From Acidobacteriota bacterium (GTDB taxonomy: Bacteria > Acidobacteriota > UBA890 > WLXD01), in NCBI GenBank assembly GCA_963666055.2, contig CAXWPH010000006.1:224001-288000 (forward strand): a stretch of 64,000 nt of DNA. Direction: 5' to 3'. The position numbers were made by a program, and so were the translations under genes. Numbering within the stretch: position 1 is the stretch's first letter; each line of letters starts with the position of its first letter. The notes beneath the pieces are model-generated. The model did not search any database. It saw only the letters and a program-made list of their open reading frames with translations, and was not told the origin of the DNA. Shown here one piece after another: positions 1-64,000 of this stretch.

Positions 1-411
1 CCGATGCCTACACATGTTCCCCAAACATATGCAGACGGATGCATCAATCCCGGAGCTCTGAGCGTGAACGTTCATTACGCCGACCTCAACGTTCTTGGCG
101 GTTATTTCTACAGGCAGAGTCTCTATCCCCTCTGGATGGAGGAGCGTGCCCCGACGATCTACTTCGAAAGGTTCCTCCGGATCATCGATCGCTTCTTGGC
201 ATCGGCCGCCACACACTACGAGCTGCTTGGATACCAAGGTAGCGTACGGCTGACACTAGGTCTCACCTGCGAGAACTGGGCGCTTATGCCTTCTCCCGCC
301 CCTGACGGGCGGCTTCGATATCTTCTCGATAGAAAGATCTCTTATGAGGACACCATGTTCGTCGGCGCGTTACGCGAACGGAGCCGCTCATACTCCCTCT
401 ACCTCTTGTAG
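1..411 (+). CDS. C-terminal part of an unknown island protein, probably truncated by the window edge
   Basis: ORF is open from the window start with protein-like composition; no diagnostic motif recognised. Confidence 0.35.
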   Translation, partial: PMPTHVPQTYADGCINPGALSVNVHYADLNVLGGYFYRQSLYPLWMEERAPTIYFERFLRIIDRFLASAATHYELLGYQGSVRLTLGLTCENWALMPSPAPDGRLRYLLDRKISYEDTMFVGALRERSRSYSLYLL

Positions 412-438
412 AATCGAAGTCTGATCAAGCCAGGCCAA

Positions 439-2433
439 TTAGCTGAATTCTTTGAGCAGTCTTATTTCAACTCGGTCATCGCTATCGTTAAGCTCTCGGT
501 CAATCAGAGCAGCAAGAGCTTGTCGGACTTCTTCAGACTGAACGCAGAAGATGACTACACTCCATCCTTCTAGCAAATCTTTCCTTAGGTTAGAGATCTC
601 CTTCTGCAAAGAACCTTCCATAACAACTTCATAGGCAATCTTCTTATTGTGATTGATGATTCCCACGTCCACGCGTTTCGAGTCTAGGGAGAATTCAATC
701 CCGCCAATATCGCTCTTCTGCTTCATCTTCTTCAAAATTAGGTGCTGCCAGAAGCGATGTGCGATGCTGCCGTTTCCTGGCATTGGCTTGTAGGCGATGT
801 TCGCTGCATCTAGATACTCATATCCCTTTTCCATCGGAATGAGGATCTTCACTAAGCCGCCGCGAGTGCCTTTGTTTATGACCTCTTCACGGAGCAGCTC
901 AGCTTCTTTCAGGCGTTGCGCATACTTGGAGAATGTTGACTCCGAAATCCTCATCTGCCTGGCGTGATCTTGCTGAGTGGCAAAATAATCGAAAACGATA
1001 GTCTTGAGAATGCTAAGCATCTTGTCTGGCAGAATACCCTCTAAAGTGGACTTCGGTTCTGGTTCCTCTCTAATGGGAATTGGCTCCCACTGCATATTCT
1101 TGAGTATGAACTCCAGACGATTATCAACTTCCTCTTGGGGGAGTGGCTGTGGTTTAGCGAAGTCGTCCACTGCAAGAAGGAAAGCACGAGGATAATTTGG
1201 TAGCAGAGCAACTGATCTGCGTTGGTCCTGCTTGAACGAAAGCTCGGCAAGGAAGTCTCCTTGCTCTCTGGTTAACCCAACATCATGAGTGATTTGGTAC
1301 CTTGAAGGTCCATCACTTGTCTGAAATACAATTTTGCTCTGGCAGTTAGTTCTCACAACTTGGTGAATCAAACTATAAGTTTGATCTGCCAAGATACAAC
1401 CAATTCCTAGCTTTCTCCCTGTCCTAAGCAGCTCCAGAAAGAAACTCTCTCCAAGATCTGCTTTAGCTGTAAGTGCATCTTTAGTGATGAATTGGGATAG
1501 CTCATCAAATACAAAGACCATCTCAAGATTTCTATCTCTTTTATAAGATCTTGAGGCTTTGTGGAGAGTTATCATATGAGAAACAAAAAACTGCCTCACG
1601 TCTTTTGAAACATTCCAAAGATCATAGATTCTTGATTTTCCAGCAAGATCTTCAACACGCTCCCCTCTTACGCATTGAAATGTTTCTAGAGTTCTCACCA
1701 TAGTTGCGAATCTTTGCAAAGACCCTACTTCAGGCGAATTCTTCTTGTAGTTAGGGACTTTCTCAAAAGCCTCTACGAATATTGGTGGTGTTATTGGATC
1801 AACACCTTTCTCAATGAGATCTAGGCAGATAGTTCTAAATAACTCTATTGTTCTATCTCTCCACCACAGAGCTTCTCTCAAGTAATCGCACATTGGCCCG
1901 AGCACCCATGCTTTTTGAGACATAGAGCTAGGACCAGTAAAGGGATTGATTTTGCAATCCCTAACATCAAGGCATTCTAAATAGGCAGGAGGGAAAAGAG
2001 GAGCAAGCACATCTTGATATTCCCCCTGAGTATCAAAGATATGAACAGGAACTCCTAGCTCAAGAAGTTGCTCTACTATCTGAGTTATAAGAACACTTTT
2101 CCCTTGTCTTGGTGGACCTGAGATAAAGACGTTAAGAAGAAGAGCCTGAAGGGGAAGGCATACTTGGCCACCTGAAACTAGAGTGCCGAGGTGGATCTCT
2201 CCCTGAAGCAACTCAGGATCAGGATCAGGAAGAAAAGGATGGAGTCGAGAATCATCAAGCTGGATTAGTTTCATGAATCTGTTTTGAAGGAATTCGACTC
2301 TCTCTGTGTTTTGTCTTCGAACAGCAAACGCAATGGCTCTCTGAACGCCAAGAGCTGGCCATAATCCAGCTGCTTGAGCTAAGGCTCTGAGGGTCTCCTC
2401 TGTCTCTGCCCACTCTGCTGCCTGGCCTATCAC
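439..2433 (-). CDS. HerA/VirB4/DUF87-like P-loop ATPase fused to winged-helix and PD-(D/E)xK-like C-terminal domain
   Basis: 664 aa; Walker A GPPRQGKS, Walker B VFVFDE, RKLGIGCILADQ motif typical of HerA/FtsK/VirB4; HTH-like TQQDHARQMRISESTFSKYAQRLKEAELL; C-terminal RVDVG...IAYEV; visibly AT-richer than the host genes. Confidence 0.7.
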   Translation of the reverse strand: MIGQAAEWAETEETLRALAQAAGLWPALGVQRAIAFAVRRQNTERVEFLQNRFMKLIQLDDSRLHPFLPDPDPELLQGEIHLGTLVSGGQVCLPLQALLLNVFISGPPRQGKSVLITQIVEQLLELGVPVHIFDTQGEYQDVLAPLFPPAYLECLDVRDCKINPFTGPSSMSQKAWVLGPMCDYLREALWWRDRTIELFRTICLDLIEKGVDPITPPIFVEAFEKVPNYKKNSPEVGSLQRFATMVRTLETFQCVRGERVEDLAGKSRIYDLWNVSKDVRQFFVSHMITLHKASRSYKRDRNLEMVFVFDELSQFITKDALTAKADLGESFFLELLRTGRKLGIGCILADQTYSLIHQVVRTNCQSKIVFQTSDGPSRYQITHDVGLTREQGDFLAELSFKQDQRRSVALLPNYPRAFLLAVDDFAKPQPLPQEEVDNRLEFILKNMQWEPIPIREEPEPKSTLEGILPDKMLSILKTIVFDYFATQQDHARQMRISESTFSKYAQRLKEAELLREEVINKGTRGGLVKILIPMEKGYEYLDAANIAYKPMPGNGSIAHRFWQHLILKKMKQKSDIGGIEFSLDSKRVDVGIINHNKKIAYEVVMEGSLQKEISNLRKDLLEGWSVVIFCVQSEEVRQALAALIDRELNDSDDRVEIRLLKEFS

Positions 2434-2768
2434 TTCTTGAGGGCTCGCTGCACTTTCTGGAACAGCCAGTGGTCATGGCAGCAGAACTCTCCCCTCACCT
2501 GGGTTGAGTGTGGCCTGCAGATGATCCTTCCGCAGATGAAGCACTCTGTTGAGTGCTTCTCGCACAGCTCTCCATCGCACAAGCTGCACAGCGCTGCTAC
2601 GTCCTCGATCTTCTGGAGGACTCTGGAGCAGGTCGTGCACTTGGTTAACAGGATGAACTGGTCCTGGCTGGTCTCGTTCTCAATGGTCTGGGTCTCGATA
2701 ATTTTCTTGAGGCCAACCCAGAATTGCTTTCTTTTTCTCTCTTCGAGCAGGTTTGGAATCTCAAACAT
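2430..2768 (-). CDS. Small Cys/His-rich zinc-finger protein
   Basis: CTTC, CSLC, CEKH, CFIC, CRPH, CCHDH pairs; stop overlaps the ATPase start; GGAG upstream. Confidence 0.65.
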   Translation of the reverse strand: MFEIPNLLEERKRKQFWVGLKKIIETQTIENETSQDQFILLTKCTTCSRVLQKIEDVAALCSLCDGELCEKHSTECFICGRIICRPHSTQVRGEFCCHDHWLFQKVQRALKK

Positions 2769-2836
2769 CGTCTCCAGCTCCTTCTAAGGCAAAGGAAAAG
2801 GACCCCCAGGAAAGCTGGAGGCCCTCGTGACCGGAG

Positions 2837-2856
2837 AATGCGACAAAAATGCGACA
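2837..2856. repeat. AATGCGACA direct repeat at 11-bp period, putative integrase arm-type site
   Basis: Copies at 2837 and 2848, ~70 bp beyond the tRNA-Ile 3' end. Confidence 0.45.
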
Positions 2857-2925
2857 GCCCACAAGAAGCAGAAGCTAGATGAAACGCAAGAGCTTCTAAG
2901 TGGCTGTGAACAACGAAGTTGTAAG

Positions 2926-2999
2926 TGGGCCCTCCAGGACTCGAACCTGGGACAAACCGGTTATGAGCCGGCGGCTCTAACCAACTGAGCTAAGGGCCC
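2926..2999 (-). tRNA. tRNA with CAT anticodon, most likely tRNA-Ile2
   Basis: Reverse complement GGGCCCTTAGCTCAGTTGGTTAGAGC...CTCATAA...GGTTCGAGTCCTGGAGGGCCCA folds as a cloverleaf and resembles Ile2 rather than fMet. Confidence 0.9.
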
Positions 3000-3356
3000 T
3001 GCATGAGGGTGCTTGGCGGCAAGCCGGACTGACCGGAGGCCGAGCGCCTAACCTCATTCTAACTGGGTTCGGATGGCACGGCGGTCGACCTGCTTAGCTC
3101 CGCAATCCCTCTCCGTACTGGCTGATAGGCTCCGCAGCGTCGCCGGCCTGTCTTTGGCTAGGTGACCCCTACAGCGGCTACGCGGTGGAAAAGCGGATCG
3201 CATACAGCTATCTTCCCGCGACCCATGCACGGGTGGGAGGCAATGTCGAGATCGAGTACTTCGGCGAGCCGTACCCAGCGAGCGTCGCTGCCGAGCCACT
3301 GCTCGACCCTGACGGCGCACGGTTGAAGCGTTGAGACGCGAGGAGCACACGGCCTG

Positions 3357-4742
3357 GTGATTGCGACAAGCTTTCTGTTGTTCTTGTTTGGGTTCCTCGC
3401 CATCGGCATCTACTCGTCGACGCGTCGCAAGCAGACGACCGACGACTACCTGCTGGCCGGGCGCGAGGTCGGGCCATGGCTCGTCGCACTTTCGGCGGTT
3501 TCCACCGCCAACAGCGGCTTCATGTTCATCGGGCTCATCGGCGCCACGTATGCCTTCGGGCTATCGTCCATGTGGATCATGGTGGGCTGGGTGTTCGGCG
3601 ACTATCTGGCCTGGCGAACGATTCACAAGCCACTGCGAGAACGCAGCGAGCGCGTTGGCGCCAGCAGCGTCACACGGTTTCTCGGCACGTCAGAGACCGG
3701 GGAGCACCAGCGGGAAATCGTCTCGGTAGCGGCGCTCTCGAGCATGATCTTTCTGGGTACGTACGCGGGGGCACAGCTTACCGCCGGCAGCAAGGCGCTC
3801 TCGGTGCTATTCGGGTGGGACTACAGCGTCGGCATACTGTTGGGCGCGGCGATCGTGGTCACCTACTGCTTTGCGGGCGGCATTCGCGCCTCCATCTGGA
3901 CCGACGGTGCTCAGGCCACGGTGATGTTCGTGGCGATGTTCGTGTTGTTGGCGGTGGCGCTGACAGAGATCGGCGGCTTCGGCGAGATGTGGCGGCAACT
4001 CGCGGCGATCGATCCGACTTTGATCGACTGGAGACCGGCGAATCTACAGTACGGCTTCGCGCTATTTCTGATCAGCTGGGTAGCCGCCGGCATCGGCGTC
4101 CTGGGCCAGCCGCATGTGATGATCCGGCCGATGACGATCGATTCCAGCGACCACATCGCGCTGGCTCGACGCATCTACACCACGTACTACAGCCTGTTTT
4201 CCGCCGCCGCGATTACCGTCGGTCTCGCGGCGCGGGTTCTCCTTCCGGTGGTCGAAGAGTTCGATCCGGAGCTCGGGTTACCCTACCTTGCTCAGCTATT
4301 GCTGCCGGAGGTCATGGTGGGCTTCATCCTCGCTGGGGTGTTCGCAGCGACGATCTCAACGGCGGACTCGCTGATCCTCGCCTGCTCGGCAGCGCTGACC
4401 CAGGACCTGGCGCCGCGCTGGGGCTCTTCCTACGCGAAGGCGAAGCTGGGAACGCTGCTGGTCACCGCCGGTGTCGTGCTGTTCGTGTTTTCTGGCGGTC
4501 AGAGTGTGTTCGACCTGGTGGTTCTGTCATGGTCGGCGTTGGGCGGCACCCTGGGCCCCTTGCTGGCGCTGCGTGCCCTTGGCAAGCCGGTCAGCAATCG
4601 GCTGGGGATCACCATGATGGCAGTCGCCCTGGCGGTCATGCTGCTGTGGCGGGCTTTCGGCGATCCCGCTTCGATGTATGAGATTCTTCCGGGAATGCTG
4701 GCCGGCTTCTTGGTCTACGCGATCGGCCGCGCCCGTCAGTAG
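3357..4742 (+). CDS. putP: Sodium:solute symporter (PutP-like proline symporter)
   Basis: 461 aa polytopic membrane protein; DDYLLAGR, SIWTD, LGQPH, AATISTADS motifs of the SSS family. Confidence 0.8.
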   Translation: MIATSFLLFLFGFLAIGIYSSTRRKQTTDDYLLAGREVGPWLVALSAVSTANSGFMFIGLIGATYAFGLSSMWIMVGWVFGDYLAWRTIHKPLRERSERVGASSVTRFLGTSETGEHQREIVSVAALSSMIFLGTYAGAQLTAGSKALSVLFGWDYSVGILLGAAIVVTYCFAGGIRASIWTDGAQATVMFVAMFVLLAVALTEIGGFGEMWRQLAAIDPTLIDWRPANLQYGFALFLISWVAAGIGVLGQPHVMIRPMTIDSSDHIALARRIYTTYYSLFSAAAITVGLAARVLLPVVEEFDPELGLPYLAQLLLPEVMVGFILAGVFAATISTADSLILACSAALTQDLAPRWGSSYAKAKLGTLLVTAGVVLFVFSGGQSVFDLVVLSWSALGGTLGPLLALRALGKPVSNRLGITMMAVALAVMLLWRAFGDPASMYEILPGMLAGFLVYAIGRARQ

Positions 4743-4761
4743 CACCGCAGGGCAGGCCAAC

Positions 4762-6537
4762 CTAGCCGGATCTGAGCCGTTGTGCCAGCGCCTCTCTGCG
4801 ACGCTGCAGCTCTTCAACCTCGCCATCCCCGGACTGCAGAGCCGTCGCGATCTGCCTACCCAGGCTGCGAAACTCTCGCCGTAACGTGTCCCGGCGGATT
4901 CCTTCCGCACAGTTAACCGCATGCCCGTGGTCCCACTCCTCGCTATCGTCGAGCACCAGCCTCGTCAGCAGCTGCGCCGCTCCCTCGACTTCGCATCCCT
5001 CTAACAAATCCTCGACGCGCTCGGGTGCAGCACCCGCGGCAGCCAATGCACCCAGCAGCGCCTCCACGCGCGGGTCGGTGATCCCATCGCCGTAGATCGG
5101 TTGGAGCTCGGGCAACCAATCGGGATGGGTCAATAACGCGCGAGCCAGGTCACGTTCTGCGACCGGGACCTCGGCGAGCCGAGCGGCCGCCGAGGCGGCT
5201 GCCACAAGATGCTCGTCCGGGGGGCCGCCGCGCCGCTGGCGCGCACGCTGACGGAGCTCCGAGAAGCGACGCTCGACCAGATGGCGGGAGATTTCCAACG
5301 CGTCGCCGATGCGACCGATCCACTCGGCGCGCTCCACGCGGTCTTCGACGTCGAGCACGAAACCGAGCAACGAGGTGAGCGCCTGCGCCTTGCCCTGCGG
5401 GCTTCGCAGGTCGCCGCGGTCCGCTGCCCTGGCGACCAGGAAGCTGAGCGCCGGAAACGATCGCCGCAGCGCCTCCGACAAGCCCTCGGCGCCGCGTTCG
5501 CTCAGGAACGAGTCGGGGTCCTGCCCACTCGGCAACTGCACCACCGTGACCTGGAACCCGGCCGGCAGAAACACGCCGACCGTGCGCTCAGCGGCGGCGC
5601 GCCCGGCATTGTCGCCATCGAACACGATCACCGCCTTTGCGGTGTGCGACGACAGCGCCCGAGCGTGCTCCGCAGTGAACGCCGTGCCGAGCGGCGCGAC
5701 GACGTTGGTGAACCCGTGCTGGTCACAGGCGAGTAGGTCGAGCTGGCCTTCGACCAGCATGACGAACCCAGTCTGCCGGATACCGTCTCGCGCCTCGCGC
5801 AGGCCGTAGAGTGTCCGACTCTTGTTGAACACCGGCGTCTCGGGGGAGTTCAGGTACTTGGGCTCACCCTCCCCGAGCAGGCGGCCGCTGAAGGCGATGG
5901 GTCGGCCGCGGCTGTCGCTAATCGGAAACACCACCCGATCGCGTAGCAGGTCGTAGACGCCGCTACCATCGGCACGCTTGCGCACCAGGCCAGCCAGTTC
6001 CAGCTCTGCAATCGTGAAGCCGCGCTTCTCGAGCGCGTTCTGGAGCGTGCCCCAACCGCCGGGTGCGAAGCCGAGGCCGAATCTCGACACAACACCCTCT
6101 TCGACGCCCCGCCCGCTCAGGTAGGCGCGCGCCGCCGCACCCCGCTCGCCCTGAAGCTCGGCGACATAAAACTCCGCGGCAGCGCGCAAAGCCTGGAGGA
6201 TACGCTCTCGATCGACCTTGGGTCCCTGCTGATGGGGTCCACGGCTCGACTCGGGGATCGCAACTCCGCCCAGCTCCGCCAAGCTCCGCACCGCTTCGGC
6301 AAAGTCGATGCCCTCGTGCTGTTGCACGAACCTGAACAAATCGCCGCCCTCGCCGCAGCCGAAGCAGTGCCACAGGCCCTCGTCGTTCACCGTGAACGAC
6401 GGGGTCTTCTCCTGGTGGAAGGGACATAGCCCAACCCAGCGCGCACCGCGCTTCCTCAACGCCACCACCTCGCCGATCAGCCGCACCGGATCGGCGGAAC
6501 GTTTTACCTCGTCGATGAAGGAACGCGGCCAGGCCAT
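4762..6537 (-). CDS. dnaG: DNA primase
   Basis: CPFH...HCFGC zinc-binding domain, KYLNSPET, TOPRIM VEG and FDGD. Confidence 0.97.
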   Translation of the reverse strand: MAWPRSFIDEVKRSADPVRLIGEVVALRKRGARWVGLCPFHQEKTPSFTVNDEGLWHCFGCGEGGDLFRFVQQHEGIDFAEAVRSLAELGGVAIPESSRGPHQQGPKVDRERILQALRAAAEFYVAELQGERGAAARAYLSGRGVEEGVVSRFGLGFAPGGWGTLQNALEKRGFTIAELELAGLVRKRADGSGVYDLLRDRVVFPISDSRGRPIAFSGRLLGEGEPKYLNSPETPVFNKSRTLYGLREARDGIRQTGFVMLVEGQLDLLACDQHGFTNVVAPLGTAFTAEHARALSSHTAKAVIVFDGDNAGRAAAERTVGVFLPAGFQVTVVQLPSGQDPDSFLSERGAEGLSEALRRSFPALSFLVARAADRGDLRSPQGKAQALTSLLGFVLDVEDRVERAEWIGRIGDALEISRHLVERRFSELRQRARQRRGGPPDEHLVAAASAAARLAEVPVAERDLARALLTHPDWLPELQPIYGDGITDPRVEALLGALAAAGAAPERVEDLLEGCEVEGAAQLLTRLVLDDSEEWDHGHAVNCAEGIRRDTLRREFRSLGRQIATALQSGDGEVEELQRRREALAQRLRSG

Positions 6538-6539
6538 CC

Positions 6540-8957
6540 TCAGTCCTCGAGCCTAACCAGGGTTACCCCACCGCCACCACTCATCGGATCGGCGGTGGCG
6601 AAGCGGACCACGTCGGGGCGCCCGCCAAGGTAGCGGTGGATCGCGTCGCGCAGCCGCAGCTTGCCGAAGCCGTGGATCAAGCGCACTTCGGGCAACCCCG
6701 CGAGTACCGCGTCGTCGAGATATCTCTCAACCTCTGCGATCGCCTCCTCCACTCGTTTACCGTGCAGGTCGATCTCTGCACCCACATCGGGGCGCCGATG
6801 GTACGTCGGAGAACGCGGGCGCCGGCGCTTCCTGACCTGGGGTTCACGCGTGATCTGATCACGGCGAACGACCAGTCGCTTGCCGCCGACGCCAACCTCG
6901 ATCGCCGATGCGTCGTCGGTGTCCGGCGCCCACGCTCGGAGAACGGCACCGCCGAGATCGAAGGGCGCGACACGTACCGTCTCACCGCGCTTGAGGGCGC
7001 CCAGATCACGCTCGAGCTCGGTCGAGGCCGGAGCTGCGGTCCGCCGCTGGCCGCTCAGGCTCTCGCGTACCGAACGCCGAGCTTCAGCGTGTAGCTGGCC
7101 GGCGCTCGCCGCCCATCTCGCCCGGCGATCGGCACGCGCCCGCTCGGACCCCACTTCCGAACCTGTCTCGAGCTCCGCCAGCTTTCCCTCTCCGCGCCGC
7201 CGCAACGTTTCGACGGCCCGCTTTACCGCCTCATCGGCGTCGCGTTCGAAGGCATGCTGCGCCTTGACGCGCTCACCATCGAGGCGTTCCAGCCGCGCGC
7301 GCTCCTCAGCGAGCAGGGCGCGCTGCGCCGCCAGCTCGTCGCGCTCCCGTTCGATCGCGCGAGTGTCCGACTCCAGGTCTCGGATAACCGCGTCGAGCTG
7401 CACCGCACCCGACGTCAGCAGCCCCTTGGCCCGCTCGATGAGCGTCGCATCGACTCCGTGGCGCGCCGCGATCTCCAGCGCGTTGCTCCGGCCCGGCCTA
7501 CCCAGTCTGACGCGGTAGGTGGGGGCGAGGGTCTCGGAATCGAACTCCATCGCCGCGTTCAACACGTCGTCACGGCGGTGGGCGAACGACTTGAGGGCAT
7601 CGTGATGCGTCGACACCACGACCATTGCCCCAGCCTGCAAGAAATGTTCGACCAGCGCGATACCGAGCGCCGCGCCTTCCGCCGGATCGGTGCCGGTGCC
7701 GAGCTCGTCAAGCAACACGAGCGAGCCCACCGGACAGTCGCCCACGAAGTCCACGATATGGCGCAGGTGGCCGGAGAACGTTGAGAGGTTGGCGGTAACG
7801 CTCTGCTCATCGCCGATGTCCGCGTGAATACGCGGGAAGATCACCAGCCTGGCCTCGGTGGCCGGTACCGGCAGGCCGCTTTGCGCCATCGCCGCCAGCA
7901 GGCCGATGGTCTTGAGCGCCACGGTTTTTCCGCCCGTGTTGGGCCCCGTGATAACCAGCGCGCCGATTCCGGCCGGAATCTCCAAGTCCAACGGAACAAC
8001 GCTGCTGGATGCCAGCAGCGGGTGCCTCGCGCCCCGCAGCCTCAAGCCGCTGGCGGCCCATTGCGGTCGCACCGCGCACTCCGATTCGGCGTACCGCGCC
8101 GTCGCCTGCAGCGCATCGGCGGCAGCCACCGTTGCCTCGGCGACGATCAGCGCGTCGCGCGCCGCGCCCACGTGGGCGCTCGCTTCCGTCAGCAAGCGTC
8201 GAACCTCGGCGCGCTCCGCGGCGACGAGCTCGGCAATGCGATTCTGATCGTCCAGAACATCGAGCGGCTCCACGAAGATCGTCTGGCCAGACGACGAGGC
8301 GTCGTGCACGACGCCGGGCAGCCGATCGCGCTGGCTGGACCGCACCGGCACCACCATGCGACCGCCACGCTCGGTTACCAGCGCGTCCTGTAGCACATCG
8401 CCGAGATCCGGATCACGGGTCAGCTTCTCGAGGCGATGGCGCAGGTCGACGCGCCGCCCCTGGACTTGCCGTCGAACGCGCCGTAGCTCCGGCGAGGCAT
8501 CATCGCGGATTTGCCCTTCCGGGTCGATCAGTCGATCAATTTGGTCGCAGAGCGGACGCAGCGAGGGCGCCTGTCCGACGAGCGCTGCTAGGGCTGGCCA
8601 GCGCTCGGTATCCGCCCGATAGTGCTGGCGGAGCTCCGTACAGACCCTCGCCGTGGCGGCGACTCGCTGCAAGGCCGCCGGCTCGAGCACGACTCCCGCC
8701 GTCGCTACTGCGGCGAGCTCGGCATCGATCGGCGATGCGGCAGCCAGCGCGACGAAGCCACGCGCCGCAGCGAAGTCTCGCGCCTGCTCGACAGCATCGT
8801 GCCGGCGCTCGGCCTCCTCAACGTCCGAGCTCGGCTCGAGAGCGCGGATACGATCCGCGCCGAGGCTCGACTGAGCGTTGCCGGCGACCTGGTCGAGCAC
8901 CAAATCGAGCTCCAGGACCCGACGCGATGCTCCGGTGACTCCGCACTTGGACGCCAT
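6540..8957 (-). CDS. mutS2: MutS2 family protein with Smr domain
   Basis: ITGPNTGGKT, LSTFSGH, LLDELGTGTDP, C-terminal Smr IDLHG...IHGFG. Confidence 0.95.
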   Translation of the reverse strand: MASKCGVTGASRRVLELDLVLDQVAGNAQSSLGADRIRALEPSSDVEEAERRHDAVEQARDFAAARGFVALAAASPIDAELAAVATAGVVLEPAALQRVAATARVCTELRQHYRADTERWPALAALVGQAPSLRPLCDQIDRLIDPEGQIRDDASPELRRVRRQVQGRRVDLRHRLEKLTRDPDLGDVLQDALVTERGGRMVVPVRSSQRDRLPGVVHDASSSGQTIFVEPLDVLDDQNRIAELVAAERAEVRRLLTEASAHVGAARDALIVAEATVAAADALQATARYAESECAVRPQWAASGLRLRGARHPLLASSSVVPLDLEIPAGIGALVITGPNTGGKTVALKTIGLLAAMAQSGLPVPATEARLVIFPRIHADIGDEQSVTANLSTFSGHLRHIVDFVGDCPVGSLVLLDELGTGTDPAEGAALGIALVEHFLQAGAMVVVSTHHDALKSFAHRRDDVLNAAMEFDSETLAPTYRVRLGRPGRSNALEIAARHGVDATLIERAKGLLTSGAVQLDAVIRDLESDTRAIERERDELAAQRALLAEERARLERLDGERVKAQHAFERDADEAVKRAVETLRRRGEGKLAELETGSEVGSERARADRRARWAASAGQLHAEARRSVRESLSGQRRTAAPASTELERDLGALKRGETVRVAPFDLGGAVLRAWAPDTDDASAIEVGVGGKRLVVRRDQITREPQVRKRRRPRSPTYHRRPDVGAEIDLHGKRVEEAIAEVERYLDDAVLAGLPEVRLIHGFGKLRLRDAIHRYLGGRPDVVRFATADPMSGGGGVTLVRLED

Positions 8958-8963
8958 GACGGC

Positions 8964-9875
8964 TCACATCTCCGACCGCACACCGCCCGGGCCGAAGGCC
9001 AGCCAGGAGCCCGCCACGCCGGTGGCGGTTCCCCCGACGACCAGCGCCAACGTCCAGGCAGCGCCCAGAAACCGTAGCGGCAACGCGGCCAGAAACCCCA
9101 ACGACTCCCGGTCCAGATACGACAGCCCGACGCTGTAAACGATGTACAGGACGACTACCGAGGCAACACCGGCGATCAAGCCCTGTAGGGCTCCCTCCAC
9201 CAGGAAGCGGCCGACTACGATCGATTCCGAGGCGCCCACCAGGCGCATCGTCTCGATCTCTCTCCGCCGTGTAACGACGAGAGCACGGATCACGTTCGCT
9301 GTCGTAACAACCGCCGCCATCAGCACGGTGCCTCCCAGCAGCATCCCGACGAACCGCAGCGCGCGCACGCCGAGCTCGAGGCGACCGATGATCTGCAGGT
9401 CGTATTGCACCCCTTCTACCGTCGGCAGGTCAGCAAGCTGTTCGGAGAGTCGTTCAAGCACGCGCTCGCTGCGCATGGCGGGCACGATGGTCACCGTGTA
9501 CGATGCCGGCAGCGGATTGTCCTCCAGAAGCCCGAGAACTTCGCCCAATTCAGCGAAGTCGGCGCGGAACAGCTCCGCCGCGTCGTCTGAACTGACGTAG
9601 TGGAACTCTTCGACAGCGGGCGTCTCCCGCAGCTCGGTCTCAATGCGCGTTCGATCAGCATCGTCCGCTTCCGGCAGCATGAACACCTGCAGCTGTCCTC
9701 GCTCGCGCCAGCTCACCAGCACATCGTTCAGGTTCTCCGAAACCAAGACGAACGCCCCGAGGACAGTGAGCGATACGATCATCACGACAACAGCCGGGGC
9801 CACCACGTTACGGTGGAACCACAGGCTGCGGGCGGCTTCCTCGCAGCAGAGGCCAATGTAGTGCTGGAGGTTCAC
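8964..9875 (-). CDS. ftsX: Cell division ABC permease FtsX
   Basis: NPLPAS, RRREIETMRLVGA; adjacent to ftsE. Confidence 0.93.
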   Translation of the reverse strand: MNLQHYIGLCCEEAARSLWFHRNVVAPAVVVMIVSLTVLGAFVLVSENLNDVLVSWRERGQLQVFMLPEADDADRTRIETELRETPAVEEFHYVSSDDAAELFRADFAELGEVLGLLEDNPLPASYTVTIVPAMRSERVLERLSEQLADLPTVEGVQYDLQIIGRLELGVRALRFVGMLLGGTVLMAAVVTTANVIRALVVTRRREIETMRLVGASESIVVGRFLVEGALQGLIAGVASVVVLYIVYSVGLSYLDRESLGFLAALPLRFLGAAWTLALVVGGTATGVAGSWLAFGPGGVRSEM

Positions 9876-9877
9876 GT

Positions 9878-10555
9878 TCAGCCCGCGGCGGCGTGGCGGC
9901 GATCGAGGGAGCGCAATCGCCCCTGCTCGATGAGCAAGGTGCGCCGGCCCAGTGCGGCGATCATGTCCGGATCATGCGTTGCCAGCACAACGGTCGTGCC
10001 GCGACGGTTGATGGCCCGAAAAATGCGCAGCATATCGATCGCCGTATCCGGATCCAGGTTGCCAGTAGGCTCGTCGGCCAACAGCAGCGCCGGCGCCGAC
10101 ATCAGTGCTCGAGACAACCCGACGCGCTGCTGCTCGCCGGCAGACAGCTGGGCCGGATAGAGATCGGCCCGGTGCTCGAGACCCGTGAGCTTCAAGAGCT
10201 CCACCGCGCGCCGCCCAGCCTCGCCGCGCGACAGACCCAACACACGGCCTACGAAGGCGACATTCTCCACCGCGCTGCGATCCTCGATCAGGCGCGCATC
10301 CTGGAACACGAGCCCGATACGTCGTCGGAACGGTGGCACTTCGCGGCGCTTGAGGCTGGCGACATTACGCCCGTCAACGAGCAGCTGACCGCTCGTTGGC
10401 AGCTCCGCGCGGTACAACAGACGGAGCAACGTTGTCTTACCGGCACCGCTGGCCCCAGTGAGGAACACGAACTCACCTGGCCGAATCTGCACGCTGACGT
10501 CGCGCAGCGCGGTGACGCTGCCGTAGCGCTTGGTAACGTGGAACGCGCGGATCAT
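9878..10555 (-). CDS. ftsE: Cell division ABC ATPase FtsE
   Basis: GASGAGKT, LSAGEQQR, LLADEPTGNLD; operonic with ftsX. Confidence 0.93.
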   Translation of the reverse strand: MIRAFHVTKRYGSVTALRDVSVQIRPGEFVFLTGASGAGKTTLLRLLYRAELPTSGQLLVDGRNVASLKRREVPPFRRRIGLVFQDARLIEDRSAVENVAFVGRVLGLSRGEAGRRAVELLKLTGLEHRADLYPAQLSAGEQQRVGLSRALMSAPALLLADEPTGNLDPDTAIDMLRIFRAINRRGTTVVLATHDPDMIAALGRRTLLIEQGRLRSLDRRHAAAG

Positions 10556-12006
10556 TCTTGCAGCTTCTCCTCGAGCAGCCGTCGCACCAGGGCCGGGTCG
10601 GCCCGGCCCTTGCTCTCACGCATGACTTCGCCAATGAGCACGCCTAGCACCTGGTGACGGCCTGACCGATACGCCTGCACCTCGTCCTGCCGCGCGCTCA
10701 CGACCGCGGCGATGATCGGCTCGAGTACCGCCGGGTCGCCCACCTGCTCGAGTGCCTCGGCGGCGATGATCTCACGCGCCGACGCTCGCGTCGCCGCCAT
10801 CTGATCCAGCACCTTCTTGGCAGCGCTGTTTGAGATCGTTCGGTCGGTTATTGCAGCCAGCAGGCCGGCGAGATCTTCAGCGCCCACCGGGAACGCCGAC
10901 ACGGCAACATCGTGCTGTCGCAACCACGCTGCCACCTCGCCGCGTATCCAGTTGCTCGCGAGGCCGGCATCGGCCCCCGCAGCCACCACCGTCTCGTAGT
11001 AGTCGGCGCGGTCGGGATCCTCTACCAACCAGCGAGCGTCCTCGGCAGGCACGCTCCCGTCGCGCTCGAGTCGTTGCGCCCGCTCGAACGGCAGCTCCGG
11101 AACTTGCTGCCGTGCCGCTTCGACCGCCTCATCGTCGATCTGCAACGGCACGAGGTCGGGATCGGGGAAGTAGCGGTAGTCGTGTTCCTCCTCCTTGGAA
11201 CGCATCTCTACCGTCTCTCCTTTCTCTACATCCCACAGCCGGGTGGCCGCTTCGAGGCTACCGCCATCGTCCAACAGCGCCGCTTGCCGCCGCTCCTCGA
11301 ACGCCAATGCCTGGCGCAGGAAGCGAAACGAGTTGAGGTTCTTCAGCTCGGTCTTGGAATTGAGCACCTTCTGTCCGATCGGCCGCAGCGAGATGTTGGC
11401 GTCGCACCGTAGGCTCCCCTCCTCCATGTTGGCGTCGGTGACCTCGAGATGTAGAAGCATGGTCCGCAAGGCGGCGAGAAAGTCGCTCGCCTGTTGGGGG
11501 CCGTTGAGATCGGGTTCGGTGACGATCTCCAGCAACGGCGTACCGCATCGATTCAGATCGATCAGCGTTCGGCGGCCGCTCCCCGGGCGGCCGTGCGACG
11601 ACTTCCCGGCGTCCTCTTCCAGGTGAACGCGATGGACACGAGTGCACTCCGTTACGTCGCCGCTGTGATACCGCAACCGCCCACACGTTCCGATTGGTAG
11701 CTCGTACTGCGAGATCTGATAACCCTTTGGCAAGTCGGGATAGAAATAGTTCTTGCGTGCGAACACGGCGCGCGGCGCGATCTCGCACCCCAGCGCTACG
11801 GCGACGATGATAGACAACCGCACTGCTTCGTCGTTGGCGACCGGCAGCGCCCCTGGCAGACCGAGGCACACCGGACAGGTGTGCAGGTTCGGCGGGTCGC
11901 CGAATTTTGGAGCGCAGCCGCAGAACAACTTGGTCCGAGTCCGCAGCTGGACATGCACTTCCAGCCCGACGATGGTCTCGTAATCCGCCCCGGTGCCACT
12001 GCCCAT
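10552..12006 (-). CDS. gatB: Asp/Glu-tRNA amidotransferase subunit B
   Basis: GLEVHVQL, RKNYFYPDLPKGYQISQ, HLEEDAGK, LRCDANIS, YRYFPDPDL. Confidence 0.97.
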   Translation of the reverse strand: MGSGTGADYETIVGLEVHVQLRTRTKLFCGCAPKFGDPPNLHTCPVCLGLPGALPVANDEAVRLSIIVAVALGCEIAPRAVFARKNYFYPDLPKGYQISQYELPIGTCGRLRYHSGDVTECTRVHRVHLEEDAGKSSHGRPGSGRRTLIDLNRCGTPLLEIVTEPDLNGPQQASDFLAALRTMLLHLEVTDANMEEGSLRCDANISLRPIGQKVLNSKTELKNLNSFRFLRQALAFEERRQAALLDDGGSLEAATRLWDVEKGETVEMRSKEEEHDYRYFPDPDLVPLQIDDEAVEAARQQVPELPFERAQRLERDGSVPAEDARWLVEDPDRADYYETVVAAGADAGLASNWIRGEVAAWLRQHDVAVSAFPVGAEDLAGLLAAITDRTISNSAAKKVLDQMAATRASAREIIAAEALEQVGDPAVLEPIIAAVVSARQDEVQAYRSGRHQVLGVLIGEVMRESKGRADPALVRRLLEEKLQE

Positions 12007-12061
12007 GCGGTGATTCTAGTGGACCCGCCGACCGGACTCCGCGAACCTGTTCCGGGTGTGG

Positions 12062-14833
12062 CTAGAAGTCCAGATCAGTGAGGTACGGATTCACACTTGG
12101 GCGCTCGACCTTGTCGTCCTTCGGCTGCGTCGCCGGCTTGGTCGGTTCAGCGAGCGCCGGCGCCGGGAGCGCGCCTTCGGGGCGACGCCCTCGGCCCCCT
12201 CGGCCACGAGATCCAGAGGTCGACTTGTCTCCGGTATCGTCGCCGGTGCCGCGACCTTTGTCGGCGGACGACTTGCCACGCGCACGTCGCGAGCCACTAT
12301 CGGACTCGGTGGCATCACCGCGACCGCGGCCGCGACGACGGGCGCTCTTTTCCGAGCCGCCCACACCACCAGCGCGCTTGTCGGTGGTCGCCTCAACCGC
12401 CGATTCGGCGCCATCGGGGGGCGCAGGTGAGCTCTCCGAGCTGACTGTCTCGCCGGCTGCCGAAGCCGGTGTGCTGCGCCTGCGCCTACGTCCACCGCGA
12501 CTTCCGCGGCGACGACGCGGCTTGGGCCCCTCCGAAGATTCCTCGGAGGCATTTCCGGCAACGACTCGTTCCCGTTGCTCTTTCTCGGCTGGCGCGTCAG
12601 CCGCCACCGGCGCCGACTTTCCGCGCCCACGACGACGTCGTCCGCGGCGCGGACGGGCGCGCTTCTCGGGCGCCGGCGCAGCCTTGGGCAGGGGGCCTTC
12701 TTCAAGGACAAAGTCGAGCCGGCGACGTTCCACGTCGGCCTTGGCGACACGCACCCGTACCTGATCGCCGAGCGCCAGAACGCGGCTGCCGCGCTCCCCA
12801 CGCAAGCTGTGCTTGGCCTCGTCGAACCGGTAATAGTCGTCGCTGAGTGTCGATACCGGCACCATGCCCTCGACCAACACATCGTCGAGCTCGACGAAGA
12901 AGCCGAATGCTTGCACGCCCACGATGTGTCCCGTGTACACCTCCCCGAGCTTGTCCGACATGAACTGCACTTTCTTCCATCCGCAGTACTCGCGTTCGGC
13001 CTCTTCAGCACGACGCTCCTGGCTCGAGCAGTAGCTGGCGATGCTCTCGAGGTCTGCCGGCATCGGGACGGCGGCATCGGAACCTGCCGTCGAGTCTCGA
13101 TCGAATTTCAATGCTCGGTGGACGATCAGGTCGGGATAGCGACGGATGGGCGAGGTGAAATGTGTGTAGCGCTCCGACGCCAGACCGAAGTGCCCCTCGT
13201 TCTCGACCTGGTATTGCGCCCGCTTCATGCCGCGCAGGACGAGCATAGATACGACGCGCTCCTCGGGCCTACCCTCGAGTCGTTCCAGCAGCTCGCTGAA
13301 GTGGCGCGGGCTGGGTGTAGGCCCGCCGCCGAACGAGTATCCAAGACCGCTGAGGAAGTCGCGTAGTGCCTCGACGCGCCTCTCGTCGGGCCCTTCATGC
13401 ACGCGATAGAGCCCGTCCACACCTTCCCAGGTCATGTGGCTGGCAACCACCTCATTGGCCCGAATCATGAATTCCTCGATGATCCGGTGCGCCGCGTTGC
13501 GCTCGGCGCGCACGATGTCCTCGGTCTCGCCGCGCAAGTTGATAATCAGCTCGGGCTCCGGCAGATCGAAATCGATGCTGCCACGTTGCCGGCGCACGTC
13601 CATGAGCAGCTTGGCGAGCTCCTGCATGCGCTCGAGGTTCTCGACGTGTGCCTCGTGTTCCTTGCGGGCTTCATCATCGCCGTCCAGAACCGCTGCCACC
13701 TGTCTGTAGGTCAGGCGCGCGGCGGAATGGATAACACCGTCGTGAAACTCGTAGTTCAGCGTGCGGCCCTGACGGTCGATGTCGACGACCAGAGATTGCA
13801 CCAGACGGTCGACCCCTGGCTTCAGCGAGCAGATTTCGTTCGACAGCGATTCCGGCAACATCGGCAGGACGCGATCCGGGAAGTAGACAGACGTGGCGCG
13901 CTTTCGCGCCTCCGCATCAATACGCGAGCCCGGCGCCACGTAGTGCGCTACGTCGGCAATGTGGATGTGCAGTCGATAGGTCCTGTCAGGCTGACCTTCC
14001 ACGTACACGGCATCGTCGAAATCCTGTGCGTTCTCGCCGTCGATCGTGATGATCGGCAAGGTGCGAAAATCCGTGCGTCCTTCGATCTCCTCTTCGCTCA
14101 CCGTCGTCGCGGCCTCGCTCGCCTCCTTCAGCACCGCAGCGGGAAACTCGTGAGGAAGATCGTACTCACGGATCACGATCTCGACGTCGACCTTGGCGTC
14201 GGCAGCGTCACCGAGCACCTCGACGACCTTGCCGACAGCGCCGCGGCGCCCTTGTGGGTACTCGACAATCTCGATGCTGACGATCTGCCCGTCGGCGGCA
14301 TCGCCGAGGGAACTCGCCGGTATGGCGATCTCGTTGCCGAGGCGCCGATCGAGTGGGCGGGCGTAGGCAAGTCCCCCTACGTGCTCGAGCTTGGCAACGA
14401 TTCTGCTGCGCGCACGCTCGAGCACGCGAATCACCCGACCCTCGCGCTTGCCGCTGCGACGTCGATGCTCGAAGCGAGCGATCACGCGGTCGCCGTGCAG
14501 CGCACCCCGCAGCTGATGGCCGGGGATGAACAGGTCGGACTGTCCGGACCCCGCAACGGGTACCACGAACGCGAAGCCGTCGGGGTGCGCGCTCAGGCGC
14601 CCAACGACGAGGTTCATGCGCTCGGGCGCCCCGTAGCGGCCACGCGTCTCGACGACAGTGCCAGTGGCTACGAGCTCGTCGAGGAGAGCCTGCAGTTGGG
14701 AAACAAGTTCTGGATCGAGCTCAAGATCTTTGGCGAGGGTATCCGGAGACACCGGGCCGCGCGCTGAGTCGCGCAGATGAGTGAGAAGGCGAGAAGCGTC
14801 GAGCACCGGCTCGGCAGACGTGGAGATGGTCAT
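12062..14833 (-). CDS. rnr: Ribonuclease R with long basic disordered C-terminal tail
   Basis: TIDGENAQDFDDA, YTHFTSPIRRYPDL, CSD and S1 domains. Confidence 0.96.
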   Translation of the reverse strand: MTISTSAEPVLDASRLLTHLRDSARGPVSPDTLAKDLELDPELVSQLQALLDELVATGTVVETRGRYGAPERMNLVVGRLSAHPDGFAFVVPVAGSGQSDLFIPGHQLRGALHGDRVIARFEHRRRSGKREGRVIRVLERARSRIVAKLEHVGGLAYARPLDRRLGNEIAIPASSLGDAADGQIVSIEIVEYPQGRRGAVGKVVEVLGDAADAKVDVEIVIREYDLPHEFPAAVLKEASEAATTVSEEEIEGRTDFRTLPIITIDGENAQDFDDAVYVEGQPDRTYRLHIHIADVAHYVAPGSRIDAEARKRATSVYFPDRVLPMLPESLSNEICSLKPGVDRLVQSLVVDIDRQGRTLNYEFHDGVIHSAARLTYRQVAAVLDGDDEARKEHEAHVENLERMQELAKLLMDVRRQRGSIDFDLPEPELIINLRGETEDIVRAERNAAHRIIEEFMIRANEVVASHMTWEGVDGLYRVHEGPDERRVEALRDFLSGLGYSFGGGPTPSPRHFSELLERLEGRPEERVVSMLVLRGMKRAQYQVENEGHFGLASERYTHFTSPIRRYPDLIVHRALKFDRDSTAGSDAAVPMPADLESIASYCSSQERRAEEAEREYCGWKKVQFMSDKLGEVYTGHIVGVQAFGFFVELDDVLVEGMVPVSTLSDDYYRFDEAKHSLRGERGSRVLALGDQVRVRVAKADVERRRLDFVLEEGPLPKAAPAPEKRARPRRGRRRRGRGKSAPVAADAPAEKEQRERVVAGNASEESSEGPKPRRRRGSRGGRRRRRSTPASAAGETVSSESSPAPPDGAESAVEATTDKRAGGVGGSEKSARRRGRGRGDATESDSGSRRARGKSSADKGRGTGDDTGDKSTSGSRGRGGRGRRPEGALPAPALAEPTKPATQPKDDKVERPSVNPYLTDLDF

Positions 14834-15110
14834 CTACAACTCTATGCTGACAGTTGCTCCGTGCGCGCAGTCTCATCGTGTCCTCAGGTGCAAATGTCTG
14901 TAGCGATCCTGCGCCTTTGCGATGCTGCGCATTGAGTGGTCGCGCCGCGGGGCCGTAAAACCGCCAGCGCCCCGAGATCGGGGTGGGTGAGCAGAGCGAA
15001 AGGCCCGTTGCGTGGCGGCGACCCAGTGTGCCGGTCAGCGTACGGCCACCGGAAAATCATAGCACCTGCCGCTCCTACACGCCGACGTATGCTGGTGTAC
15101 CCTCTCGCGC

Positions 15111-16946
15111 ATGCTCGGACGCCATCTGCCCGCGCTGATCCTCGTGTTGATCTCCCTGGCTGCTCTGGGGTACGCGGCCACGCTGCGCGTCTCCGACAAC
15201 AAGACCAACGGCACCCACACGGGCATCTTCTGGAGCGACGAGGCCGTCTACCATTCGATGGCCCTTAGCTTCGCGTTCGACGGCGACATCCGGTACGAGC
15301 GCAAGGACCTGGAGCGAGTATACGCGGCAGGCTACAGTGGCGGGCCCTCTGGCCTCTTCCTGGTTCGCAATCCTGCCAACGGCCACCTCTACTACTCGAA
15401 GGCCTGGGTCTACCCGCTGGTGGCGGCACCCTTCGTCCGACTCTTCGGCGACAACGGGTTCTTCATTCTGCACGCGCTGTTGCTCGCCACCATGCTCGCG
15501 GCCGGGTACACGTATGCGCGCCGTGGGTCGCCGTCGGCGGTAGCCAGCCTGTTCACCGTCACCTACGTGCTCGGATCCGTGGTCACGCTGTACTTCTTCT
15601 GGATGACCCCGGAGTGGTTCAACTGCACGTTGATGTTCCTGGCCACCTTCCTATGGCTGTACAAGGAGACCCCCACCGCGTCGCAAGGCGGCAGATGGAG
15701 CTCGCTGCTCGACGGAGCCTGGACCGACTACGCGGCGGCGCTGGTCTACGGGTTGGCGATCTTCTCCAAGCCGCCGAATCTCCTGCTCATCGCCCCTCTA
15801 TTGCTGTGGAACCTGTGGCAGCGACGATGGGGACGCTCCATCGCGTGCGGCACCGTCTGCGCCGGCGTCATCCTGGCGATGTTCGCGGTGACCTGGGCCT
15901 GGATCGGCAGCCCCAACTACCAGGGCGGCGACCGTCGGCAATTCAACGTCAACACGTCGTATCCGCTCTTTAGCCCCGACCAGACCTTCGATTCGATCGG
16001 CATCGACATGACCACCAATCTCTCCGACTTCGCCGCCGCGCTGCCGCCATTCGACACCTGGGCACGCGACCTCGTCTACGTGTGGATCGGGCGTAACGGC
16101 GGCATGGTGCTCTACATGTTTCCGGCAGTCTTGGCGCTGGGTCTGTTCCTGGTACGCAGCCGATGGCGCCTAATGAGCCCACACGGCCTGCTGGCGGTGT
16201 TCTGGCTTCTGGAGATTCTGGCAATCGTGCTGTACGTGCGCGGCAACTGGATCGGAGGTGGCGGCACGGTCGGCAGCCGCTACTTCGCCAACGTATATCC
16301 GGTGCTCTTCTTCATCCTGCCCACCGGTACGCGCCTCGCAGCCTCGGCGGCCTCCTGGGTTGTATGGGGCATGTGCCTGGCGCAGATCGTGCTCAGCCCG
16401 GTAACCGCCTCGCTCCGACCGGCTGCGCACACCACCCATTTGCCCTACACCTTGTTCCCGGTCGAGCTCACCATCCTCCACAATCTCCCGTTCAACACCA
16501 ACCCGCGGGCGCGTCGGCAAACCCTCACCAGGCCAGCCAGATTCCACCTCTACTTCCTCGACGACAACACCTACCTGTCCGAGCCGGAGGTGGGTGGGTT
16601 TTGGGTCAAGGGAGGGCGAGAAGCCGAGGTTGTCCTACGTACCGCGGCACCGGCCGAGCGCATCACGCTCAGCATCCGCAATCGCACGCGGGCCAACCGA
16701 GTCATAGTGCGCTTCGGCAGCCAGGTGGTGGAACGCCGCATCGAGCCGCGGGCGTCGATCGAGCTCACCCTCGAGATCGACGAACAACAACGCTACATCG
16801 AGGGGCCAAGCTGGCTGTACCGACTCAGCATCTGGTCCGAGCAGGGTACGTTGCCCATATTCGACACCGAAGGAAGTGGCGATATCCGCAACCTCGGCGT
16901 CCTGGTCAAGCCATCGGTGGAGCCCGACCTACCGCTGATGCGCTGA
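15111..16946 (+). CDS. Polytopic membrane protein, GT-C (PMT/ArnT-like) glycosyltransferase-like
   Basis: WSDEAVY acidic loop after TM1, many TM helices, SKPP, GSRYF, soluble C-terminal domain. Confidence 0.55.
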   Translation: MLGRHLPALILVLISLAALGYAATLRVSDNKTNGTHTGIFWSDEAVYHSMALSFAFDGDIRYERKDLERVYAAGYSGGPSGLFLVRNPANGHLYYSKAWVYPLVAAPFVRLFGDNGFFILHALLLATMLAAGYTYARRGSPSAVASLFTVTYVLGSVVTLYFFWMTPEWFNCTLMFLATFLWLYKETPTASQGGRWSSLLDGAWTDYAAALVYGLAIFSKPPNLLLIAPLLLWNLWQRRWGRSIACGTVCAGVILAMFAVTWAWIGSPNYQGGDRRQFNVNTSYPLFSPDQTFDSIGIDMTTNLSDFAAALPPFDTWARDLVYVWIGRNGGMVLYMFPAVLALGLFLVRSRWRLMSPHGLLAVFWLLEILAIVLYVRGNWIGGGGTVGSRYFANVYPVLFFILPTGTRLAASAASWVVWGMCLAQIVLSPVTASLRPAAHTTHLPYTLFPVELTILHNLPFNTNPRARRQTLTRPARFHLYFLDDNTYLSEPEVGGFWVKGGREAEVVLRTAAPAERITLSIRNRTRANRVIVRFGSQVVERRIEPRASIELTLEIDEQQRYIEGPSWLYRLSIWSEQGTLPIFDTEGSGDIRNLGVLVKPSVEPDLPLMR

Positions 16947-16978
16947 GCCGCCACGGCTCCAGCATGTGGCAAGACCCT

Positions 16979-16987
16979 TGTTATACT
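16979..16987 (+). promoter_or_regulatory. Extended -10 element for tRNA-Leu
   Basis: TG-T-TATACT 11 nt upstream of the tRNA. Confidence 0.5.
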
Positions 16988-16998
16988 CGCCCGTCCAT

Positions 16999-17082
16999 GC
17001 CCAAGTGGCGGAATTGGCAGACGCGCTAGGTTCAGGACCTAGTGGGGGCAACCCCGTGGAGGTTCAAGTCCTCTCTTGGGCA
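16999..17082 (+). tRNA. tRNA-Leu(CAG), island integration target
   Basis: GCCCAAG acceptor, GGCGGAATTGGCAGACGC D arm, CTAGG-TTCAGGA-CCTAG anticodon arm, long variable arm, GGTTCAAGTCC T arm. Confidence 0.95.
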
Positions 17083-17233
17083 CTTGATGTAACCTATTGA
17101 CAGGTAACGAGTTGCGGAAGGGAGCCGGCCGGCGCGGCCAGGTTCCTTTCGGCGTTTCAGGGCCAGAAAGTAACGAACAGGTAACGGGAGGCGCGTGTCC
17201 CGGCAGCGTAGCTCCGAACTGGAGCATCGCTCC

Positions 17234-17420
17234 TACTTCCTCCGGGCCGTTAGCTCAGTTGGCAGAGCACCGGCCTTTTAAACCTGCCCCGCCCGGTTTC
17301 CGGAACCCTGCAGCGACGGGCGATTCCGCGCTTTCTCCCGTCGACATGGCCACTTACGAGTTTACGTAGGGTTGCGCAGTTTACGCAGCTTTAGCTCCGC
17401 GTAAGGGCAAAACAAGGGCG
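17234..17420 (+). repeat. tRNA-Lys(TTT) 5'-half plus ~140-bp tail, copy 1
   Basis: GGGCCGTTAGCTCAGTTGGCAGAGCACCGGCCTTTTAA (17244-17281) stops after the anticodon loop; tail carries TTTACG-type repeats; near-identical to 19236-19424. Confidence 0.8.
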
Positions 17421-17689
17421 GCACGAGGGGCGCGACGCGGAAGGTGCCTGCTCTCGCCTACCCTGCTAACGCGCTCGCCGAGCCGACTCGGCCCGATCCA
17501 ACGGACGCTCGCCCCGTAAGATTCCTGCCGTCTAATCAACGCTCGGGTCGGCGTAAGTTCCTGCATAGAAAGAAATTGACGACGGGCGCCCTGGTGCTAC
17601 AGCCGTGGGGGCTGGTGTCGAACACGCGAACAACGGCGACCCAATGGGCAACAGACGCCAACGGTCACAGCGGTAATGGATTACCGCGG

Positions 17690-17785
17690 ACACTGTACGA
17701 GTACGCGTGCCACGAGGGGAACTACTCGCTCGCCAATACCCTGAGTGGCGCGCGCTATGAGGAGACCAGCGAGGAGAACAGATAG
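17690..17785 (+). pseudogene. C-terminal remnant of a conserved hypothetical protein (YEYACHEGN motif)
   Basis: LYEYACHEGNYSLANTLSGAR looks like a conserved C-terminus; upstream frame is not protein-like. Confidence 0.4.
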
Positions 17786-17882
17786 CGCCGGTCGCCAGCG
17801 CGGGCGACATGGTACGGTGGCATGGCTCGATGCGTGGATGCTGCATTCGACCAAATGAGCTCACACAGACAGGAGAACGGCG

Positions 17883-19145
17883 ATGGGCGACGATCGACAC
17901 CGCGTGGATCAGACAGGGCTACGAACCCCCGACAACACGCCGACGATGCCGCGAGCAGGCCTGGCACTGGCGGGAGTGCTGGCGACTGTTCTGCTGGTGA
18001 CGGTGTCTGTGCTGAGCACGACCGCGACCGTCGACGCAGCGTCGCATCCGCCGATCCAGGCGCAACAGTCGGGCGATGCCGCGATGCCCGACACCGATTC
18101 GATGAGCGATGAGGAGTTCGTAACGCTGCTGGCGTCAGCAGAGCTGGGCCCCTACGCGCGTGAGGATGCTCTCGCCGATACGTTCTCGCTAGAGCGCGCC
18201 GTCAGCTTCCTCGATCGGGTTGCCCTGACATGGGGTGAGAAGTACGGCTGCGTCACCTGCCATACGAACGGTTTGTATCTCACGGCACCGCCCGAGATCT
18301 TCGCCGAGCGCCGTGCCTTCGAGATAGCACACGATCAGGCTGCTCGCTATGTGCGCTCCTGGCGCGCCAACGACGTGCCTGGCAACGATGCGCCCGCCCC
18401 AGACGTGCCGGACGTCGTTGGCACGTCTGCGTTTCTGGCCATCAACGAGGCCCAGTCCGGTGAAAAAGAGCTCAGCGACATCACCGTGGAGGCGCTCGAC
18501 CGCGCCTGGTCGCTACAGGACGAAGGGGGCCACTGGACTGGGTTTGTATCCAACTGGCCGCCGTTCTACGATCGCCAGTGGCCCGTCACGCTGATGGTGA
18601 TCGCTACCGGCATGGCTCCGGGCGACTACGCCAGCACTGACGCCGCCGTGGAGGGGATGCGCAGGATTCGCGACCACATCGACGCGAACCCGCCCGAGTT
18701 CGCCCACAACCGCGGCATGCTGCTGTGGGCCGGCAGCGTCAACGAGGGGCTGGTCAGCGACGCCGATCGCCAACGCTGGATCGACGAGCTTCTCGATCTG
18801 CAGCGTGACGACGGTGGCTGGGCCTCGGGAAAGCTCGGCGTATGGCGTATGCGCAAGGGGCTCGACACCGATCCCCCGGTTACTGTCGAAAGTGATGGCT
18901 ACGGCACCGGCTTCGTCATGTACGTCCTGCGACAGGCCGGCGTGCCGGCGTCGCACGCCGCGATCCAGCGCGGTGTCGGGTGGTTGAAGGCGAACCAGCG
19001 GGCCGGAGGGTACTGGTGGACCCAGTCCATACGCAATAGCTTCACAACCTCGAACTTCCTGACGCACGCCGGCACGACGTTCGCGGTCAAGGCGCTCGCG
19101 GCCTCTACGATCGAAACGGGAGGCGTCGCCAACACCGAGCGTTGA
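17883..19145 (+). CDS. Secreted prenyltransferase/squalene-oxidase repeat (squalene-hopene cyclase-like) protein
   Basis: QW-like repeats LQDEGGHW, LQRDDGGW, NQRAGGYW; SDGYGTG; CVTCH; N-terminal hydrophobic segment (start may be the later MPRAG). Confidence 0.65.
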   Translation: MGDDRHRVDQTGLRTPDNTPTMPRAGLALAGVLATVLLVTVSVLSTTATVDAASHPPIQAQQSGDAAMPDTDSMSDEEFVTLLASAELGPYAREDALADTFSLERAVSFLDRVALTWGEKYGCVTCHTNGLYLTAPPEIFAERRAFEIAHDQAARYVRSWRANDVPGNDAPAPDVPDVVGTSAFLAINEAQSGEKELSDITVEALDRAWSLQDEGGHWTGFVSNWPPFYDRQWPVTLMVIATGMAPGDYASTDAAVEGMRRIRDHIDANPPEFAHNRGMLLWAGSVNEGLVSDADRQRWIDELLDLQRDDGGWASGKLGVWRMRKGLDTDPPVTVESDGYGTGFVMYVLRQAGVPASHAAIQRGVGWLKANQRAGGYWWTQSIRNSFTTSNFLTHAGTTFAVKALAASTIETGGVANTER

Positions 19146-19235
19146 GCGCCACCCCCGAACGTGCTGATCGTCGGCGTTGACACTCGGCCGTCCGCCGTAG
19201 CGAAGACTCGTAACGCCGTGCCGCGCGAGCGCTTA

Positions 19236-19424
19236 TACTTCCTCCGGGCCGTTAGCTCAGTTGGCAGAGCACCGGCCTTTTTAAACCTGCCCCGCCCGAT
19301 TCCGGGAACCCTGCAGCCATCGGCGTTTACGTGTTTTCCCTAGCTGACATGGCCACTTACGAGTTTACGTAGGTTTGCGCAGTTTACGCAGCTTTAGCTC
19401 CGCGTAAGGGCAGAACAATGGGCG
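19236..19424 (+). repeat. tRNA-Lys(TTT) 5'-half plus tail, copy 2
   Basis: tRNA part starts at 19246, preceded by TATACT (19234-19239); one extra T in the loop relative to copy 1. Confidence 0.8.
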
Positions 19425-19714
19425 TTTCGCGAAAGAGGCAGGGCTCGGTCGTAGGTCCCGGACCGTCCGTTGCGGTCGTACCGCCGCAACTCGCCGTCGT
19501 CACGACCGCCCGGCAATCGAATACCGCTCTGGCCGGGCGGTCAGTGGTGCCAGCCGTTACTTCGGAACCCCGAGGCGCCGTCTGAGCTACGGCCTCAACC
19601 GGGTCATTCCCCCGAGAACGTGGTCCATCAAAACGACGGATCAGTTGCGGTCGCCTCGGGGGTCGCCGATCCCGCCAGTCCGCCGTTCGAGCCCCTCGCG
19701 TTACCGTGCAGGGC

Positions 19715-20918
19715 TCACCAGATTTCAGCCTCTACGAGGATCCTGGGAGGGTCATAGTCATCCGCTCCCGGGTGAGTCTGGAGGATCTCGCGCAGGCGAC
19801 GGACCGCCAACAAGGCTGCGTGAACCAGATGGTACTCGTTGTCCATGAGGGTAGGGTCATACTCATTCTCATCGAGAGCATGCGCTGGTCTGTTTCGCTC
19901 ATTCCTGACGTCCTTTAGCGCGCTGATGACGACGCACCGCTCTTCAGTCGCGTGTTCAAAAGCGACCTCCAGAAACTCCCCCAGCAGCCGGATCGTTCCT
20001 TTCTCCTTAATGATGACCCCGTCGTCAGTCTCGGTTCTTGTCTGCAGATCCACCTTGCCCCTGAAGAACCTCTTGTTCAGGTTGTCGGACAGCATCTTGT
20101 CGGCCGTGAGCGCGAGGTCCTGGTAACTTCGGAGGGTGGGCTTGGTTATCCAGGCGAACTGCGCCGGCGCCCCGCTGGCGAAGTTCTCGCGGAACAGAGG
20201 AGGCTCTCTGATCAGTTCACAGATGACATTGATCTGTTGAATCTCCTGGACGACGGCCTCGAAGGGAGATAGGCGGTTCGCAAACTCCCCTTCAACGCTC
20301 GTCTTGAAGTAATCCGAGTCCAGGAGCAGCCCCTCCCGGTCGACCTCGTATGATTTCCAGTGCAGCTGATGCTCAACGTTCGCCTCTGCGAGATCTGCGA
20401 GAATCGCCGTTACAAACCGCGCGCTCCCCCCCGTCGCTGTACGCTGCCCCCCACCGAACGTAGATCTTCCCCGGGTCTGCTAGGCCGCGCTCACGATTAT
20501 AGTCGCTCCGCCGGACAACGAAGCCGGAAACCCCGGACTCGTCGAACCGATATCGCGGATCATCGCGGTACCGTTCGAGCGCTTGGCGATCGAAGAAGAA
20601 ATCCTCAACTTGTGACCCACCGTGCCGCAGCGCCTTTGTGTAGGGGCCCAGCTCGTCACCTGCCATGGGATCTCTAGGCTCAAGAAGCAATGCGGTCGGG
20701 AACACCCATAGCTCGTCTCGCCCTTCGGGGATGCGAACGAGACCTTCTTCCGCGAGAGCTCTGACTGCGTCAGAAACAGCTTCTGAGGCTCTCGACGAGT
20801 GTGAGCGCTCGTCGACCAGTGTTACGAGCTTCCAGAGTGGGATGCCACAATGAGGGTGGCCCTCGAGCCACGAGTAGGCGATCGCATCGGCTACCACTTC
20901 CTTGAGGTGGCGGGTCAC
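19715..20918 (-). CDS. ~400-aa protein with C-terminal HEPN-like RxxxxH motif, split by a +1 frameshift
   Basis: ORFs 20373-20918 and 19715-20095 join into one frame if one base is removed from the C7 run at 20426-20432 (reads DGGSARFVTAILADL...ADKMLSDNLN); C-terminal RNRPAH. Confidence 0.6.
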
Positions 20919-21258
20919 CTCTCTTCCTCCTTTAGATCAATGGGGATGGCGAGCGCTCGCGCTTGACTCGCCGTGTCTGAGATCCGCATTGGCGAACCCC
21001 CTTGGTTGACGGTGGCGCGCCGCGGATCGGCTAAACGCTTCCACGTGCATGGCTGCTACTCTGCCGGGAAGCTCGGGAAGCTCGGGAAGCGACAACCCTA
21101 CTCTTGGAGCCGGCTAGACAACACCCTTGTTCCCTCTCGCTTACGTGATCTCTGCCCTCGTGCTGCCCTCACGTTGGATCGCTGCGCTGGCCTGGATGTG
21201 AGTACCCGAGGCTTCGCAAGGCTCGCAGTCGATCCGCTCACCGCGCTACGGTTGCGCA

Positions 21259-22941
21259 ATGAGCAAGCGTCTTGAAGGTAGTGAACCCCTTCACAGATCT
21301 GGTGTACCGGTTGGTGCTACGGCCAACGATTTCTGGCAGTGGTCGGCCTCAGACCTGCTGAGCAATACGCTTCGGGGAACGCTCGCAGAGTACATCGTGG
21401 CCCGTGACCTAGGTGTGGCGTCGGGCGTTCGGGAGGAATGGCGTGCCTACGATCTCCAGACGCCTGAGGGGATCAAGGTCGAGGTTAAGGCATCGAGCTA
21501 TTGGCAGAGCTGGGGTCAGACTCGACCCTCCGTGATCGAGTTCGACATCGCTCGAAAGCTCCCCTGGGACCCGGTCACGGGCGAGTATGGCCCCGAGAAA
21601 GTCCGGTCAGCGGATGTCTACGTTTTCTGTGTACTGGGGGAGCCCAGCAACGAGCAGCCGGACCCGCTGGATCTAGATCAGTGGGCGTTCTTGGCGCTGG
21701 CGACCGAGGTATTTGACCGCAGGGTCGATAACCAGAAGACAATCCGACTCAATCCACTTCGCGCTTTGAGTCCCACGGAGGTGGACACTCGTGGTATCCG
21801 CCGAGCGATCGAGCAGGTGCTCGAAGAAGTCGGGGCCGGGCCGCGAGAGCCCGCGCAAGCACAACGTAGGAGGCGGCCTGCGAGTCCGACCGAGTCATCC
21901 CGTGCGTTTGTTGTGGCGTCGCGCAGAAGAGGCATAGCCACCCATGGCATCGTCCCCTGTCACCAAGGCGCAGGCATACGGAGTGGAGGCTCCGTCGCCT
22001 CACTGCCCGGATTGGTGGTGCACGCAGACTGGGGCTCGGCGCCGAAGAAACGTTGGATGTCCGTCGCCGTTAAGTCTGGGTCGACGTTCCGTGTGGAAGC
22101 TCCAGAGCTGGTCGGTGAACTCGGCAGTTTCTGGCGGCGGCTTCTGCAGCGTGGGGGCGGATCGGGCGCACTTGTAGGCTTCGACTTCCCGATTGGACTG
22201 CCATCCGCCTTCGCTGAACTTGCCGGGATCGAGCGATTCAAGCTGGCACTCGGCGAGTTTGGCAAGGACCCCTGGGCCCACTTCTACACGCTCGCGGAGC
22301 TACCCTCTGACATCTCCATCCACCGGCCCTTCTATCCGTACCGAGCCGGCGCAACGAAGCAGCATCACTTGCTGGATGCTCTCGGCCTCTCGGACATGAA
22401 CACGCTGCGACGCCGGTGCGACCTCCCGACTTCAACCCGGGGCGCCGCTTCACCGATTTTCTGGACGCTCGGGGCCAAGCAGGTCGGGCGAGCGGCCATC
22501 ATCGGCTGGCGGGACTTGTTGGCACCGGCCCTCATCGACCCTTCGATTGACCTTAGGATCTGGCCGTTCGATGGCGACCTCACCGACCTCGTTCATCCTG
22601 GCGCGGTCGTGGTCGTAGAAACCTACCCCGCCGAGGCCTGCGTTCAGCTGGGGATGACGCCCCCCGGGCGCGGATGGAGTAAGACGTCGCAGGCTGGTCG
22701 CGCAAGCCAGGCTGGTCTCATCAAAGCCTGGGCCGGCGCACGCGGCGTGCGTCTGACCGAGCAGCTTGTCGACTCGCTCGAGACCGGCTTCGGCCCAGAC
22801 CCAAGCGGCGATGACCCGTTCGATGCGATGATCGGCCTGCTCTCCATGCTTGAGGTCGTATTGGGCTTTCGCAAGGAGGGTGCTCCCCACGAGCCAGCTG
22901 TTCGGAACGTCGAGGGCTGGATCCTGGGACAGAACTCATAA
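21259..22941 (+). CDS. Fusion of PD-(D/E)xK restriction-like nuclease and DUF429-like RNase H-fold nuclease
   Basis: N-domain LAEYIVA..YDLQ..VEVKAS; C-domain HADWG, GFDFPIGLP, VETYPA, DPFDA. Confidence 0.65.
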   Translation: MSKRLEGSEPLHRSGVPVGATANDFWQWSASDLLSNTLRGTLAEYIVARDLGVASGVREEWRAYDLQTPEGIKVEVKASSYWQSWGQTRPSVIEFDIARKLPWDPVTGEYGPEKVRSADVYVFCVLGEPSNEQPDPLDLDQWAFLALATEVFDRRVDNQKTIRLNPLRALSPTEVDTRGIRRAIEQVLEEVGAGPREPAQAQRRRRPASPTESSRAFVVASRRRGIATHGIVPCHQGAGIRSGGSVASLPGLVVHADWGSAPKKRWMSVAVKSGSTFRVEAPELVGELGSFWRRLLQRGGGSGALVGFDFPIGLPSAFAELAGIERFKLALGEFGKDPWAHFYTLAELPSDISIHRPFYPYRAGATKQHHLLDALGLSDMNTLRRRCDLPTSTRGAASPIFWTLGAKQVGRAAIIGWRDLLAPALIDPSIDLRIWPFDGDLTDLVHPGAVVVVETYPAEACVQLGMTPPGRGWSKTSQAGRASQAGLIKAWAGARGVRLTEQLVDSLETGFGPDPSGDDPFDAMIGLLSMLEVVLGFRKEGAPHEPAVRNVEGWILGQNS

Positions 22942-23231
22942 GTCATGCTACGTCTTCCGTGCAGTGCTCACGCAACCGAACGGGTGGAAACTAAATAGAG
23001 AGCTAACGGACCATCATCTCATCGTCGGCGCCCAAGCGGAGCCGACAGCGGCGGGTGTTAGCGCGCGGAAGAGTCTACGAAGGCCGCACCGCCAGCGTTC
23101 GAAGAGCACTCAAGGGCCGGGCAAGGGCTCTGTAAAGAATTGACATTCTCCTGGAGTCCGTGCTAGGAGCCTTCTATATTGCGGCGCCTGGGTCGGAAAA
23201 CCGTAACCGGGTTGGTTTTTTTTGAGAGAGC

Positions 23232-26200
23232 TTGCCCACGGCATCCGAAGACCACATGCATGAGGACTCACGGGGAAGAGAGCAGGACGATGCCGTACGA
23301 AAGGACGCCATCGCCCTCTTCAAGTTTCTGCGTGAGTTCACCGCCCTGCGCTCCAAGACGATCAGGAGCATCGATCAGTACGACACGGTGCTCTGGCTCT
23401 CGGATGTGCCGCGCGAAGCCGGCGTAGCCTGCGCGGCCTGGGAACAGAGTCGCGAGACCGATCTCGGCGACACGTGGCTTGAGATCATGAAACCCAAGCT
23501 GCCGAAGGTCCCGGCTCCGCCGGGGGCCACCGAGCCGTGGCTCGATAGGGAGCAGCTCAGGGATTCCTCGCTCGACTTACCAGAGCTGCGATCGCAGATC
23601 AGCCGCCGGATCGAGGACGGCGACGGCGAGCCCCAATACGAAACGCTCGAACTTGAGGACCATCCTGAGATTTCGGCCGCCTGGGATCGATATATCGAAG
23701 AAGAATGGTGGCCGTGGCGCGAAGTTGACCGCCAGCTGCGACCCGTCCACGAGTGCTATTCGAAACTCTACGCGATTCATCAGAGGCAGCAGAGGTTGGG
23801 TGAGCAGTACGAAGCCGTCCTTGGCCTGGGTCTCTTGCGCTGGCGAACCCCAGATTCTCAAGAGATTCGGAGGCATCTGATCGTTGCCCAGACGTCTGTT
23901 CACTTCGATCCCGTCAGCGGAACGATTACCGTCGGTCCGGCGGGAGAAGGTGCGAACCTCCGGCTAGAGCAAGACATGCTCGAGCCGAGCTGGCGACCAG
24001 ACCCCGACGAGAGCCGTGCGATCGAGACTCAGATCATGTCGATCGGCGATGACGGAATATGGGATGGCGTCGGAGTCCGCGACGCGTTGCAGGCCTGGGT
24101 GAACGCGACGGCGGCGGCGGGCACATATTCCAGTGCTCTCAATGAGCCGGCTGGTTTCAGCCCCGACCCTGTCGTCCACTTATCGCCAGCTCTCGTGCTG
24201 CGAAAGCGCACGGCGCGCTCCTTTCTCAAGGCCTTCGATGACGTCTTGACCGATCTTGAAGAGGGCGCAGCGGTGCCGTTCGGCGTTGAACGCTACGTGA
24301 CCGTCGCTGAGGAGGCAGAGGGAGATCATCAAGAGGACCCCTCGGACGCCGGACGGCCCGCTGAGATCCCCCCCCAGTTGTACTTCCCGCTGGAAACGAA
24401 CGCTCAGCAGAGCGAGATCGTGGAAAGGCTGCGATCCAACCAGGGCGTGTTGGTTCAGGGACCGCCTGGCACTGGTAAGTCACACACGATCGTCAACCTG
24501 GTCTGCCATCTCATGGCGGAGGGGAAACGAGTCCTTGTGACGAGCCATGCGCCACGCGCTCTCACTGTCCTCCGCCGCTATATCGCGGAGAAAGCTCCCG
24601 AAATCGCGCCTCTGGCCGTCGTGCTCCTTGGGAATGATCGCGAGAGCTTGAATGCAATGGAGCGGTCCGTCGAGGGAATCACGCAGCGGCACTCGAGCTG
24701 GGACGCCGCAGCGACGGAACGCGACATCGACCGCCTCGAACAACAGTTGAGCGACACCCTGGGAGAAGCCGCCGAGTGTCGAGAACGGCTCCGCTCGATC
24801 CGTGAGGCGGAGATCTATCAGCATCAGCCCATGCCTGGTGCCTACGCGGGAACTCTGCAGAGGATCGCGCGCAGACTTCGGCAGGAAGAAGAGAGTTTCG
24901 AGTGGTTCGAAGACCGGCCCCCGTCTTCCGAGCAGCAGCCGCCGCTCACGTCGACGGAGATGGAGCGACTCTTGGCCCTTGCGAGAGATCCTGTCGTCGG
25001 CCAGGTCCGCGACCGAACCTGGAAAGCGGTCGACGCATCTAGGTTGCGGTCGGCTGCGGACTTCTCAGGCATGGTCGCTCGGGCGCGTGCGGCCGAGAAA
25101 GCGGTCGAGGAAACAAAGGACTCGAGGGCGCATGAGGGGTTTGCTGCACTTCGGAGCACGACGACAGAACTGAGGCAGGATCTGTCCTCGGAACTGGGCG
25201 ATTTGGTGAGGCGCGCGCGCGGCATCGAAAGGCATATCCACGGATGGGCCGGTGTCGCAGTGCGGGACGTTCTCGGCGACCGTGATCGTGCGTGGCAGGA
25301 ATTGCTGGACGTTACTAAGGCCCGAATAGAAGCGCTGCAGGGAGCCGCTCGATGGGCCGATGAGAACCCCGTGTCAGGCCTGGATGAAACAGACCTCGCT
25401 GCGACCAAGGCTGATGCAGCCAAGCTGCTAGGCCATCTTGAGGGCGGTGGGAGGTGGGGCTTCGGACCATTTCGTGCTGGCGCGGTCAAGGATGGGATGT
25501 ACCTCCAGAAAGTACGAGTCGCGGGGAAACCCTGCGTCGACGCCGACACGCTGCGTGACCTGATCAAGCGGATGGACTTCCAGGATGAGCTGGATCGAGC
25601 ACGGTCGATGTGGCTGAGGTATGTCGCAATCGATTCGGCTCTGAGCGGCCCTTCCCAAATTGCCGAACTTGAAGATCTTTGCGAGCCGCTAGAGGCTGCC
25701 CTGGAGCTCCTACCGGCGAAACGGAGCGCACAAACGCAAGTCGAGGCGATACGCGGTCTCGCCCAGCCCGTCTGGCACGATATCGATGCGCTCGAGGGCC
25801 TCAGGCTAGCGGCGGGCGCGGTAGACGCAGCGAGCGGAGCCCGGATAGCCACCGAACAGATCGAGACGTATGGGGCCGAAGTAGCGAGTCTTCTTCCGCC
25901 GGCAGGCGAATGGGACCCAGAGAGCCGACGGCTTCTCGCCGCGATCGACGCGCAAGACGCCGACGGCTATTCCGAGGCGCTGGCGACCTTGGGCGAACAC
26001 TACGACGAGTTATCGGTGCTTGCCGAAGGAGACTCCCTAGCCACGAGACTGGCCGAAGGAGCTCCGAAGCTCGCGGCTTCGATCAAAGCAAATCCGACGA
26101 GTCAAGAATGGAGCGGAGCCGTAGGAGGGCTTGAAGCGGCTTGGAATTGGGCGCGAACTCGGCGATGGCTAGCGGAAAGGACAGACCCTTCCGCGGAAAT

Positions 26201-28475
26201 CGAGACTAAGCTGCGTCTTGACGGAATTCGCCAGCGCGAACGCAGACTGTTGGGGGAGCTGGCGAGTCTGAAGGCATGGTCGCATTGCTTCGATCGAATG
26301 ACCGAACACGAGAGGCAGCATCTCGTCGCCTGGGCGCTCGCCACCAAGAATGTCGGCAAGGGAACGGGAAAGTACGCGCCGAAGCATCGGCGCGCGGCGC
26401 GCGCGAACATGAACGAATGCCGGGGTGCGATCCCAGCTTGGATCATGCCGCTCTATCGAGTCGCGGAGTCGATCACCCCGGGACGCGACAAGTTCGACGT
26501 GGCCATTATCGACGAGGCGAGCCAATCGGGTCCCGAGGCGCTCCTACTGACCTACCTGGCGGACAAACTGGTCGTAGTTGGCGACGACCGGCAGATTGCG
26601 CCGAACTTCATCGGTGTGAACAGGGCGGATGTCGATGATCTACGGGAGCGGTACATTCGCAAACTTCCGATGGCCAATCAGTACGGAGCTGAGAACAGTT
26701 TCTTCGAACTCGCCGACATCAGATATCCGGGCCGAATTCGACTTCGAGAGCACTACCGATGTATGCCGGAGATCATCCAGTTCTCCAACAACCTTTCATA
26801 CTCCAATCAACCGCTTGAGCCGCTTAGGCAATACGGCGCTGGCCGCCTTGAGCCCGTCGTCGCGAACGTCCACGTGGCCGATGGTTTTGCTCGAGGGCGG
26901 GGCTCATCCACAGTCAACCCGCGGGAAGCTGAGGCGCTGGTTCAGCGCATCGTCGAGTATTCCGCGTACCCCGATTACGACAACAAGACTTTCGGCGTAA
27001 TCAGTCTTCTGGGTTCTTCCCAAGCCAGATTGATCGAAGGGATCTTGTTCGACGAGCTCGGACCGGAGGAGATGACTCGCCGACAGATTGTCTGCGGTGA
27101 CGCCTACGCGTTCCAGGGCGACGAGCGCGACGTCATGTTCTTGAGCCTAGTGGCAGCGCCTGGCGAAGGGCGCAGAATTCACGCGCTCACGTCACGGATG
27201 TATGAACGTATATTCAACGTTGCCGCGAGTCGGGCTAGGGATCAGATGCTCCTCTTCCACACAGCCACTTTGAACGATTTGAACCCTAACTGCATGCGTC
27301 ACCGATTGCTCTCGTACTGTAGTCATCCCGGCCTGGAGCAACCAACCGTCGGCGGCCATGACGTTGAGGACCTGCATCGTCTTGCTTCTGCCGACGGCCG
27401 TGGTCAGCGGACACCGCCCGAGCCCTTCGACAGTTGGTTCGAGGTCGACGTTTTTCTTCGAATTGCGGACGCGGGCTTCCGTGTGTTGCCTCAGTACGCG
27501 GTGTCTGGCTATCGGATCGACATGGTCGTTGAGGGCATGGAACGCCGGCTGGCGGTGGAGTGCGACGGGGATGAGTGGCACGGCGCGGAGCGATACTTGG
27601 AAGACATGCAACGTCAGAGGCAACTTGAACGCTGCGGGTTCCCGTTTTGGAGGCTGCGCGGCAGCGCGTTCGAGTTGGACCCGGACAAGGCGATGAAGTC
27701 CCTATGGGAGGCGCTTGATCACCATGGGATCTCGCCGGGTCACGTTTCGGCAGAGGACGGAGATGAGGAAGCGGCGGCAGCAGTGCCAGAGATTCCAGAT
27801 TCGCCCCCTGACTTCGTGTTGAGGCCACCTTCTATAGCGGCAGACCTCGCTGAGCCAAAGCAGGCCCAACTGGTTTCACCGATTCCGATCAAGTCTCAGG
27901 CTCAAGCGGCAGCGCATCCGGCCGACGAAGAGCCGGCGGGACACCCCTTGCCGGTCGCGTCACGACAGGCGCAGTACGTACTCTGGGTAGAGTGGACCAT
28001 GCCGGATCCCCGTGTCGCTTCAGCCGCCGAACTGGCTGAAGGCATCGTCTCCGTTGTTGAAGCGGAAGGGCCGGTTCGCATACGCCGAGTCTTTCAACTG
28101 CTAACGAAGGCAGCAGGCTTGAGGCGTGTCAGGCGGCTTGTACGTGAGGGACTCGAACGCGGCCTGAACGAGGCGCTGCGAGAAGGCCTGGTCGAAGAAC
28201 ATCCGGATCCGCTCAGTTCCGGGCGGTTAGATGCGGTGTTGATACGCGAAGGCCGGCCAACGGTCATCGTGCGTCCAGCAGCCGGGCGCTCGTTTGCCGA
28301 GATCCCATCGACCGAACTGAAGACTGTAGTCCGGGAGATTCTTGCAGAGAATCCGGCGTTCGGAGATGAAGCGATCATGCGGGCCGCCATGGCCCACTAC
28401 GAGTTCAGACGGCTCACGGCCAACATGAAATCGAGGATGCTTGTTCTCCTCGACGGGCGCTGTTCAACTTCATGA
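23232..28475 (+). CDS. SF1 (UPF1-like) helicase with Vsr/MTES_1575-like nuclease and DUF3320-like C-terminus (Hhe-like)
   Basis: QGPPGTGKS, IIDEASQ, VGDDRQ, LREHYRC, FQGDERD, NVAASRAR; FDSWFE..RIDMV..AVECDG; C-terminal VVEAEGPV. True start may be slightly downstream. Confidence 0.8.
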   Translation: MPTASEDHMHEDSRGREQDDAVRKDAIALFKFLREFTALRSKTIRSIDQYDTVLWLSDVPREAGVACAAWEQSRETDLGDTWLEIMKPKLPKVPAPPGATEPWLDREQLRDSSLDLPELRSQISRRIEDGDGEPQYETLELEDHPEISAAWDRYIEEEWWPWREVDRQLRPVHECYSKLYAIHQRQQRLGEQYEAVLGLGLLRWRTPDSQEIRRHLIVAQTSVHFDPVSGTITVGPAGEGANLRLEQDMLEPSWRPDPDESRAIETQIMSIGDDGIWDGVGVRDALQAWVNATAAAGTYSSALNEPAGFSPDPVVHLSPALVLRKRTARSFLKAFDDVLTDLEEGAAVPFGVERYVTVAEEAEGDHQEDPSDAGRPAEIPPQLYFPLETNAQQSEIVERLRSNQGVLVQGPPGTGKSHTIVNLVCHLMAEGKRVLVTSHAPRALTVLRRYIAEKAPEIAPLAVVLLGNDRESLNAMERSVEGITQRHSSWDAAATERDIDRLEQQLSDTLGEAAECRERLRSIREAEIYQHQPMPGAYAGTLQRIARRLRQEEESFEWFEDRPPSSEQQPPLTSTEMERLLALARDPVVGQVRDRTWKAVDASRLRSAADFSGMVARARAAEKAVEETKDSRAHEGFAALRSTTTELRQDLSSELGDLVRRARGIERHIHGWAGVAVRDVLGDRDRAWQELLDVTKARIEALQGAARWADENPVSGLDETDLAATKADAAKLLGHLEGGGRWGFGPFRAGAVKDGMYLQKVRVAGKPCVDADTLRDLIKRMDFQDELDRARSMWLRYVAIDSALSGPSQIAELEDLCEPLEAALELLPAKRSAQTQVEAIRGLAQPVWHDIDALEGLRLAAGAVDAASGARIATEQIETYGAEVASLLPPAGEWDPESRRLLAAIDAQDADGYSEALATLGEHYDELSVLAEGDSLATRLAEGAPKLAASIKANPTSQEWSGAVGGLEAAWNWARTRRWLAERTDPSAEIETKLRLDGIRQRERRLLGELASLKAWSHCFDRMTEHERQHLVAWALATKNVGKGTGKYAPKHRRAARANMNECRGAIPAWIMPLYRVAESITPGRDKFDVAIIDEASQSGPEALLLTYLADKLVVVGDDRQIAPNFIGVNRADVDDLRERYIRKLPMANQYGAENSFFELADIRYPGRIRLREHYRCMPEIIQFSNNLSYSNQPLEPLRQYGAGRLEPVVANVHVADGFARGRGSSTVNPREAEALVQRIVEYSAYPDYDNKTFGVISLLGSSQARLIEGILFDELGPEEMTRRQIVCGDAYAFQGDERDVMFLSLVAAPGEGRRIHALTSRMYERIFNVAASRARDQMLLFHTATLNDLNPNCMRHRLLSYCSHPGLEQPTVGGHDVEDLHRLASADGRGQRTPPEPFDSWFEVDVFLRIADAGFRVLPQYAVSGYRIDMVVEGMERRLAVECDGDEWHGAERYLEDMQRQRQLERCGFPFWRLRGSAFELDPDKAMKSLWEALDHHGISPGHVSAEDGDEEAAAAVPEIPDSPPDFVLRPPSIAADLAEPKQAQLVSPIPIKSQAQAAAHPADEEPAGHPLPVASRQAQYVLWVEWTMPDPRVASAAELAEGIVSVVEAEGPVRIRRVFQLLTKAAGLRRVRRLVREGLERGLNEALREGLVEEHPDPLSSGRLDAVLIREGRPTVIVRPAAGRSFAEIPSTELKTVVREILAENPAFGDEAIMRAAMAHYEFRRLTANMKSRMLVLLDGRCSTS

Positions 28476-28709
28476 TCGATAGCGGTTCGGCGAACGGTCG
28501 TGAGCTCCCTGGGAATCCTCGGTACGTTCGTTGGTGTCGCGGTCGCGCTCCTGCGTTTCGATTCCACCGATATCCAAGGCAGCGTTCCGTTCCTATGAGC
28601 ACAGACAGCTCCGTTTCCACCCCGAGCTACTTCGCGTACAAGCGCCTGTGCGAAGCAGGAGATATCAAGTAGGGCGTGGGCCTGACTGAGCGCAAGAGGG
28701 ACGAACCTG

Positions 28710-31673
28710 GTGGGCAGCCTTCATCCAATCCATCGCCGCTACTACGCGGAGGACCTGGTCCGCCGTCGCCGCGCTGGCGAGGCCCGACGCTACGCAGCCT
28801 CTCAGCGTCAGGGCCGTATTGACCCGAACCCTCACCAGATTGACGCGGTCATGTTCGCGCTGCAACGGATCCCGGAGGGCGGCTGTATCCTGGCCGACGA
28901 GGTCGGCCTGGGCAAGACTATCGAGGCTGGACTGGTCATCGCCCAGCTGCTCGCCGAGAGCGCGGAACGGATTCTGATCATTCTGCCGCGGGCTCTGGTT
29001 GGCCAGTGGCAGGACGAGCTGTTCTCGTTGTTCGGGATCTCGGCGTTCGAGGCGTCGGAGCCGGGCACCGACACCGATGGGCCCGGGGTCTTCCTGGCCG
29101 GCCGCGAGTGGGCCGGCGGCCAGCGCGGCTCGGAGAAGCTCGGCTCAGGCCCCCCGTTCGATCTCTGCGTGATCGACGAGGCGCACGAACTGTTCGCATC
29201 AATCCACCGCCGGTTCGATGGCCTTGGCAGCTACCAGGAGGAGCACAAGGAGGCGCAAACCGCGCACCGGGTGCGCAAGCTACTGGGGCCGTCACCAGTT
29301 CTGCTTCTTACAGCAACGCCCATGCAGAACTCGCTGCTCGAGCTGTGGGGACTCGTTCAGTACGTCGAGCGTTCGGGCACACTACTCGGCCTTCGCCCCA
29401 CCTTCAGAAAGCTCTTCTGCGAGGACACTGCGGGGAAACGAATCATCCCCGAGCAATCGCCCGACCTGAGACGACGTCTCGCATCAGTGGTGCATCGAAC
29501 CCTGCGTCGCCAGGCTCAGGAGTTCCTGGAGAAGCCGTTCGTTGGTCGCAGCGCGCGCCTGTTCGAGTACAAGATGGAACCCGACGAGCGTTCGCTCTAC
29601 GACGACGTCACCGCCTACCTGCTCCGCCCGACCCTGCACGCATTCCGTGGCCGCTCGCGGCAGCTCCTCCTGATCGGTTTTCATCGCCGCATGGCCTCGT
29701 CCACGGCTGCTCTCGCCGCGAGCCTGCAGCAGGTCGCCAACCGCCTTCGCAAACTCGTACGCGGCCCGGAACAGGACGACGCCGCGGAGCTGAGCGCCGA
29801 CTTCCTCGCCGATCTCGAGGACGAGGACGACACGAGCCCCGCCGTGACCGAGGAGACCTCCCCCGCCCCCAAGCGCGCGGACGTTCGCAAAGAACTCGCA
29901 GAGGTCGAGGATTTCATCCGTCGGGCCCAGGATCTGCCCCACGACAGCAAGGCCCAGAGCCTGGTGACCGCCGTGGAGACCATCGGCAAGAGGGAGAGCG
30001 GCAGCCACAAAGTGGTCATCTTCACCGAGTCTCTGACGACCCAGAGTTACCTGCGCGACCTGCTAGTGGAGAAGGCCGGACTGCGCGAAGACGAGATCAC
30101 CCTCTTCTCTGGCGCCAACAACCACTCACGTGCCCGGGACGCCCTCGCCAAGTGGCAGGAAGAAATCGGCAACGGCCTCCCTCCCCATTCCCGGCCGAGC
30201 CCCAACATCGCCGTGCGCCTGGCGCTGGTGCACGAGTTCAGGACCCGCTCGCGCGTGTTCATCTCCACCGAAGCCGGCGCCAAGGGGCTAAACCTGCAGT
30301 TCTGCGACACCATCGTCAACTATGACCTGCCGTGGAACCCGCAGCGCATTGAGCAGCGCATCGGCCGCTGCCACCGCTACGGCCAGACCCGCGATGTCAC
30401 CGTCATCAACTTCCTGGCGAAGGACAACGAGGCTCAACGGCTCACCTTCGACATTCTCAGTCAGAAGCTCGAGCTCTTCGGCACAGTCCTGGGAATGTCC
30501 GACGAGGTTCTCCACGAGAGCAGCGAAGACGGCACCGCAGAGCTGGGCATGAGCCTGGGCCCCGACTTCGAAGCCCAGATCCGCCGCATCTGGGATCGCG
30601 CTCGCTCGGTGCAGGAGGTAGAGGTCGAGCTGCGCCGACTGCGAGACTCCGTCGATGAGCGCCGCCGTTCGCTCGAAGACGTGCGCGAGCACACGGTAGG
30701 CCTGATCGAGAGCCGTCTCGACGAGTCGGTGCGAGCCGTCTTCCGCCAGATTCGTGAGGAGCTCCCGGCGACGCTCGCCGAACTCGACAGCGACCTGGAG
30801 CGCGTCGCAACGGCCTACCTGGTGGCCCTCGGAGCGCAGCACACTGTCCACGCCGACAACGGCAAGCGCGTCATCGACGTGCCAGAGTCAGAAGTGCTCC
30901 CCGCGACCCTCGCCGAGGGCTTCCGTGTAGCACTAGGCCACTCCAGCTCTCTGGAGGAAATTGAGTCGCTCCACGGCCGGCACCCGCTGATCGAGGCCGC
31001 CCTTAGAGAATCGCGGCAAAGCGGCACCGGTGACTTCCGGCTTCGCTTCCACCTCGCCGACGACGGCTCCCCCGTCCTGAAGGCCCGCCGCGGCGCCCGC
31101 GGACGATTGGCACTCACCAAGGTCTCCTACTCCGGCTACGAGAGCGAGGACCGACTGGTGGTAACCGCGATCTTCGAAGACTCCGAGGTGCTCCGCCCTG
31201 CCGAGGCCGCCCGGGAGCTGCTCCGCCTCCCCTGCGAGGACGTCTCGGACATCGACCTCCCGTGCAAACTGACGAAGGACGACCTCGACGAGGTCGTTGA
31301 CGAGGAGATGTTCCTCGATCATTCGGACGCCGCCCGACGCGAGCAGGATCGCTTCGAGCGCGCCCTCGACCAGCTCAACCAGTTCATGGACGACCGCTCC
31401 CTTGTTCTCCGCCGCGAGTTGATAGACGTGGCCGCGGCCCTTGAGAAGGCCGAGACCACCCGCGACGGTGCCCTCGGGCCCGAGGCCCGACAGGCCGCGC
31501 AGGATCGCGTGCTGCGTCACGAGGAGCGAGTGCAGGCCATCGAGGCCGACCTCGAGAAGGTCGACTCGCGAGCCGACGCCGTGTACGAGAAGTGGCGCGA
31601 TCACGCCCACGCCCGCCGATACAAGCCGCCCGAGCCCGAGCGGCTCTTCAACGTCGAGTTCGTTCTCGAATGA
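28710..31673 (+). CDS. SNF2/RapA-like SF2 helicase with C-terminal coiled coil
   Basis: LADEVGLGKT, IDEAH, LTATPMQN, STEAGAKGLNLQ, YDLPWNPQRIEQRIGRCHRYGQ. Confidence 0.9.
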   Translation: MGSLHPIHRRYYAEDLVRRRRAGEARRYAASQRQGRIDPNPHQIDAVMFALQRIPEGGCILADEVGLGKTIEAGLVIAQLLAESAERILIILPRALVGQWQDELFSLFGISAFEASEPGTDTDGPGVFLAGREWAGGQRGSEKLGSGPPFDLCVIDEAHELFASIHRRFDGLGSYQEEHKEAQTAHRVRKLLGPSPVLLLTATPMQNSLLELWGLVQYVERSGTLLGLRPTFRKLFCEDTAGKRIIPEQSPDLRRRLASVVHRTLRRQAQEFLEKPFVGRSARLFEYKMEPDERSLYDDVTAYLLRPTLHAFRGRSRQLLLIGFHRRMASSTAALAASLQQVANRLRKLVRGPEQDDAAELSADFLADLEDEDDTSPAVTEETSPAPKRADVRKELAEVEDFIRRAQDLPHDSKAQSLVTAVETIGKRESGSHKVVIFTESLTTQSYLRDLLVEKAGLREDEITLFSGANNHSRARDALAKWQEEIGNGLPPHSRPSPNIAVRLALVHEFRTRSRVFISTEAGAKGLNLQFCDTIVNYDLPWNPQRIEQRIGRCHRYGQTRDVTVINFLAKDNEAQRLTFDILSQKLELFGTVLGMSDEVLHESSEDGTAELGMSLGPDFEAQIRRIWDRARSVQEVEVELRRLRDSVDERRRSLEDVREHTVGLIESRLDESVRAVFRQIREELPATLAELDSDLERVATAYLVALGAQHTVHADNGKRVIDVPESEVLPATLAEGFRVALGHSSSLEEIESLHGRHPLIEAALRESRQSGTGDFRLRFHLADDGSPVLKARRGARGRLALTKVSYSGYESEDRLVVTAIFEDSEVLRPAEAARELLRLPCEDVSDIDLPCKLTKDDLDEVVDEEMFLDHSDAARREQDRFERALDQLNQFMDDRSLVLRRELIDVAAALEKAETTRDGALGPEARQAAQDRVLRHEERVQAIEADLEKVDSRADAVYEKWRDHAHARRYKPPEPERLFNVEFVLE

Positions 31674-32821
31674 GCAAACCGGAGGCACCCGACGTGGCCT
31701 TTTCATTGCTGCACACCGCCGACTGGCATCTCGGACGCCGGTTCCCGAGGTTCCCGGAGGAGGACGAGCAGAAGCTCACGCGTGCTCGACGCGAGGTCGT
31801 GACCAAGATCCTCGACCTGGCTGAAAGCCGCCGCGTGGATGCCGTGCTGTGCGCCGGCGACCTATTCGATGAGTATGCCCCGGACTCGCAGTGGTGGAAG
31901 GCCGTGGTTGAGGACCTCGCCAGGCGTAAGTGGACCCGTCAGGTGGTCCTGCTCCCCGGCAACCACGATCCGCTCGTTTCCCGATCGGTCTACGAGCCGA
32001 GCCATGCTTTCCGCCGAGGACTGCCTCCGTTCGTGCACGTGGTCGATCGTCCGGACTTCGAGCTCGAGCTCGCCGATAACGTCGTGCTCTATGCGGTGCC
32101 TTGCACCTCTCACGCCGGGCAGAACGACCCGGCGTTGCAGCTTCCAGCCCGTGCGCCCGGCGACGAGCGCATCCGCATCGGCCTCGTTCACGGCCAGACC
32201 TTCGACATTGAGGGGCACCAGACGAATTTCCCCATCGCGCGTGACGCTGCGCAGCAACGCGGTCTCGATTACCTCGCCATCGGTGACACGCACGGCTTCC
32301 GCGACGTCCAACCCGATGCGCCGGTTCCCACTGTGTATCCGGGCGCGCCCGAGCCGGCCACGTTCGGGGAAACCGACGCCGGCCACGTTGCCCTGACCTT
32401 CTTCCCGCGCGATCGGCGCCGCCGGGCCATCGTCGAATCGCACCGGGTCGGCACGTGGCAGTGGAGCGAGCAGACCTGCAGCTCGATCGAGGAGCTGAGG
32501 GCGCTGAAGTCCGATGATTCTCTGCGCAAGTGCGTGCTGAAGTTGCAGATCGAGATGCGCCTGCCTATCACTGAGTACGACGAAGCCGGGGCGATCCTTA
32601 GCGAGCTGCAGGGCTCCCTCGCTGCGCATCCCCGTGTGGGCGTCCTGCTCGCCGACCGCACCGGGCTGCGCCTGGAGCCACCCGGGCAGAAGGACTTCCC
32701 CGACGACCTTCCCCCCGTCCTCAAGTCGACCATCGAGCGGCTGGTTGCCGCAGCCGACCAGGAACCTGAGCGCGCCGAGCGCGCCCTGCACCACCTCTTC
32801 CAGCTCGTGAAGGGACGGTAG
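31670..32821 (+). CDS. Mre11/SbcD (YhaO-like) metallophosphoesterase nuclease
   Basis: HTADWHLG, AGDLFD, PGNHD, VHG, LAIGDTH, YPGAPE; ATG overlaps the SNF2 stop (ATGA). Confidence 0.9.
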   Translation: MSKPEAPDVAFSLLHTADWHLGRRFPRFPEEDEQKLTRARREVVTKILDLAESRRVDAVLCAGDLFDEYAPDSQWWKAVVEDLARRKWTRQVVLLPGNHDPLVSRSVYEPSHAFRRGLPPFVHVVDRPDFELELADNVVLYAVPCTSHAGQNDPALQLPARAPGDERIRIGLVHGQTFDIEGHQTNFPIARDAAQQRGLDYLAIGDTHGFRDVQPDAPVPTVYPGAPEPATFGETDAGHVALTFFPRDRRRRAIVESHRVGTWQWSEQTCSSIEELRALKSDDSLRKCVLKLQIEMRLPITEYDEAGAILSELQGSLAAHPRVGVLLADRTGLRLEPPGQKDFPDDLPPVLKSTIERLVAAADQEPERAERALHHLFQLVKGR

Positions 32822-32824
32822 CCC

Positions 32825-35800
32825 GTGTGGTTGCGGCGTCTCGTGGTGCACTCGTTCGCCGGCATCAAGCACGCCGACATCAAGCTCGACCAGGGCCTGA
32901 ACGTCCTGTACGGTCCCAACGAGCTGGGCAAGTCGACGCTGGTGCAGGCCATTCGCGCGGCGTTACTGTTGCCCGACAGCTCCGCCGCCCATCGCGACCT
33001 CATCGACTGGCACGACGACCAGCCGCCGCGAGTGGAGCTGACCGTCGAGACGGATCGCCAGCGCATCTATCGCATCAAGAAGAGCTTTGGCTCGGGCGCC
33101 GACGGCTCGAGCCTCCTGGAGTTCTCCAAGGACGGCGAGAGCTTCGTCCTGGAGGCAAAGGGCCGGGATGTTGACGGGCAGGTGCGCGAGCTGCTCGAGT
33201 GGGGAATCGCGCAACCGGGAGGCGGCGGCGGCAAGCATGGGTGGCCCGAAGCCTTCCTCACCACGGCCCTCATCGGCACCCAGGACGAAGTGGAAGCCGT
33301 GCTCGAACGCGGCCTCGACGGCGATGCCAACGAGTCGGGAAAGCAACGGCTCACCCGAGCACTACAGGCTATGGCCGAGAGTCCCGAGTTCCGGCGGGTC
33401 CTCGCTGCCGCTCAGGTGAAGGTCGATGAGGCGTATACGCCCAAGGGAAGGCGGAAGCGGAGCAAGGGCTCGCCCTGGACCGAGATCCAGAGCCGCCTGA
33501 AACTCGCTCGGGATGAGCAGGACGCCGCGCGCAGGCTGGTGAACGACAGTCTCTCCGCAGGTGCAGGAGTCGAGGAGATCGCGGAGACGCTCGCAGGAGC
33601 GAGTACCCAGCAGGCAGAGGCAGAGGCGGCGAGCCAGCTGCTGCAGGTGGCATGTCGGCAGAACGAGGCCCGCACCGCCGCGGCACGCTTCCTGGCCGAC
33701 GCGGAGAAGACCCGCGATCGGGTCCAGGCCTACTACACGGCTGTCGAGGAAACCGGGGCCGTGCTCAAGACCGCAGAGGCCGCTCTGCACGACGCCAATG
33801 CCGCGACGGCAGCAGCCCAGACCGCGCTCGACACCGCCGAAGAGCAAGTCACTGCCGCGTCCAAGCACCTGGTGAAGCTCGAGAGCGGCAGCGCCGAGCA
33901 AGAACGGAAGATCCAGCGGCAGGAGATCGAGAAGAAACTGCTCGCTTTCGACGCGGCCAGGAAGGACGGCGAGCGAGAACTCGAGCTTGCGAACCTGGCG
34001 GCTGTGGCGCACCGGAAGGCCGACGAGCTGGCGAGCGGGGTCGAGGCGAGCGAGAAGCGGCTGAACGACGCCGGCGATCTCCTGCAACGGGCCGAGACCC
34101 AGACTACTGGCGACCAGGTCGCCTTGGCCAAGCTTGAACAACTGGAGCTCGCCGATACTTTGGCAGCCGCCATCGCGGATCTGACCACGGCGCGCGCGGA
34201 CACCGAGGCCGTTGCCAAGCTTCGCCACGAGGCGGCGGCAAGGAGACAGGAGGCCCAGGTCATCCGATCGCGAATCGAGGCGCTGGCTGTCCCCGACGAG
34301 AAGGCCCTGAGCGAGCTGGGGCAGCAACTTCATTCGCTACAGATCGCCGAGGGTAAACTTCAGGTTGGCCTCTCCGTGCGCATTGCGCCTAAGAAACCTC
34401 TGGACATGTCCGTTGCCGCAGACTCGGCCAAGCCGATCGCGCACCATCTGGCAGACGAGAAGACATTCGAGGCCGAAGGACACCTCATAGTCGACCTGGC
34501 AGGAATCGCCGAGGTGGAGGTCACGGGTGGTAGCGCGGCCCTACGTCAGGAAGCGCAGGAGATGCGGCAGCGCTGGAACCACGAGGTCACGCTCATCCTT
34601 AGTGCTGCCAAGGTCGAGTCATTCGAACAGCTCCTGGACGCCTCCGAGCGAGCGACGAAAGAACTCGGGCAAGCCGCCGCCCTGGATGCCGAGGCTGACC
34701 AGGCAGAAGCCCGGGCGCGAGGAGCCGGCGATGCCGAGACTCGCCTCGCCGTAGCAGAGCGCTCCGAACGAGAAGCGCGCGTACAGCTCGACGCGCAGTT
34801 GACGGCTGGCGACTCCTTCGAGCGCCTGCTTGAGGAGGCGCTCGAGGCCGGCGACCCCGAAGCCGCCGAGAAGGAGAGACAGGCCCTAGAGCAGAACATC
34901 GCGAAGCGAAACGACCAGGCCGGTGCCCTCCGAACACAGGTAGCACGGGACGAGAGCACCCTCGAGTCCGCTAACCGCGAACTCGAAGCGCAACGTCGAG
35001 ACTGCAAAGCAGCCGATGCGAGACTAAGCGGTCCATTTCAGGACGTTCTCGCCCGCGCCCAGGGCACACTCGCCAAGATCACGTCGGACCGGACCTCGCA
35101 CGAGGCGGAGCTGAAGAAGCTTGGCACGAGCGCGAGCGCGACAATCGATGCAGCTCGCGAGAAGCAAGAGGTCGCCCAAACTCGGGCCGACCAGGCAAGG
35201 GAGCTCCTCGAGCAGAAGACCGACGCGGCATCGAAGGCTCAGTCGGCGGTCACAAGGTCCGCCGCACAACTCGACGAGCGCAAGACAAGAGCCGCCGACG
35301 AAGACCTGCCAGCCGCAGAGCGCCTCGTAGAAGAGCTACGCAAGGCGCTGAAGAAGCTGCCTCGACCGACGGTAGATGTCGACGACGAGCAACTCGCGGC
35401 CGCACACGAGCTAGTGAAGCGAACCACCAACGCCGTCCGCGATCTCGAGAGCGAGCGGAGCAAACGCGAGGGCGCCCTGGAGACGGTGGGCGGCCAGTAC
35501 ATCCAGGACCGACTCGACCGAGCGGAAGAAGCCGTCGAGTCGATCAGCGATCTCGAACACCTGACCGAAATCGAGTACTCCTCATGGCAGCTCCTCCTTG
35601 AAACGCTGAGGATCGCCGAGAGCGAAGACGCTGTTCACCTCGGGGATGCGGTGGTGAGGCCCATCGAGGAACGAGTCGCCGCTCTCACCCAGGGGCGCTA
35701 CGACACCGTCTCCGTAGGCCCTCATCTCGACGACATCAGCCTCACCCTGGCTGGAGCAGCGCGCGACCAGACCTCGCTGTCCATCGGCACCCGCGACCAG

Positions 35801-36064
35801 CTCGCCACTCTACTCCGCCTCACCATCGCCGAGACGCTCGAGACCGCCGTAATCCTCGACGACCAACTGGTGCACAGCGACATCGGCCGCATGAACCGTC
35901 TCGCAGAGTTGATCTACCGCTGCGCAGACAAGTCACAGATTCTCGTGTTCACGTGCCGGCGGGAAGAATACGAGGTCGAGAACTACACCGCCAAAGCGAA
36001 CTGGGTAGACCTTAGGAGAGTGGTTGAACGCAGCGGGGCTGACGAGATAGCAGGAGAAGTGTAG
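32825..36064 (+). CDS. Rad50/SbcC (YhaN-like) ABC ATPase with long coiled coil
   Basis: GPNELGKS, ~700-aa coiled coil, signature LSIGTRDQ, Walker B/D-loop ILDDQLVHSD; starts 3 bp after the nuclease stop. Confidence 0.88.
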   Translation: MWLRRLVVHSFAGIKHADIKLDQGLNVLYGPNELGKSTLVQAIRAALLLPDSSAAHRDLIDWHDDQPPRVELTVETDRQRIYRIKKSFGSGADGSSLLEFSKDGESFVLEAKGRDVDGQVRELLEWGIAQPGGGGGKHGWPEAFLTTALIGTQDEVEAVLERGLDGDANESGKQRLTRALQAMAESPEFRRVLAAAQVKVDEAYTPKGRRKRSKGSPWTEIQSRLKLARDEQDAARRLVNDSLSAGAGVEEIAETLAGASTQQAEAEAASQLLQVACRQNEARTAAARFLADAEKTRDRVQAYYTAVEETGAVLKTAEAALHDANAATAAAQTALDTAEEQVTAASKHLVKLESGSAEQERKIQRQEIEKKLLAFDAARKDGERELELANLAAVAHRKADELASGVEASEKRLNDAGDLLQRAETQTTGDQVALAKLEQLELADTLAAAIADLTTARADTEAVAKLRHEAAARRQEAQVIRSRIEALAVPDEKALSELGQQLHSLQIAEGKLQVGLSVRIAPKKPLDMSVAADSAKPIAHHLADEKTFEAEGHLIVDLAGIAEVEVTGGSAALRQEAQEMRQRWNHEVTLILSAAKVESFEQLLDASERATKELGQAAALDAEADQAEARARGAGDAETRLAVAERSEREARVQLDAQLTAGDSFERLLEEALEAGDPEAAEKERQALEQNIAKRNDQAGALRTQVARDESTLESANRELEAQRRDCKAADARLSGPFQDVLARAQGTLAKITSDRTSHEAELKKLGTSASATIDAAREKQEVAQTRADQARELLEQKTDAASKAQSAVTRSAAQLDERKTRAADEDLPAAERLVEELRKALKKLPRPTVDVDDEQLAAAHELVKRTTNAVRDLESERSKREGALETVGGQYIQDRLDRAEEAVESISDLEHLTEIEYSSWQLLLETLRIAESEDAVHLGDAVVRPIEERVAALTQGRYDTVSVGPHLDDISLTLAGAARDQTSLSIGTRDQLATLLRLTIAETLETAVILDDQLVHSDIGRMNRLAELIYRCADKSQILVFTCRREEYEVENYTAKANWVDLRRVVERSGADEIAGEV

Positions 36065-36313
36065 CTGTGAGGCCTCTGAGGAAGCCGATCACAACGTCAG
36101 GCCCCCCGTCACGGCACGACTTTCGAATCTGTGGGTCCGGTGATTCCGATGGCGTGCGATTCACTGCCATGGAGAGTTGGTCGACGGGCCGCGTCACTAG
36201 TGGTGGTGATCGGCCACGAAGCAGAACTGGACCGGGGCCGCCGTCTTGTCCGCCGATCGCGATCGAGGGAGGGAATTCGGGATGAGGATTCGGCGGGCGC
36301 CTGCGAGGCTTCT

Positions 36314-38431
36314 ATGGGCGTAGCGATAACGCTGGTCTTCCTAGCGATCGTGATCGCTTTGGCCTTTCGGAACTCAGGCCGTGCCGCGCGTACCGCCCCC
36401 ACCGCTAGCACGCGGCGATCACCCCCCAAACGATCGAGGCCCCAGCAGGGAGGCTCTGCCCGCAACGCTTGGCTGTCCGGCGACCTGCAGCAGATGATTG
36501 GGGCGCTGGCCGCTAAAGCGAAGTTGGTGGATCGCCACTTCCTGCTGATGACGATCGTCCAGCAGACGTATCGTCAGCGCGCCGACCCGACGATGGCAGA
36601 CAAGTGCGCGGAAGTCGCCCAGCTTCACCTGGATGAGTTTGATCAGATCAAACCCGCGCTCAAACGTGACATGGGGTTCCTGCCGCATGTTCCGACGTTT
36701 CAGCACTATGCGACGCTCCTCACAGAGCGTGGTGACTTCGAACGTGCGATGAATGTGTGTGAGGCAGCGATTGGGCATGGGCTCGACGATGGCACAAAGG
36801 GCGGCTACAGAGGCCGCATCGAGCGCATTAAGAAGATGCGCGCCAAAGCGAAGCTTGCTAGTGGCGCCGCTGCTGAGACATCTGGCACGCCGACCACGCG
36901 CGCAAAGCAGGTGGTTCCCTCAACCGACTTGCCGCAGATCGTTGAAACGTTGGCGACATCGCATCAGAAACGAACGCGGGTCCAAACCGCACGCGTACTC
37001 GATCTGGAAGGTGTGCCGTTTGTCGGGCTGCCACGGGCCCCAGCTCGGTGGGAGGAGCGCGATACAGCCAAGGCTCAGAGGGAAGACGATGGTGCCGAGG
37101 ACTTCTTCGAGCTCCTGGGCCAGCCTGGCTGGGAGCTCTTGGAGCCCGAGAAGTTGCCCATGACCGAGCGACCGGACCCCGCATACCGGCGTCATTTCTC
37201 GGCTCGATCGGGCACATTCCTGGTGGATGACCTGGGCCGCGCGAAGGCACATTCGGGCGCGCCGTGTTCGGTGATGAGCTTCGGGGCTCAGGGCGAACCC
37301 TTGGCCGAACGAGCCCTAGCATGGGACCTCTATCGTTTGCAGGTGAATCCTTTAGGCGCTGGGCTCGCCGGAATCTCCAGGAACCACGTCCTGCACTGTT
37401 ACGACGAGCGGCTGACGACGCTCGCGGCAGTACCTCTCGCAGAGACACCTGAAGTTCGTGCGGCGAAGTCACGCCTGGAGATCCCGGACCTAGAACTCCA
37501 TAGGCATATTCGCACGGGCGCGCTTCGGCCAGATGGGAAGGCGTACTTGTTCTCGGTTGTGGACGAGGCGTTCGCGGTGGGCATAGAAGGCGATCCGTTA
37601 TTCGGCGTGCGGATGCCTCACCAGGATGGCTGGGAGCAAGTCGGGTCGATCACTTCGCGCTCTGGTTCGAGCACCGAACTCGATCAGGCGATGAGCGCGC
37701 TCGGGCTGGCCTATCCGTTTGACTCCCAAGACGTCAAAGGGCGATATCGCCAGCTGGTCAAGGAATGGCACCCCGACAAGAATCCGGGCAGAGAGCAGGA
37801 GGCGGCGTCAGAGTTCCGGAAAGTCGTGTCAGCTGCGGAACTCCTGTCTGGTCTCGACATGTCCGAATTCGCTGCCCCCGAAGAACGAGCCGTGTACCGC
37901 AAGACGCTTGGTGAACGAGGAGAAATCAGCGCTGCAGGCGCCTCGATATCGTTCGAAATGTCGATCACCGGCGACGCGCGATCGGCAGCCGATTGGATCT
38001 ACGCCGCTTCCTTCAGCGCCTCGGGTGGAGCATTTGTGGCCGGGTACTCCGGGAAGATCGTCGAACTGGATCAGACGGGACAGCCCACGCGCCTTTTTGC
38101 TACCTCGAGTGTGCCGCGAAGAATCGCCGACACCGGAGACTATCTCTACTTCCTCACTGATACTCGCCTCTATGTGATTCGCGGCACGCGCCTGTGCCGT
38201 GTAGTTGACGTGTTTGACAACGGCGAACTCGTGGTGGGCGAAACAGGTTTCGGCCTCCTGGGTAAGAAGGCGTTCCGCTGGTACTCAGAGGACGGACGTT
38301 TCGCGGGCGGAATCCGAACGAAACACCCGCTGCGCCGGATCTATCCGACTGCACAAGGCTGGCGAGCCGAGACGCGACAGCACCGAGCAGAATTGCGGAA
38401 CGTGCCGGCGTGGCGGGAACAAACGGCGTGA
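36314..38431 (+). CDS. Membrane-anchored protein with TPR-like, beta-rich and DnaJ (J) domains
   Basis: N-terminal TM MGVAITLVFLAIVIALAF; helical FQHYATLLTERGDFERAMNVCEAAI; J-domain VKGRYRQLVKEWHPDKN...EFRKV. Confidence 0.7.
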   Translation: MGVAITLVFLAIVIALAFRNSGRAARTAPTASTRRSPPKRSRPQQGGSARNAWLSGDLQQMIGALAAKAKLVDRHFLLMTIVQQTYRQRADPTMADKCAEVAQLHLDEFDQIKPALKRDMGFLPHVPTFQHYATLLTERGDFERAMNVCEAAIGHGLDDGTKGGYRGRIERIKKMRAKAKLASGAAAETSGTPTTRAKQVVPSTDLPQIVETLATSHQKRTRVQTARVLDLEGVPFVGLPRAPARWEERDTAKAQREDDGAEDFFELLGQPGWELLEPEKLPMTERPDPAYRRHFSARSGTFLVDDLGRAKAHSGAPCSVMSFGAQGEPLAERALAWDLYRLQVNPLGAGLAGISRNHVLHCYDERLTTLAAVPLAETPEVRAAKSRLEIPDLELHRHIRTGALRPDGKAYLFSVVDEAFAVGIEGDPLFGVRMPHQDGWEQVGSITSRSGSSTELDQAMSALGLAYPFDSQDVKGRYRQLVKEWHPDKNPGREQEAASEFRKVVSAAELLSGLDMSEFAAPEERAVYRKTLGERGEISAAGASISFEMSITGDARSAADWIYAASFSASGGAFVAGYSGKIVELDQTGQPTRLFATSSVPRRIADTGDYLYFLTDTRLYVIRGTRLCRVVDVFDNGELVVGETGFGLLGKKAFRWYSEDGRFAGGIRTKHPLRRIYPTAQGWRAETRQHRAELRNVPAWREQTA

Positions 38432-38465
38432 CGCGATGGAGCCGCCGACTTGGTAGTGGATCCAC

Positions 38466-38565
38466 ATGAGGCTTCGTGATGGCCTGGTAAGGCTCTCCGC
38501 AAGCGATCTCGCCAACCATCTCGGATGCCAATACCTAACTTGGCTCAACCTGCTCGTCGCGCCGC
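38466..38565 (+). pseudogene. 5' stub of a TM0106-family RecB-like nuclease/helicase
   Basis: MRLRDGLVRLSASDLANHLGCQYLTWL resembles the N-terminus of this family; protein-like sequence ends just before the repeated promoter. Confidence 0.5.
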
Positions 38566-38623
38566 CAGCTTTAGATCGCCGTCGGGGCGGACCCACGACC
38601 ACCGCGCCAGGTGAATCAATCTT

Positions 38624-38668
38624 CCGTGGACCCCCGCGTGCCCCAGCGATAGGCTTCAGGCGCTCACC
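38624..38668 (+). promoter_or_regulatory. Repeated sigma70-like promoter, copy 1
   Basis: TGGACC(38627)-N17-TAGGCT(38650)-TCAGGCGCTCACC. Confidence 0.65.
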
Positions 38669-38709
38669 CGGGTCACTAGACGAGTGACTCCATTTCCGAG
38701 AGGCCACCG

Positions 38710-40704
38710 ATGAGTATCCGAACTATTGCTGCGGGATTCTTTGTGCTCGCCCTGATCGTGTACCTGGTGCTCATCTTCTTGCGTTCTTCTTCGCCGGCGA
38801 TAGCTGCGCAGTCGAGCGCTCATCCGCTGGATCCTCTTTCCCCAGAAGAGCTATCTACGGCCGTCGAGCTGCTCGCTGCGGCCGGTCACGTCGACGAAGA
38901 AACGCGCTACCCGATCATCAACTTGCAGGAGCCCCCGAAGTCAGAGGTGTTGAGCTGGGAACAGGGTGATCCAATTCGGCGCACGGCGTTCGCCGTGGTC
39001 AAGCAAGGTCCTCGGGTGTTCGAAGCGGTCGTCGATCTGACCGGGCGGGAGGTGACGAGCTGGATGGAAGTCGAGGGAGTCCAGCCGAACTTGATGGAGA
39101 GCGAGTTTCTCGGCGGCGGCGAGGTAATCAAATCCCATCCCGAGTTCCAGGAGGCGATGCGTCGCCGGGGAATCACCGACTTCGGTTCGGTGTTCTGTGT
39201 AGCGGTTTCGCCAGGTTATTACGGCCTCGCCGAGGAAGAGGGCCGCCGTGTCGCCAAGACGTTGTGCTACGACATGAGCGACGCTAGGAATTTCTGGGGA
39301 CGCCCGATCGAGGGAGTCACAGCAGTAGTCGACCTCGATACCTTCGAGGTGATCAAGCTGATCGACACGGGACCCGTTCCTATTCCCACGGCGCCGGTGG
39401 ACATCGACGAAGCAGCGGTCGGCTCCGTTCGGGAGGTCCCCACGCCGATTTCGGTCGATCAACCCGACGGTCCCAGCTTCGACATCAGCGGCCAGCAAGT
39501 GGCCTGGCAGAAGTGGAAGTTCCACTTTCGGATCGATCCGCGCGTCGGCCTTGTCGTCTCCCGAGTGCGTTATACCGACGGTGATCGCGAGCGCTCGATT
39601 CTCTATCAAGGCGCTCTCTCCGAGCTGGTCGTTCCTTATATGGACCCGGACATCGGCTGGTACTTCCGCACCTACATGGATGCCGGGGAGTTCCTGGTCG
39701 GCATCAACGCGGTTCCGTTGGTGCCAGGTTTGGACTGTCCCGACAATGCCGTTTACTTCGGCGCTGCGATAGCCGACGAACGCGGCAATCCTGTGGCTAA
39801 GGAGAGAGCCTCCTGCCTGTTCGAGCGCTACGCCGGGGACGTTGCCTGGCGTCACTGGGACATGGTGTCCGGTGAGACGGAAGTGCGCCGTAAGCGCGAT
39901 CTGGTTCTTCGGTCGGTCTCGACCATCGGCAACTACGACTACACCTTCGACTGGACCTTTCAGCAGGACGGAACCATCCGGGTGGCGGTGGGATCAAGCG
40001 GCATGGAGCAGGTCAAGGCGGTCGAAGGCCGCACGGCAAACGACAGCGACCGGAATGGAGCGACCAGGTACGGGCGCTTCGTGGACGAGCACATCGTGGC
40101 GATCAACCACGATCACTTCTTCAACTTCAGGCTCGACCTGGACGTCGATGGCACTGCCAACAGCTTCCTCCGCGAGGATCTCGTCACCGAAGCCATTGGG
40201 GACGAAAGCCCGCGCAAGAGCATCTGGGTCATCGATCCCGAGATCGCCCGGAGCGAGAACCAGGCCAAGTTGCAGATCAGCCTGGAGCGACCCGCACTGT
40301 GGCGCGTCATCAATCCCGACGTCCGGGGTCCTGTCGGCTATCCGCGAAGCTACGAGATCAAGCCCGGCGCAAACGCCGTTTCCTTGCTCCTGCGGGACGA
40401 CTTCCCACAGCGCCGGGCCGGGTTCACCGACCATCACCTCTGGGTCACGCCCTACCACGCCGAGGAGCGCTACGCTGCCGGTGACTACCCGGGTCAGAGC
40501 AAAGGCGGCGCCGGTTTACCAACGTGGACGAGCGGCGATCGGGCCATCGAACGAACCGACATCGTGGTCTGGTACACGCTGGGCTTTCATCACGTGGTGC
40601 GTGCCGAAGACTGGCCGGTGCTGCCGACTGCTTGGAAGTCCTTCGAGCTGCGACCGTTCGATTTCTTCGACAGAAACCCGGCGCTGGATCTTCCGGAGCG
40701 CTGA
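38710..40704 (+). CDS. tynA: Copper/TPQ primary amine oxidase, secreted or anchored
   Basis: HPLDPL start, TIGNYDY topaquinone motif, HDH and GFHH copper ligands, EDWPVLP, LRPFDFFDRNP. Confidence 0.9.
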   Translation: MSIRTIAAGFFVLALIVYLVLIFLRSSSPAIAAQSSAHPLDPLSPEELSTAVELLAAAGHVDEETRYPIINLQEPPKSEVLSWEQGDPIRRTAFAVVKQGPRVFEAVVDLTGREVTSWMEVEGVQPNLMESEFLGGGEVIKSHPEFQEAMRRRGITDFGSVFCVAVSPGYYGLAEEEGRRVAKTLCYDMSDARNFWGRPIEGVTAVVDLDTFEVIKLIDTGPVPIPTAPVDIDEAAVGSVREVPTPISVDQPDGPSFDISGQQVAWQKWKFHFRIDPRVGLVVSRVRYTDGDRERSILYQGALSELVVPYMDPDIGWYFRTYMDAGEFLVGINAVPLVPGLDCPDNAVYFGAAIADERGNPVAKERASCLFERYAGDVAWRHWDMVSGETEVRRKRDLVLRSVSTIGNYDYTFDWTFQQDGTIRVAVGSSGMEQVKAVEGRTANDSDRNGATRYGRFVDEHIVAINHDHFFNFRLDLDVDGTANSFLREDLVTEAIGDESPRKSIWVIDPEIARSENQAKLQISLERPALWRVINPDVRGPVGYPRSYEIKPGANAVSLLLRDDFPQRRAGFTDHHLWVTPYHAEERYAAGDYPGQSKGGAGLPTWTSGDRAIERTDIVVWYTLGFHHVVRAEDWPVLPTAWKSFELRPFDFFDRNPALDLPER

Positions 40705-40754
40705 GGCCCCGGCGGGTAGGAGGCAGGTCGTCTAGATCGGGCCTACCACCGACC

Positions 40755-40823
40755 CCGTGGACCCTCGCCCGCCTCAGCGATAGGCTTCAGGCGCTCACCT
40801 AGCCCTCTGTGTTAGCGGATGGA
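40755..40823 (+). promoter_or_regulatory. Repeated promoter copy 2 with degenerate kinase leader
   Basis: TGGACC(40758)-N17-TAGGCT(40781), then CCCTCTGTGTTAGCGGATGGA, resembling the leader-ATG of the kinase copies. Confidence 0.65.
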
Positions 40824-40898
40824 TGCGTATCTGGGTGATCTAGCTCGGGAGCGGTTTCTCGGGCACAAGAAGAATTGAAGTATCACAACGAGTGACGC

Positions 40899-41948
40899 AT
40901 GCCGCTTATCCGCGTTGGCGCAGCTGGGGCCGAGTTTCTAGAAGCAGAGCAATATAAGAGCGAGACAGAGCTTGAGAATGTTCTCGCCGATCATGTGGAC
41001 CTGCTGCGGGAGGGCGACGACCCGAATCTCGCGATGGTTACACGTCAGTTGACACTACCGGGTTCTGGTATTGCCGACCTGGTGCTCGTGGACGCCGCAG
41101 GTGTTCCGATAGTTGTCGAGGTCAAGCTCGGGCGGAACCCACAATCTCGGCGCGAGGTCATCGCTCAGGTCTTCGACTATGCCTCAGCCCTGACCGATTG
41201 GACCGTCGACGAGCTGGATGAGCAGACAGACGGCATGACCGAGGCCGCGCTCCGCTCGCTGCTCGACGAAGACGAAAGTACCTTCAGGGCTAGATGGAGG
41301 GCTGTAGGCACAAATCTGCGTGCCGGGATGGTCCGCGTCATCGTGGCCGTGGATGAACAGACCGAAGAGCTTTCTCGGGTCGTTTCCTTCATCAACGAAC
41401 ATAGCGACTTGGATGTGAGGCTCGTTGTGGTCGAGAAGTATAGGGATCCGAACGGCGACGCCGTCTTCTCGTCGACTACGCCGATTCTGAGCGATGATCA
41501 GATCGCATCCGCTCGGTCCGGCAGTTCTGCTCGCCGACTAGCTGCACGCGAGGGGTTCCAGGCAGTTCTCGATGCATATGATGCGCTTGAGTACCGGCCA
41601 CTGGAGCTTTCCGGACGGGCCCGAAACTACCGCCCGCTCAGGCACCCTGATTGGCCGAAGGCGGTGCACTACGAGTTCCTAGACGCCCGTGGCAATACAA
41701 ACCCGGAGATCCACCTAGAGAGCGACAAGGTCGCAGTCATTGCGCCCGTCTTGAAGACGCTGAGTAACGAGTTACAGGCACAGTTTCCGAACGCGACGTG
41801 CGAGTTCAGTCCCAAGTGGAGTCGGGGCAGAGGACGCCTCCGAATCATCCACGATCAGGAAGCTACGGCTGATCTGATTGCCGAGAACATGGTTCGCCTC
41901 ATCGAGGCAACGAGGGATCGAATCGGCGAAGCGCTACTCGCTCTATAG
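40899..41948 (+). CDS. NucS/EndoMS-like PD-(D/E)xK nuclease domain protein
   Basis: SETELE, ADLVLVD...VVEVKLGRNPQSRREVIAQVFDYAS. Confidence 0.65.
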   Translation: MPLIRVGAAGAEFLEAEQYKSETELENVLADHVDLLREGDDPNLAMVTRQLTLPGSGIADLVLVDAAGVPIVVEVKLGRNPQSRREVIAQVFDYASALTDWTVDELDEQTDGMTEAALRSLLDEDESTFRARWRAVGTNLRAGMVRVIVAVDEQTEELSRVVSFINEHSDLDVRLVVVEKYRDPNGDAVFSSTTPILSDDQIASARSGSSARRLAAREGFQAVLDAYDALEYRPLELSGRARNYRPLRHPDWPKAVHYEFLDARGNTNPEIHLESDKVAVIAPVLKTLSNELQAQFPNATCEFSPKWSRGRGRLRIIHDQEATADLIAENMVRLIEATRDRIGEALLAL

Positions 41949-41957
41949 ATGGTCGAT

Positions 41958-42098
41958 CGGCTCGTGCAGACGGACCCGTAGCGCGCTAGCCGCGTCCCGC
42001 GACCCACCTAGCGACCTTCGATTCTGCTCGTCCGCAATGCCATAGCAGACACCAGTCATATGTCTTCTTAGGAGCCGCGAGAAGCCTCCCTATGGGCC
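41958..42098 (+). repeat. Kinase 3'-end stub plus ~120-bp trailer, copy A
   Basis: CGGCTCGTGCAGACGGACCCGTAG (RLVQTDP*) matches the kinase end at 54089-54112; trailer matches 47554-47695. Confidence 0.8.
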
Positions 42099-42183
42099 TC
42101 CGGCAACCTCACTGGTACTCGGGGGGCCAGCGGTGCGCCCGTGGACGTTAGGGGACCACTGAGAGGCGGCATTCCGGCACCTC

Positions 42184-42347
42184 CCGTGGACCCCTGCGAC
42201 CCTCAGCGATAGGCTTCAGGCGCTCACCCACCCCTCTGGTAGCGCCATGGAACCCGGCACTCGACTAGGTCACTACGAGATCCTGTCCCCGCTCGGTGCG
42301 GGCGGGATGGGCTAAGTGTATCGGGCACGCGATACCACGCTGGATCG
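42184..42347 (+). pseudogene. Promoter copy 3 plus kinase 5' stub (MEPGTRLGHYEILSPLGAGGMG*VYRARDTTLD)
   Basis: TGGACC(42187)-N17-TAGGCT(42210); ATG 42247; in-frame TAA; similarity to the 51421 kinase ends at ACGCTGGATCG. Confidence 0.85.
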
Positions 42348-42493
42348 AGTGCGTTGCAACGAATCCCGTACCTGGCCGTGTTTCACATCGGCCTCGTTAG
42401 CAGGCCCGACCGCCGCTCGGTTGGATCCCGCAGAGTGACAGACTCAACGTGGCCCCACGCGGAAGCGAGCGTGGGTGCTTGGAGGCGACGCCC

Positions 42494-43852
42494 ATGAAGA
42501 AAGCCAAATTCGACCGGCGAGCTTTTCTCGGTGCATCAACGGCTGGGTGGATGCTTGGCTCCAATGAGGTGGCACTTGCAGACGGCCCGCCCAATCGTGA
42601 AGGGAATCAAGCATCCGAAGCGGTGGGAGTCGACGAGAGGCGCCCGGCTTTCTCGGCGGCGGAGTACGAGGATCGCCTTCGGCGTGTTCGAGAGAGGATG
42701 GCGCGGCAGAACATCGACTTGTTGTGGGTGATGATGCCGGAGGGCATCTGCTATCTGCACGGCATGGCCTCAAGTTGGTACCAGGCGAACTCACCCAAGG
42801 CTTGGCCTGCCATGTCTGGAACCGCGGTGCATGTCGATCACGACAAGGTCATCCACTTTGACGACCGGTATCACAGCCACCTTCTGGAAGGGAGTCCGGC
42901 CCCGGTGGAGATCCGCTACTTCCGAGGCCAAGATCAGGTGGACTTCATGCTCAAGGAGCTCGAGTCGAGCGGCTGGCTGGGTGGCAACGTCGGTGTCGAA
43001 CTCTGGAGCTATCGACCGAACCCCGCGATCAGCGCGCGTTTCCAAGAGGGGTTCCGAGGGCGGGGCTGTACGGTCGTGGACGGTAGCGATGTGCTGCGAG
43101 AGGTCAGGCTGGTTAAATCTCCGCAGGAGATCGCCTATATCGAAGAGGCTGCCCGTATCTGCGACATCGGCCTGGAGGCGATCAGAGCGACGCTTCGACC
43201 GGGAGTCACGGAACTGGAAGTCTACGGCGAGGCAATGCGGGCGATGTACGCTGCGGGCGGCGAGACGCCGGCTCTCATCCAAGGAGTAGGTGTTTGGCGT
43301 GGAGGCTCAGGGGAGTGGGGCAACGGTCGGCGGTCGCACATCTTGCCATCGCGTCGTCGCATCAAAGCCGGTGACAACTTCGGTGCCGACCTCTGTGGCG
43401 TCGTCCATCGTTATCACGCCAATGCGTACCGCAGCTATGTCGTGGGCGAGCCGTCGGCCGAGACAATAAGAGACCACGACAAGTCGGCAGGATCATTTGA
43501 CATCCTTTGCGAGACAGCCAAGCCTGAGGTGCCGCTCAAGGAGGTCAATGACGCCCTCTTGGACTACTACAGGGCCACCGGTCTCTGGGGCAGCACAGGT
43601 TGGGCGTTGGGCTACGAGCTCGGCATCAGTTTCCCGCCGGATTGGGTAGGGAGCTTTGTTTTCACTGTCGCGGAAGAAGGCCCATCGGTCAGTGGAGTCA
43701 ACGCTGATCCGTCTGAATGGGCGATTCCAATTGGTACGGTCACGAACTGGGAGAGCTTGTGGATGAGAGGCCCGCTCATCGACACGATCGTCTACGAGGC
43801 TAATGGCCCACGACGCCTGTCGACGGTGCCGCTTCAGATGATTGCCGTGTGA
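42494..43852 (+). CDS. M24/creatinase-fold hydrolase (ectoine hydrolase DoeA/EutD-like) with Tat-like signal
   Basis: GGAGG RBS; FDRRAFLG; FSAAEYEDRL, VKSPQEI, RYHAN, GYELGISFPPDW; canonical aminopeptidase-P metal ligands not evident. Confidence 0.7.
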   Translation: MKKAKFDRRAFLGASTAGWMLGSNEVALADGPPNREGNQASEAVGVDERRPAFSAAEYEDRLRRVRERMARQNIDLLWVMMPEGICYLHGMASSWYQANSPKAWPAMSGTAVHVDHDKVIHFDDRYHSHLLEGSPAPVEIRYFRGQDQVDFMLKELESSGWLGGNVGVELWSYRPNPAISARFQEGFRGRGCTVVDGSDVLREVRLVKSPQEIAYIEEAARICDIGLEAIRATLRPGVTELEVYGEAMRAMYAAGGETPALIQGVGVWRGGSGEWGNGRRSHILPSRRRIKAGDNFGADLCGVVHRYHANAYRSYVVGEPSAETIRDHDKSAGSFDILCETAKPEVPLKEVNDALLDYYRATGLWGSTGWALGYELGISFPPDWVGSFVFTVAEEGPSVSGVNADPSEWAIPIGTVTNWESLWMRGPLIDTIVYEANGPRRLSTVPLQMIAV

Positions 43853-43917
43853 GACTCCCCTACACTGCAAACCCTGAACAAAAAACCGGGGAACGAGCCG
43901 ACTGAAGGGCGACGACC

Positions 43918-46626
43918 ATGGACCCCGGCACCAAACTAGGCCCCTACGAGATCACCGAGCAGCTCGGCGCTGGCGGCATGGGCGAGGTGTACCTGGCGCA
44001 GGACTCACGCCTGGGCCGCAAGGTGGCCATCAAGGTGCTGCCCGCCGAGTTCGCCTCTGATCCCGAGCGCCTGGCCCGCTTCGAGCAGGAGGCCCGCGCT
44101 GCCGCCGCCCTGAACCATCCTCATATCGCGGTCGTTCACGATATCGGCACCGAGAACGGCACCCACTTCATGGTGCAGGAGTACCTGGAGGGAGACACGC
44201 TGCGGGAGCCGCTACAGAGAGGTGCGCTGCCGCTCAAGAAGGCGCTCGGCCTAGCCACCGAGATCGCCGAGGCGCTGGCTGCGGCCCACGCCGCCGGGAT
44301 CATCCACCGGGATTTGAAGCCGGAGAACATCTTCGTCACCAAGGAGGGCCACGCCAAGGTGCTGGACTTCGGCCTGGCGAAGCTGACCGAGGTGGCGGGG
44401 GCAGGCTCACCGGGCGGTGCAACGCAGTCACCCACGATGATGGGGACGGTGGCCGGTCAGGTGATGGGTACTGCCGGGTACATGGCCCCGGAGCAGGTTG
44501 AGGGCTCCGACAAGATCGATCATCGGGCCGACCTGTTCGCCTTCGGCTGTGTGCTGTACGAGATGGTCAGCGGTGTTCGGGCGTTCAGCGGTCGCAGCAT
44601 CGCCGAGACGCTGGCACACATCCAGCACGATGACTCGCAGCCGATTCAGGAGTCCGACCCGTCGCTGCCAGACGAGCTGCAACGCATCGTACGCAAGTCG
44701 CTCGCCAAGGAGCCCGCCAAGCGTTACCAGACAGCCGGCGACCTGGTTGTCGACATACAGGCGCTTGGTACAGACGTGGAGTCGGGCGTCGCGGCACTGC
44801 CGGCAACCCCTGTCGCCGTGGAAACGTCTCGCGGCATCCCCTGGAAGCTGGCGGCTCCGATCGCGATTCTACTCGTGGTCGTTGCTGCACTGCTCGGCTG
44901 GTGGGCAAGGGAACCGGAGCCCGGAAGCACCATCCGCCTGCAGCTCGACCCCCTCGTCGACACGATCATGAGTGGGCTCGGCTCCGCAGTCGTGCTATCG
45001 CCCGATGGACGGCACGTTGCCTACGTCGATGGTGCTCCGAATACGGGTGGAAGGGCGCTGTACCTTCGCGCTCTCGACCAGCAGGACTCGACGACACTCG
45101 CGTCGTCGGCGACCACCGCAGGTTCGCCGTACCATCCCTTCTTCTCGCCCGACGGGCAGTGGGTAGGGTTCGTCACCCCGGCGGAGCTGAAGAAAGCGCC
45201 CATAACCGGAGGCACCCCGCAGTCGATCGCGCCGGTGGAACGTAGTCGAGGTGCGGATTGGGGGCCCGACGATACGATCGTCTTCGCACCAAACCCCGCC
45301 AGCGGCCTGTTTGTCGTGTCGGCTGTCGAGGGTGAGCCGGGACCGCTCACCGAGCTTTCCGAAGGCGAGCGCAGCCACCGCTGGCCCCAGTTCTTACCCG
45401 GCGGAAAGGCAGTGCTATTCACTTCGGCCGGGACCGGAGGCTTCGACAGGGCTAACCTCGAAGTCGTGGATCTCGCGACCGGCGATCGCCAGGTCGTGCA
45501 CCGGGGCGGCACCTACGGCCGATACGTGCCGACCGGCCATCTGGTGTATTCAAACGCCGGAGCGTTGTTCGTGGTGCCTTTCGACCTCGATACCCTGGAG
45601 ACGACCGGCTCGCCCATACCCGTCGTCGAGAACCTCCCCGCCGACGATCAAGGCGGGGTCTCGTTCGACTTCTCCGAGACCGGGATGCTCATCTATCACA
45701 TGAGGAATGGCGGCGCTTCGAGCGGTTTCCAACTCGCCTGGGTGGATCGTGACGGCCAAGTCGAGCCGCTGCCCTTCGAGCCGCGTGAGTCTCAGTACTT
45801 GGACCTCTCGCCGGATGACCAGCGCATCGCGCTCACAATCCGGGGAGATGATGGGGAGTGGGACATCTGGATCTACGAGATCGAACGAGGAGGTAGCCAG
45901 GTGCTGCTGACCACGGAGGGCAACAACAGAAATCCCGTTTGGTCGCCCGATGGAGAGTGGCTTTTCTTCAGATCGAATCGGGGTGGCAACTTCGACATCT
46001 TCAAGCGCCGGGCTGACCGGAGTCTCGAAGCCGAGCTGGTGTTGGATACAGAGGCTAACGTGTACCCGATGTCGATCTCGGACGACGGTGAGATGCTGCT
46101 TTTCGCAAGCGGGCTCTTCGGGAACCAGGATGTAGGGATACTGGCTCTCGATACAGGTGATACGGAAATCCTCGTCGATACCCCCGACGATGAGTTTTGG
46201 GCCAGTTTCTCGCCGGACGGTCGCTTCTTCGCCTTCCACTCGAACGAGACCGGGCAATACGAGGTGTATGTGCGGGAGGTATCGAGCGGTCGGACATTTC
46301 CGGTCTCTACGAGTACCCGTGGTGGTTGGTGGCCTCTCTGGTCGCGGGATGGAAGGGAGATTTACTACCGCTCCTTTAACAGCCCCGGCATCCTCGTTGC
46401 GGAAGTGGATTTGGAGTCGTTTTCCGCATCGGACCCTGTCGAACTCTCGGACATCGAAATGCGTGCCATTGGCAACTTCGATGTCACCGCCGATGGACAG
46501 AAGTTCCTTGTGACGGTGCCCGTTGGAACTGATGAGACTGGGGGCACGGCACCGGGCACACGACTCAACGTCGTCCTCAACTGGTTCGAGGAATTGAACC
46601 GGCTAGTGCCGACGGGCGGCTCCTGA
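43918..46626 (+). CDS. Hanks-type Ser/Thr kinase - TM - TolB/PD40 beta-propeller
   Basis: GAGGMG, VAIK, HRDLKPEN, DFG, YMAPE; TM; SPDG repeats; C-terminal LNWFEEL. Confidence 0.95.
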   Translation: MDPGTKLGPYEITEQLGAGGMGEVYLAQDSRLGRKVAIKVLPAEFASDPERLARFEQEARAAAALNHPHIAVVHDIGTENGTHFMVQEYLEGDTLREPLQRGALPLKKALGLATEIAEALAAAHAAGIIHRDLKPENIFVTKEGHAKVLDFGLAKLTEVAGAGSPGGATQSPTMMGTVAGQVMGTAGYMAPEQVEGSDKIDHRADLFAFGCVLYEMVSGVRAFSGRSIAETLAHIQHDDSQPIQESDPSLPDELQRIVRKSLAKEPAKRYQTAGDLVVDIQALGTDVESGVAALPATPVAVETSRGIPWKLAAPIAILLVVVAALLGWWAREPEPGSTIRLQLDPLVDTIMSGLGSAVVLSPDGRHVAYVDGAPNTGGRALYLRALDQQDSTTLASSATTAGSPYHPFFSPDGQWVGFVTPAELKKAPITGGTPQSIAPVERSRGADWGPDDTIVFAPNPASGLFVVSAVEGEPGPLTELSEGERSHRWPQFLPGGKAVLFTSAGTGGFDRANLEVVDLATGDRQVVHRGGTYGRYVPTGHLVYSNAGALFVVPFDLDTLETTGSPIPVVENLPADDQGGVSFDFSETGMLIYHMRNGGASSGFQLAWVDRDGQVEPLPFEPRESQYLDLSPDDQRIALTIRGDDGEWDIWIYEIERGGSQVLLTTEGNNRNPVWSPDGEWLFFRSNRGGNFDIFKRRADRSLEAELVLDTEANVYPMSISDDGEMLLFASGLFGNQDVGILALDTGDTEILVDTPDDEFWASFSPDGRFFAFHSNETGQYEVYVREVSSGRTFPVSTSTRGGWWPLWSRDGREIYYRSFNSPGILVAEVDLESFSASDPVELSDIEMRAIGNFDVTADGQKFLVTVPVGTDETGGTAPGTRLNVVLNWFEELNRLVPTGGS

Positions 46627-46721
46627 TGGTCGGCAAGACGCTCGGCCACTACGAGATCCTCGCCCCGCTCGGTGAAGGCGGGATGGGACAGGTGTATCGA
46701 GCCCGCGACACGACGCTGGAC
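46626..46721 (+). pseudogene. Kinase 5' stub (MVGKTLGHYEILAPLGEGGMGQVYRARDTTLD)
   Basis: TGATG-coupled to the preceding kinase; near-identical to 51441-51518 with third-position differences; ends at ACGCTGGA. Confidence 0.85.
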
Positions 46722-46800
46722 GCCCTTGCGGCGGCGGGAGTGTAACCGATTGAATCGGAGGTGGGGTGGCCGAACCGCCGCGTCACCGCGGGAGGCCCTG

Positions 46801-47382
46801 ATGTTGAATGGTAAGCATTGTCGATTGGCATCGACCATGGCCGCGCTGGCGTTGTTGTTCGCCGCACCGGCCACGGCCGACACGATCTACCTGAAGTCCG
46901 GCCGCATGCTTCATACGGACGAGGCCCGCGTCGAGGGCGATCGCGTGATCTTCACCCAGTTCGGCGCCACCGCTGCGCTGTCCATGGAGCTGGTTGACCG
47001 CGTCGAGGACAACGACGAGATCGGCCCAGTGCCGTCGCCGCCGATGCCCGTTCGTCCGGTGGCTTCTGCCGGCGAGGACGTGGCCGCGGATACGGAAACG
47101 GTGACCGAAACGCGGTTGGCCGAGAACACTCGCGAGTACTGGTTCGGGAAGCGGATGGCGATCCGCGACGAACGCGCCGAGCTGCGCGATCTACTGGCCG
47201 GACCACTGGACGGAGGGCTGCGGCGCATGCGCCGCGCGATGACGTTCGGGCACTACAACCTCACCGGCATCAACGAGCGCATCCAGCGCGTCGAGGACCG
47301 GCTCGAGGAGCTCGACGAGGAGGAGCGGCGATTGCGTCGTGAGGCTCGCCGCCGCGGCATCCCGCCAGGCTGGCTGCGCTAG
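46801..47382 (+). CDS. Secreted hypothetical protein with C-terminal coiled coil
   Basis: Signal peptide ending APATA-DTIYLKSGR; coiled coil; ends GIPPGWLR. Confidence 0.6.
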   Translation: MLNGKHCRLASTMAALALLFAAPATADTIYLKSGRMLHTDEARVEGDRVIFTQFGATAALSMELVDRVEDNDEIGPVPSPPMPVRPVASAGEDVAADTETVTETRLAENTREYWFGKRMAIRDERAELRDLLAGPLDGGLRRMRRAMTFGHYNLTGINERIQRVEDRLEELDEEERRLRREARRRGIPPGWLR

Positions 47383-47523
47383 ATCACCCGCCGCACCGAC
47401 GGCGTGAGGACGCGGCTGCACGTCGAGCGGGGTTCGTCTACCAGCTGCATCGGCGGCCGGCATTCTGCTCGTGGAAGCACTCCTGCATGGCAATCGTGCG
47501 GCACAGGAAGGAACCGGGTAGAC

Positions 47524-47695
47524 GTCGTCACCAACTGGTTCGAGGAGCTGAAGCGGCTCGTGCCGACGGACCCGTAGCGCGCTCAGTCGCGCCTCGCGAG
47601 CCACCCAGCGACCTTCGATTCCGCTCGTCCGCGATGCCAAGCAGACACCAGTCATATGTCTGCTTAGGAGCCCCTAGAAGCCCCTGCTACGGGCC
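47524..47695 (+). repeat. Kinase 3'-end stub (VVTNWFEELKRLVPTDP*) plus trailer, copy B
   Basis: Matches 54062-54112 and 41958-42098; contains inverted repeat AAGCAGACA-N9-TGTCTGCTT (47639-47665). Confidence 0.85.
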
Positions 47696-48123
47696 GCCGG
47701 CATACCCTGTCCTGTGCCCATCCAGGCGTAGACAGCGCCCAGGATTGCGCCGTAGACCAGATGACCCATGAGGCTGGGCATCATGCTGCTAGCGGCCTCT
47801 AGGTTCCAGTTGACACCAATGCCCATCCCCATGAACAAGGGCATGAGCGTGAGCGGACCCAACAACCACCAGATCACGCCGTAGCCGAGTCCATACCCCA
47901 AGCCGCTTTCCATCCCGCTCACCATCGAGCCCAAGACGATGCCAAACGCGGCTCCGATGATGGCGCTGTTGAGCATGTGGACGAGAAAGCCTGCGAAAGC
48001 CGATGGAGACCCCACCATGCTGCCGATCATTGGCAGCATCCCCATCATTCCCATCATGGCTCCGAACACCACACCTCCGGCCAGGCCACCGTAGATGCCC
48101 TGCTTGATGTTGTCCGCGTTCAT
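47674..48123 (-). CDS. Met/Gly-rich 4-TM membrane protein
   Basis: GGAGG RBS; AMMGMMGMLPMIG, HMLNS, GHLVYG. Confidence 0.7.
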   Translation of the reverse strand: MNADNIKQGIYGGLAGGVVFGAMMGMMGMLPMIGSMVGSPSAFAGFLVHMLNSAIIGAAFGIVLGSMVSGMESGLGYGLGYGVIWWLLGPLTLMPLFMGMGIGVNWNLEAASSMMPSLMGHLVYGAILGAVYAWMGTGQGMPAARSRGF

Positions 48124-48291
48124 CCGAAGCACCTCCCTTGGATGGTTGAACTAACAGAGAGGGGGGATTACGTCGCCCGTGAGAGTCGTCTAAGAACCCC
48201 AAGCGAACTTATGAAGTGGGCCTGTGTCTGTCAACGGAACGGCCATCGCCAGCGTATGCGGCGACGATCAGAGTAGACGCGGAAGGCGGGC

Positions 48292-48622
48292 GATGAGCCG
48301 CTCGCGGCTCTCGCGTGTCGGGTGTGCGACGATAGGGGTTGTGGGCAAGTGGGAGCTCGTGCCGGATCCGCAGGCGACGCCGATAATGCGCCTGGCTCCC
48401 GACCGGATCCTCTACAAGCAGAAGCAGCACCCCGGCCGCCGCGTCTACCGCTGGTCCATCTGCGACGCATGTGGTCGGCTCTGGTACACGCTCGACACCG
48501 TCCGCAACGTCATCAAGCGCGATGGGTGCTCGCACTGCCAGTACCCCGGCGAGACCAGGCTGCCGCCTAAGAAGATTCGCCCACGACCACGACTAAGAAG
48601 TCGATCGGCGAGACCATCCTGA
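48292..48622 (+). CDS. Small hypothetical protein with CxxC...CxxC
   Basis: CDAC and CSHC motifs; start uncertain. Confidence 0.35.
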
Positions 48623-48656
48623 TCGACATGATGTTGTTCGCCAGGCCGAAGTCCGA

Positions 48657-49121
48657 TCAGCGAGACACGCCCACGAAGGGACTAGGCCGGCGACCAGCGC
48701 GGGTCTGTCGCAATGCAGGGCCTCGCTCCTCAGCCCACCCCAGGAAGTCCGAGTTGTACATCCAGCGCACTACCTGCCAGCTTCCATCGGTGTGCCCCAC
48801 GCAGTAGAACAGCTGCGATCCCACGTCCTTGACCTCCTGTCCGTCGATCAGCAGCGTCATCTCATAGGCCGACCACCCGACGGCTACGTCGCCGCTGCCC
48901 TCAAAGTGCACATCGGAGAACGCGAAGGCGGATATCGCGGGTAAACCGTTCCCGTATTCAATAAGCGCCGAGCGACCGTGGACACTGGGTTGGTTGGGCG
49001 GTACGAAAACACCTTCCTCGATGAAGCATGCGGCCCAGGCTTCCCCGTCTCGCGTGCGAACGGCCTCTTCTACCGCCCGAACGTGGTCCCGGAGTGCTGC
49101 AAGGTCTTCTAAAGACAGCAT
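48657..49121 (-). CDS. NTF2/SnoaL-like (DUF4440/YybH) protein
   Basis: RDGEAWAACF, PPNQPSVHGR, DGSWQV; GGGAGG RBS. Confidence 0.75.
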   Translation of the reverse strand: MLSLEDLAALRDHVRAVEEAVRTRDGEAWAACFIEEGVFVPPNQPSVHGRSALIEYGNGLPAISAFAFSDVHFEGSGDVAVGWSAYEMTLLIDGQEVKDVGSQLFYCVGHTDGSWQVVRWMYNSDFLGWAEERGPALRQTRAGRRPSPFVGVSR

Positions 49122-49425
49122 GGTTTCCCTCCCGGTCGGATTCAGCGGTGGTTGGCACTCCAGCTATTGGCAGCCGTTGTTGAACCCGGCCCGTGTTCGG
49201 CCCCGTCCCTCGTTCTCTACTCCTCGAGGTCGGGGAGACCGGCCATCTGTCGGTGTCCGTTGACCTGAGCCTGACTGAGGTCGATCCGCAAATGACCGCA
49301 GCCGCAGTAGTCGACCGCTCCGGTAGATAGGTTCGAGGCGTGAACCCAGACGATATGCCTGCACTTGCATCGATAGCTGACCCGTCCTGACACAAGGTCC
49401 ATCTTTAGGGTGCTGCTGCGGCCTC

Positions 49426-49758
49426 TCATTGGGCCGCCTTGGCCCGCAGGCCGGCCAGGCGCTTAGCCAGCCTCAATGGAACTGAAACGGCCCCAGGGGC
49501 CTTCGCTTGTCGTTCGTACCGCTCGAGGACCGCGAGCTCGTCAGCCGGCTGCTCCTTCTGCCGGTAGATAATCGCTAGCTGCTCGTAGTACCACGGATCA
49601 ACCCCCCAGCCTCCGCCCTCGGCCTCGGCCTCTGAGGCGTCCACCAGGCGCAGGAGAAACTCCTTTGCACTATCGAGGTCGCCCACCCGCTTGAGGCGAC
49701 GAACCTCCACCACGTAGGCCGAGTAGTGCCGTCCGTCGACGAAGCCCAGCTTGCTCAT
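49426..49758 (-). CDS. Small TPR-like helical protein
   Basis: GFVDGRHY...LKRVGDLDSA...PWYYEQLAIIYRQ. Confidence 0.55.
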   Translation of the reverse strand: MSKLGFVDGRHYSAYVVEVRRLKRVGDLDSAKEFLLRLVDASEAEAEGGGWGVDPWYYEQLAIIYRQKEQPADELAVLERYERQAKAPGAVSVPLRLAKRLAGLRAKAAQ

Positions 49759-50946
49759 GCTCGGCGGCCTCTCACTGGAGGGCTCTGGTAGGTGGTCGGG
49801 GTCATGGGACGCGCCGCAGCCGTGAAAGGGCACCGGATCAAGCGCGGCTAAAAGCGAGGCCCCCCTGCACGGGACCATCGCCGCTAGGGGCGTCGCCCTG
49901 CAGTCTCAGTGCTGCCCCCGCTAGCGGCGGCTGGTAGCGCCAGGCGCGTCCCGCGCCGAGAGGTAACACCATCCTAGGCCCCCAGCACCCCGATCGGGTA
50001 GTGCCGCGTTCGTGGGCCACCATCGCGCGATCGATCCGCCGATGGCCCGCCGACCCTGCTGCTGGTGTTTGACGATTGATCGCGGTAGCGATCACCGCTG
50101 CGTTGGGCTCCTTCCGGTTGACAGGGCACGCAGAGGCAGGGGCCAAGAGCACGGCTTCGTAGGCCCCCTTCGGACGGGCAAGCATTAAGCATCACCGTGT
50201 TCGAGCCCGTTAGGGATCCTCGCAGCGCGTCAGGCGATGGAGCGTCTTGAGCGCAACGCTCGCCGACAGCAGAGCAAAGGAGGTAGTTGAGCGACTGAGA
50301 TGTCCCCAACAAACAGACGAGCCCGCCGCGACTGACTCAGCCAGGAACCCTCGCGGCGAGCTCTAACCCCTACGAGGGCTCGAAAGATGGTAAACGAAAC
50401 TCTAGAACTGCGCGACAAGCAGGGCCGAGTGCGGATCCGGCTGGAGGCAACCCGATGGTATCGAAGACGACGGCTAGCAAGACCGGCGGCCTTGCCGGAC
50501 ACCCGAACGGCTTCCAACGCTTTCTGTTGAGAACCTTCGGCGGATACCTGTTGAGAAAGGTCGACGAAGTGGAAAAGCGACGCCGGCGCCATCCAAACCT
50601 GGTCGATATCGATCGCTGGCAGGCGGCATCATGAGCAACGGAGCCCGAGAACGCTGTGGGCTCACATCGGCATCTGCTCAGCGTGCCGACAAACGATCGG
50701 CCCCCTCTTTTTAGCGATCGCGAACAGCGGGGAGGTGAAGATTGAGAAGCTCCTGCCCGATGCCGCCACCGACTTCAGTAGCCTCGTGCTGCTGATCCTG
50801 GCCGACGTCTTGAACCCCGAGGACATAGCCCAACTCAAGGCAGCAGCCGCGAAGCTCGAGGTGGCCCACTAGTCAGGGCCTGGCCGCGGACAGAGAATCA
50901 GGGCAGCAGCGGGAAGAGAACACCAACCCTTAGGGGAGGTAGCAAC

Positions 50947-51138
50947 ATGATGATGGACATGACTGGGATGGGAGCGTTCTCTATGTTGTTCGGGGTGATT
51001 TGGCTCGGCCTATTGGTCGGCGTAATCGTCCTCGCCACGCGCCTCGTCAGGGCAGTCGAGCGGATTGCAGACAGCGTGGGCGGACAGCCGGGCGGGAAAG
51101 TGACCCCCCTGAGTCGTTCGCCGATTGGAGGTGTTTGA
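50947..51138 (+). CDS. Small single-pass membrane protein
   Basis: GGAGG RBS; hydrophobic stretch then RAVERIA. Confidence 0.5.
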   Translation: MMMDMTGMGAFSMLFGVIWLGLLVGVIVLATRLVRAVERIADSVGGQPGGKVTPLSRSPIGGV

Positions 51139-51355
51139 TGCGGCAAGAGAAAACCAGGCGCCTACCACCAAAGAAGCGGCCTCTGTAGACGGCTCAGGAA
51201 CGTCACCACGGCCATCTAGGCCGCCCGAGTTTAGGGTCGACTACGGGCGGCCTGGTACACGCGAGTGGCAGCGTCTCAGCGGGTGTCTCGGGGCCGTCCT
51301 GCGAGCCAGGAGCCACTAGTCGCAATGCTGCTTGCCGGCGGGCCCCAGCTCCCTC

Positions 51356-51420
51356 CCGTGGACCCTCGACCGCTCCAGCGATAGGCTTCCGGCGTTCCCC
51401 CACGTCCCTGTGGAAGCGCC
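51356..51420 (+). promoter_or_regulatory. Repeated promoter copy 4, upstream of a full kinase gene
   Basis: TGGACC(51359)-N17-TAGGCT(51382). Confidence 0.65.
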
Positions 51421-54112
51421 ATGGAACCCGGCACCAAACTAGGCCACTACGAGATCCTCGCCCCGCTAGGTGAAGGCGGCATGGGGCAGGTGTACCGAGC
51501 ACGCGATACGACGCTGGATCGTGATGTCGCCATCAAGGTATTGCCGGAAGACTTCGCCAGCGACCCTGGCCGACTGGCTCGGTTCGAGCGGGAAGCCAAG
51601 TTGCTCGCCTCCCTGAACCACCCCAACATCGCCACCATCTTCGGCTTCGAGGAATCGGACGGTGTGCGCTTCATCGCCATGGAACTGGTCGAGGGGGCAG
51701 AGCCTCGCCGAGCGCATTGAAGCCTCTGGACGCATCGACGTCGATGAGGCATTGGAGATCGCCCGCCGGATCGCCCTGGCGCTCGAAGCGGCTCACGAAG
51801 CCGGCGTCATCCACCGTGACCTGAAACCTGCCAACGTCCAGGTGGTCCCCGATGGCACGGTGAAGGTGCTCGACTTCGGCATCGCCAAGGTCGTCCACGC
51901 GCTGGAGACATCACCGGATCTGAACCAGTCGCCCACTACGATGTTGCCCACGGCGACCGGCGTGATCATGGGTACGGCGCACTACATGAGCCCCGAGCAG
52001 GCGCGGGGTAAACCACTCGATAAGCGCACCGACATCTGGTCGTTCGGCTGCGTGCTGTACGAGATGCTGACGGGTCGGACTCCCTTTGCGGGAGAAACGA
52101 TCACGGATGTGCTGGCAGCGATCCTCGACCGGGAGCCTGACTGGACTGCGGTCCCGGTCACCAGCTCACCGATCATCCAGCTTCTACTGCGGCAATGCCT
52201 GGAGAAGGCCCCTGATCGCCGGCTGCATGACGTTGCCGATGCACGGATTAGCATCGCGAACGCCATCGCCGATCCAGACGGAGGCATCGCTCGACTGACG
52301 GAGACCGATGAGGTCGTGAAGCCCTTCTGGCGGCGCTCGATCCCGGCATCTGCGGCAGCCGCCATCGCCGCAGCAACAGCCCTGGTGGTGTGGGTCCTGG
52401 CGCAGCAAGGCATTCAGCCACCTAAACCACCCATGACCACCAAGCTGAACATCGTGATGCCATCGTACGTTCAGATGCAGGCCGGCGGACTCCCCGCACC
52501 TCTCGCTATCTCACCCGACGGCACAACGCTGGTCTATGGAGGGATCGAAGGTGGCCTGGGCCGGCTCTATCTGAGGCTGACAAATGAGCTATCGGCTACT
52601 CCGTTGACCGGCTCCGAAGGCGGCTACAATCCATTCTTCTCGCCGGACGGCGAATGGATCGGCTTTGCCGCCAACAACAAACTGTTGAGGGTCTCTGCCA
52701 GCGGCGGTCCACCGCTGCCCATCAGCGACATCGTGGCACTGCGGGGGGCGAGCTGGGCTCCGGACGACACGATCATCCTGGCGCCGGGTCTTACATCCGG
52801 TCTGGCGCAAGTATCCGCAGCCGGGGGGGAGCTCCAAGCCATCACAACCGTGAATCCTGACAGGGGGGAGGATTCTCACCGCTGGCCGCAGGTGTTGCCG
52901 GACGGCAAGACGGTGCTGTTCAACATCGTGACCAGTCCTCGATACGACGAGGCGGAGATCGCGTTGCTGTCTCTGGAGACCGGCGAGATCGCGGTGCTGC
53001 CGGTGGTCGGAGCGGACCCCTACTACGTTCCCACCGGCCATCTGGTCTTCGGGCGTGGGCGATCCTTGCTGGCGGTTCCATTCGATCTGCAGCGGCTCGA
53101 AGTAACCGGTGCTGCTGTCGTCGTCGTAGAGGGCGTTTTCATCACGGTCGAGGGGCCAGGATCCGCATATTTTGCTGTCTCCGCCGCCGGAACACTTGTC
53201 TACAAACCGGCTCTTCCGAGTGATCGCAGACTCGTTCTAGTTGATCGGCAGGGTAAAGAGCAGCCGCTGCAACTGCAGCCAGGACCATTCACTGCGCCGC
53301 GCTTCTCTCCTGATGGCCGGCAAATCGCCTACGAGATCGACGGAGACATCTGGATCCAAGACTTGGATCGAGCGACATCCGATCGGTTCACTACCGATCC
53401 TGCCAACGACAACACCCCGTTATGGACACGTGACGGCGAGAGCCTGATCTTCAGCTCCAGTCGGGTCGGTTTTTCGGACCTTTTCCGTAAGCCTACGATG
53501 GCGCGCTCTTCAGCCGAGCAGTTGGTACCGAGCGCGAATTTCCAGTTCGCCAATTCCTTCTCTGCCGACGGTCGCTTCCTCTTGTACACAGAGCAGGGTC
53601 TCGCCACTGGCTGGGATATCTGGGTGCTGCCAATGGCTCAGCCCGACAAACCCAGATCGTTCCTGCAAACGGAGTTCGGTGAGGCAAACGCGGTCTTTTC
53701 GCCCAACGGTCAGTGGATTGCTTACACCGCCGACGAGTCCGGCGGCGACGAAGTCTACGTGGCGCCATTCTCAGGCGAGGGCAGGCGTGTCCGGATCTCA
53801 AGCGATGGTGCTCATTCGCCGCTCTGGGGACGGGATGGAAGCGAACTCTTCTTTTGGAGTCCAGGCGCCAGGATGCTGATGTCCGCCCCGATTTCGACGG
53901 AGCGAGAGTTTCGTGTGGGTGCAGCGCAGCCGTTGTTTGGCGGCAGTTACTTTGTGGCCGGCGCTGCCGGTCGTATCGAGCGAGCCTTCGATATCGCTCC
54001 GGACGGTCAGACGTTCGTGATGATCCGGCAGAGCGATCAGGAGATTTCCGATATGGTTCTGGTCCTCAACTGGTTCGACGAGCTGAAGCGGCTCGTGCCG
54101 ACGGACCCGTAG
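51421..54112 (+). CDS. Ser/Thr kinase - TM - TolB propeller, +1 frameshift in G5 run
   Basis: 51421-51720 and 51662-54112 join (MELVEG-QSLAERI) if one G is removed at 51693-51697; HRDLKPAN, DFG, YMSPE. Confidence 0.9.
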
Positions 54113-54202
54113 GGGCCTCAGCCGACCTTTGGGCGGCAGGACCTGCTGATTTTCGAATCAGCAGGGCAATCGACCTGGGACGACCTCGATCGGTCGATTC
54201 CC

Positions 54203-55684
54203 CTACCTCAGCCCCAGCTGGCGCTCCAGCCGCTCGTTCTCGGCGCGCAACCAGAGGGCCTCCTCCTGATCCGAGGCCCCGCCCGCGAAAAGCAACTCTT
54301 GCTCCTCATACCGCGTTGTCGCCAGCCTCACGGCCAGCCCCGCGACAACGTTGGCCAGGTCGTCGTGCCCGCCGGGACTGTGGTCGATAGAATCCCGGCC
54401 GCCGCGGGAGACCCGCCGCTCCAGGCCAACGAACTGGGCGGCGAGCCGGTCGCTGTCGAGGAGTTCCAGCCGACCGGCGTTCAGCAACGCCAGCGCGTCC
54501 CGGTAAAGGTCGCTCTTGGGCTTCGCGGACGGCTCGTAGGTGATCCCGTGGCGGCAGAACGCTTCCCGTGGCCACTCGCCGGCATACCGGTCACCGATCA
54601 CGCTCGAGACCGCGTAGCGATGGAGCAAGCCAGCGTACTCCCGCACGACTGCCTCGGGAGAGAATGGCGGCCGACTCTCTCGTACACAGTCCAGCACCGC
54701 GACCGGCTGACCGTCTCGCTCCTCGCGGTGACCGATGGCGAGTGTAAAAGAGTCCGCGCTGCCGCCAGACGGGTCCACGAAGGCCTCATAGATTATCTCG
54801 CGCACAGCCGGCAGCTCGCGGCGGCCCGGCACGACGCATGCTTCGACCGCTTCGCGCGAAACGAACGACTCCACGTCGGAGCGAAACTCGGCACCGTACT
54901 CCGCGGCCGCAGCGACCGGGTCCTCCGCATACGCCCGAGCGATCTCTGCCTCGCTGAACGCTGGGTTCAGCGTGCGCGTGTCGGCTTGGACTACGAGGAT
55001 GCGATCGGAGCCGCCCTGCCCGTAATGCGCCCTCCAAGTGCGCCACAGCTCCCCGCGGCGCGCGTAGGGTGACGACACCACCACCAGCAGTGACCCCGGC
55101 ACCCGGGCCAGCGCCGGTCTCAGTGCGCGAAGCAGCTCTACATCTGGCTCCGCACTATCACCCACCGGCAAGAATGCCGCTTCCTCGACGATGGCCAGCG
55201 CGTAGGAGCGTCCTCGCGGCGCAGCTTTCGACGCCGTGATCACCTCGACACTAACGCCGTTGCTCAGCTCGACCGACTCGCGCAGTTCGCGGGTCACCAT
55301 GCGCTCCAGCACGGGGACCGTCTTTAGGAGCCCACGCACATAGGAGAACGTGACGCGTGCCTGCTTCCGGTCCGGCGCGAAGATTCCCACATAGATCCGC
55401 TCCCCGGGTGCGCGACGGTAGGTGCGACCGCAGGCGAAGTACACGGCAAGCCGCGCGCAGAAGCGGCTCTTCCCGCCTCCGCGGCCGACCACGCCCCAGA
55501 ACTCAGCCACCTGCTCCGACGGCAGCCGGTCCCGCCCGGTTATCCGAAGCGCTAGCTCCGGGTTCGCCGGCTCAACCCCGAAGATCGCGTCCTCGACACT
55601 GCCCCAGGCGGCCCACGAAGGCTCGGAGAACTCCGGCCACAGCGACCGGAACTCACGTGGCGTGTAGTCGCGACCGTCGGTCAT
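54203..55684 (-). CDS. terL: Terminase large subunit-like ATPase-nuclease
   Basis: GRGGGKS, APDRKQA, RGRS..AIVEEAAF, SSP coupling motif, NP..EYGAEF, RNase H-like FVDPSGG..DS and HDDLAN. Confidence 0.8.
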   Translation of the reverse strand: MTDGRDYTPREFRSLWPEFSEPSWAAWGSVEDAIFGVEPANPELALRITGRDRLPSEQVAEFWGVVGRGGGKSRFCARLAVYFACGRTYRRAPGERIYVGIFAPDRKQARVTFSYVRGLLKTVPVLERMVTRELRESVELSNGVSVEVITASKAAPRGRSYALAIVEEAAFLPVGDSAEPDVELLRALRPALARVPGSLLVVVSSPYARRGELWRTWRAHYGQGGSDRILVVQADTRTLNPAFSEAEIARAYAEDPVAAAAEYGAEFRSDVESFVSREAVEACVVPGRRELPAVREIIYEAFVDPSGGSADSFTLAIGHREERDGQPVAVLDCVRESRPPFSPEAVVREYAGLLHRYAVSSVIGDRYAGEWPREAFCRHGITYEPSAKPKSDLYRDALALLNAGRLELLDSDRLAAQFVGLERRVSRGGRDSIDHSPGGHDDLANVVAGLAVRLATTRYEEQELLFAGGASDQEEALWLRAENERLERQLGLR

Positions 55685-56025
55685 CGCTCGACCTCCACGA
55701 GACTGCTCCTACCACAGAGAACCATCAGCAGATCCTCCATGCTCATGATCGCGAGCAACTCACTCCCGTCGGTGTGCCGCTACCGCCACCTGATCCTCGC
55801 TGGCCTCGTCGCGTGCCTGCGCCCGCGCGTCCTATAGGCGCAACCGGTCTGAGCGCTTCACTTCCCCCATTGGACCCACGGCAGAGACTCGCAGACATCG
55901 TCGGGCGAGCCGGACCCACCCCGATGCTGCTGCCTCCGCCAGGCGTCAAGGCTCTCGGCGGTCAACAGGTGAGCTAGCTTGTGTTCCGCGCTTTTGCCCC
56001 TCCGTCGACTCGTGGGTCCGCTCAT
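55681..56025 (-). pseudogene. Degenerate phage-type Holliday junction resolvase (PD-(D/E)xK)
   Basis: Manual translation MSGPTSRRRGKSAEHKLA...GSPDDVC...W, frameshift at 55864-55868, then EVKRSDRLRL*DARAQAR...VAAHRR. Confidence 0.55.
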
Positions 56026-56127
56026 CCCCCACCCTTCGCTGCGCGCTGGAGCTCGAACACCCTTAGTTCCTCAATCTCTGCCTCCTTCGTTGTCCTGTAT
56101 GTTCTTCTTTCGAGCGGCGAAAGCTCG

Positions 56128-57075
56128 CTAATCCCCCCCCCCGCACGCCTCGGCCCAGGCGCGCGCCTCCCGCCAGCGTTTCTCCGGGGACAAGAACCTG
56201 AGCGAGTACTCGAGGCATCCACTGCACCGCACGTGCCCCGTCTCCGAGTTCCGCCATGCTGCACCATAGGGTCCCAATTCGCCGAAACACGGCGAGCATG
56301 GCAGCGGAGGGTGCCACCTCCGCTCGGCATCGAACCAGCCCCAGTGCGTTGCGTACCCGTCGATGTGCTCCCAAGGCTCCCGGCTGTGTTCTATGAGTTC
56401 CTCAATTTCGGCACGGGGCTCGGGCTCGCAACACTCCTGGACCGTCCTGTCGGCGTCGAGTTCCGCCGCACAGGCGTCCGAGGGGGCCAACCCCCACCAC
56501 CCCGTAAGACCAAGTTCTAGTGCCCACATCTCTCTGAGGTCGCTTTGGGCCAGGTACAGCTTCACGGCCTCGATGCGGGGATACCCTCGCATCGAAATCG
56601 CCGCCAGGTGCACCCAGGTCAGTTCCTCGAGCAATATGGTTTCGATCAGGCGCTCCACGCGACCCATCGGAGAACAAGCCCAAGAAAAACCTTCCCAGTG
56701 CCTATTCAGCCCCTCTCTTGGTCCCAGGCCCCCCATTCTGTTGAGGAGAGTCCGCACGTTCTCATGTAGCCCCTGATGGCTACAGATGTCGGCAACCAGT
56801 CGGTGGTCGACGATCCGCGGCACTTGCGCGATTGCATACCTTGAGTCGATCTCAAAGACTACCGCCCACCGTTCCGGCTCCGTCAATCTCAGGGTGCTGA
56901 AGATCGCGTCGTACGGGACCGTGCCTGGCTCATGCGGGAAGAGGTGGCTAGCAAATTCGTGGATGCGATCGTCAGGGAGCGGCGGGCCTTCCTTGGCGTA
57001 CCGTCTCTTGGCTTGGCTGATCGCTCGGTGCTCCGTCGCAGCGGTCCGTTGATTCTCAGTCTGTTGGTGATTCAT
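56128..57075 (-). CDS. Hypothetical protein with C-terminal CxxC...CxxC
   Basis: GGAGG RBS before ATG 57075 (MNHQQ); CSPC and CSGC. Confidence 0.55.
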   Translation of the reverse strand: MNHQQTENQRTAATEHRAISQAKRRYAKEGPPLPDDRIHEFASHLFPHEPGTVPYDAIFSTLRLTEPERWAVVFEIDSRYAIAQVPRIVDHRLVADICSHQGLHENVRTLLNRMGGLGPREGLNRHWEGFSWACSPMGRVERLIETILLEELTWVHLAAISMRGYPRIEAVKLYLAQSDLREMWALELGLTGWWGLAPSDACAAELDADRTVQECCEPEPRAEIEELIEHSREPWEHIDGYATHWGWFDAERRWHPPLPCSPCFGELGPYGAAWRNSETGHVRCSGCLEYSLRFLSPEKRWREARAWAEACGGGD

Positions 57076-57107
57076 GTCGTCCTCCCCTCCTTGGGTTTCC
57101 CCGGCCG

Positions 57108-57654
57108 TCACGGGCCGCCGGTCTCGCCCTCGATCTGGTCTTCTCTCCCGAATTCGCGCTGACGTTGCTCCAGGTACTGCGCCAGCGTGGGGACCTCCGC
57201 CGGCGTTCGCGCCAGCCCCACGATCCGCAACCCGGCCATCACGCGATCGAATACGGACTCCCAGCGCTGGTGTGCCCGTCGAACCCTCCCGTCGTCGGTC
57301 AACGGGCCGCCTAGCTCGCACACTCGTTGAGCAATCCCTTCCTCTAGCACCGAGGCGCGCGCTAACGCGGCGACCGCGATACGCATGGCCATCGGGCGCC
57401 TCCTCTGGGTCGCTGTGCCCCTGATCGGCCAAGATGGCCTCGTACCGCCCCCGCACCAGCGCGGCGTGCTCCTGCCAGAACGCCGCCGACCGGGCGCCGT
57501 GGATCAGTGCGAGCGTGTTGCCGGCGATCACGTGCCCACCGGCGCACCGGTGCTCGTGCTCGGGGTGAGGCCCGGCCCCGCAACGGCACACGGCCGCGCC
57601 GCTACCGTCAGCGCGGGGCGGTGAGGTCGTCCCTACTGTGCTCTCTGCTGACAT
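57108..57654 (-). CDS. Putative terminase small subunit-like protein, split by a frame change near 57390
   Basis: N-part GHVIAGNTLALIHGARS; helical C-part in the adjacent frame ending LRIVGLAR...VPTLAQYL; lies upstream of terL. Confidence 0.4.
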
Positions 57655-57659
57655 GTCGC

Positions 57660-58050
57660 AACCTTTAGGTTAGTAACCTAACTGACGTCTCTAAGTCTTT
57701 ATTCATCAGCTAGTTAGGTCCTTGAGTAACGAGAAAGTAACGATCCGGGGTCGCTACTAAGCACGACGAGCAGGAACCGACCGTTCGGGAAGACGGGAAA
57801 TCCCTTGGCGATAGACGGCCATTCCCTCCCAATTCCGCGATCAAGGCGCTACGGTTACGCCCCTTAGAGAGGGGGCGTAACGTAGCGGTTGGCCCGTTAA
57901 CGCGTAGCGGCTCAGCGTTACTCGACGTAGCGCCATCCAACCCCTTACGGGCAAAGGCTTTTCGCAGAAGGCCAGAGAGGAGTAGCGCCCGTATAACGCT
58001 CCGCGTAGTGATCGGGGGCGCTACGCGCTCGCCGACCCATGTAACGCCCC
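57660..58050. other. Putative replication origin of the satellite-like element
   Basis: Non-coding gap after the helicase; many GTA(A/G)CG hexamers in both orientations; inverted repeats 57665-57681 and 57854-57881. Confidence 0.55.
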
Positions 58051-59748
58051 TCATCGGCGATTCTCCACGAGTCCGTAGCGGTCCGGTCCGGTGCCGCTCG
58101 GGAACTTCACAATCTTCCCAGCGCTCTCCGCACGAAGGAGCGTTTGCCGAAGAGTCCCGGCCTTCACGTCGTCGAAGTGCTCTCGGATCTGGCCTCGGGT
58201 GCGTGAGCCTCGACGCAGAAACAAGTAGAGTCGCTCGGCCACGGAGAGGTTCGCCGCCAGGTCCGCCACGTCGGCGAGGTCTACGGCGCGCACGTCGGTC
58301 GTATCCGACCCGAAGGACAGCTCGAAGCCGACGCTGCGCGGGACCGGTCCGACGTTGAACTTCCGAGGGTAGAGACCCACCGTCACGACGCTGTCGTCAG
58401 GGGTTTTCTCGGCCACCTTCGCGAACCATGTCGCTCGGGGCGAGTTGTGCCAGAAGGTCGAGCCGAACGGCCTGCGATCGGACCCTTCCGCCGCTTTTGT
58501 GATGTGGGCGATGTGCACGCTGCCAATGGGGCCGAGCTGGCGGACCACCTGGAAGTAGGCCATAGCCACCTCGGCCGACTCTGGTGCGCCCGCGCAGGCG
58601 TATGCGACAGAGTCAAAGCCGACAAATTCGAGCGCTCGGTCTCGAACCCAGCGGCGGAGGCGCTCGGCCTCGGCCACGATGGGGCGGATGCAACGCAGGT
58701 ACCGGATCTCGGGTAGCTGGTCCGGGAATAGTCGTCCCAGGCGTCCCCGATGGTCTCCCGCGGTCAGCTCCCAGTCCGCCAGGCCCACGGAGAGCCCTCT
58801 CAGGGCGAGTCGTCCTAGCGTCCACAGGAGGAGGTAAGACTTCCCCGTGTCGCCATCACCGAAGATGATGCTCGGGTGTCGGCGCGGGAGCCGCAGCCCG
58901 TCCACGTCGAGGATCTCCACCTCGCCGGGAGCCGCAATCTCGTGAAGGCCGAGGTCAGGCTCGCCCTCGCGATCGGCGGCGAGAATGCGTTGGTCGAGTT
59001 CCTCCAGAAGGTCGAGCCACGGTAGATCCTTCGCCCGTGAACGCTCGGCCAGGTACTTCGCCATCATTTGGCGGGTCCGGGTGGACGAGAAGTTGTATTC
59101 GCCGACCGATAGCACACCATCGAACGTCCGCGCGCCCGGCAGGTCGCACCGGACCAGCAGTTGGCCTTTGAGGGCACCCCGCTCACGCCGCAGGAAGTCG
59201 GCTTCGAGAGTGGCCGCAGCGGCGGGCGCGGTGAGCCGGTAGTGACCCTCGTCCACGGCAGCAAAAGTCGGTTTGGCGGCGTCCCGGTTCTCGGCGCGGG
59301 CGATGGAGTCGAGGTCCACGGTGAAGGTGCGGGCGAGCGCCACAACATCGCCATCGGCCGCGAGAGCTCGGTCCGTCATCTCCTGTCCTAGTCGCGCCAT
59401 GCTTCGCCAGGCGGCCTTGCTGTGAAGGATGCGCGCGTAGGCGCGGACATTAGCGCAGCGAGGCATGCCGTCGATCAGCGACGACACGAACGCGCGTCCA
59501 CCAGGAATGCCGTCGACGTCGTGGCCCAGCTCTGCCACGAGCGTCGTTACATCGACCGATTCATTCCGGCCGGCGAGGGCCGCCATCGCAGCCCAAATGC
59601 GCCGCTGGGCCTCCCCGAAGAAGTCGTCGGGTCGGAGGATCCCGGCGACGTCCGAGATACCCGAATCTTCCAGGAGAAGCGCACCGAGAAGCGCACGTTC
59701 AGCTTCAAGATCGGCCGGCATGGCGCGCTCTTGGGTCACGCCTCTCAT
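58051..59748 (-). CDS. DnaB N-terminal domain plus RecA-like (AAA_25) helicase, replication protein
   Basis: PADLEAERALLGALLL..LRPDDFF; GDGDTGKS, VGFDS, IAHITK, PFGS; C-terminal wHTH-like. Confidence 0.8.
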   Translation of the reverse strand: MRGVTQERAMPADLEAERALLGALLLEDSGISDVAGILRPDDFFGEAQRRIWAAMAALAGRNESVDVTTLVAELGHDVDGIPGGRAFVSSLIDGMPRCANVRAYARILHSKAAWRSMARLGQEMTDRALAADGDVVALARTFTVDLDSIARAENRDAAKPTFAAVDEGHYRLTAPAAAATLEADFLRRERGALKGQLLVRCDLPGARTFDGVLSVGEYNFSSTRTRQMMAKYLAERSRAKDLPWLDLLEELDQRILAADREGEPDLGLHEIAAPGEVEILDVDGLRLPRRHPSIIFGDGDTGKSYLLLWTLGRLALRGLSVGLADWELTAGDHRGRLGRLFPDQLPEIRYLRCIRPIVAEAERLRRWVRDRALEFVGFDSVAYACAGAPESAEVAMAYFQVVRQLGPIGSVHIAHITKAAEGSDRRPFGSTFWHNSPRATWFAKVAEKTPDDSVVTVGLYPRKFNVGPVPRSVGFELSFGSDTTDVRAVDLADVADLAANLSVAERLYLFLRRGSRTRGQIREHFDDVKAGTLRQTLLRAESAGKIVKFPSGTGPDRYGLVENRR

Positions 59749-59981
59749 GACTGGCTCCTGTTGATGGGCCGCGACAAGCCCGCTCCAACGAAATGTTCGC
59801 GAACAAGCTCGGCTGCGGCGGGTCCGTGGTCGTTATCGATCACGGAGACCAAATTCGCAGCGTTCACCGTGTAGCCTGAGCCGCTGAGCCGGGCAGCGGC
59901 GCGGACCACGAGCTCCAGCACCTGTCCCGCCACTGTTGTCGCCGGCTCCTCGATAGCGGTTCTATCCGCTGCTCTCGGCAC
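59745..59981 (-). CDS. Small hypothetical protein
   Basis: Overlaps neighbours on both sides within the operon. Confidence 0.45.
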   Translation of the reverse strand: MPRAADRTAIEEPATTVAGQVLELVVRAAARLSGSGYTVNAANLVSVIDNDHGPAAAELVREHFVGAGLSRPINRSQS

Positions 59982-60183
59982 CGTTGACCTCCGGGCCCCG
60001 CCGGCGCGCGCTGATGTACTCGCGGATAGCCGCCGGCTCGAACCTCAGAAGACGCTCGCCAAGGCGCACATACGGCAGCTCCGGCGGGTCCTTTTCGACC
60101 AAGCGGTAAATGGCCCTCGGAGTCGTGTTGAACAGCTCTGCGAGTGTGGCGACGTCAAACAAAGGCTCTGGCAGCGATGTCAT
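59962..60183 (-). CDS. Excisionase/AlpA-like HTH protein
   Basis: LFDVATLAELFNTTPRAIYRLV..LPYVRLG..LRF..IREYI; ATG at 60183 overlaps the XRE stop. Confidence 0.8.
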   Translation of the reverse strand: MTSLPEPLFDVATLAELFNTTPRAIYRLVEKDPPELPYVRLGERLLRFEPAAIREYISARRRGPEVNGAESSG

Positions 60184-60401
60184 CCTGCCCCCACCTCGGC
60201 CGAGTCCCGTTCCTCCACTTCGTCGAGGAGCGATTCGGCCGGGATCCGCAGCGCTCGGGCCAGTCGCTCTCGCTGCTCGGACGTGGGGATCATCCGCCCC
60301 CGCTCGATTGCTGAGACTTGGCACTGGTTAAGACTCGAACGCGCGGCGGCGGCGGTCTGCGTGAGACCCTGTCGCCGCCTCGCGTGTTCCAGGTTTGTCA
60401 T
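60180..60401 (-). CDS. XRE-family HTH regulator (Cro-like)
   Basis: LEHARRRQGLTQTAAA..VSAIERG..P..RLARAL. Confidence 0.8.
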   Translation of the reverse strand: MTNLEHARRRQGLTQTAAAARSSLNQCQVSAIERGRMIPTSEQRERLARALRIPAESLLDEVEERDSAEVGAG

Positions 60402-60416
60402 CGATCCTCTAGGCGT

Positions 60417-61439
60417 ATGGACCCTCAGGACTTCCACGAGAGCCGCCGGCGATCGTTCGCGAGCCTATGGCCGGTCGCAGATGGCTATCGCATCGAAGGG
60501 GGCTACCTTCTCCCGCTCGGCGAGGGAAGCCCGGTACGGCCTATCCACCACGACGGCCAGGACGCGTATCTGCCCATGGCGCGCCCAGAACTCCCGCGCG
60601 AGCTAGCGAAAGCGGCCACGGGTGACGATGACGACATCCTCGCTTTCACGCGGCGCTACGGCCTTCTGGGCTACATGCAGGCATGGTCGTTTCCCGTGGA
60701 GGAGGCCGGCATCACGTGGATTTTCGGCGAGGACAGCGAGCAGGCGGCGCCGGGATTAGCTCCAGGGGACCCGGTTGCCTCGTTCGTCGGGCATGCCAAA
60801 ACAGTGCAACTCGTGCTCAATCTCATTGGCGCCCTTGGCGCGGGCGATGGGGCCGTCCGCGAACATGTCGAGCTCCTCAAGGTTGTCCGGGGCGAGCACG
60901 GCGGCATCCGTGATGAGGTGATCGGCTATGACGCCGCGCAACGCGGGTACTTGCGACCGGTCCAGTGCGATATGTCTGTGGGGGGCGAGCCACGACACGT
61001 TGCCCTCCGCATCATCGAGCACGTGCTCAACGCGAACCTCCCGGGCATATCGCGGCAGCTCAGCGTCCAGCCCCAAGAGGACGGCGAGCTCGGCTTCGAG
61101 TCGTTGTTCGAACCCCACAACCTGGCGGACTGCGTCTACTGGCACCTAGCGGATGCCGCGGCCGGCGGGTGGGTCCGCAGGTGCGCCGACCCGCGGTGCC
61201 AGGCGTTCTTTGTGGCTCAAAGCGCCCGCGTGCAGTACTGCCCCCCGCCGAGGGGTTACAGGGGTGTGAGCCCGTGCATGAACCGGACCAAGGTCCGCCG
61301 ACACCACAAGCACAAAGAGGAGGCAAGGGAGCGCCACGAGGCCGGCGAGTCGATCAAAGCTATCGGCGAGGCCCTTGGGCGCGCTACCGACACCGTCTGC
61401 CGCTGGGTCGAGGACGCTGATAACGAGGGAGGGAAGTGA
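60417..61439 (+). CDS. ABATE/CGNR zinc-finger-like protein with C-terminal HTH
   Basis: RRCADPRCQAFF..YC..PCMNR; GESIKAIGEALGRATDTVCRWV; coupled to the integrase; start uncertain. Confidence 0.6.
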   Translation: MDPQDFHESRRRSFASLWPVADGYRIEGGYLLPLGEGSPVRPIHHDGQDAYLPMARPELPRELAKAATGDDDDILAFTRRYGLLGYMQAWSFPVEEAGITWIFGEDSEQAAPGLAPGDPVASFVGHAKTVQLVLNLIGALGAGDGAVREHVELLKVVRGEHGGIRDEVIGYDAAQRGYLRPVQCDMSVGGEPRHVALRIIEHVLNANLPGISRQLSVQPQEDGELGFESLFEPHNLADCVYWHLADAAAGGWVRRCADPRCQAFFVAQSARVQYCPPPRGYRGVSPCMNRTKVRRHHKHKEEARERHEAGESIKAIGEALGRATDTVCRWVEDADNEGGK

Positions 61440-62602
61440 TGGCCAGCATCCAGAGGTACGTCCTGAAAGACGGCAAGACGCCGCGCTGGGCGGCCATGTG
61501 GCGCGATCAGGCAGGCGAACAACACAAGAAGGTCTTCAAGCGCCGTATGGATGCCGACCGCTGGATCACGAAGGTGGCAGCCGAGGTCCAGGACGGCATG
61601 TGGAGGGACACACAGCCGGCCCTGATGCGAGAGCTCTTCAAGGCGTGGAACCGGGACCTCGACACGCGCGTGAAGATGGGCGAGGTCAAGATGTCCACGG
61701 CCGACACCTACCGCTGCAACGTCGGGAAGCACTTCGTGCCCGCGTTCGGAGATTACCGATCGGATCGGCTCACCGCCTCCGTCATGGCGGAGTGGCGCTC
61801 CGAGATGGCGGACAAGATCGAAGCCGGCGAGATGGCGCCGAAGAGCTTCAACAACCTGTTCAACCTGCTGCACTCGCTCCTGGAGTGGGCGCGACACCCA
61901 GCCCGAGGCTATATGAGGCACGATCCCTTGATCGGCCAGAAGCGGCTCACGATCCGACGTACCGAGGCCAGTTACCTCGAGGACGCCGAGATCGCCGCGC
62001 TGCTCGGCGCCGGGGCTGACGATGTGGAAGCCGACGCCCTCATCCACGTGGCTCTATTCGCTGGCCTGCGGCGCGGCGAGGTCTTTGGCCTGCATTGGGG
62101 CGACGTCGAGGTCAACGGCGATCGCGGCGGGCGGCTATGGGTGCGCCGCTCGCTGTACAAGGGCGAGGTGACTACACCGAAAACCGCGAACTCCGAGCGC
62201 ACCGTGGATGTACCCCGGCTCGTGCTCGACGCGCTGGCCCGGCACCGGGAGGCGTGCCCGCCCGTGGAAGGCGACTTCGTGTTCCGGACCAGCACCGGCG
62301 CTCCAATCGACCCCAACAGCTGGTACGGTCGAACGTTCTGCGAGATTCGGAAACGCGCCGCCCTTCCAGACAGTGTGGGGCTACACTCGCTGCGACACAC
62401 GTACGCGTCGCTCTTGATTCGCCAGGGCGAGAACCCGAAATACGTGTCCCGCCAGCTAGGACACTCCTCGACGTCGTTCACGATGGACGTGTACGGCCAC
62501 CTCTTCGAGACCACCAGCGCTCAGGCGATGGGGCGGCTTGACGGCGTGATCCGGAAGGCAAAGCAGAAGCGCTTTGAAGTCATCAAGGGCGGCACGGCCT
62601 AG
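61436..62602 (+). CDS. int: Tyrosine integrase
   Basis: GLRRGE, PKT, HSLRHTYAS, LGH, MDVYGH; N-terminal arm-binding-like domain. Confidence 0.95.
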   Translation: MMASIQRYVLKDGKTPRWAAMWRDQAGEQHKKVFKRRMDADRWITKVAAEVQDGMWRDTQPALMRELFKAWNRDLDTRVKMGEVKMSTADTYRCNVGKHFVPAFGDYRSDRLTASVMAEWRSEMADKIEAGEMAPKSFNNLFNLLHSLLEWARHPARGYMRHDPLIGQKRLTIRRTEASYLEDAEIAALLGAGADDVEADALIHVALFAGLRRGEVFGLHWGDVEVNGDRGGRLWVRRSLYKGEVTTPKTANSERTVDVPRLVLDALARHREACPPVEGDFVFRTSTGAPIDPNSWYGRTFCEIRKRAALPDSVGLHSLRHTYASLLIRQGENPKYVSRQLGHSSTSFTMDVYGHLFETTSAQAMGRLDGVIRKAKQKRFEVIKGGTA

Positions 62603-62766
62603 GCCAGCCAGTGGCGGTTTCGAGTAACGAGAAAGTAACGGGAGCAGCGGGAACGAGCGGTACTAGGCGGTTACACACGTAGAGCAGTCGAATCGTAAAC
62701 CACTGAAAACACTTGGTCTTTTGGTAGTTAGCGGGCCCAATCGGTAGCGAGCGGTAAATGCTAAAA

Positions 62767-62824
62767 TAGGTTCAGGACCTAGTGGGGGCAACCCCGTGGA
62801 GGTTCAAGTCCTCTCTTGGGCACT
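62767..62824 (+). repeat. attR: duplicated 3' part of tRNA-Leu
   Basis: Identical to 17027-17084. Confidence 0.92.
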
Positions 62825-63195
62825 ACTCGTAAGCTATTGACAGGAAAGATGTAAAGGGGATTCGGCTGAGATCGGTCCGGGTTCCCTTTTCATCTTTTGT
62901 GGCTCCCATGCCACGGTTATGCCACAACTCGAACACGTCGTTCTATTCCGCTGCGTCATCTGGGCCGCGCTGGAGCCTGCGCAGGTACTTGTCAGGCACG
63001 CCCACTTGTCCGCCGGACCTTCCCCGACGCCACGGTGTGATTCCGGTCGTCCCCTCGGAAATCAACGACTTACGGCATTACGAGGATTCCGAGCAGATAG
63101 CTCGGTTCAGGGACAGAAAAGGGACAATTAGGGGACAGTCCGCACGTCTCAAATCGGGTCGGATGACGGCAGCCCCACGGGGACGCTAGGCGCTG

Positions 63196-63243
63196 GCTGA
63201 TTCGTAATCAGCAGGTTCGCGGTTCGAATCCGCACGCCGGCTC
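63196..63243 (+). pseudogene. tRNA-Thr(CGT) 3' fragment (att remnant)
   Basis: GCTGA-TTCGTAA-TCAGC anticodon arm, GGTTCGAATCC T arm, GCCGGCT; no D arm or 5' acceptor strand. Confidence 0.75.
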
Positions 63244-63611
63244 TGCAATTTTAGGAATATGGATTTGTCGCGGTCACGCAACGGTCACGGCTGGCGGCGT
63301 GATGAAGGCGGGCCGAGAACTCGCCGGTTCGGGAGTCCTTGGGGAGTCCTTGCCAGATGGCCCCACGAATTCCGCACGCTGACGGTGCGGCGCGAACCAC
63401 CCAAGCCGGTCGGCGAAGATCGGTGCTCAGAGCGCCACTGGAAAGCCGCCTACTTCGACCGACCGATCACCGACAAGCAGCACACGAGGAAGTTTTTCGT
63501 TCGCATTGGCCCCTCTCCTGTGGGCTTCGATTCGAGGTCTACCCGTTTGCCCGTTGACTACCGGGGGCCTTGTAGGTGTTAGACAGCGAACCTCGCAAGG
63601 ATCTGCCGTCA

Positions 63612-64000
63612 CTACTTCCCAGCCGATGCCGGCGTGAGTTCCATGCCTAGCTGCGACAAGAGATTAAGCTCGTCATCAAGGCTCCAAGCCTCCGTAAGTA
63701 CTCCGTCGATTACGGTCATCATGTATGAGCCGGCGTACTTGAATTGTCTCCCAGTTGGCGCGATCCCCTGAAACTCGCCCAGATGGGTGCCGCCGAGGAC
63801 CACCCTGGCCGCAACGCGGTCGCCCTCCGCGATGATCTCCTCAACGGTATGCGTATAGTCCGGGAAGCTCCGGTAGAAGCCCCGGATCAGCTCAAAGGTT
63901 GCATCTCTACCAACGCTCCGATCCGCGCCGCCGATAGAGCGAGCGCGGACGATAAAATCGTCGTCCATCAGGTCCGTTAAAGCGTTGAAATCCTGAGCGT
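63612..64000 (-). CDS. SnoaL-like ester cyclase (start probably beyond the window)
   Basis: SFPD..IIAEGDRVA..GTHLGEFQGIAPTGR. Confidence 0.85.
   Translation of the reverse strand, partial: AQDFNALTDLMDDDFIVRARSIGGADRSVGRDATFELIRGFYRSFPDYTHTVEEIIAEGDRVAARVVLGGTHLGEFQGIAPTGRQFKYAGSYMMTVIDGVLTEAWSLDDELNLLSQLGMELTPASAGK

Follow-up and report, generated by a model that had tools for sequence, protein, structure and literature searches.

A mobile three-gene cassette joins a RapA-like SNF2 ATPase to an Mre11-like nuclease and a hookless Rad50-like ATPase: a candidate immune machine in an Acidobacteriota bacterium

The window analyzed here is a 64,000-nucleotide stretch of an Acidobacteriota genome (contig CAXWPH010000006.1, positions 224,001 to 288,000). 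Three adjacent genes lie on its forward strand. The first (28710..31673, +; GTG start at 28710) encodes a RapA/DrmD_b-like SNF2 ATPase of 987 residues, the second (31670..32821, +; ATG start at 31670) an Mre11/SbcD-like metallophosphoesterase nuclease of the GDxH subtype with 383 residues, and the third (32825..36064, +; GTG start at 32825) a hookless Rad50/SbcC-like coiled-coil ABC ATPase of 1079 residues. The SNF2 and nuclease genes overlap by ATGA, within which the nuclease start codon falls, and 3 bp separate the nuclease from the ATPase; these are the frames that an initial annotation of the window had described as three coupled genes. The GTG start of the SNF2 is aligned with an ATG in two same-genus copies. 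A promoter and terminator scan gave no signal above shuffled sequences. Contigs from four DNA runs cover the triad, and there is no well-supported joint that skips it. A few database proteins join the nuclease to the ATPase, or the SNF2 tail to the nuclease, with parts missing; these natural fusions are probably frameshift artefacts, and we left them out of the argument.

The triad is one self-contained mobile cassette. Nucleotide comparison with the copies in genomes G002 and G003 places the limits of the block at 28682..36040 (+), and this block, 90% identical in G002 and 94% in G003, is the only long stretch in common with the 40 kb around those copies. In G002 the same 7.35-kb block lies just ahead of brxF-brxC-brxHII, in G003 it comes directly after brxA-brxB, and the triad occupies three different sites in three same-genus genomes. 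The mobile island claimed earlier for the window was recovered as well: synteny with G002 and G004 stops at about 17090, the 3' end of a tRNA-Leu(CAG) gene (16999..17083, +) that forms the left edge of an accessory region, and a tyrosine integrase gene (61436..62602, +) is followed by 58 bp identical to the 3' end of the tRNA-Leu gene (62767..62824, +). Clustering of the neighboring genes across triad loci yielded no fourth conserved gene and, as had been claimed, no conserved methyltransferase. Beyond the three genes, no cluster recurs in more than four triad loci, and both chance neighbors and a fourth subunit were rejected; the AAA/MTES neighbor is present in the window and three other loci.

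The SNF2 protein (Pfam SNF2-rel_dom and Helicase_C) has two RecA lobes followed by a RapA-type C-terminal region that ends in a five-stranded sheet, and this sheet bears a coiled-coil hairpin at residues about 856-952. No nuclease domain was detected in it. Across 74 aligned rows there is little or no variation in the motifs DEVGLGKT, DEAH and QRIGRxHR. The best Foldseek matches of its AF2 model (pLDDT 79.6) are to RapA, over about 1070 columns. The protein begins near the helicase core and does not have the RapA N-terminal region, matches to RapA starting near RapA residue 135-150. The nearest sequence family is DrmD_b, from the DISARM protein DrmD, with 427.5 bits against the NCBIfam DrmD_b cut-off of 950, 239.3 bits against the DrmD family cut-off of 610, and E 3e-127 for PADLOC DrmD. 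In a FastTree tree, the sister group of the triad SNF2s consists of SNF2s found next to type III Mod/Res genes (support 99/99). A Mod cluster is present in 18 of the 24 sister-clade loci and Mod/Res clusters in none of the triad loci; downstream of one triad, in L034, are a gene with a ResIII domain and a fragment of an MTase_III. The SNF2 had been likened to that of Zorya I, a comparison that does not hold, since its nearest relatives are the type III restriction-modification (R-M)-associated, DrmD_b-like proteins and ZorD profile matches are weak (E of at least 3e-24). It had also been credited with a coiled-coil tail of its own. The tail is there, but it is an ordinary feature of the RapA/BrxHII family: the sister clade has the same one, RapA-like architecture occurs elsewhere, as described for the defence SNF2 BrxHII in section 27 of PMC12839542, and a tail unique to this SNF2 was rejected.

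The nuclease (Pfam Metallophos) scores 69.2 bits against TIGR00619, below the cut-off of 77.65. All 42 aligned rows have D18, D64, N98, H99, H174 and H208, and all but one have H20 (41 of 42); motif V reads GDxH, with the D in 41 of 42 rows. In the nuclease tree the protein falls in a GDxH clade, apart from the GHxH-type pair of its own host, and stand-alone pairs of this clade are often among defence genes too. The three deepest triad members (L046, L050 and L057) have long branches, and nuclease monophyly including them has a support of only 70; they may not share one origin with the other triads.

The Rad50-like ATPase carries Walker A GPNELGKS, a signature LSxGT, Walker B LDD and FTCR. Canonical proteins of this kind have a Walker B Asp-Glu and a His-switch, and their nuclease partners a GHxH motif V. 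Here Walker B is LDD instead of xDE (D1013 in 104 of 105 rows), and the His-switch position is mostly Arg (74 of the 105 rows, with His in 27). Of the catalytic motifs previously described as intact, those of the SNF2 and the metal-binding residues of the nuclease are so, but the Rad50 Walker B and His-switch and Mre11 motif V are not canonical. No CxxC was found between residues 200 and 900 in any of the 105 rows, against one in L108, the canonical SbcC used as a control, nor anywhere in the 1079 residues of the window's own protein, in agreement with the hookless Rad50 first reported. In its place, at the coiled-coil apex, the AF2 model (pLDDT 84, pTM 0.43) has a predicted small all-beta domain of six strands (residues about 513-568; 34361..34528, +). 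A profile of this apex matches the ATPases of the deep triad members (E 1e-5 to 1e-19) and of a single stand-alone pair (G031), with no match in the plasmid or housekeeping ATPases examined. Whole-chain structure searches were dominated by matches to the ATPase head, not to the apical beta-domain. The best is the Rad50 head 3qf7 (Z 27.7, rmsd 6.1, 338 aligned), with further Rad50/SbcC matches at Z 26.9 and E. coli SbcC at Z 23.5, compared to Z 19.5 for Lamassu; the AAA_27 match is marginal (23 versus 22 bits).

The three genes are strongly linked. The nuclease lies downstream in 40 of the 41 loci with this SNF2 C-terminus (39 whole, 1 cut by a contig end), the ATPase comes next in 38 of the 39 loci with a whole nuclease, the remaining contig ending there, and none of the 24 sister-clade SNF2 loci has the nuclease. 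Eight of nine metagenome nuclease loci have the SNF2 upstream, and the ninth begins inside the nuclease. The SNF2 and nuclease trees have 21 of 31 splits in common, with all 22 strong SNF2 splits compatible with strong nuclease splits, and dN/dS of 0.11-0.27 points to purifying selection on the cassette; conservation of the triad as a unit, posed as a check in the initial annotation, is borne out by this linkage and the agreement of the trees. The triad is spread across several bacterial phyla. In the window's phylum the core nuclease occurs in 6 of 301 genomes, all 6 with both partners, and 3 of 5 genomes of the genus have the triad. A phage or plasmid gene set was rejected: viral contigs searched with the nuclease gave four pattern matches and no confirmed relatives, and the 334 PLSDB records that match are all <60% identical (26-34% in the best 25 of 334), with no SNF2 directly upstream of the nuclease in the three records examined.

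Complex modelling, suggested earlier as a follow-up, predicted that the coiled-coil tail of the SNF2 contacts the Mre11-like nuclease, with a score of 0.72 compared to 0.00 for the best of three controls. The mark for this score is reached by 116 of 157 solved pairs and 2 of 215 mismatched pairs, a calibration whose setup differs from the four chain pieces and custom alignments used here. At least 77% of contacts agree between runs, and the partner pLDDT is 79. The SNF2 surface predicted to make the contact comprises residues 861-974 (31290..31631, +). Within it, the core triad clade conserves F868, R970 and P974, none of which the sister clade has. The nuclease surface predicted to face it has a conservation of 0.49, lower than the 0.67 of the remaining nuclease. 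On this prediction, the three proteins may form a physical machine.

We searched the surroundings of the triad with PADLOC 2023 and NCBIfam 2026 profiles, used as single profiles and not as system rules. The genes flanking the triad in the window had both been called defence-like, which suits the upstream AAA_11/12 and MTES_1575 protein (PDC-S37/ProA-like, below the ProA cut-off) but not the downstream DnaJ-domain protein, which has no PADLOC match. Against random windows from the window's phylum only, and among related loci that are not independent, PADLOC matches at E<=1e-25 were found in 36 of 204 flanking ORFs compared to 5 of 135 (Fisher p 6e-5), and in 19 of 33 loci compared to 5 of 20 windows (Fisher p 0.026), the enrichment that had been put forward as a check. 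The neighbors include BREX (L012, G002, G003), Gabija (L024), Zorya (L019, L045), type III CRISPR (L025), and type I and III R-M genes (L050, L034).

No match to the triad was found in PADLOC, NCBIfam or the listings and passages of the searched literature, in line with the first impression that it is not a named system; defence-prediction tables or the ABC-ATPase classification of Krishnan et al. (2020) may list it. The order of nuclease gene then coiled-coil ABC ATPase, the Rad50-type head and the Mre11 metal motifs are those of SbcCD/Mre11-Rad50. The triad differs from that complex in its beta-domain instead of a hook, its Walker B DD, His-switch Arg and GDxH motif V, its nuclease below the sbcD family cut-off, and its coupled SNF2 gene. 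The closest hookless pair that has been studied is SbcE/SbcF (YhaN/YhaO) of Bacillus subtilis, which acts in break repair and competence. In the passages of PMC2811018 consulted, SbcE resembles SbcC but has no hook, a domain in its center and ATPase motifs that deviate from the usual ones, and its partner is an SbcD-like nuclease, much as the triad has no CxxC, an apex domain and an SbcD-like partner; those passages place yhaM downstream and mention no SNF2. The host's housekeeping GHxH-type pair is probably nearer to an SbcE/SbcF equivalent than the triad is, the B. subtilis sequences standing outside our tree. In Lamassu, too, a Rad50-like protein whose Walker B is non-canonical works with an effector, and it is thought to sense ends or hairpins (PMC10586767, in part). 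LmuB, however, has about 650 residues and often a hook, its PADLOC matches to the triad ATPase are weak (E of at least 3e-10, mostly in the N-terminal Walker A region), and neither LmuA nor LmuC matches in the triad or flanks. The Wadjet components JetA, JetB and JetD (kleisin, KITE and Toprim nuclease) likewise gave no Jet match there, and the ATPase, once likened to the SMC-like sensors of Lamassu and Wadjet, is of the hookless Rad50/SbcE type rather than LmuB or JetC.

The SNF2 invites comparison with other defence systems. DISARM differs in that the triad SNF2 is below both the DrmD and DrmD_b cut-offs and has no conserved DrmA, DrmB, DrmC or DrmMI alongside: DrmMI, DrmB and DrmC have no match in the 204 flanking ORFs, the single DrmA-model match among them is a neighboring SNF2, and the DrmD/DrmMI-like genes in G003 form a separate locus about 10 kb from the triad. 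The type III R-M-associated SNF2s come with Mod/Res, and here Mre11/Rad50 replaces that methyltransferase-restriction partner. BrxHII (BREX type 3), ArmA (ARMADA) and HmaA are RapA-like defence SNF2s (PMC12839542, section 27), and HmaA pairs an SNF2 with a nuclease (PMC11232893, in part); their partner is a methyltransferase or their nuclease a fused PD-(D/E)xK domain, whereas the triad nuclease is a separate Mre11 with no methyltransferase. BrxC and PglX gave no match in the 33 flanks, PglZ and BrxD matched in L012 only, and the BREX genes adjacent to the triad in G002 and G003 fall outside the common block. ZorAB and ZorC are not part of the triad, and Zorya, with its own ZorD, is a neighbor in 2 of 33 loci.

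On balance, we lean toward the triad being a methylation-independent, end-sensing nuclease-translocase immune machine directed against mobile (phage or plasmid) DNA. More tentatively, with somewhat less than an even chance in our estimation, it may be an undescribed product of module swapping, in which a RapA-like SNF2 left its type III R-M partner and docked by its tail on a hookless Mre11-Rad50. Such a motor-driven machine would recognize DNA shape (free, hairpin or protein-blocked ends), not sequence or methylation, and destroy invaders processively. By analogy with SbcCD/Mre11-Rad50, the M2R2 head would bind ATP, close on a DNA end or hairpin, and position the nuclease, with the apical beta-domain standing in for the zinc hook. 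The C-terminal coiled coil of the SNF2 is predicted to bind the outer face of the nuclease domain, and its lobes could translocate dsDNA, either to supply the nuclease with substrate or to clear bound proteins such as RNA polymerase or end-capping proteins off the DNA; an enzyme that trims ends locally would thereby become one that destroys DNA processively. Given its non-canonical Walker B and His-switch, the Rad50 may be a slow ATP-gated sensor, with the SNF2 as the power source. A circular chromosome has few ends to show, which would protect the host's own DNA without any methylation mark.

The most serious alternative, though we consider it unlikely, is accessory DNA repair, with a motor-coupled Mre11-Rad50 resecting or unblocking the host's own broken DNA. 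PADLOC matches are absent within 6 kb in 14 of 33 loci, many flanks being metabolic, and two further genomes have no nearby match either, which leaves room for this function; ligD lies close to the triad in one locus and gyrA in another. The triads of G188 and G197 are retained at one common core site, flanked by two tRNA-synthetase genes, a placement consistent with stable vertical retention, and all three genes are under purifying selection (dN/dS = 0.11-0.27). Archaeal Mre11-Rad50 works with the HerA-NurA translocase by a comparable logic, and carriage on islands would suit a repair machine of benefit in some niches only. SbcE/SbcF does repair breaks (PMC2811018, in part). Against repair, the host lineage already has a housekeeping Mre11-like pair: the window's genome keeps the separate GHxH-type pair beside the triad, and 23 of 25 other genomes of the order have a separate housekeeping Mre11-like gene in a metabolic context. 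The rarity of the triad, its patchiness and shifting sites within the genus, the tie of the SNF2 sister clade to type III R-M, and the lack of any conserved repair gene alongside also speak against it.

The varied defence neighbors would suit a helper that degrades invader ends made by restriction, BREX-like or CRISPR nucleases, or mends self-inflicted cuts, and the sister SNF2s, too, accompany type III R-M as add-ons; yet no single partner system recurs and roughly 40% of the loci lack any in their vicinity, which makes such a role improbable. Still harder to credit is a transcription-linked machine, in which RapA-like removal of stalled RNA polymerase or R-loops exposes a structure in host or phage DNA for the nuclease to cut. 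The whole-chain architecture of the SNF2 fits RapA, RNA polymerase-bound structures included, but the RapA N-terminal region is missing, the defence protein BrxHII uses the same architecture (PMC12839542, section 27), and the complex prediction already places the nuclease on the SNF2 tail.

If the immune reading is right, the Mre11-Rad50 end-processing core would itself be a dedicated bacterial immune nuclease, beyond the Rad50-like sensor of Lamassu, and would be coupled to a motor in a new mode. Pairing of an SNF2 ATPase with Mre11-Rad50 is known from eukaryotic break processing, and the triad would offer a small three-protein model for the help that such an ATPase gives. Even as a repair system it would be a motor-coupled bacterial end-resection machine, of which we found no description in the literature searched. 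Since the predicted interface names specific residues, the idea is directly testable. The triad would also make a hook-free Rad50 apex available for study; an Atlas search with residues 470-620 of the ATPase gave only clusters without a name, and the leads from it are MksF and DUF3584 (0.80).

The SNF2 gene (28710-31673, plus strand, 987 aa), the metallophosphoesterase nuclease gene (31670-32821, plus strand, 383 aa) and the coiled-coil ATPase gene (32825-36064, plus strand, 1079 aa) are all intact, the first two sharing an ATGA overlap and the last two separated by a 3-bp gap. The translational coupling proposed in the initial annotation is borne out, with tight spacing general among relatives: intervals of -20 to +25 bases, with starts picked automatically in sets that take in copies from the window's own genome and genus as well as some assemblies with frameshifts, separate SNF2 from nuclease in 36 of 48 loci and nuclease from ATPase in 33 of 37. 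The SNF2 start is GTG, with ATG at the aligned position in same-genus copies. The triad is a set of three co-inherited, selected and mobile genes, and it has no methyltransferase, as first annotated.

A GTDB scan with at least 601 candidates gave 72 top-ranking loci, 48 of them in the triad clade. The nuclease is whole in 39 of the 48 and present only as a cut start in one; five contigs stop within the SNF2 gene, and three loci are broken SNF2 fragments without a nuclease, one being a half gene flanked by transposases. The ATPase comes next in 38 of the 39 loci with a whole nuclease, so the triad is conserved as a unit; at one related locus, L014, a 2.7-kb insertion separates SNF2 from nuclease. 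No nuclease was found in the other 24 of the 72 loci. SNF2 lies upstream in eight of nine metagenome nuclease loci, and the ninth starts within the nuclease. In an even draw of 301 genomes from the phylum, 13 scored above threshold: six carry the core nuclease, each with both partners, and seven hold more distant stand-alone nuclease-ATPase pairs, without SNF2 in the fetched stretches. The 39 loci span eight named phyla, most commonly Acidobacteriota (14), Pseudomonadota (10, by NCBI labels) and Myxococcota (5), and a region search yielded 178 SNF2 clusters at 90% identity among 7992 scored candidates. Trees of SNF2 and nuclease for 34 common loci share 21 of 31 splits, and none of the 22 SNF2 splits supported at 95 or more conflicts with the strong nuclease splits, which shows co-inheritance, not co-evolution. 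Measured against two same-genus copies, dN/dS is 0.11-0.27 per gene; the nuclease of one of them (genome G002) has a frameshift close to the gene end.

The SNF2 protein has SNF2-rel_dom and Helicase_C domains (Pfam), and among curated families it matches DISARM DrmD_b best, though the 427.5 bits fall far below the cut-off of 950. Its predicted model (pLDDT 79.6) resembles RapA over the entire chain. Its C-terminal part is a five-stranded sheet whose final strand is preceded by an insertion of two long helices, a domain known from RapA and BrxHII (PMC12839542). The coiled-coil tail noted earlier exists and, because this domain matches, is a family trait rather than a peculiarity of the triad; sister-clade SNF2s, the nearest relatives, have it also. 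The catalytic motifs, at first described as intact, are so for SNF2, where all helicase motifs are invariant or near-invariant in 74 aligned rows, and for the Mre11 metal ligands of the nuclease, but not for nuclease motif V (GDxH), the ATPase Walker B (LDD) or the His-switch position, which is mostly Arg. The DD is also seen in the stand-alone and housekeeping hookless ATPases inspected and is therefore a clade trait, not decay; LmuB of Lamassu is likewise reported to have a non-canonical Walker B (PMC10586767). In structure comparison of the predicted model, the ATPase head is closest to Rad50/SbcC (Z 27.7, rmsd 6.1, 338 aligned), whereas LmuB matches more poorly (Z 19.5). As annotated, there is no CxxC zinc hook, none being present in residues 200-900 of 105 rows, and a six-stranded beta-domain (residues ~513-568) is predicted at the coiled-coil apex. 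Heads are the same in four triad ATPases (P0192, P0181 and those of L012 and L021) whose coiled coils are much longer (1280-1846 aa), so the arms can vary freely in length.

We predicted a complex in which SNF2 residues 768-987 were combined with the nuclease and with the ATPase head, supplied as two halves. It scored 0.72 (runs 0.70-0.74) against 0.00 for the best of three controls, with contacts agreeing at 77% or more and a partner pLDDT of 79; in calibration, 116 of 157 solved pairs reach the score mark, as do 2 of 215 mismatched ones, although the present job, with four pieces and our own alignments, differs from that calibration. The confident contacts involve only the nuclease (residues ~38-55 and 242-262), facing two parts of SNF2, its coiled coil (861-905) and residues 963-974, and the score is lost when the nuclease is swapped for another protein. 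We know of no solved SNF2-Mre11 complex, so a memorised structure is an unlikely source of the score. Conservation of the SNF2 interface is slightly above the rest of the domain (0.58 versus 0.50; polar residues, 0.60 versus 0.45), and F868, R970, Y971 and P974 are missing from the sister clade. On the nuclease, interface residues show lower conservation than the remainder of the protein (0.49 versus 0.67, the remainder containing the core and the active site), and few interface residues persist in the three deepest triad members. These predictions support binding of SNF2 to the nuclease.

The 36 triad and 21 sister SNF2s fall on two sides of one branch (support 99 each) in a FastTree phylogeny whose long outgroups leave the root tentative. 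Of 24 sister loci, 18 have a type III Mod cluster next to the SNF2 gene, and all tested Mod (n=10) and Res (n=5) genes match MTase_III or REase_III. This DrmD_b-like sister clade (24 loci within L047-L072, e.g., L052, L055 and L065) covers many phyla, and its best PADLOC label is DrmD, though the recurring partner is type III R-M. The triad nuclease clusters (support 94) with stand-alone GDxH pairs, outside the housekeeping GHxH clade. Several stand-alone pairs neighbor type I R-M (L095), lie between BREX and SIR2-HerA (L150), or neighbor PDC-S06 and type III Mod (L151) or an MTase with Vsr (L153); the pair of L109, on a plasmid of Sphingopyxis, is near a type III R-M operon that has an SNF2 of its own. 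The pairs of L094, L096, L110 and L152 are not among defence genes. The hookless pairs of L095, L109, L149, L150, L151 and L153 are mostly GDxH, and a WYL gene is also among their contexts. Possibly this parent clade of two genes is itself a defence module so far unrecognised, and a module swap within defence islands, whichever its direction, would be the simplest reading.

The triad occurs in three of five genus genomes. Within 40 kb around each copy, the sole long match of the window to G002 and G003, both of the same genus, is 28682-36040 (90% and 94% identity). In G002 the triad lies ~60 bases upstream of brxF-brxC, with brxHII beyond and an integrase on the opposite side; in G003 it follows brxA-brxB and is bracketed by IS elements, and DrmD/DrmMI-like genes lie ~10 kb off. 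In the window it sits inside an accessory region whose left edge is tRNA-Leu, the point at which synteny with G002 and G004 (another genome) ends; its right edge is a 58-bp duplicate of the tRNA end, preceded by an integrase. Its appearance is that of insertions stacked on one another. The mobile island annotated here stands as an accessory region whose triad block recurs elsewhere in G002 and G003; the window's integrase is at most a candidate mobiliser of the triad. A 4.3-kb unit from the tRNA-Leu 3' end (17027-21345) is 100% identical to a G002 stretch at another site, and many copies of the tRNA end are dispersed across contigs of the window's genome, which suggests stacked tRNA-targeted insertions.

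Among 204 flanking ORFs (own ORF caller, at least 100 aa, within 6 kb) at 33 triad loci with usable flanks, 36 match PADLOC at E≤1e-25, at 19 loci; in the control, 20 stretches of 9 kb drawn at random from 10 genomes of the same phylum as the window, 5 of 135 ORFs match, in five stretches (Fisher p 6e-5 per ORF, 0.026 per locus, with a control that is not phylum-matched and related loci that are not independent). With promiscuous classes removed by hand (kinases, UvrD, SWIM-type SNF2, cysteine desulfurase, Clp-type ATPase, ABC ATPase, ankyrin), 16 of 33 loci and none of the 20 control stretches remain. Enrichment near defence genes is present, yet 14 of 33 loci have no such match within 6 kb. 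We lean, by a modest degree of belief, toward defence by end recognition, ATP-gated clamping and cleavage with an SNF2 motor. Accessory DNA repair, for which SbcE/SbcF offer a precedent (PMC2811018), is a less probable but serious alternative: in two further genomes of the phylum, G188 and G197, two tRNA-synthetase genes flank the triad at one common site, where PADLOC gives no match. The host genome also carries a second, distant Mre11/Rad50-like pair; among 25 further genomes from the order, 23 have such a nuclease, amid metabolic genes, and the four housekeeping-pair loci scanned match PADLOC only at a generic AAA regulator. That the triad merely helps other defence systems, such as those beside it in G002 and G003, we consider improbable; a RapA-like, transcription-linked role, for all the likeness of fold, is more improbable still.

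In the favored defence reading, SNF2 would dock onto the nuclease and the beta-domain would cap the ATPase coiled coil, as modeled; by analogy with SbcCD and Lamassu (PMC10586767), DNA ends or hairpins may be recognised, with ATP-gated clamping followed by cleavage, and the motor might contribute translocation or protein removal. The triad lacks defining features of DISARM, type III R-M-associated SNF2, Lamassu, Wadjet, BREX/BR and Zorya, and also of canonical SbcCD, yet its working mode would resemble SbcCD plus a motor. No description of it turned up in the paper listings and main-text passages covered, PMC11232893 among them, and the main text of bioRxiv 2025.09.15.676423 does not mention SbcC, Rad50 or Mre11. 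Each part is of a known kind; their combination, as first suggested, appears to be unnamed.

Other genes in the window include a satellite- or PICI-like element (53700-62824, closed by an att copy) with a tyrosine integrase (61436-62602), a DnaB-N-domain protein (58051-59748, minus strand) and a putative terminase-like ORF (54203-55684, minus strand, no specific Pfam match). A 1747-aa SF1 helicase with an MTES_1575 nuclease and a weak DUF3320 match (23232-28475) is PDC-S37-, ProA- and Hhe-like, under NCBIfam cut-offs, and its relatives adjoin the triad in L002, L008 and L023 too. Immediately 3' of the triad, a 766-aa protein (36131-38431) has a DnaJ domain (523-573), a likely N-terminal membrane helix, a helical region and unannotated flanks, and lacks conservation next to other triad copies. 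A 349-aa putative nuclease (40899-41948) is PDC-S11-like (PADLOC E 3e-17), and a 560-aa ORF (21259-22941) apparently joins a nuclease-like N-terminal domain to a weak DUF429 domain. A HerA/DUF87-like ATPase gene (439-2433, minus strand), in a low-GC (46%) stretch beside tRNA-Met (2925-2999), probably marks a second island edge.
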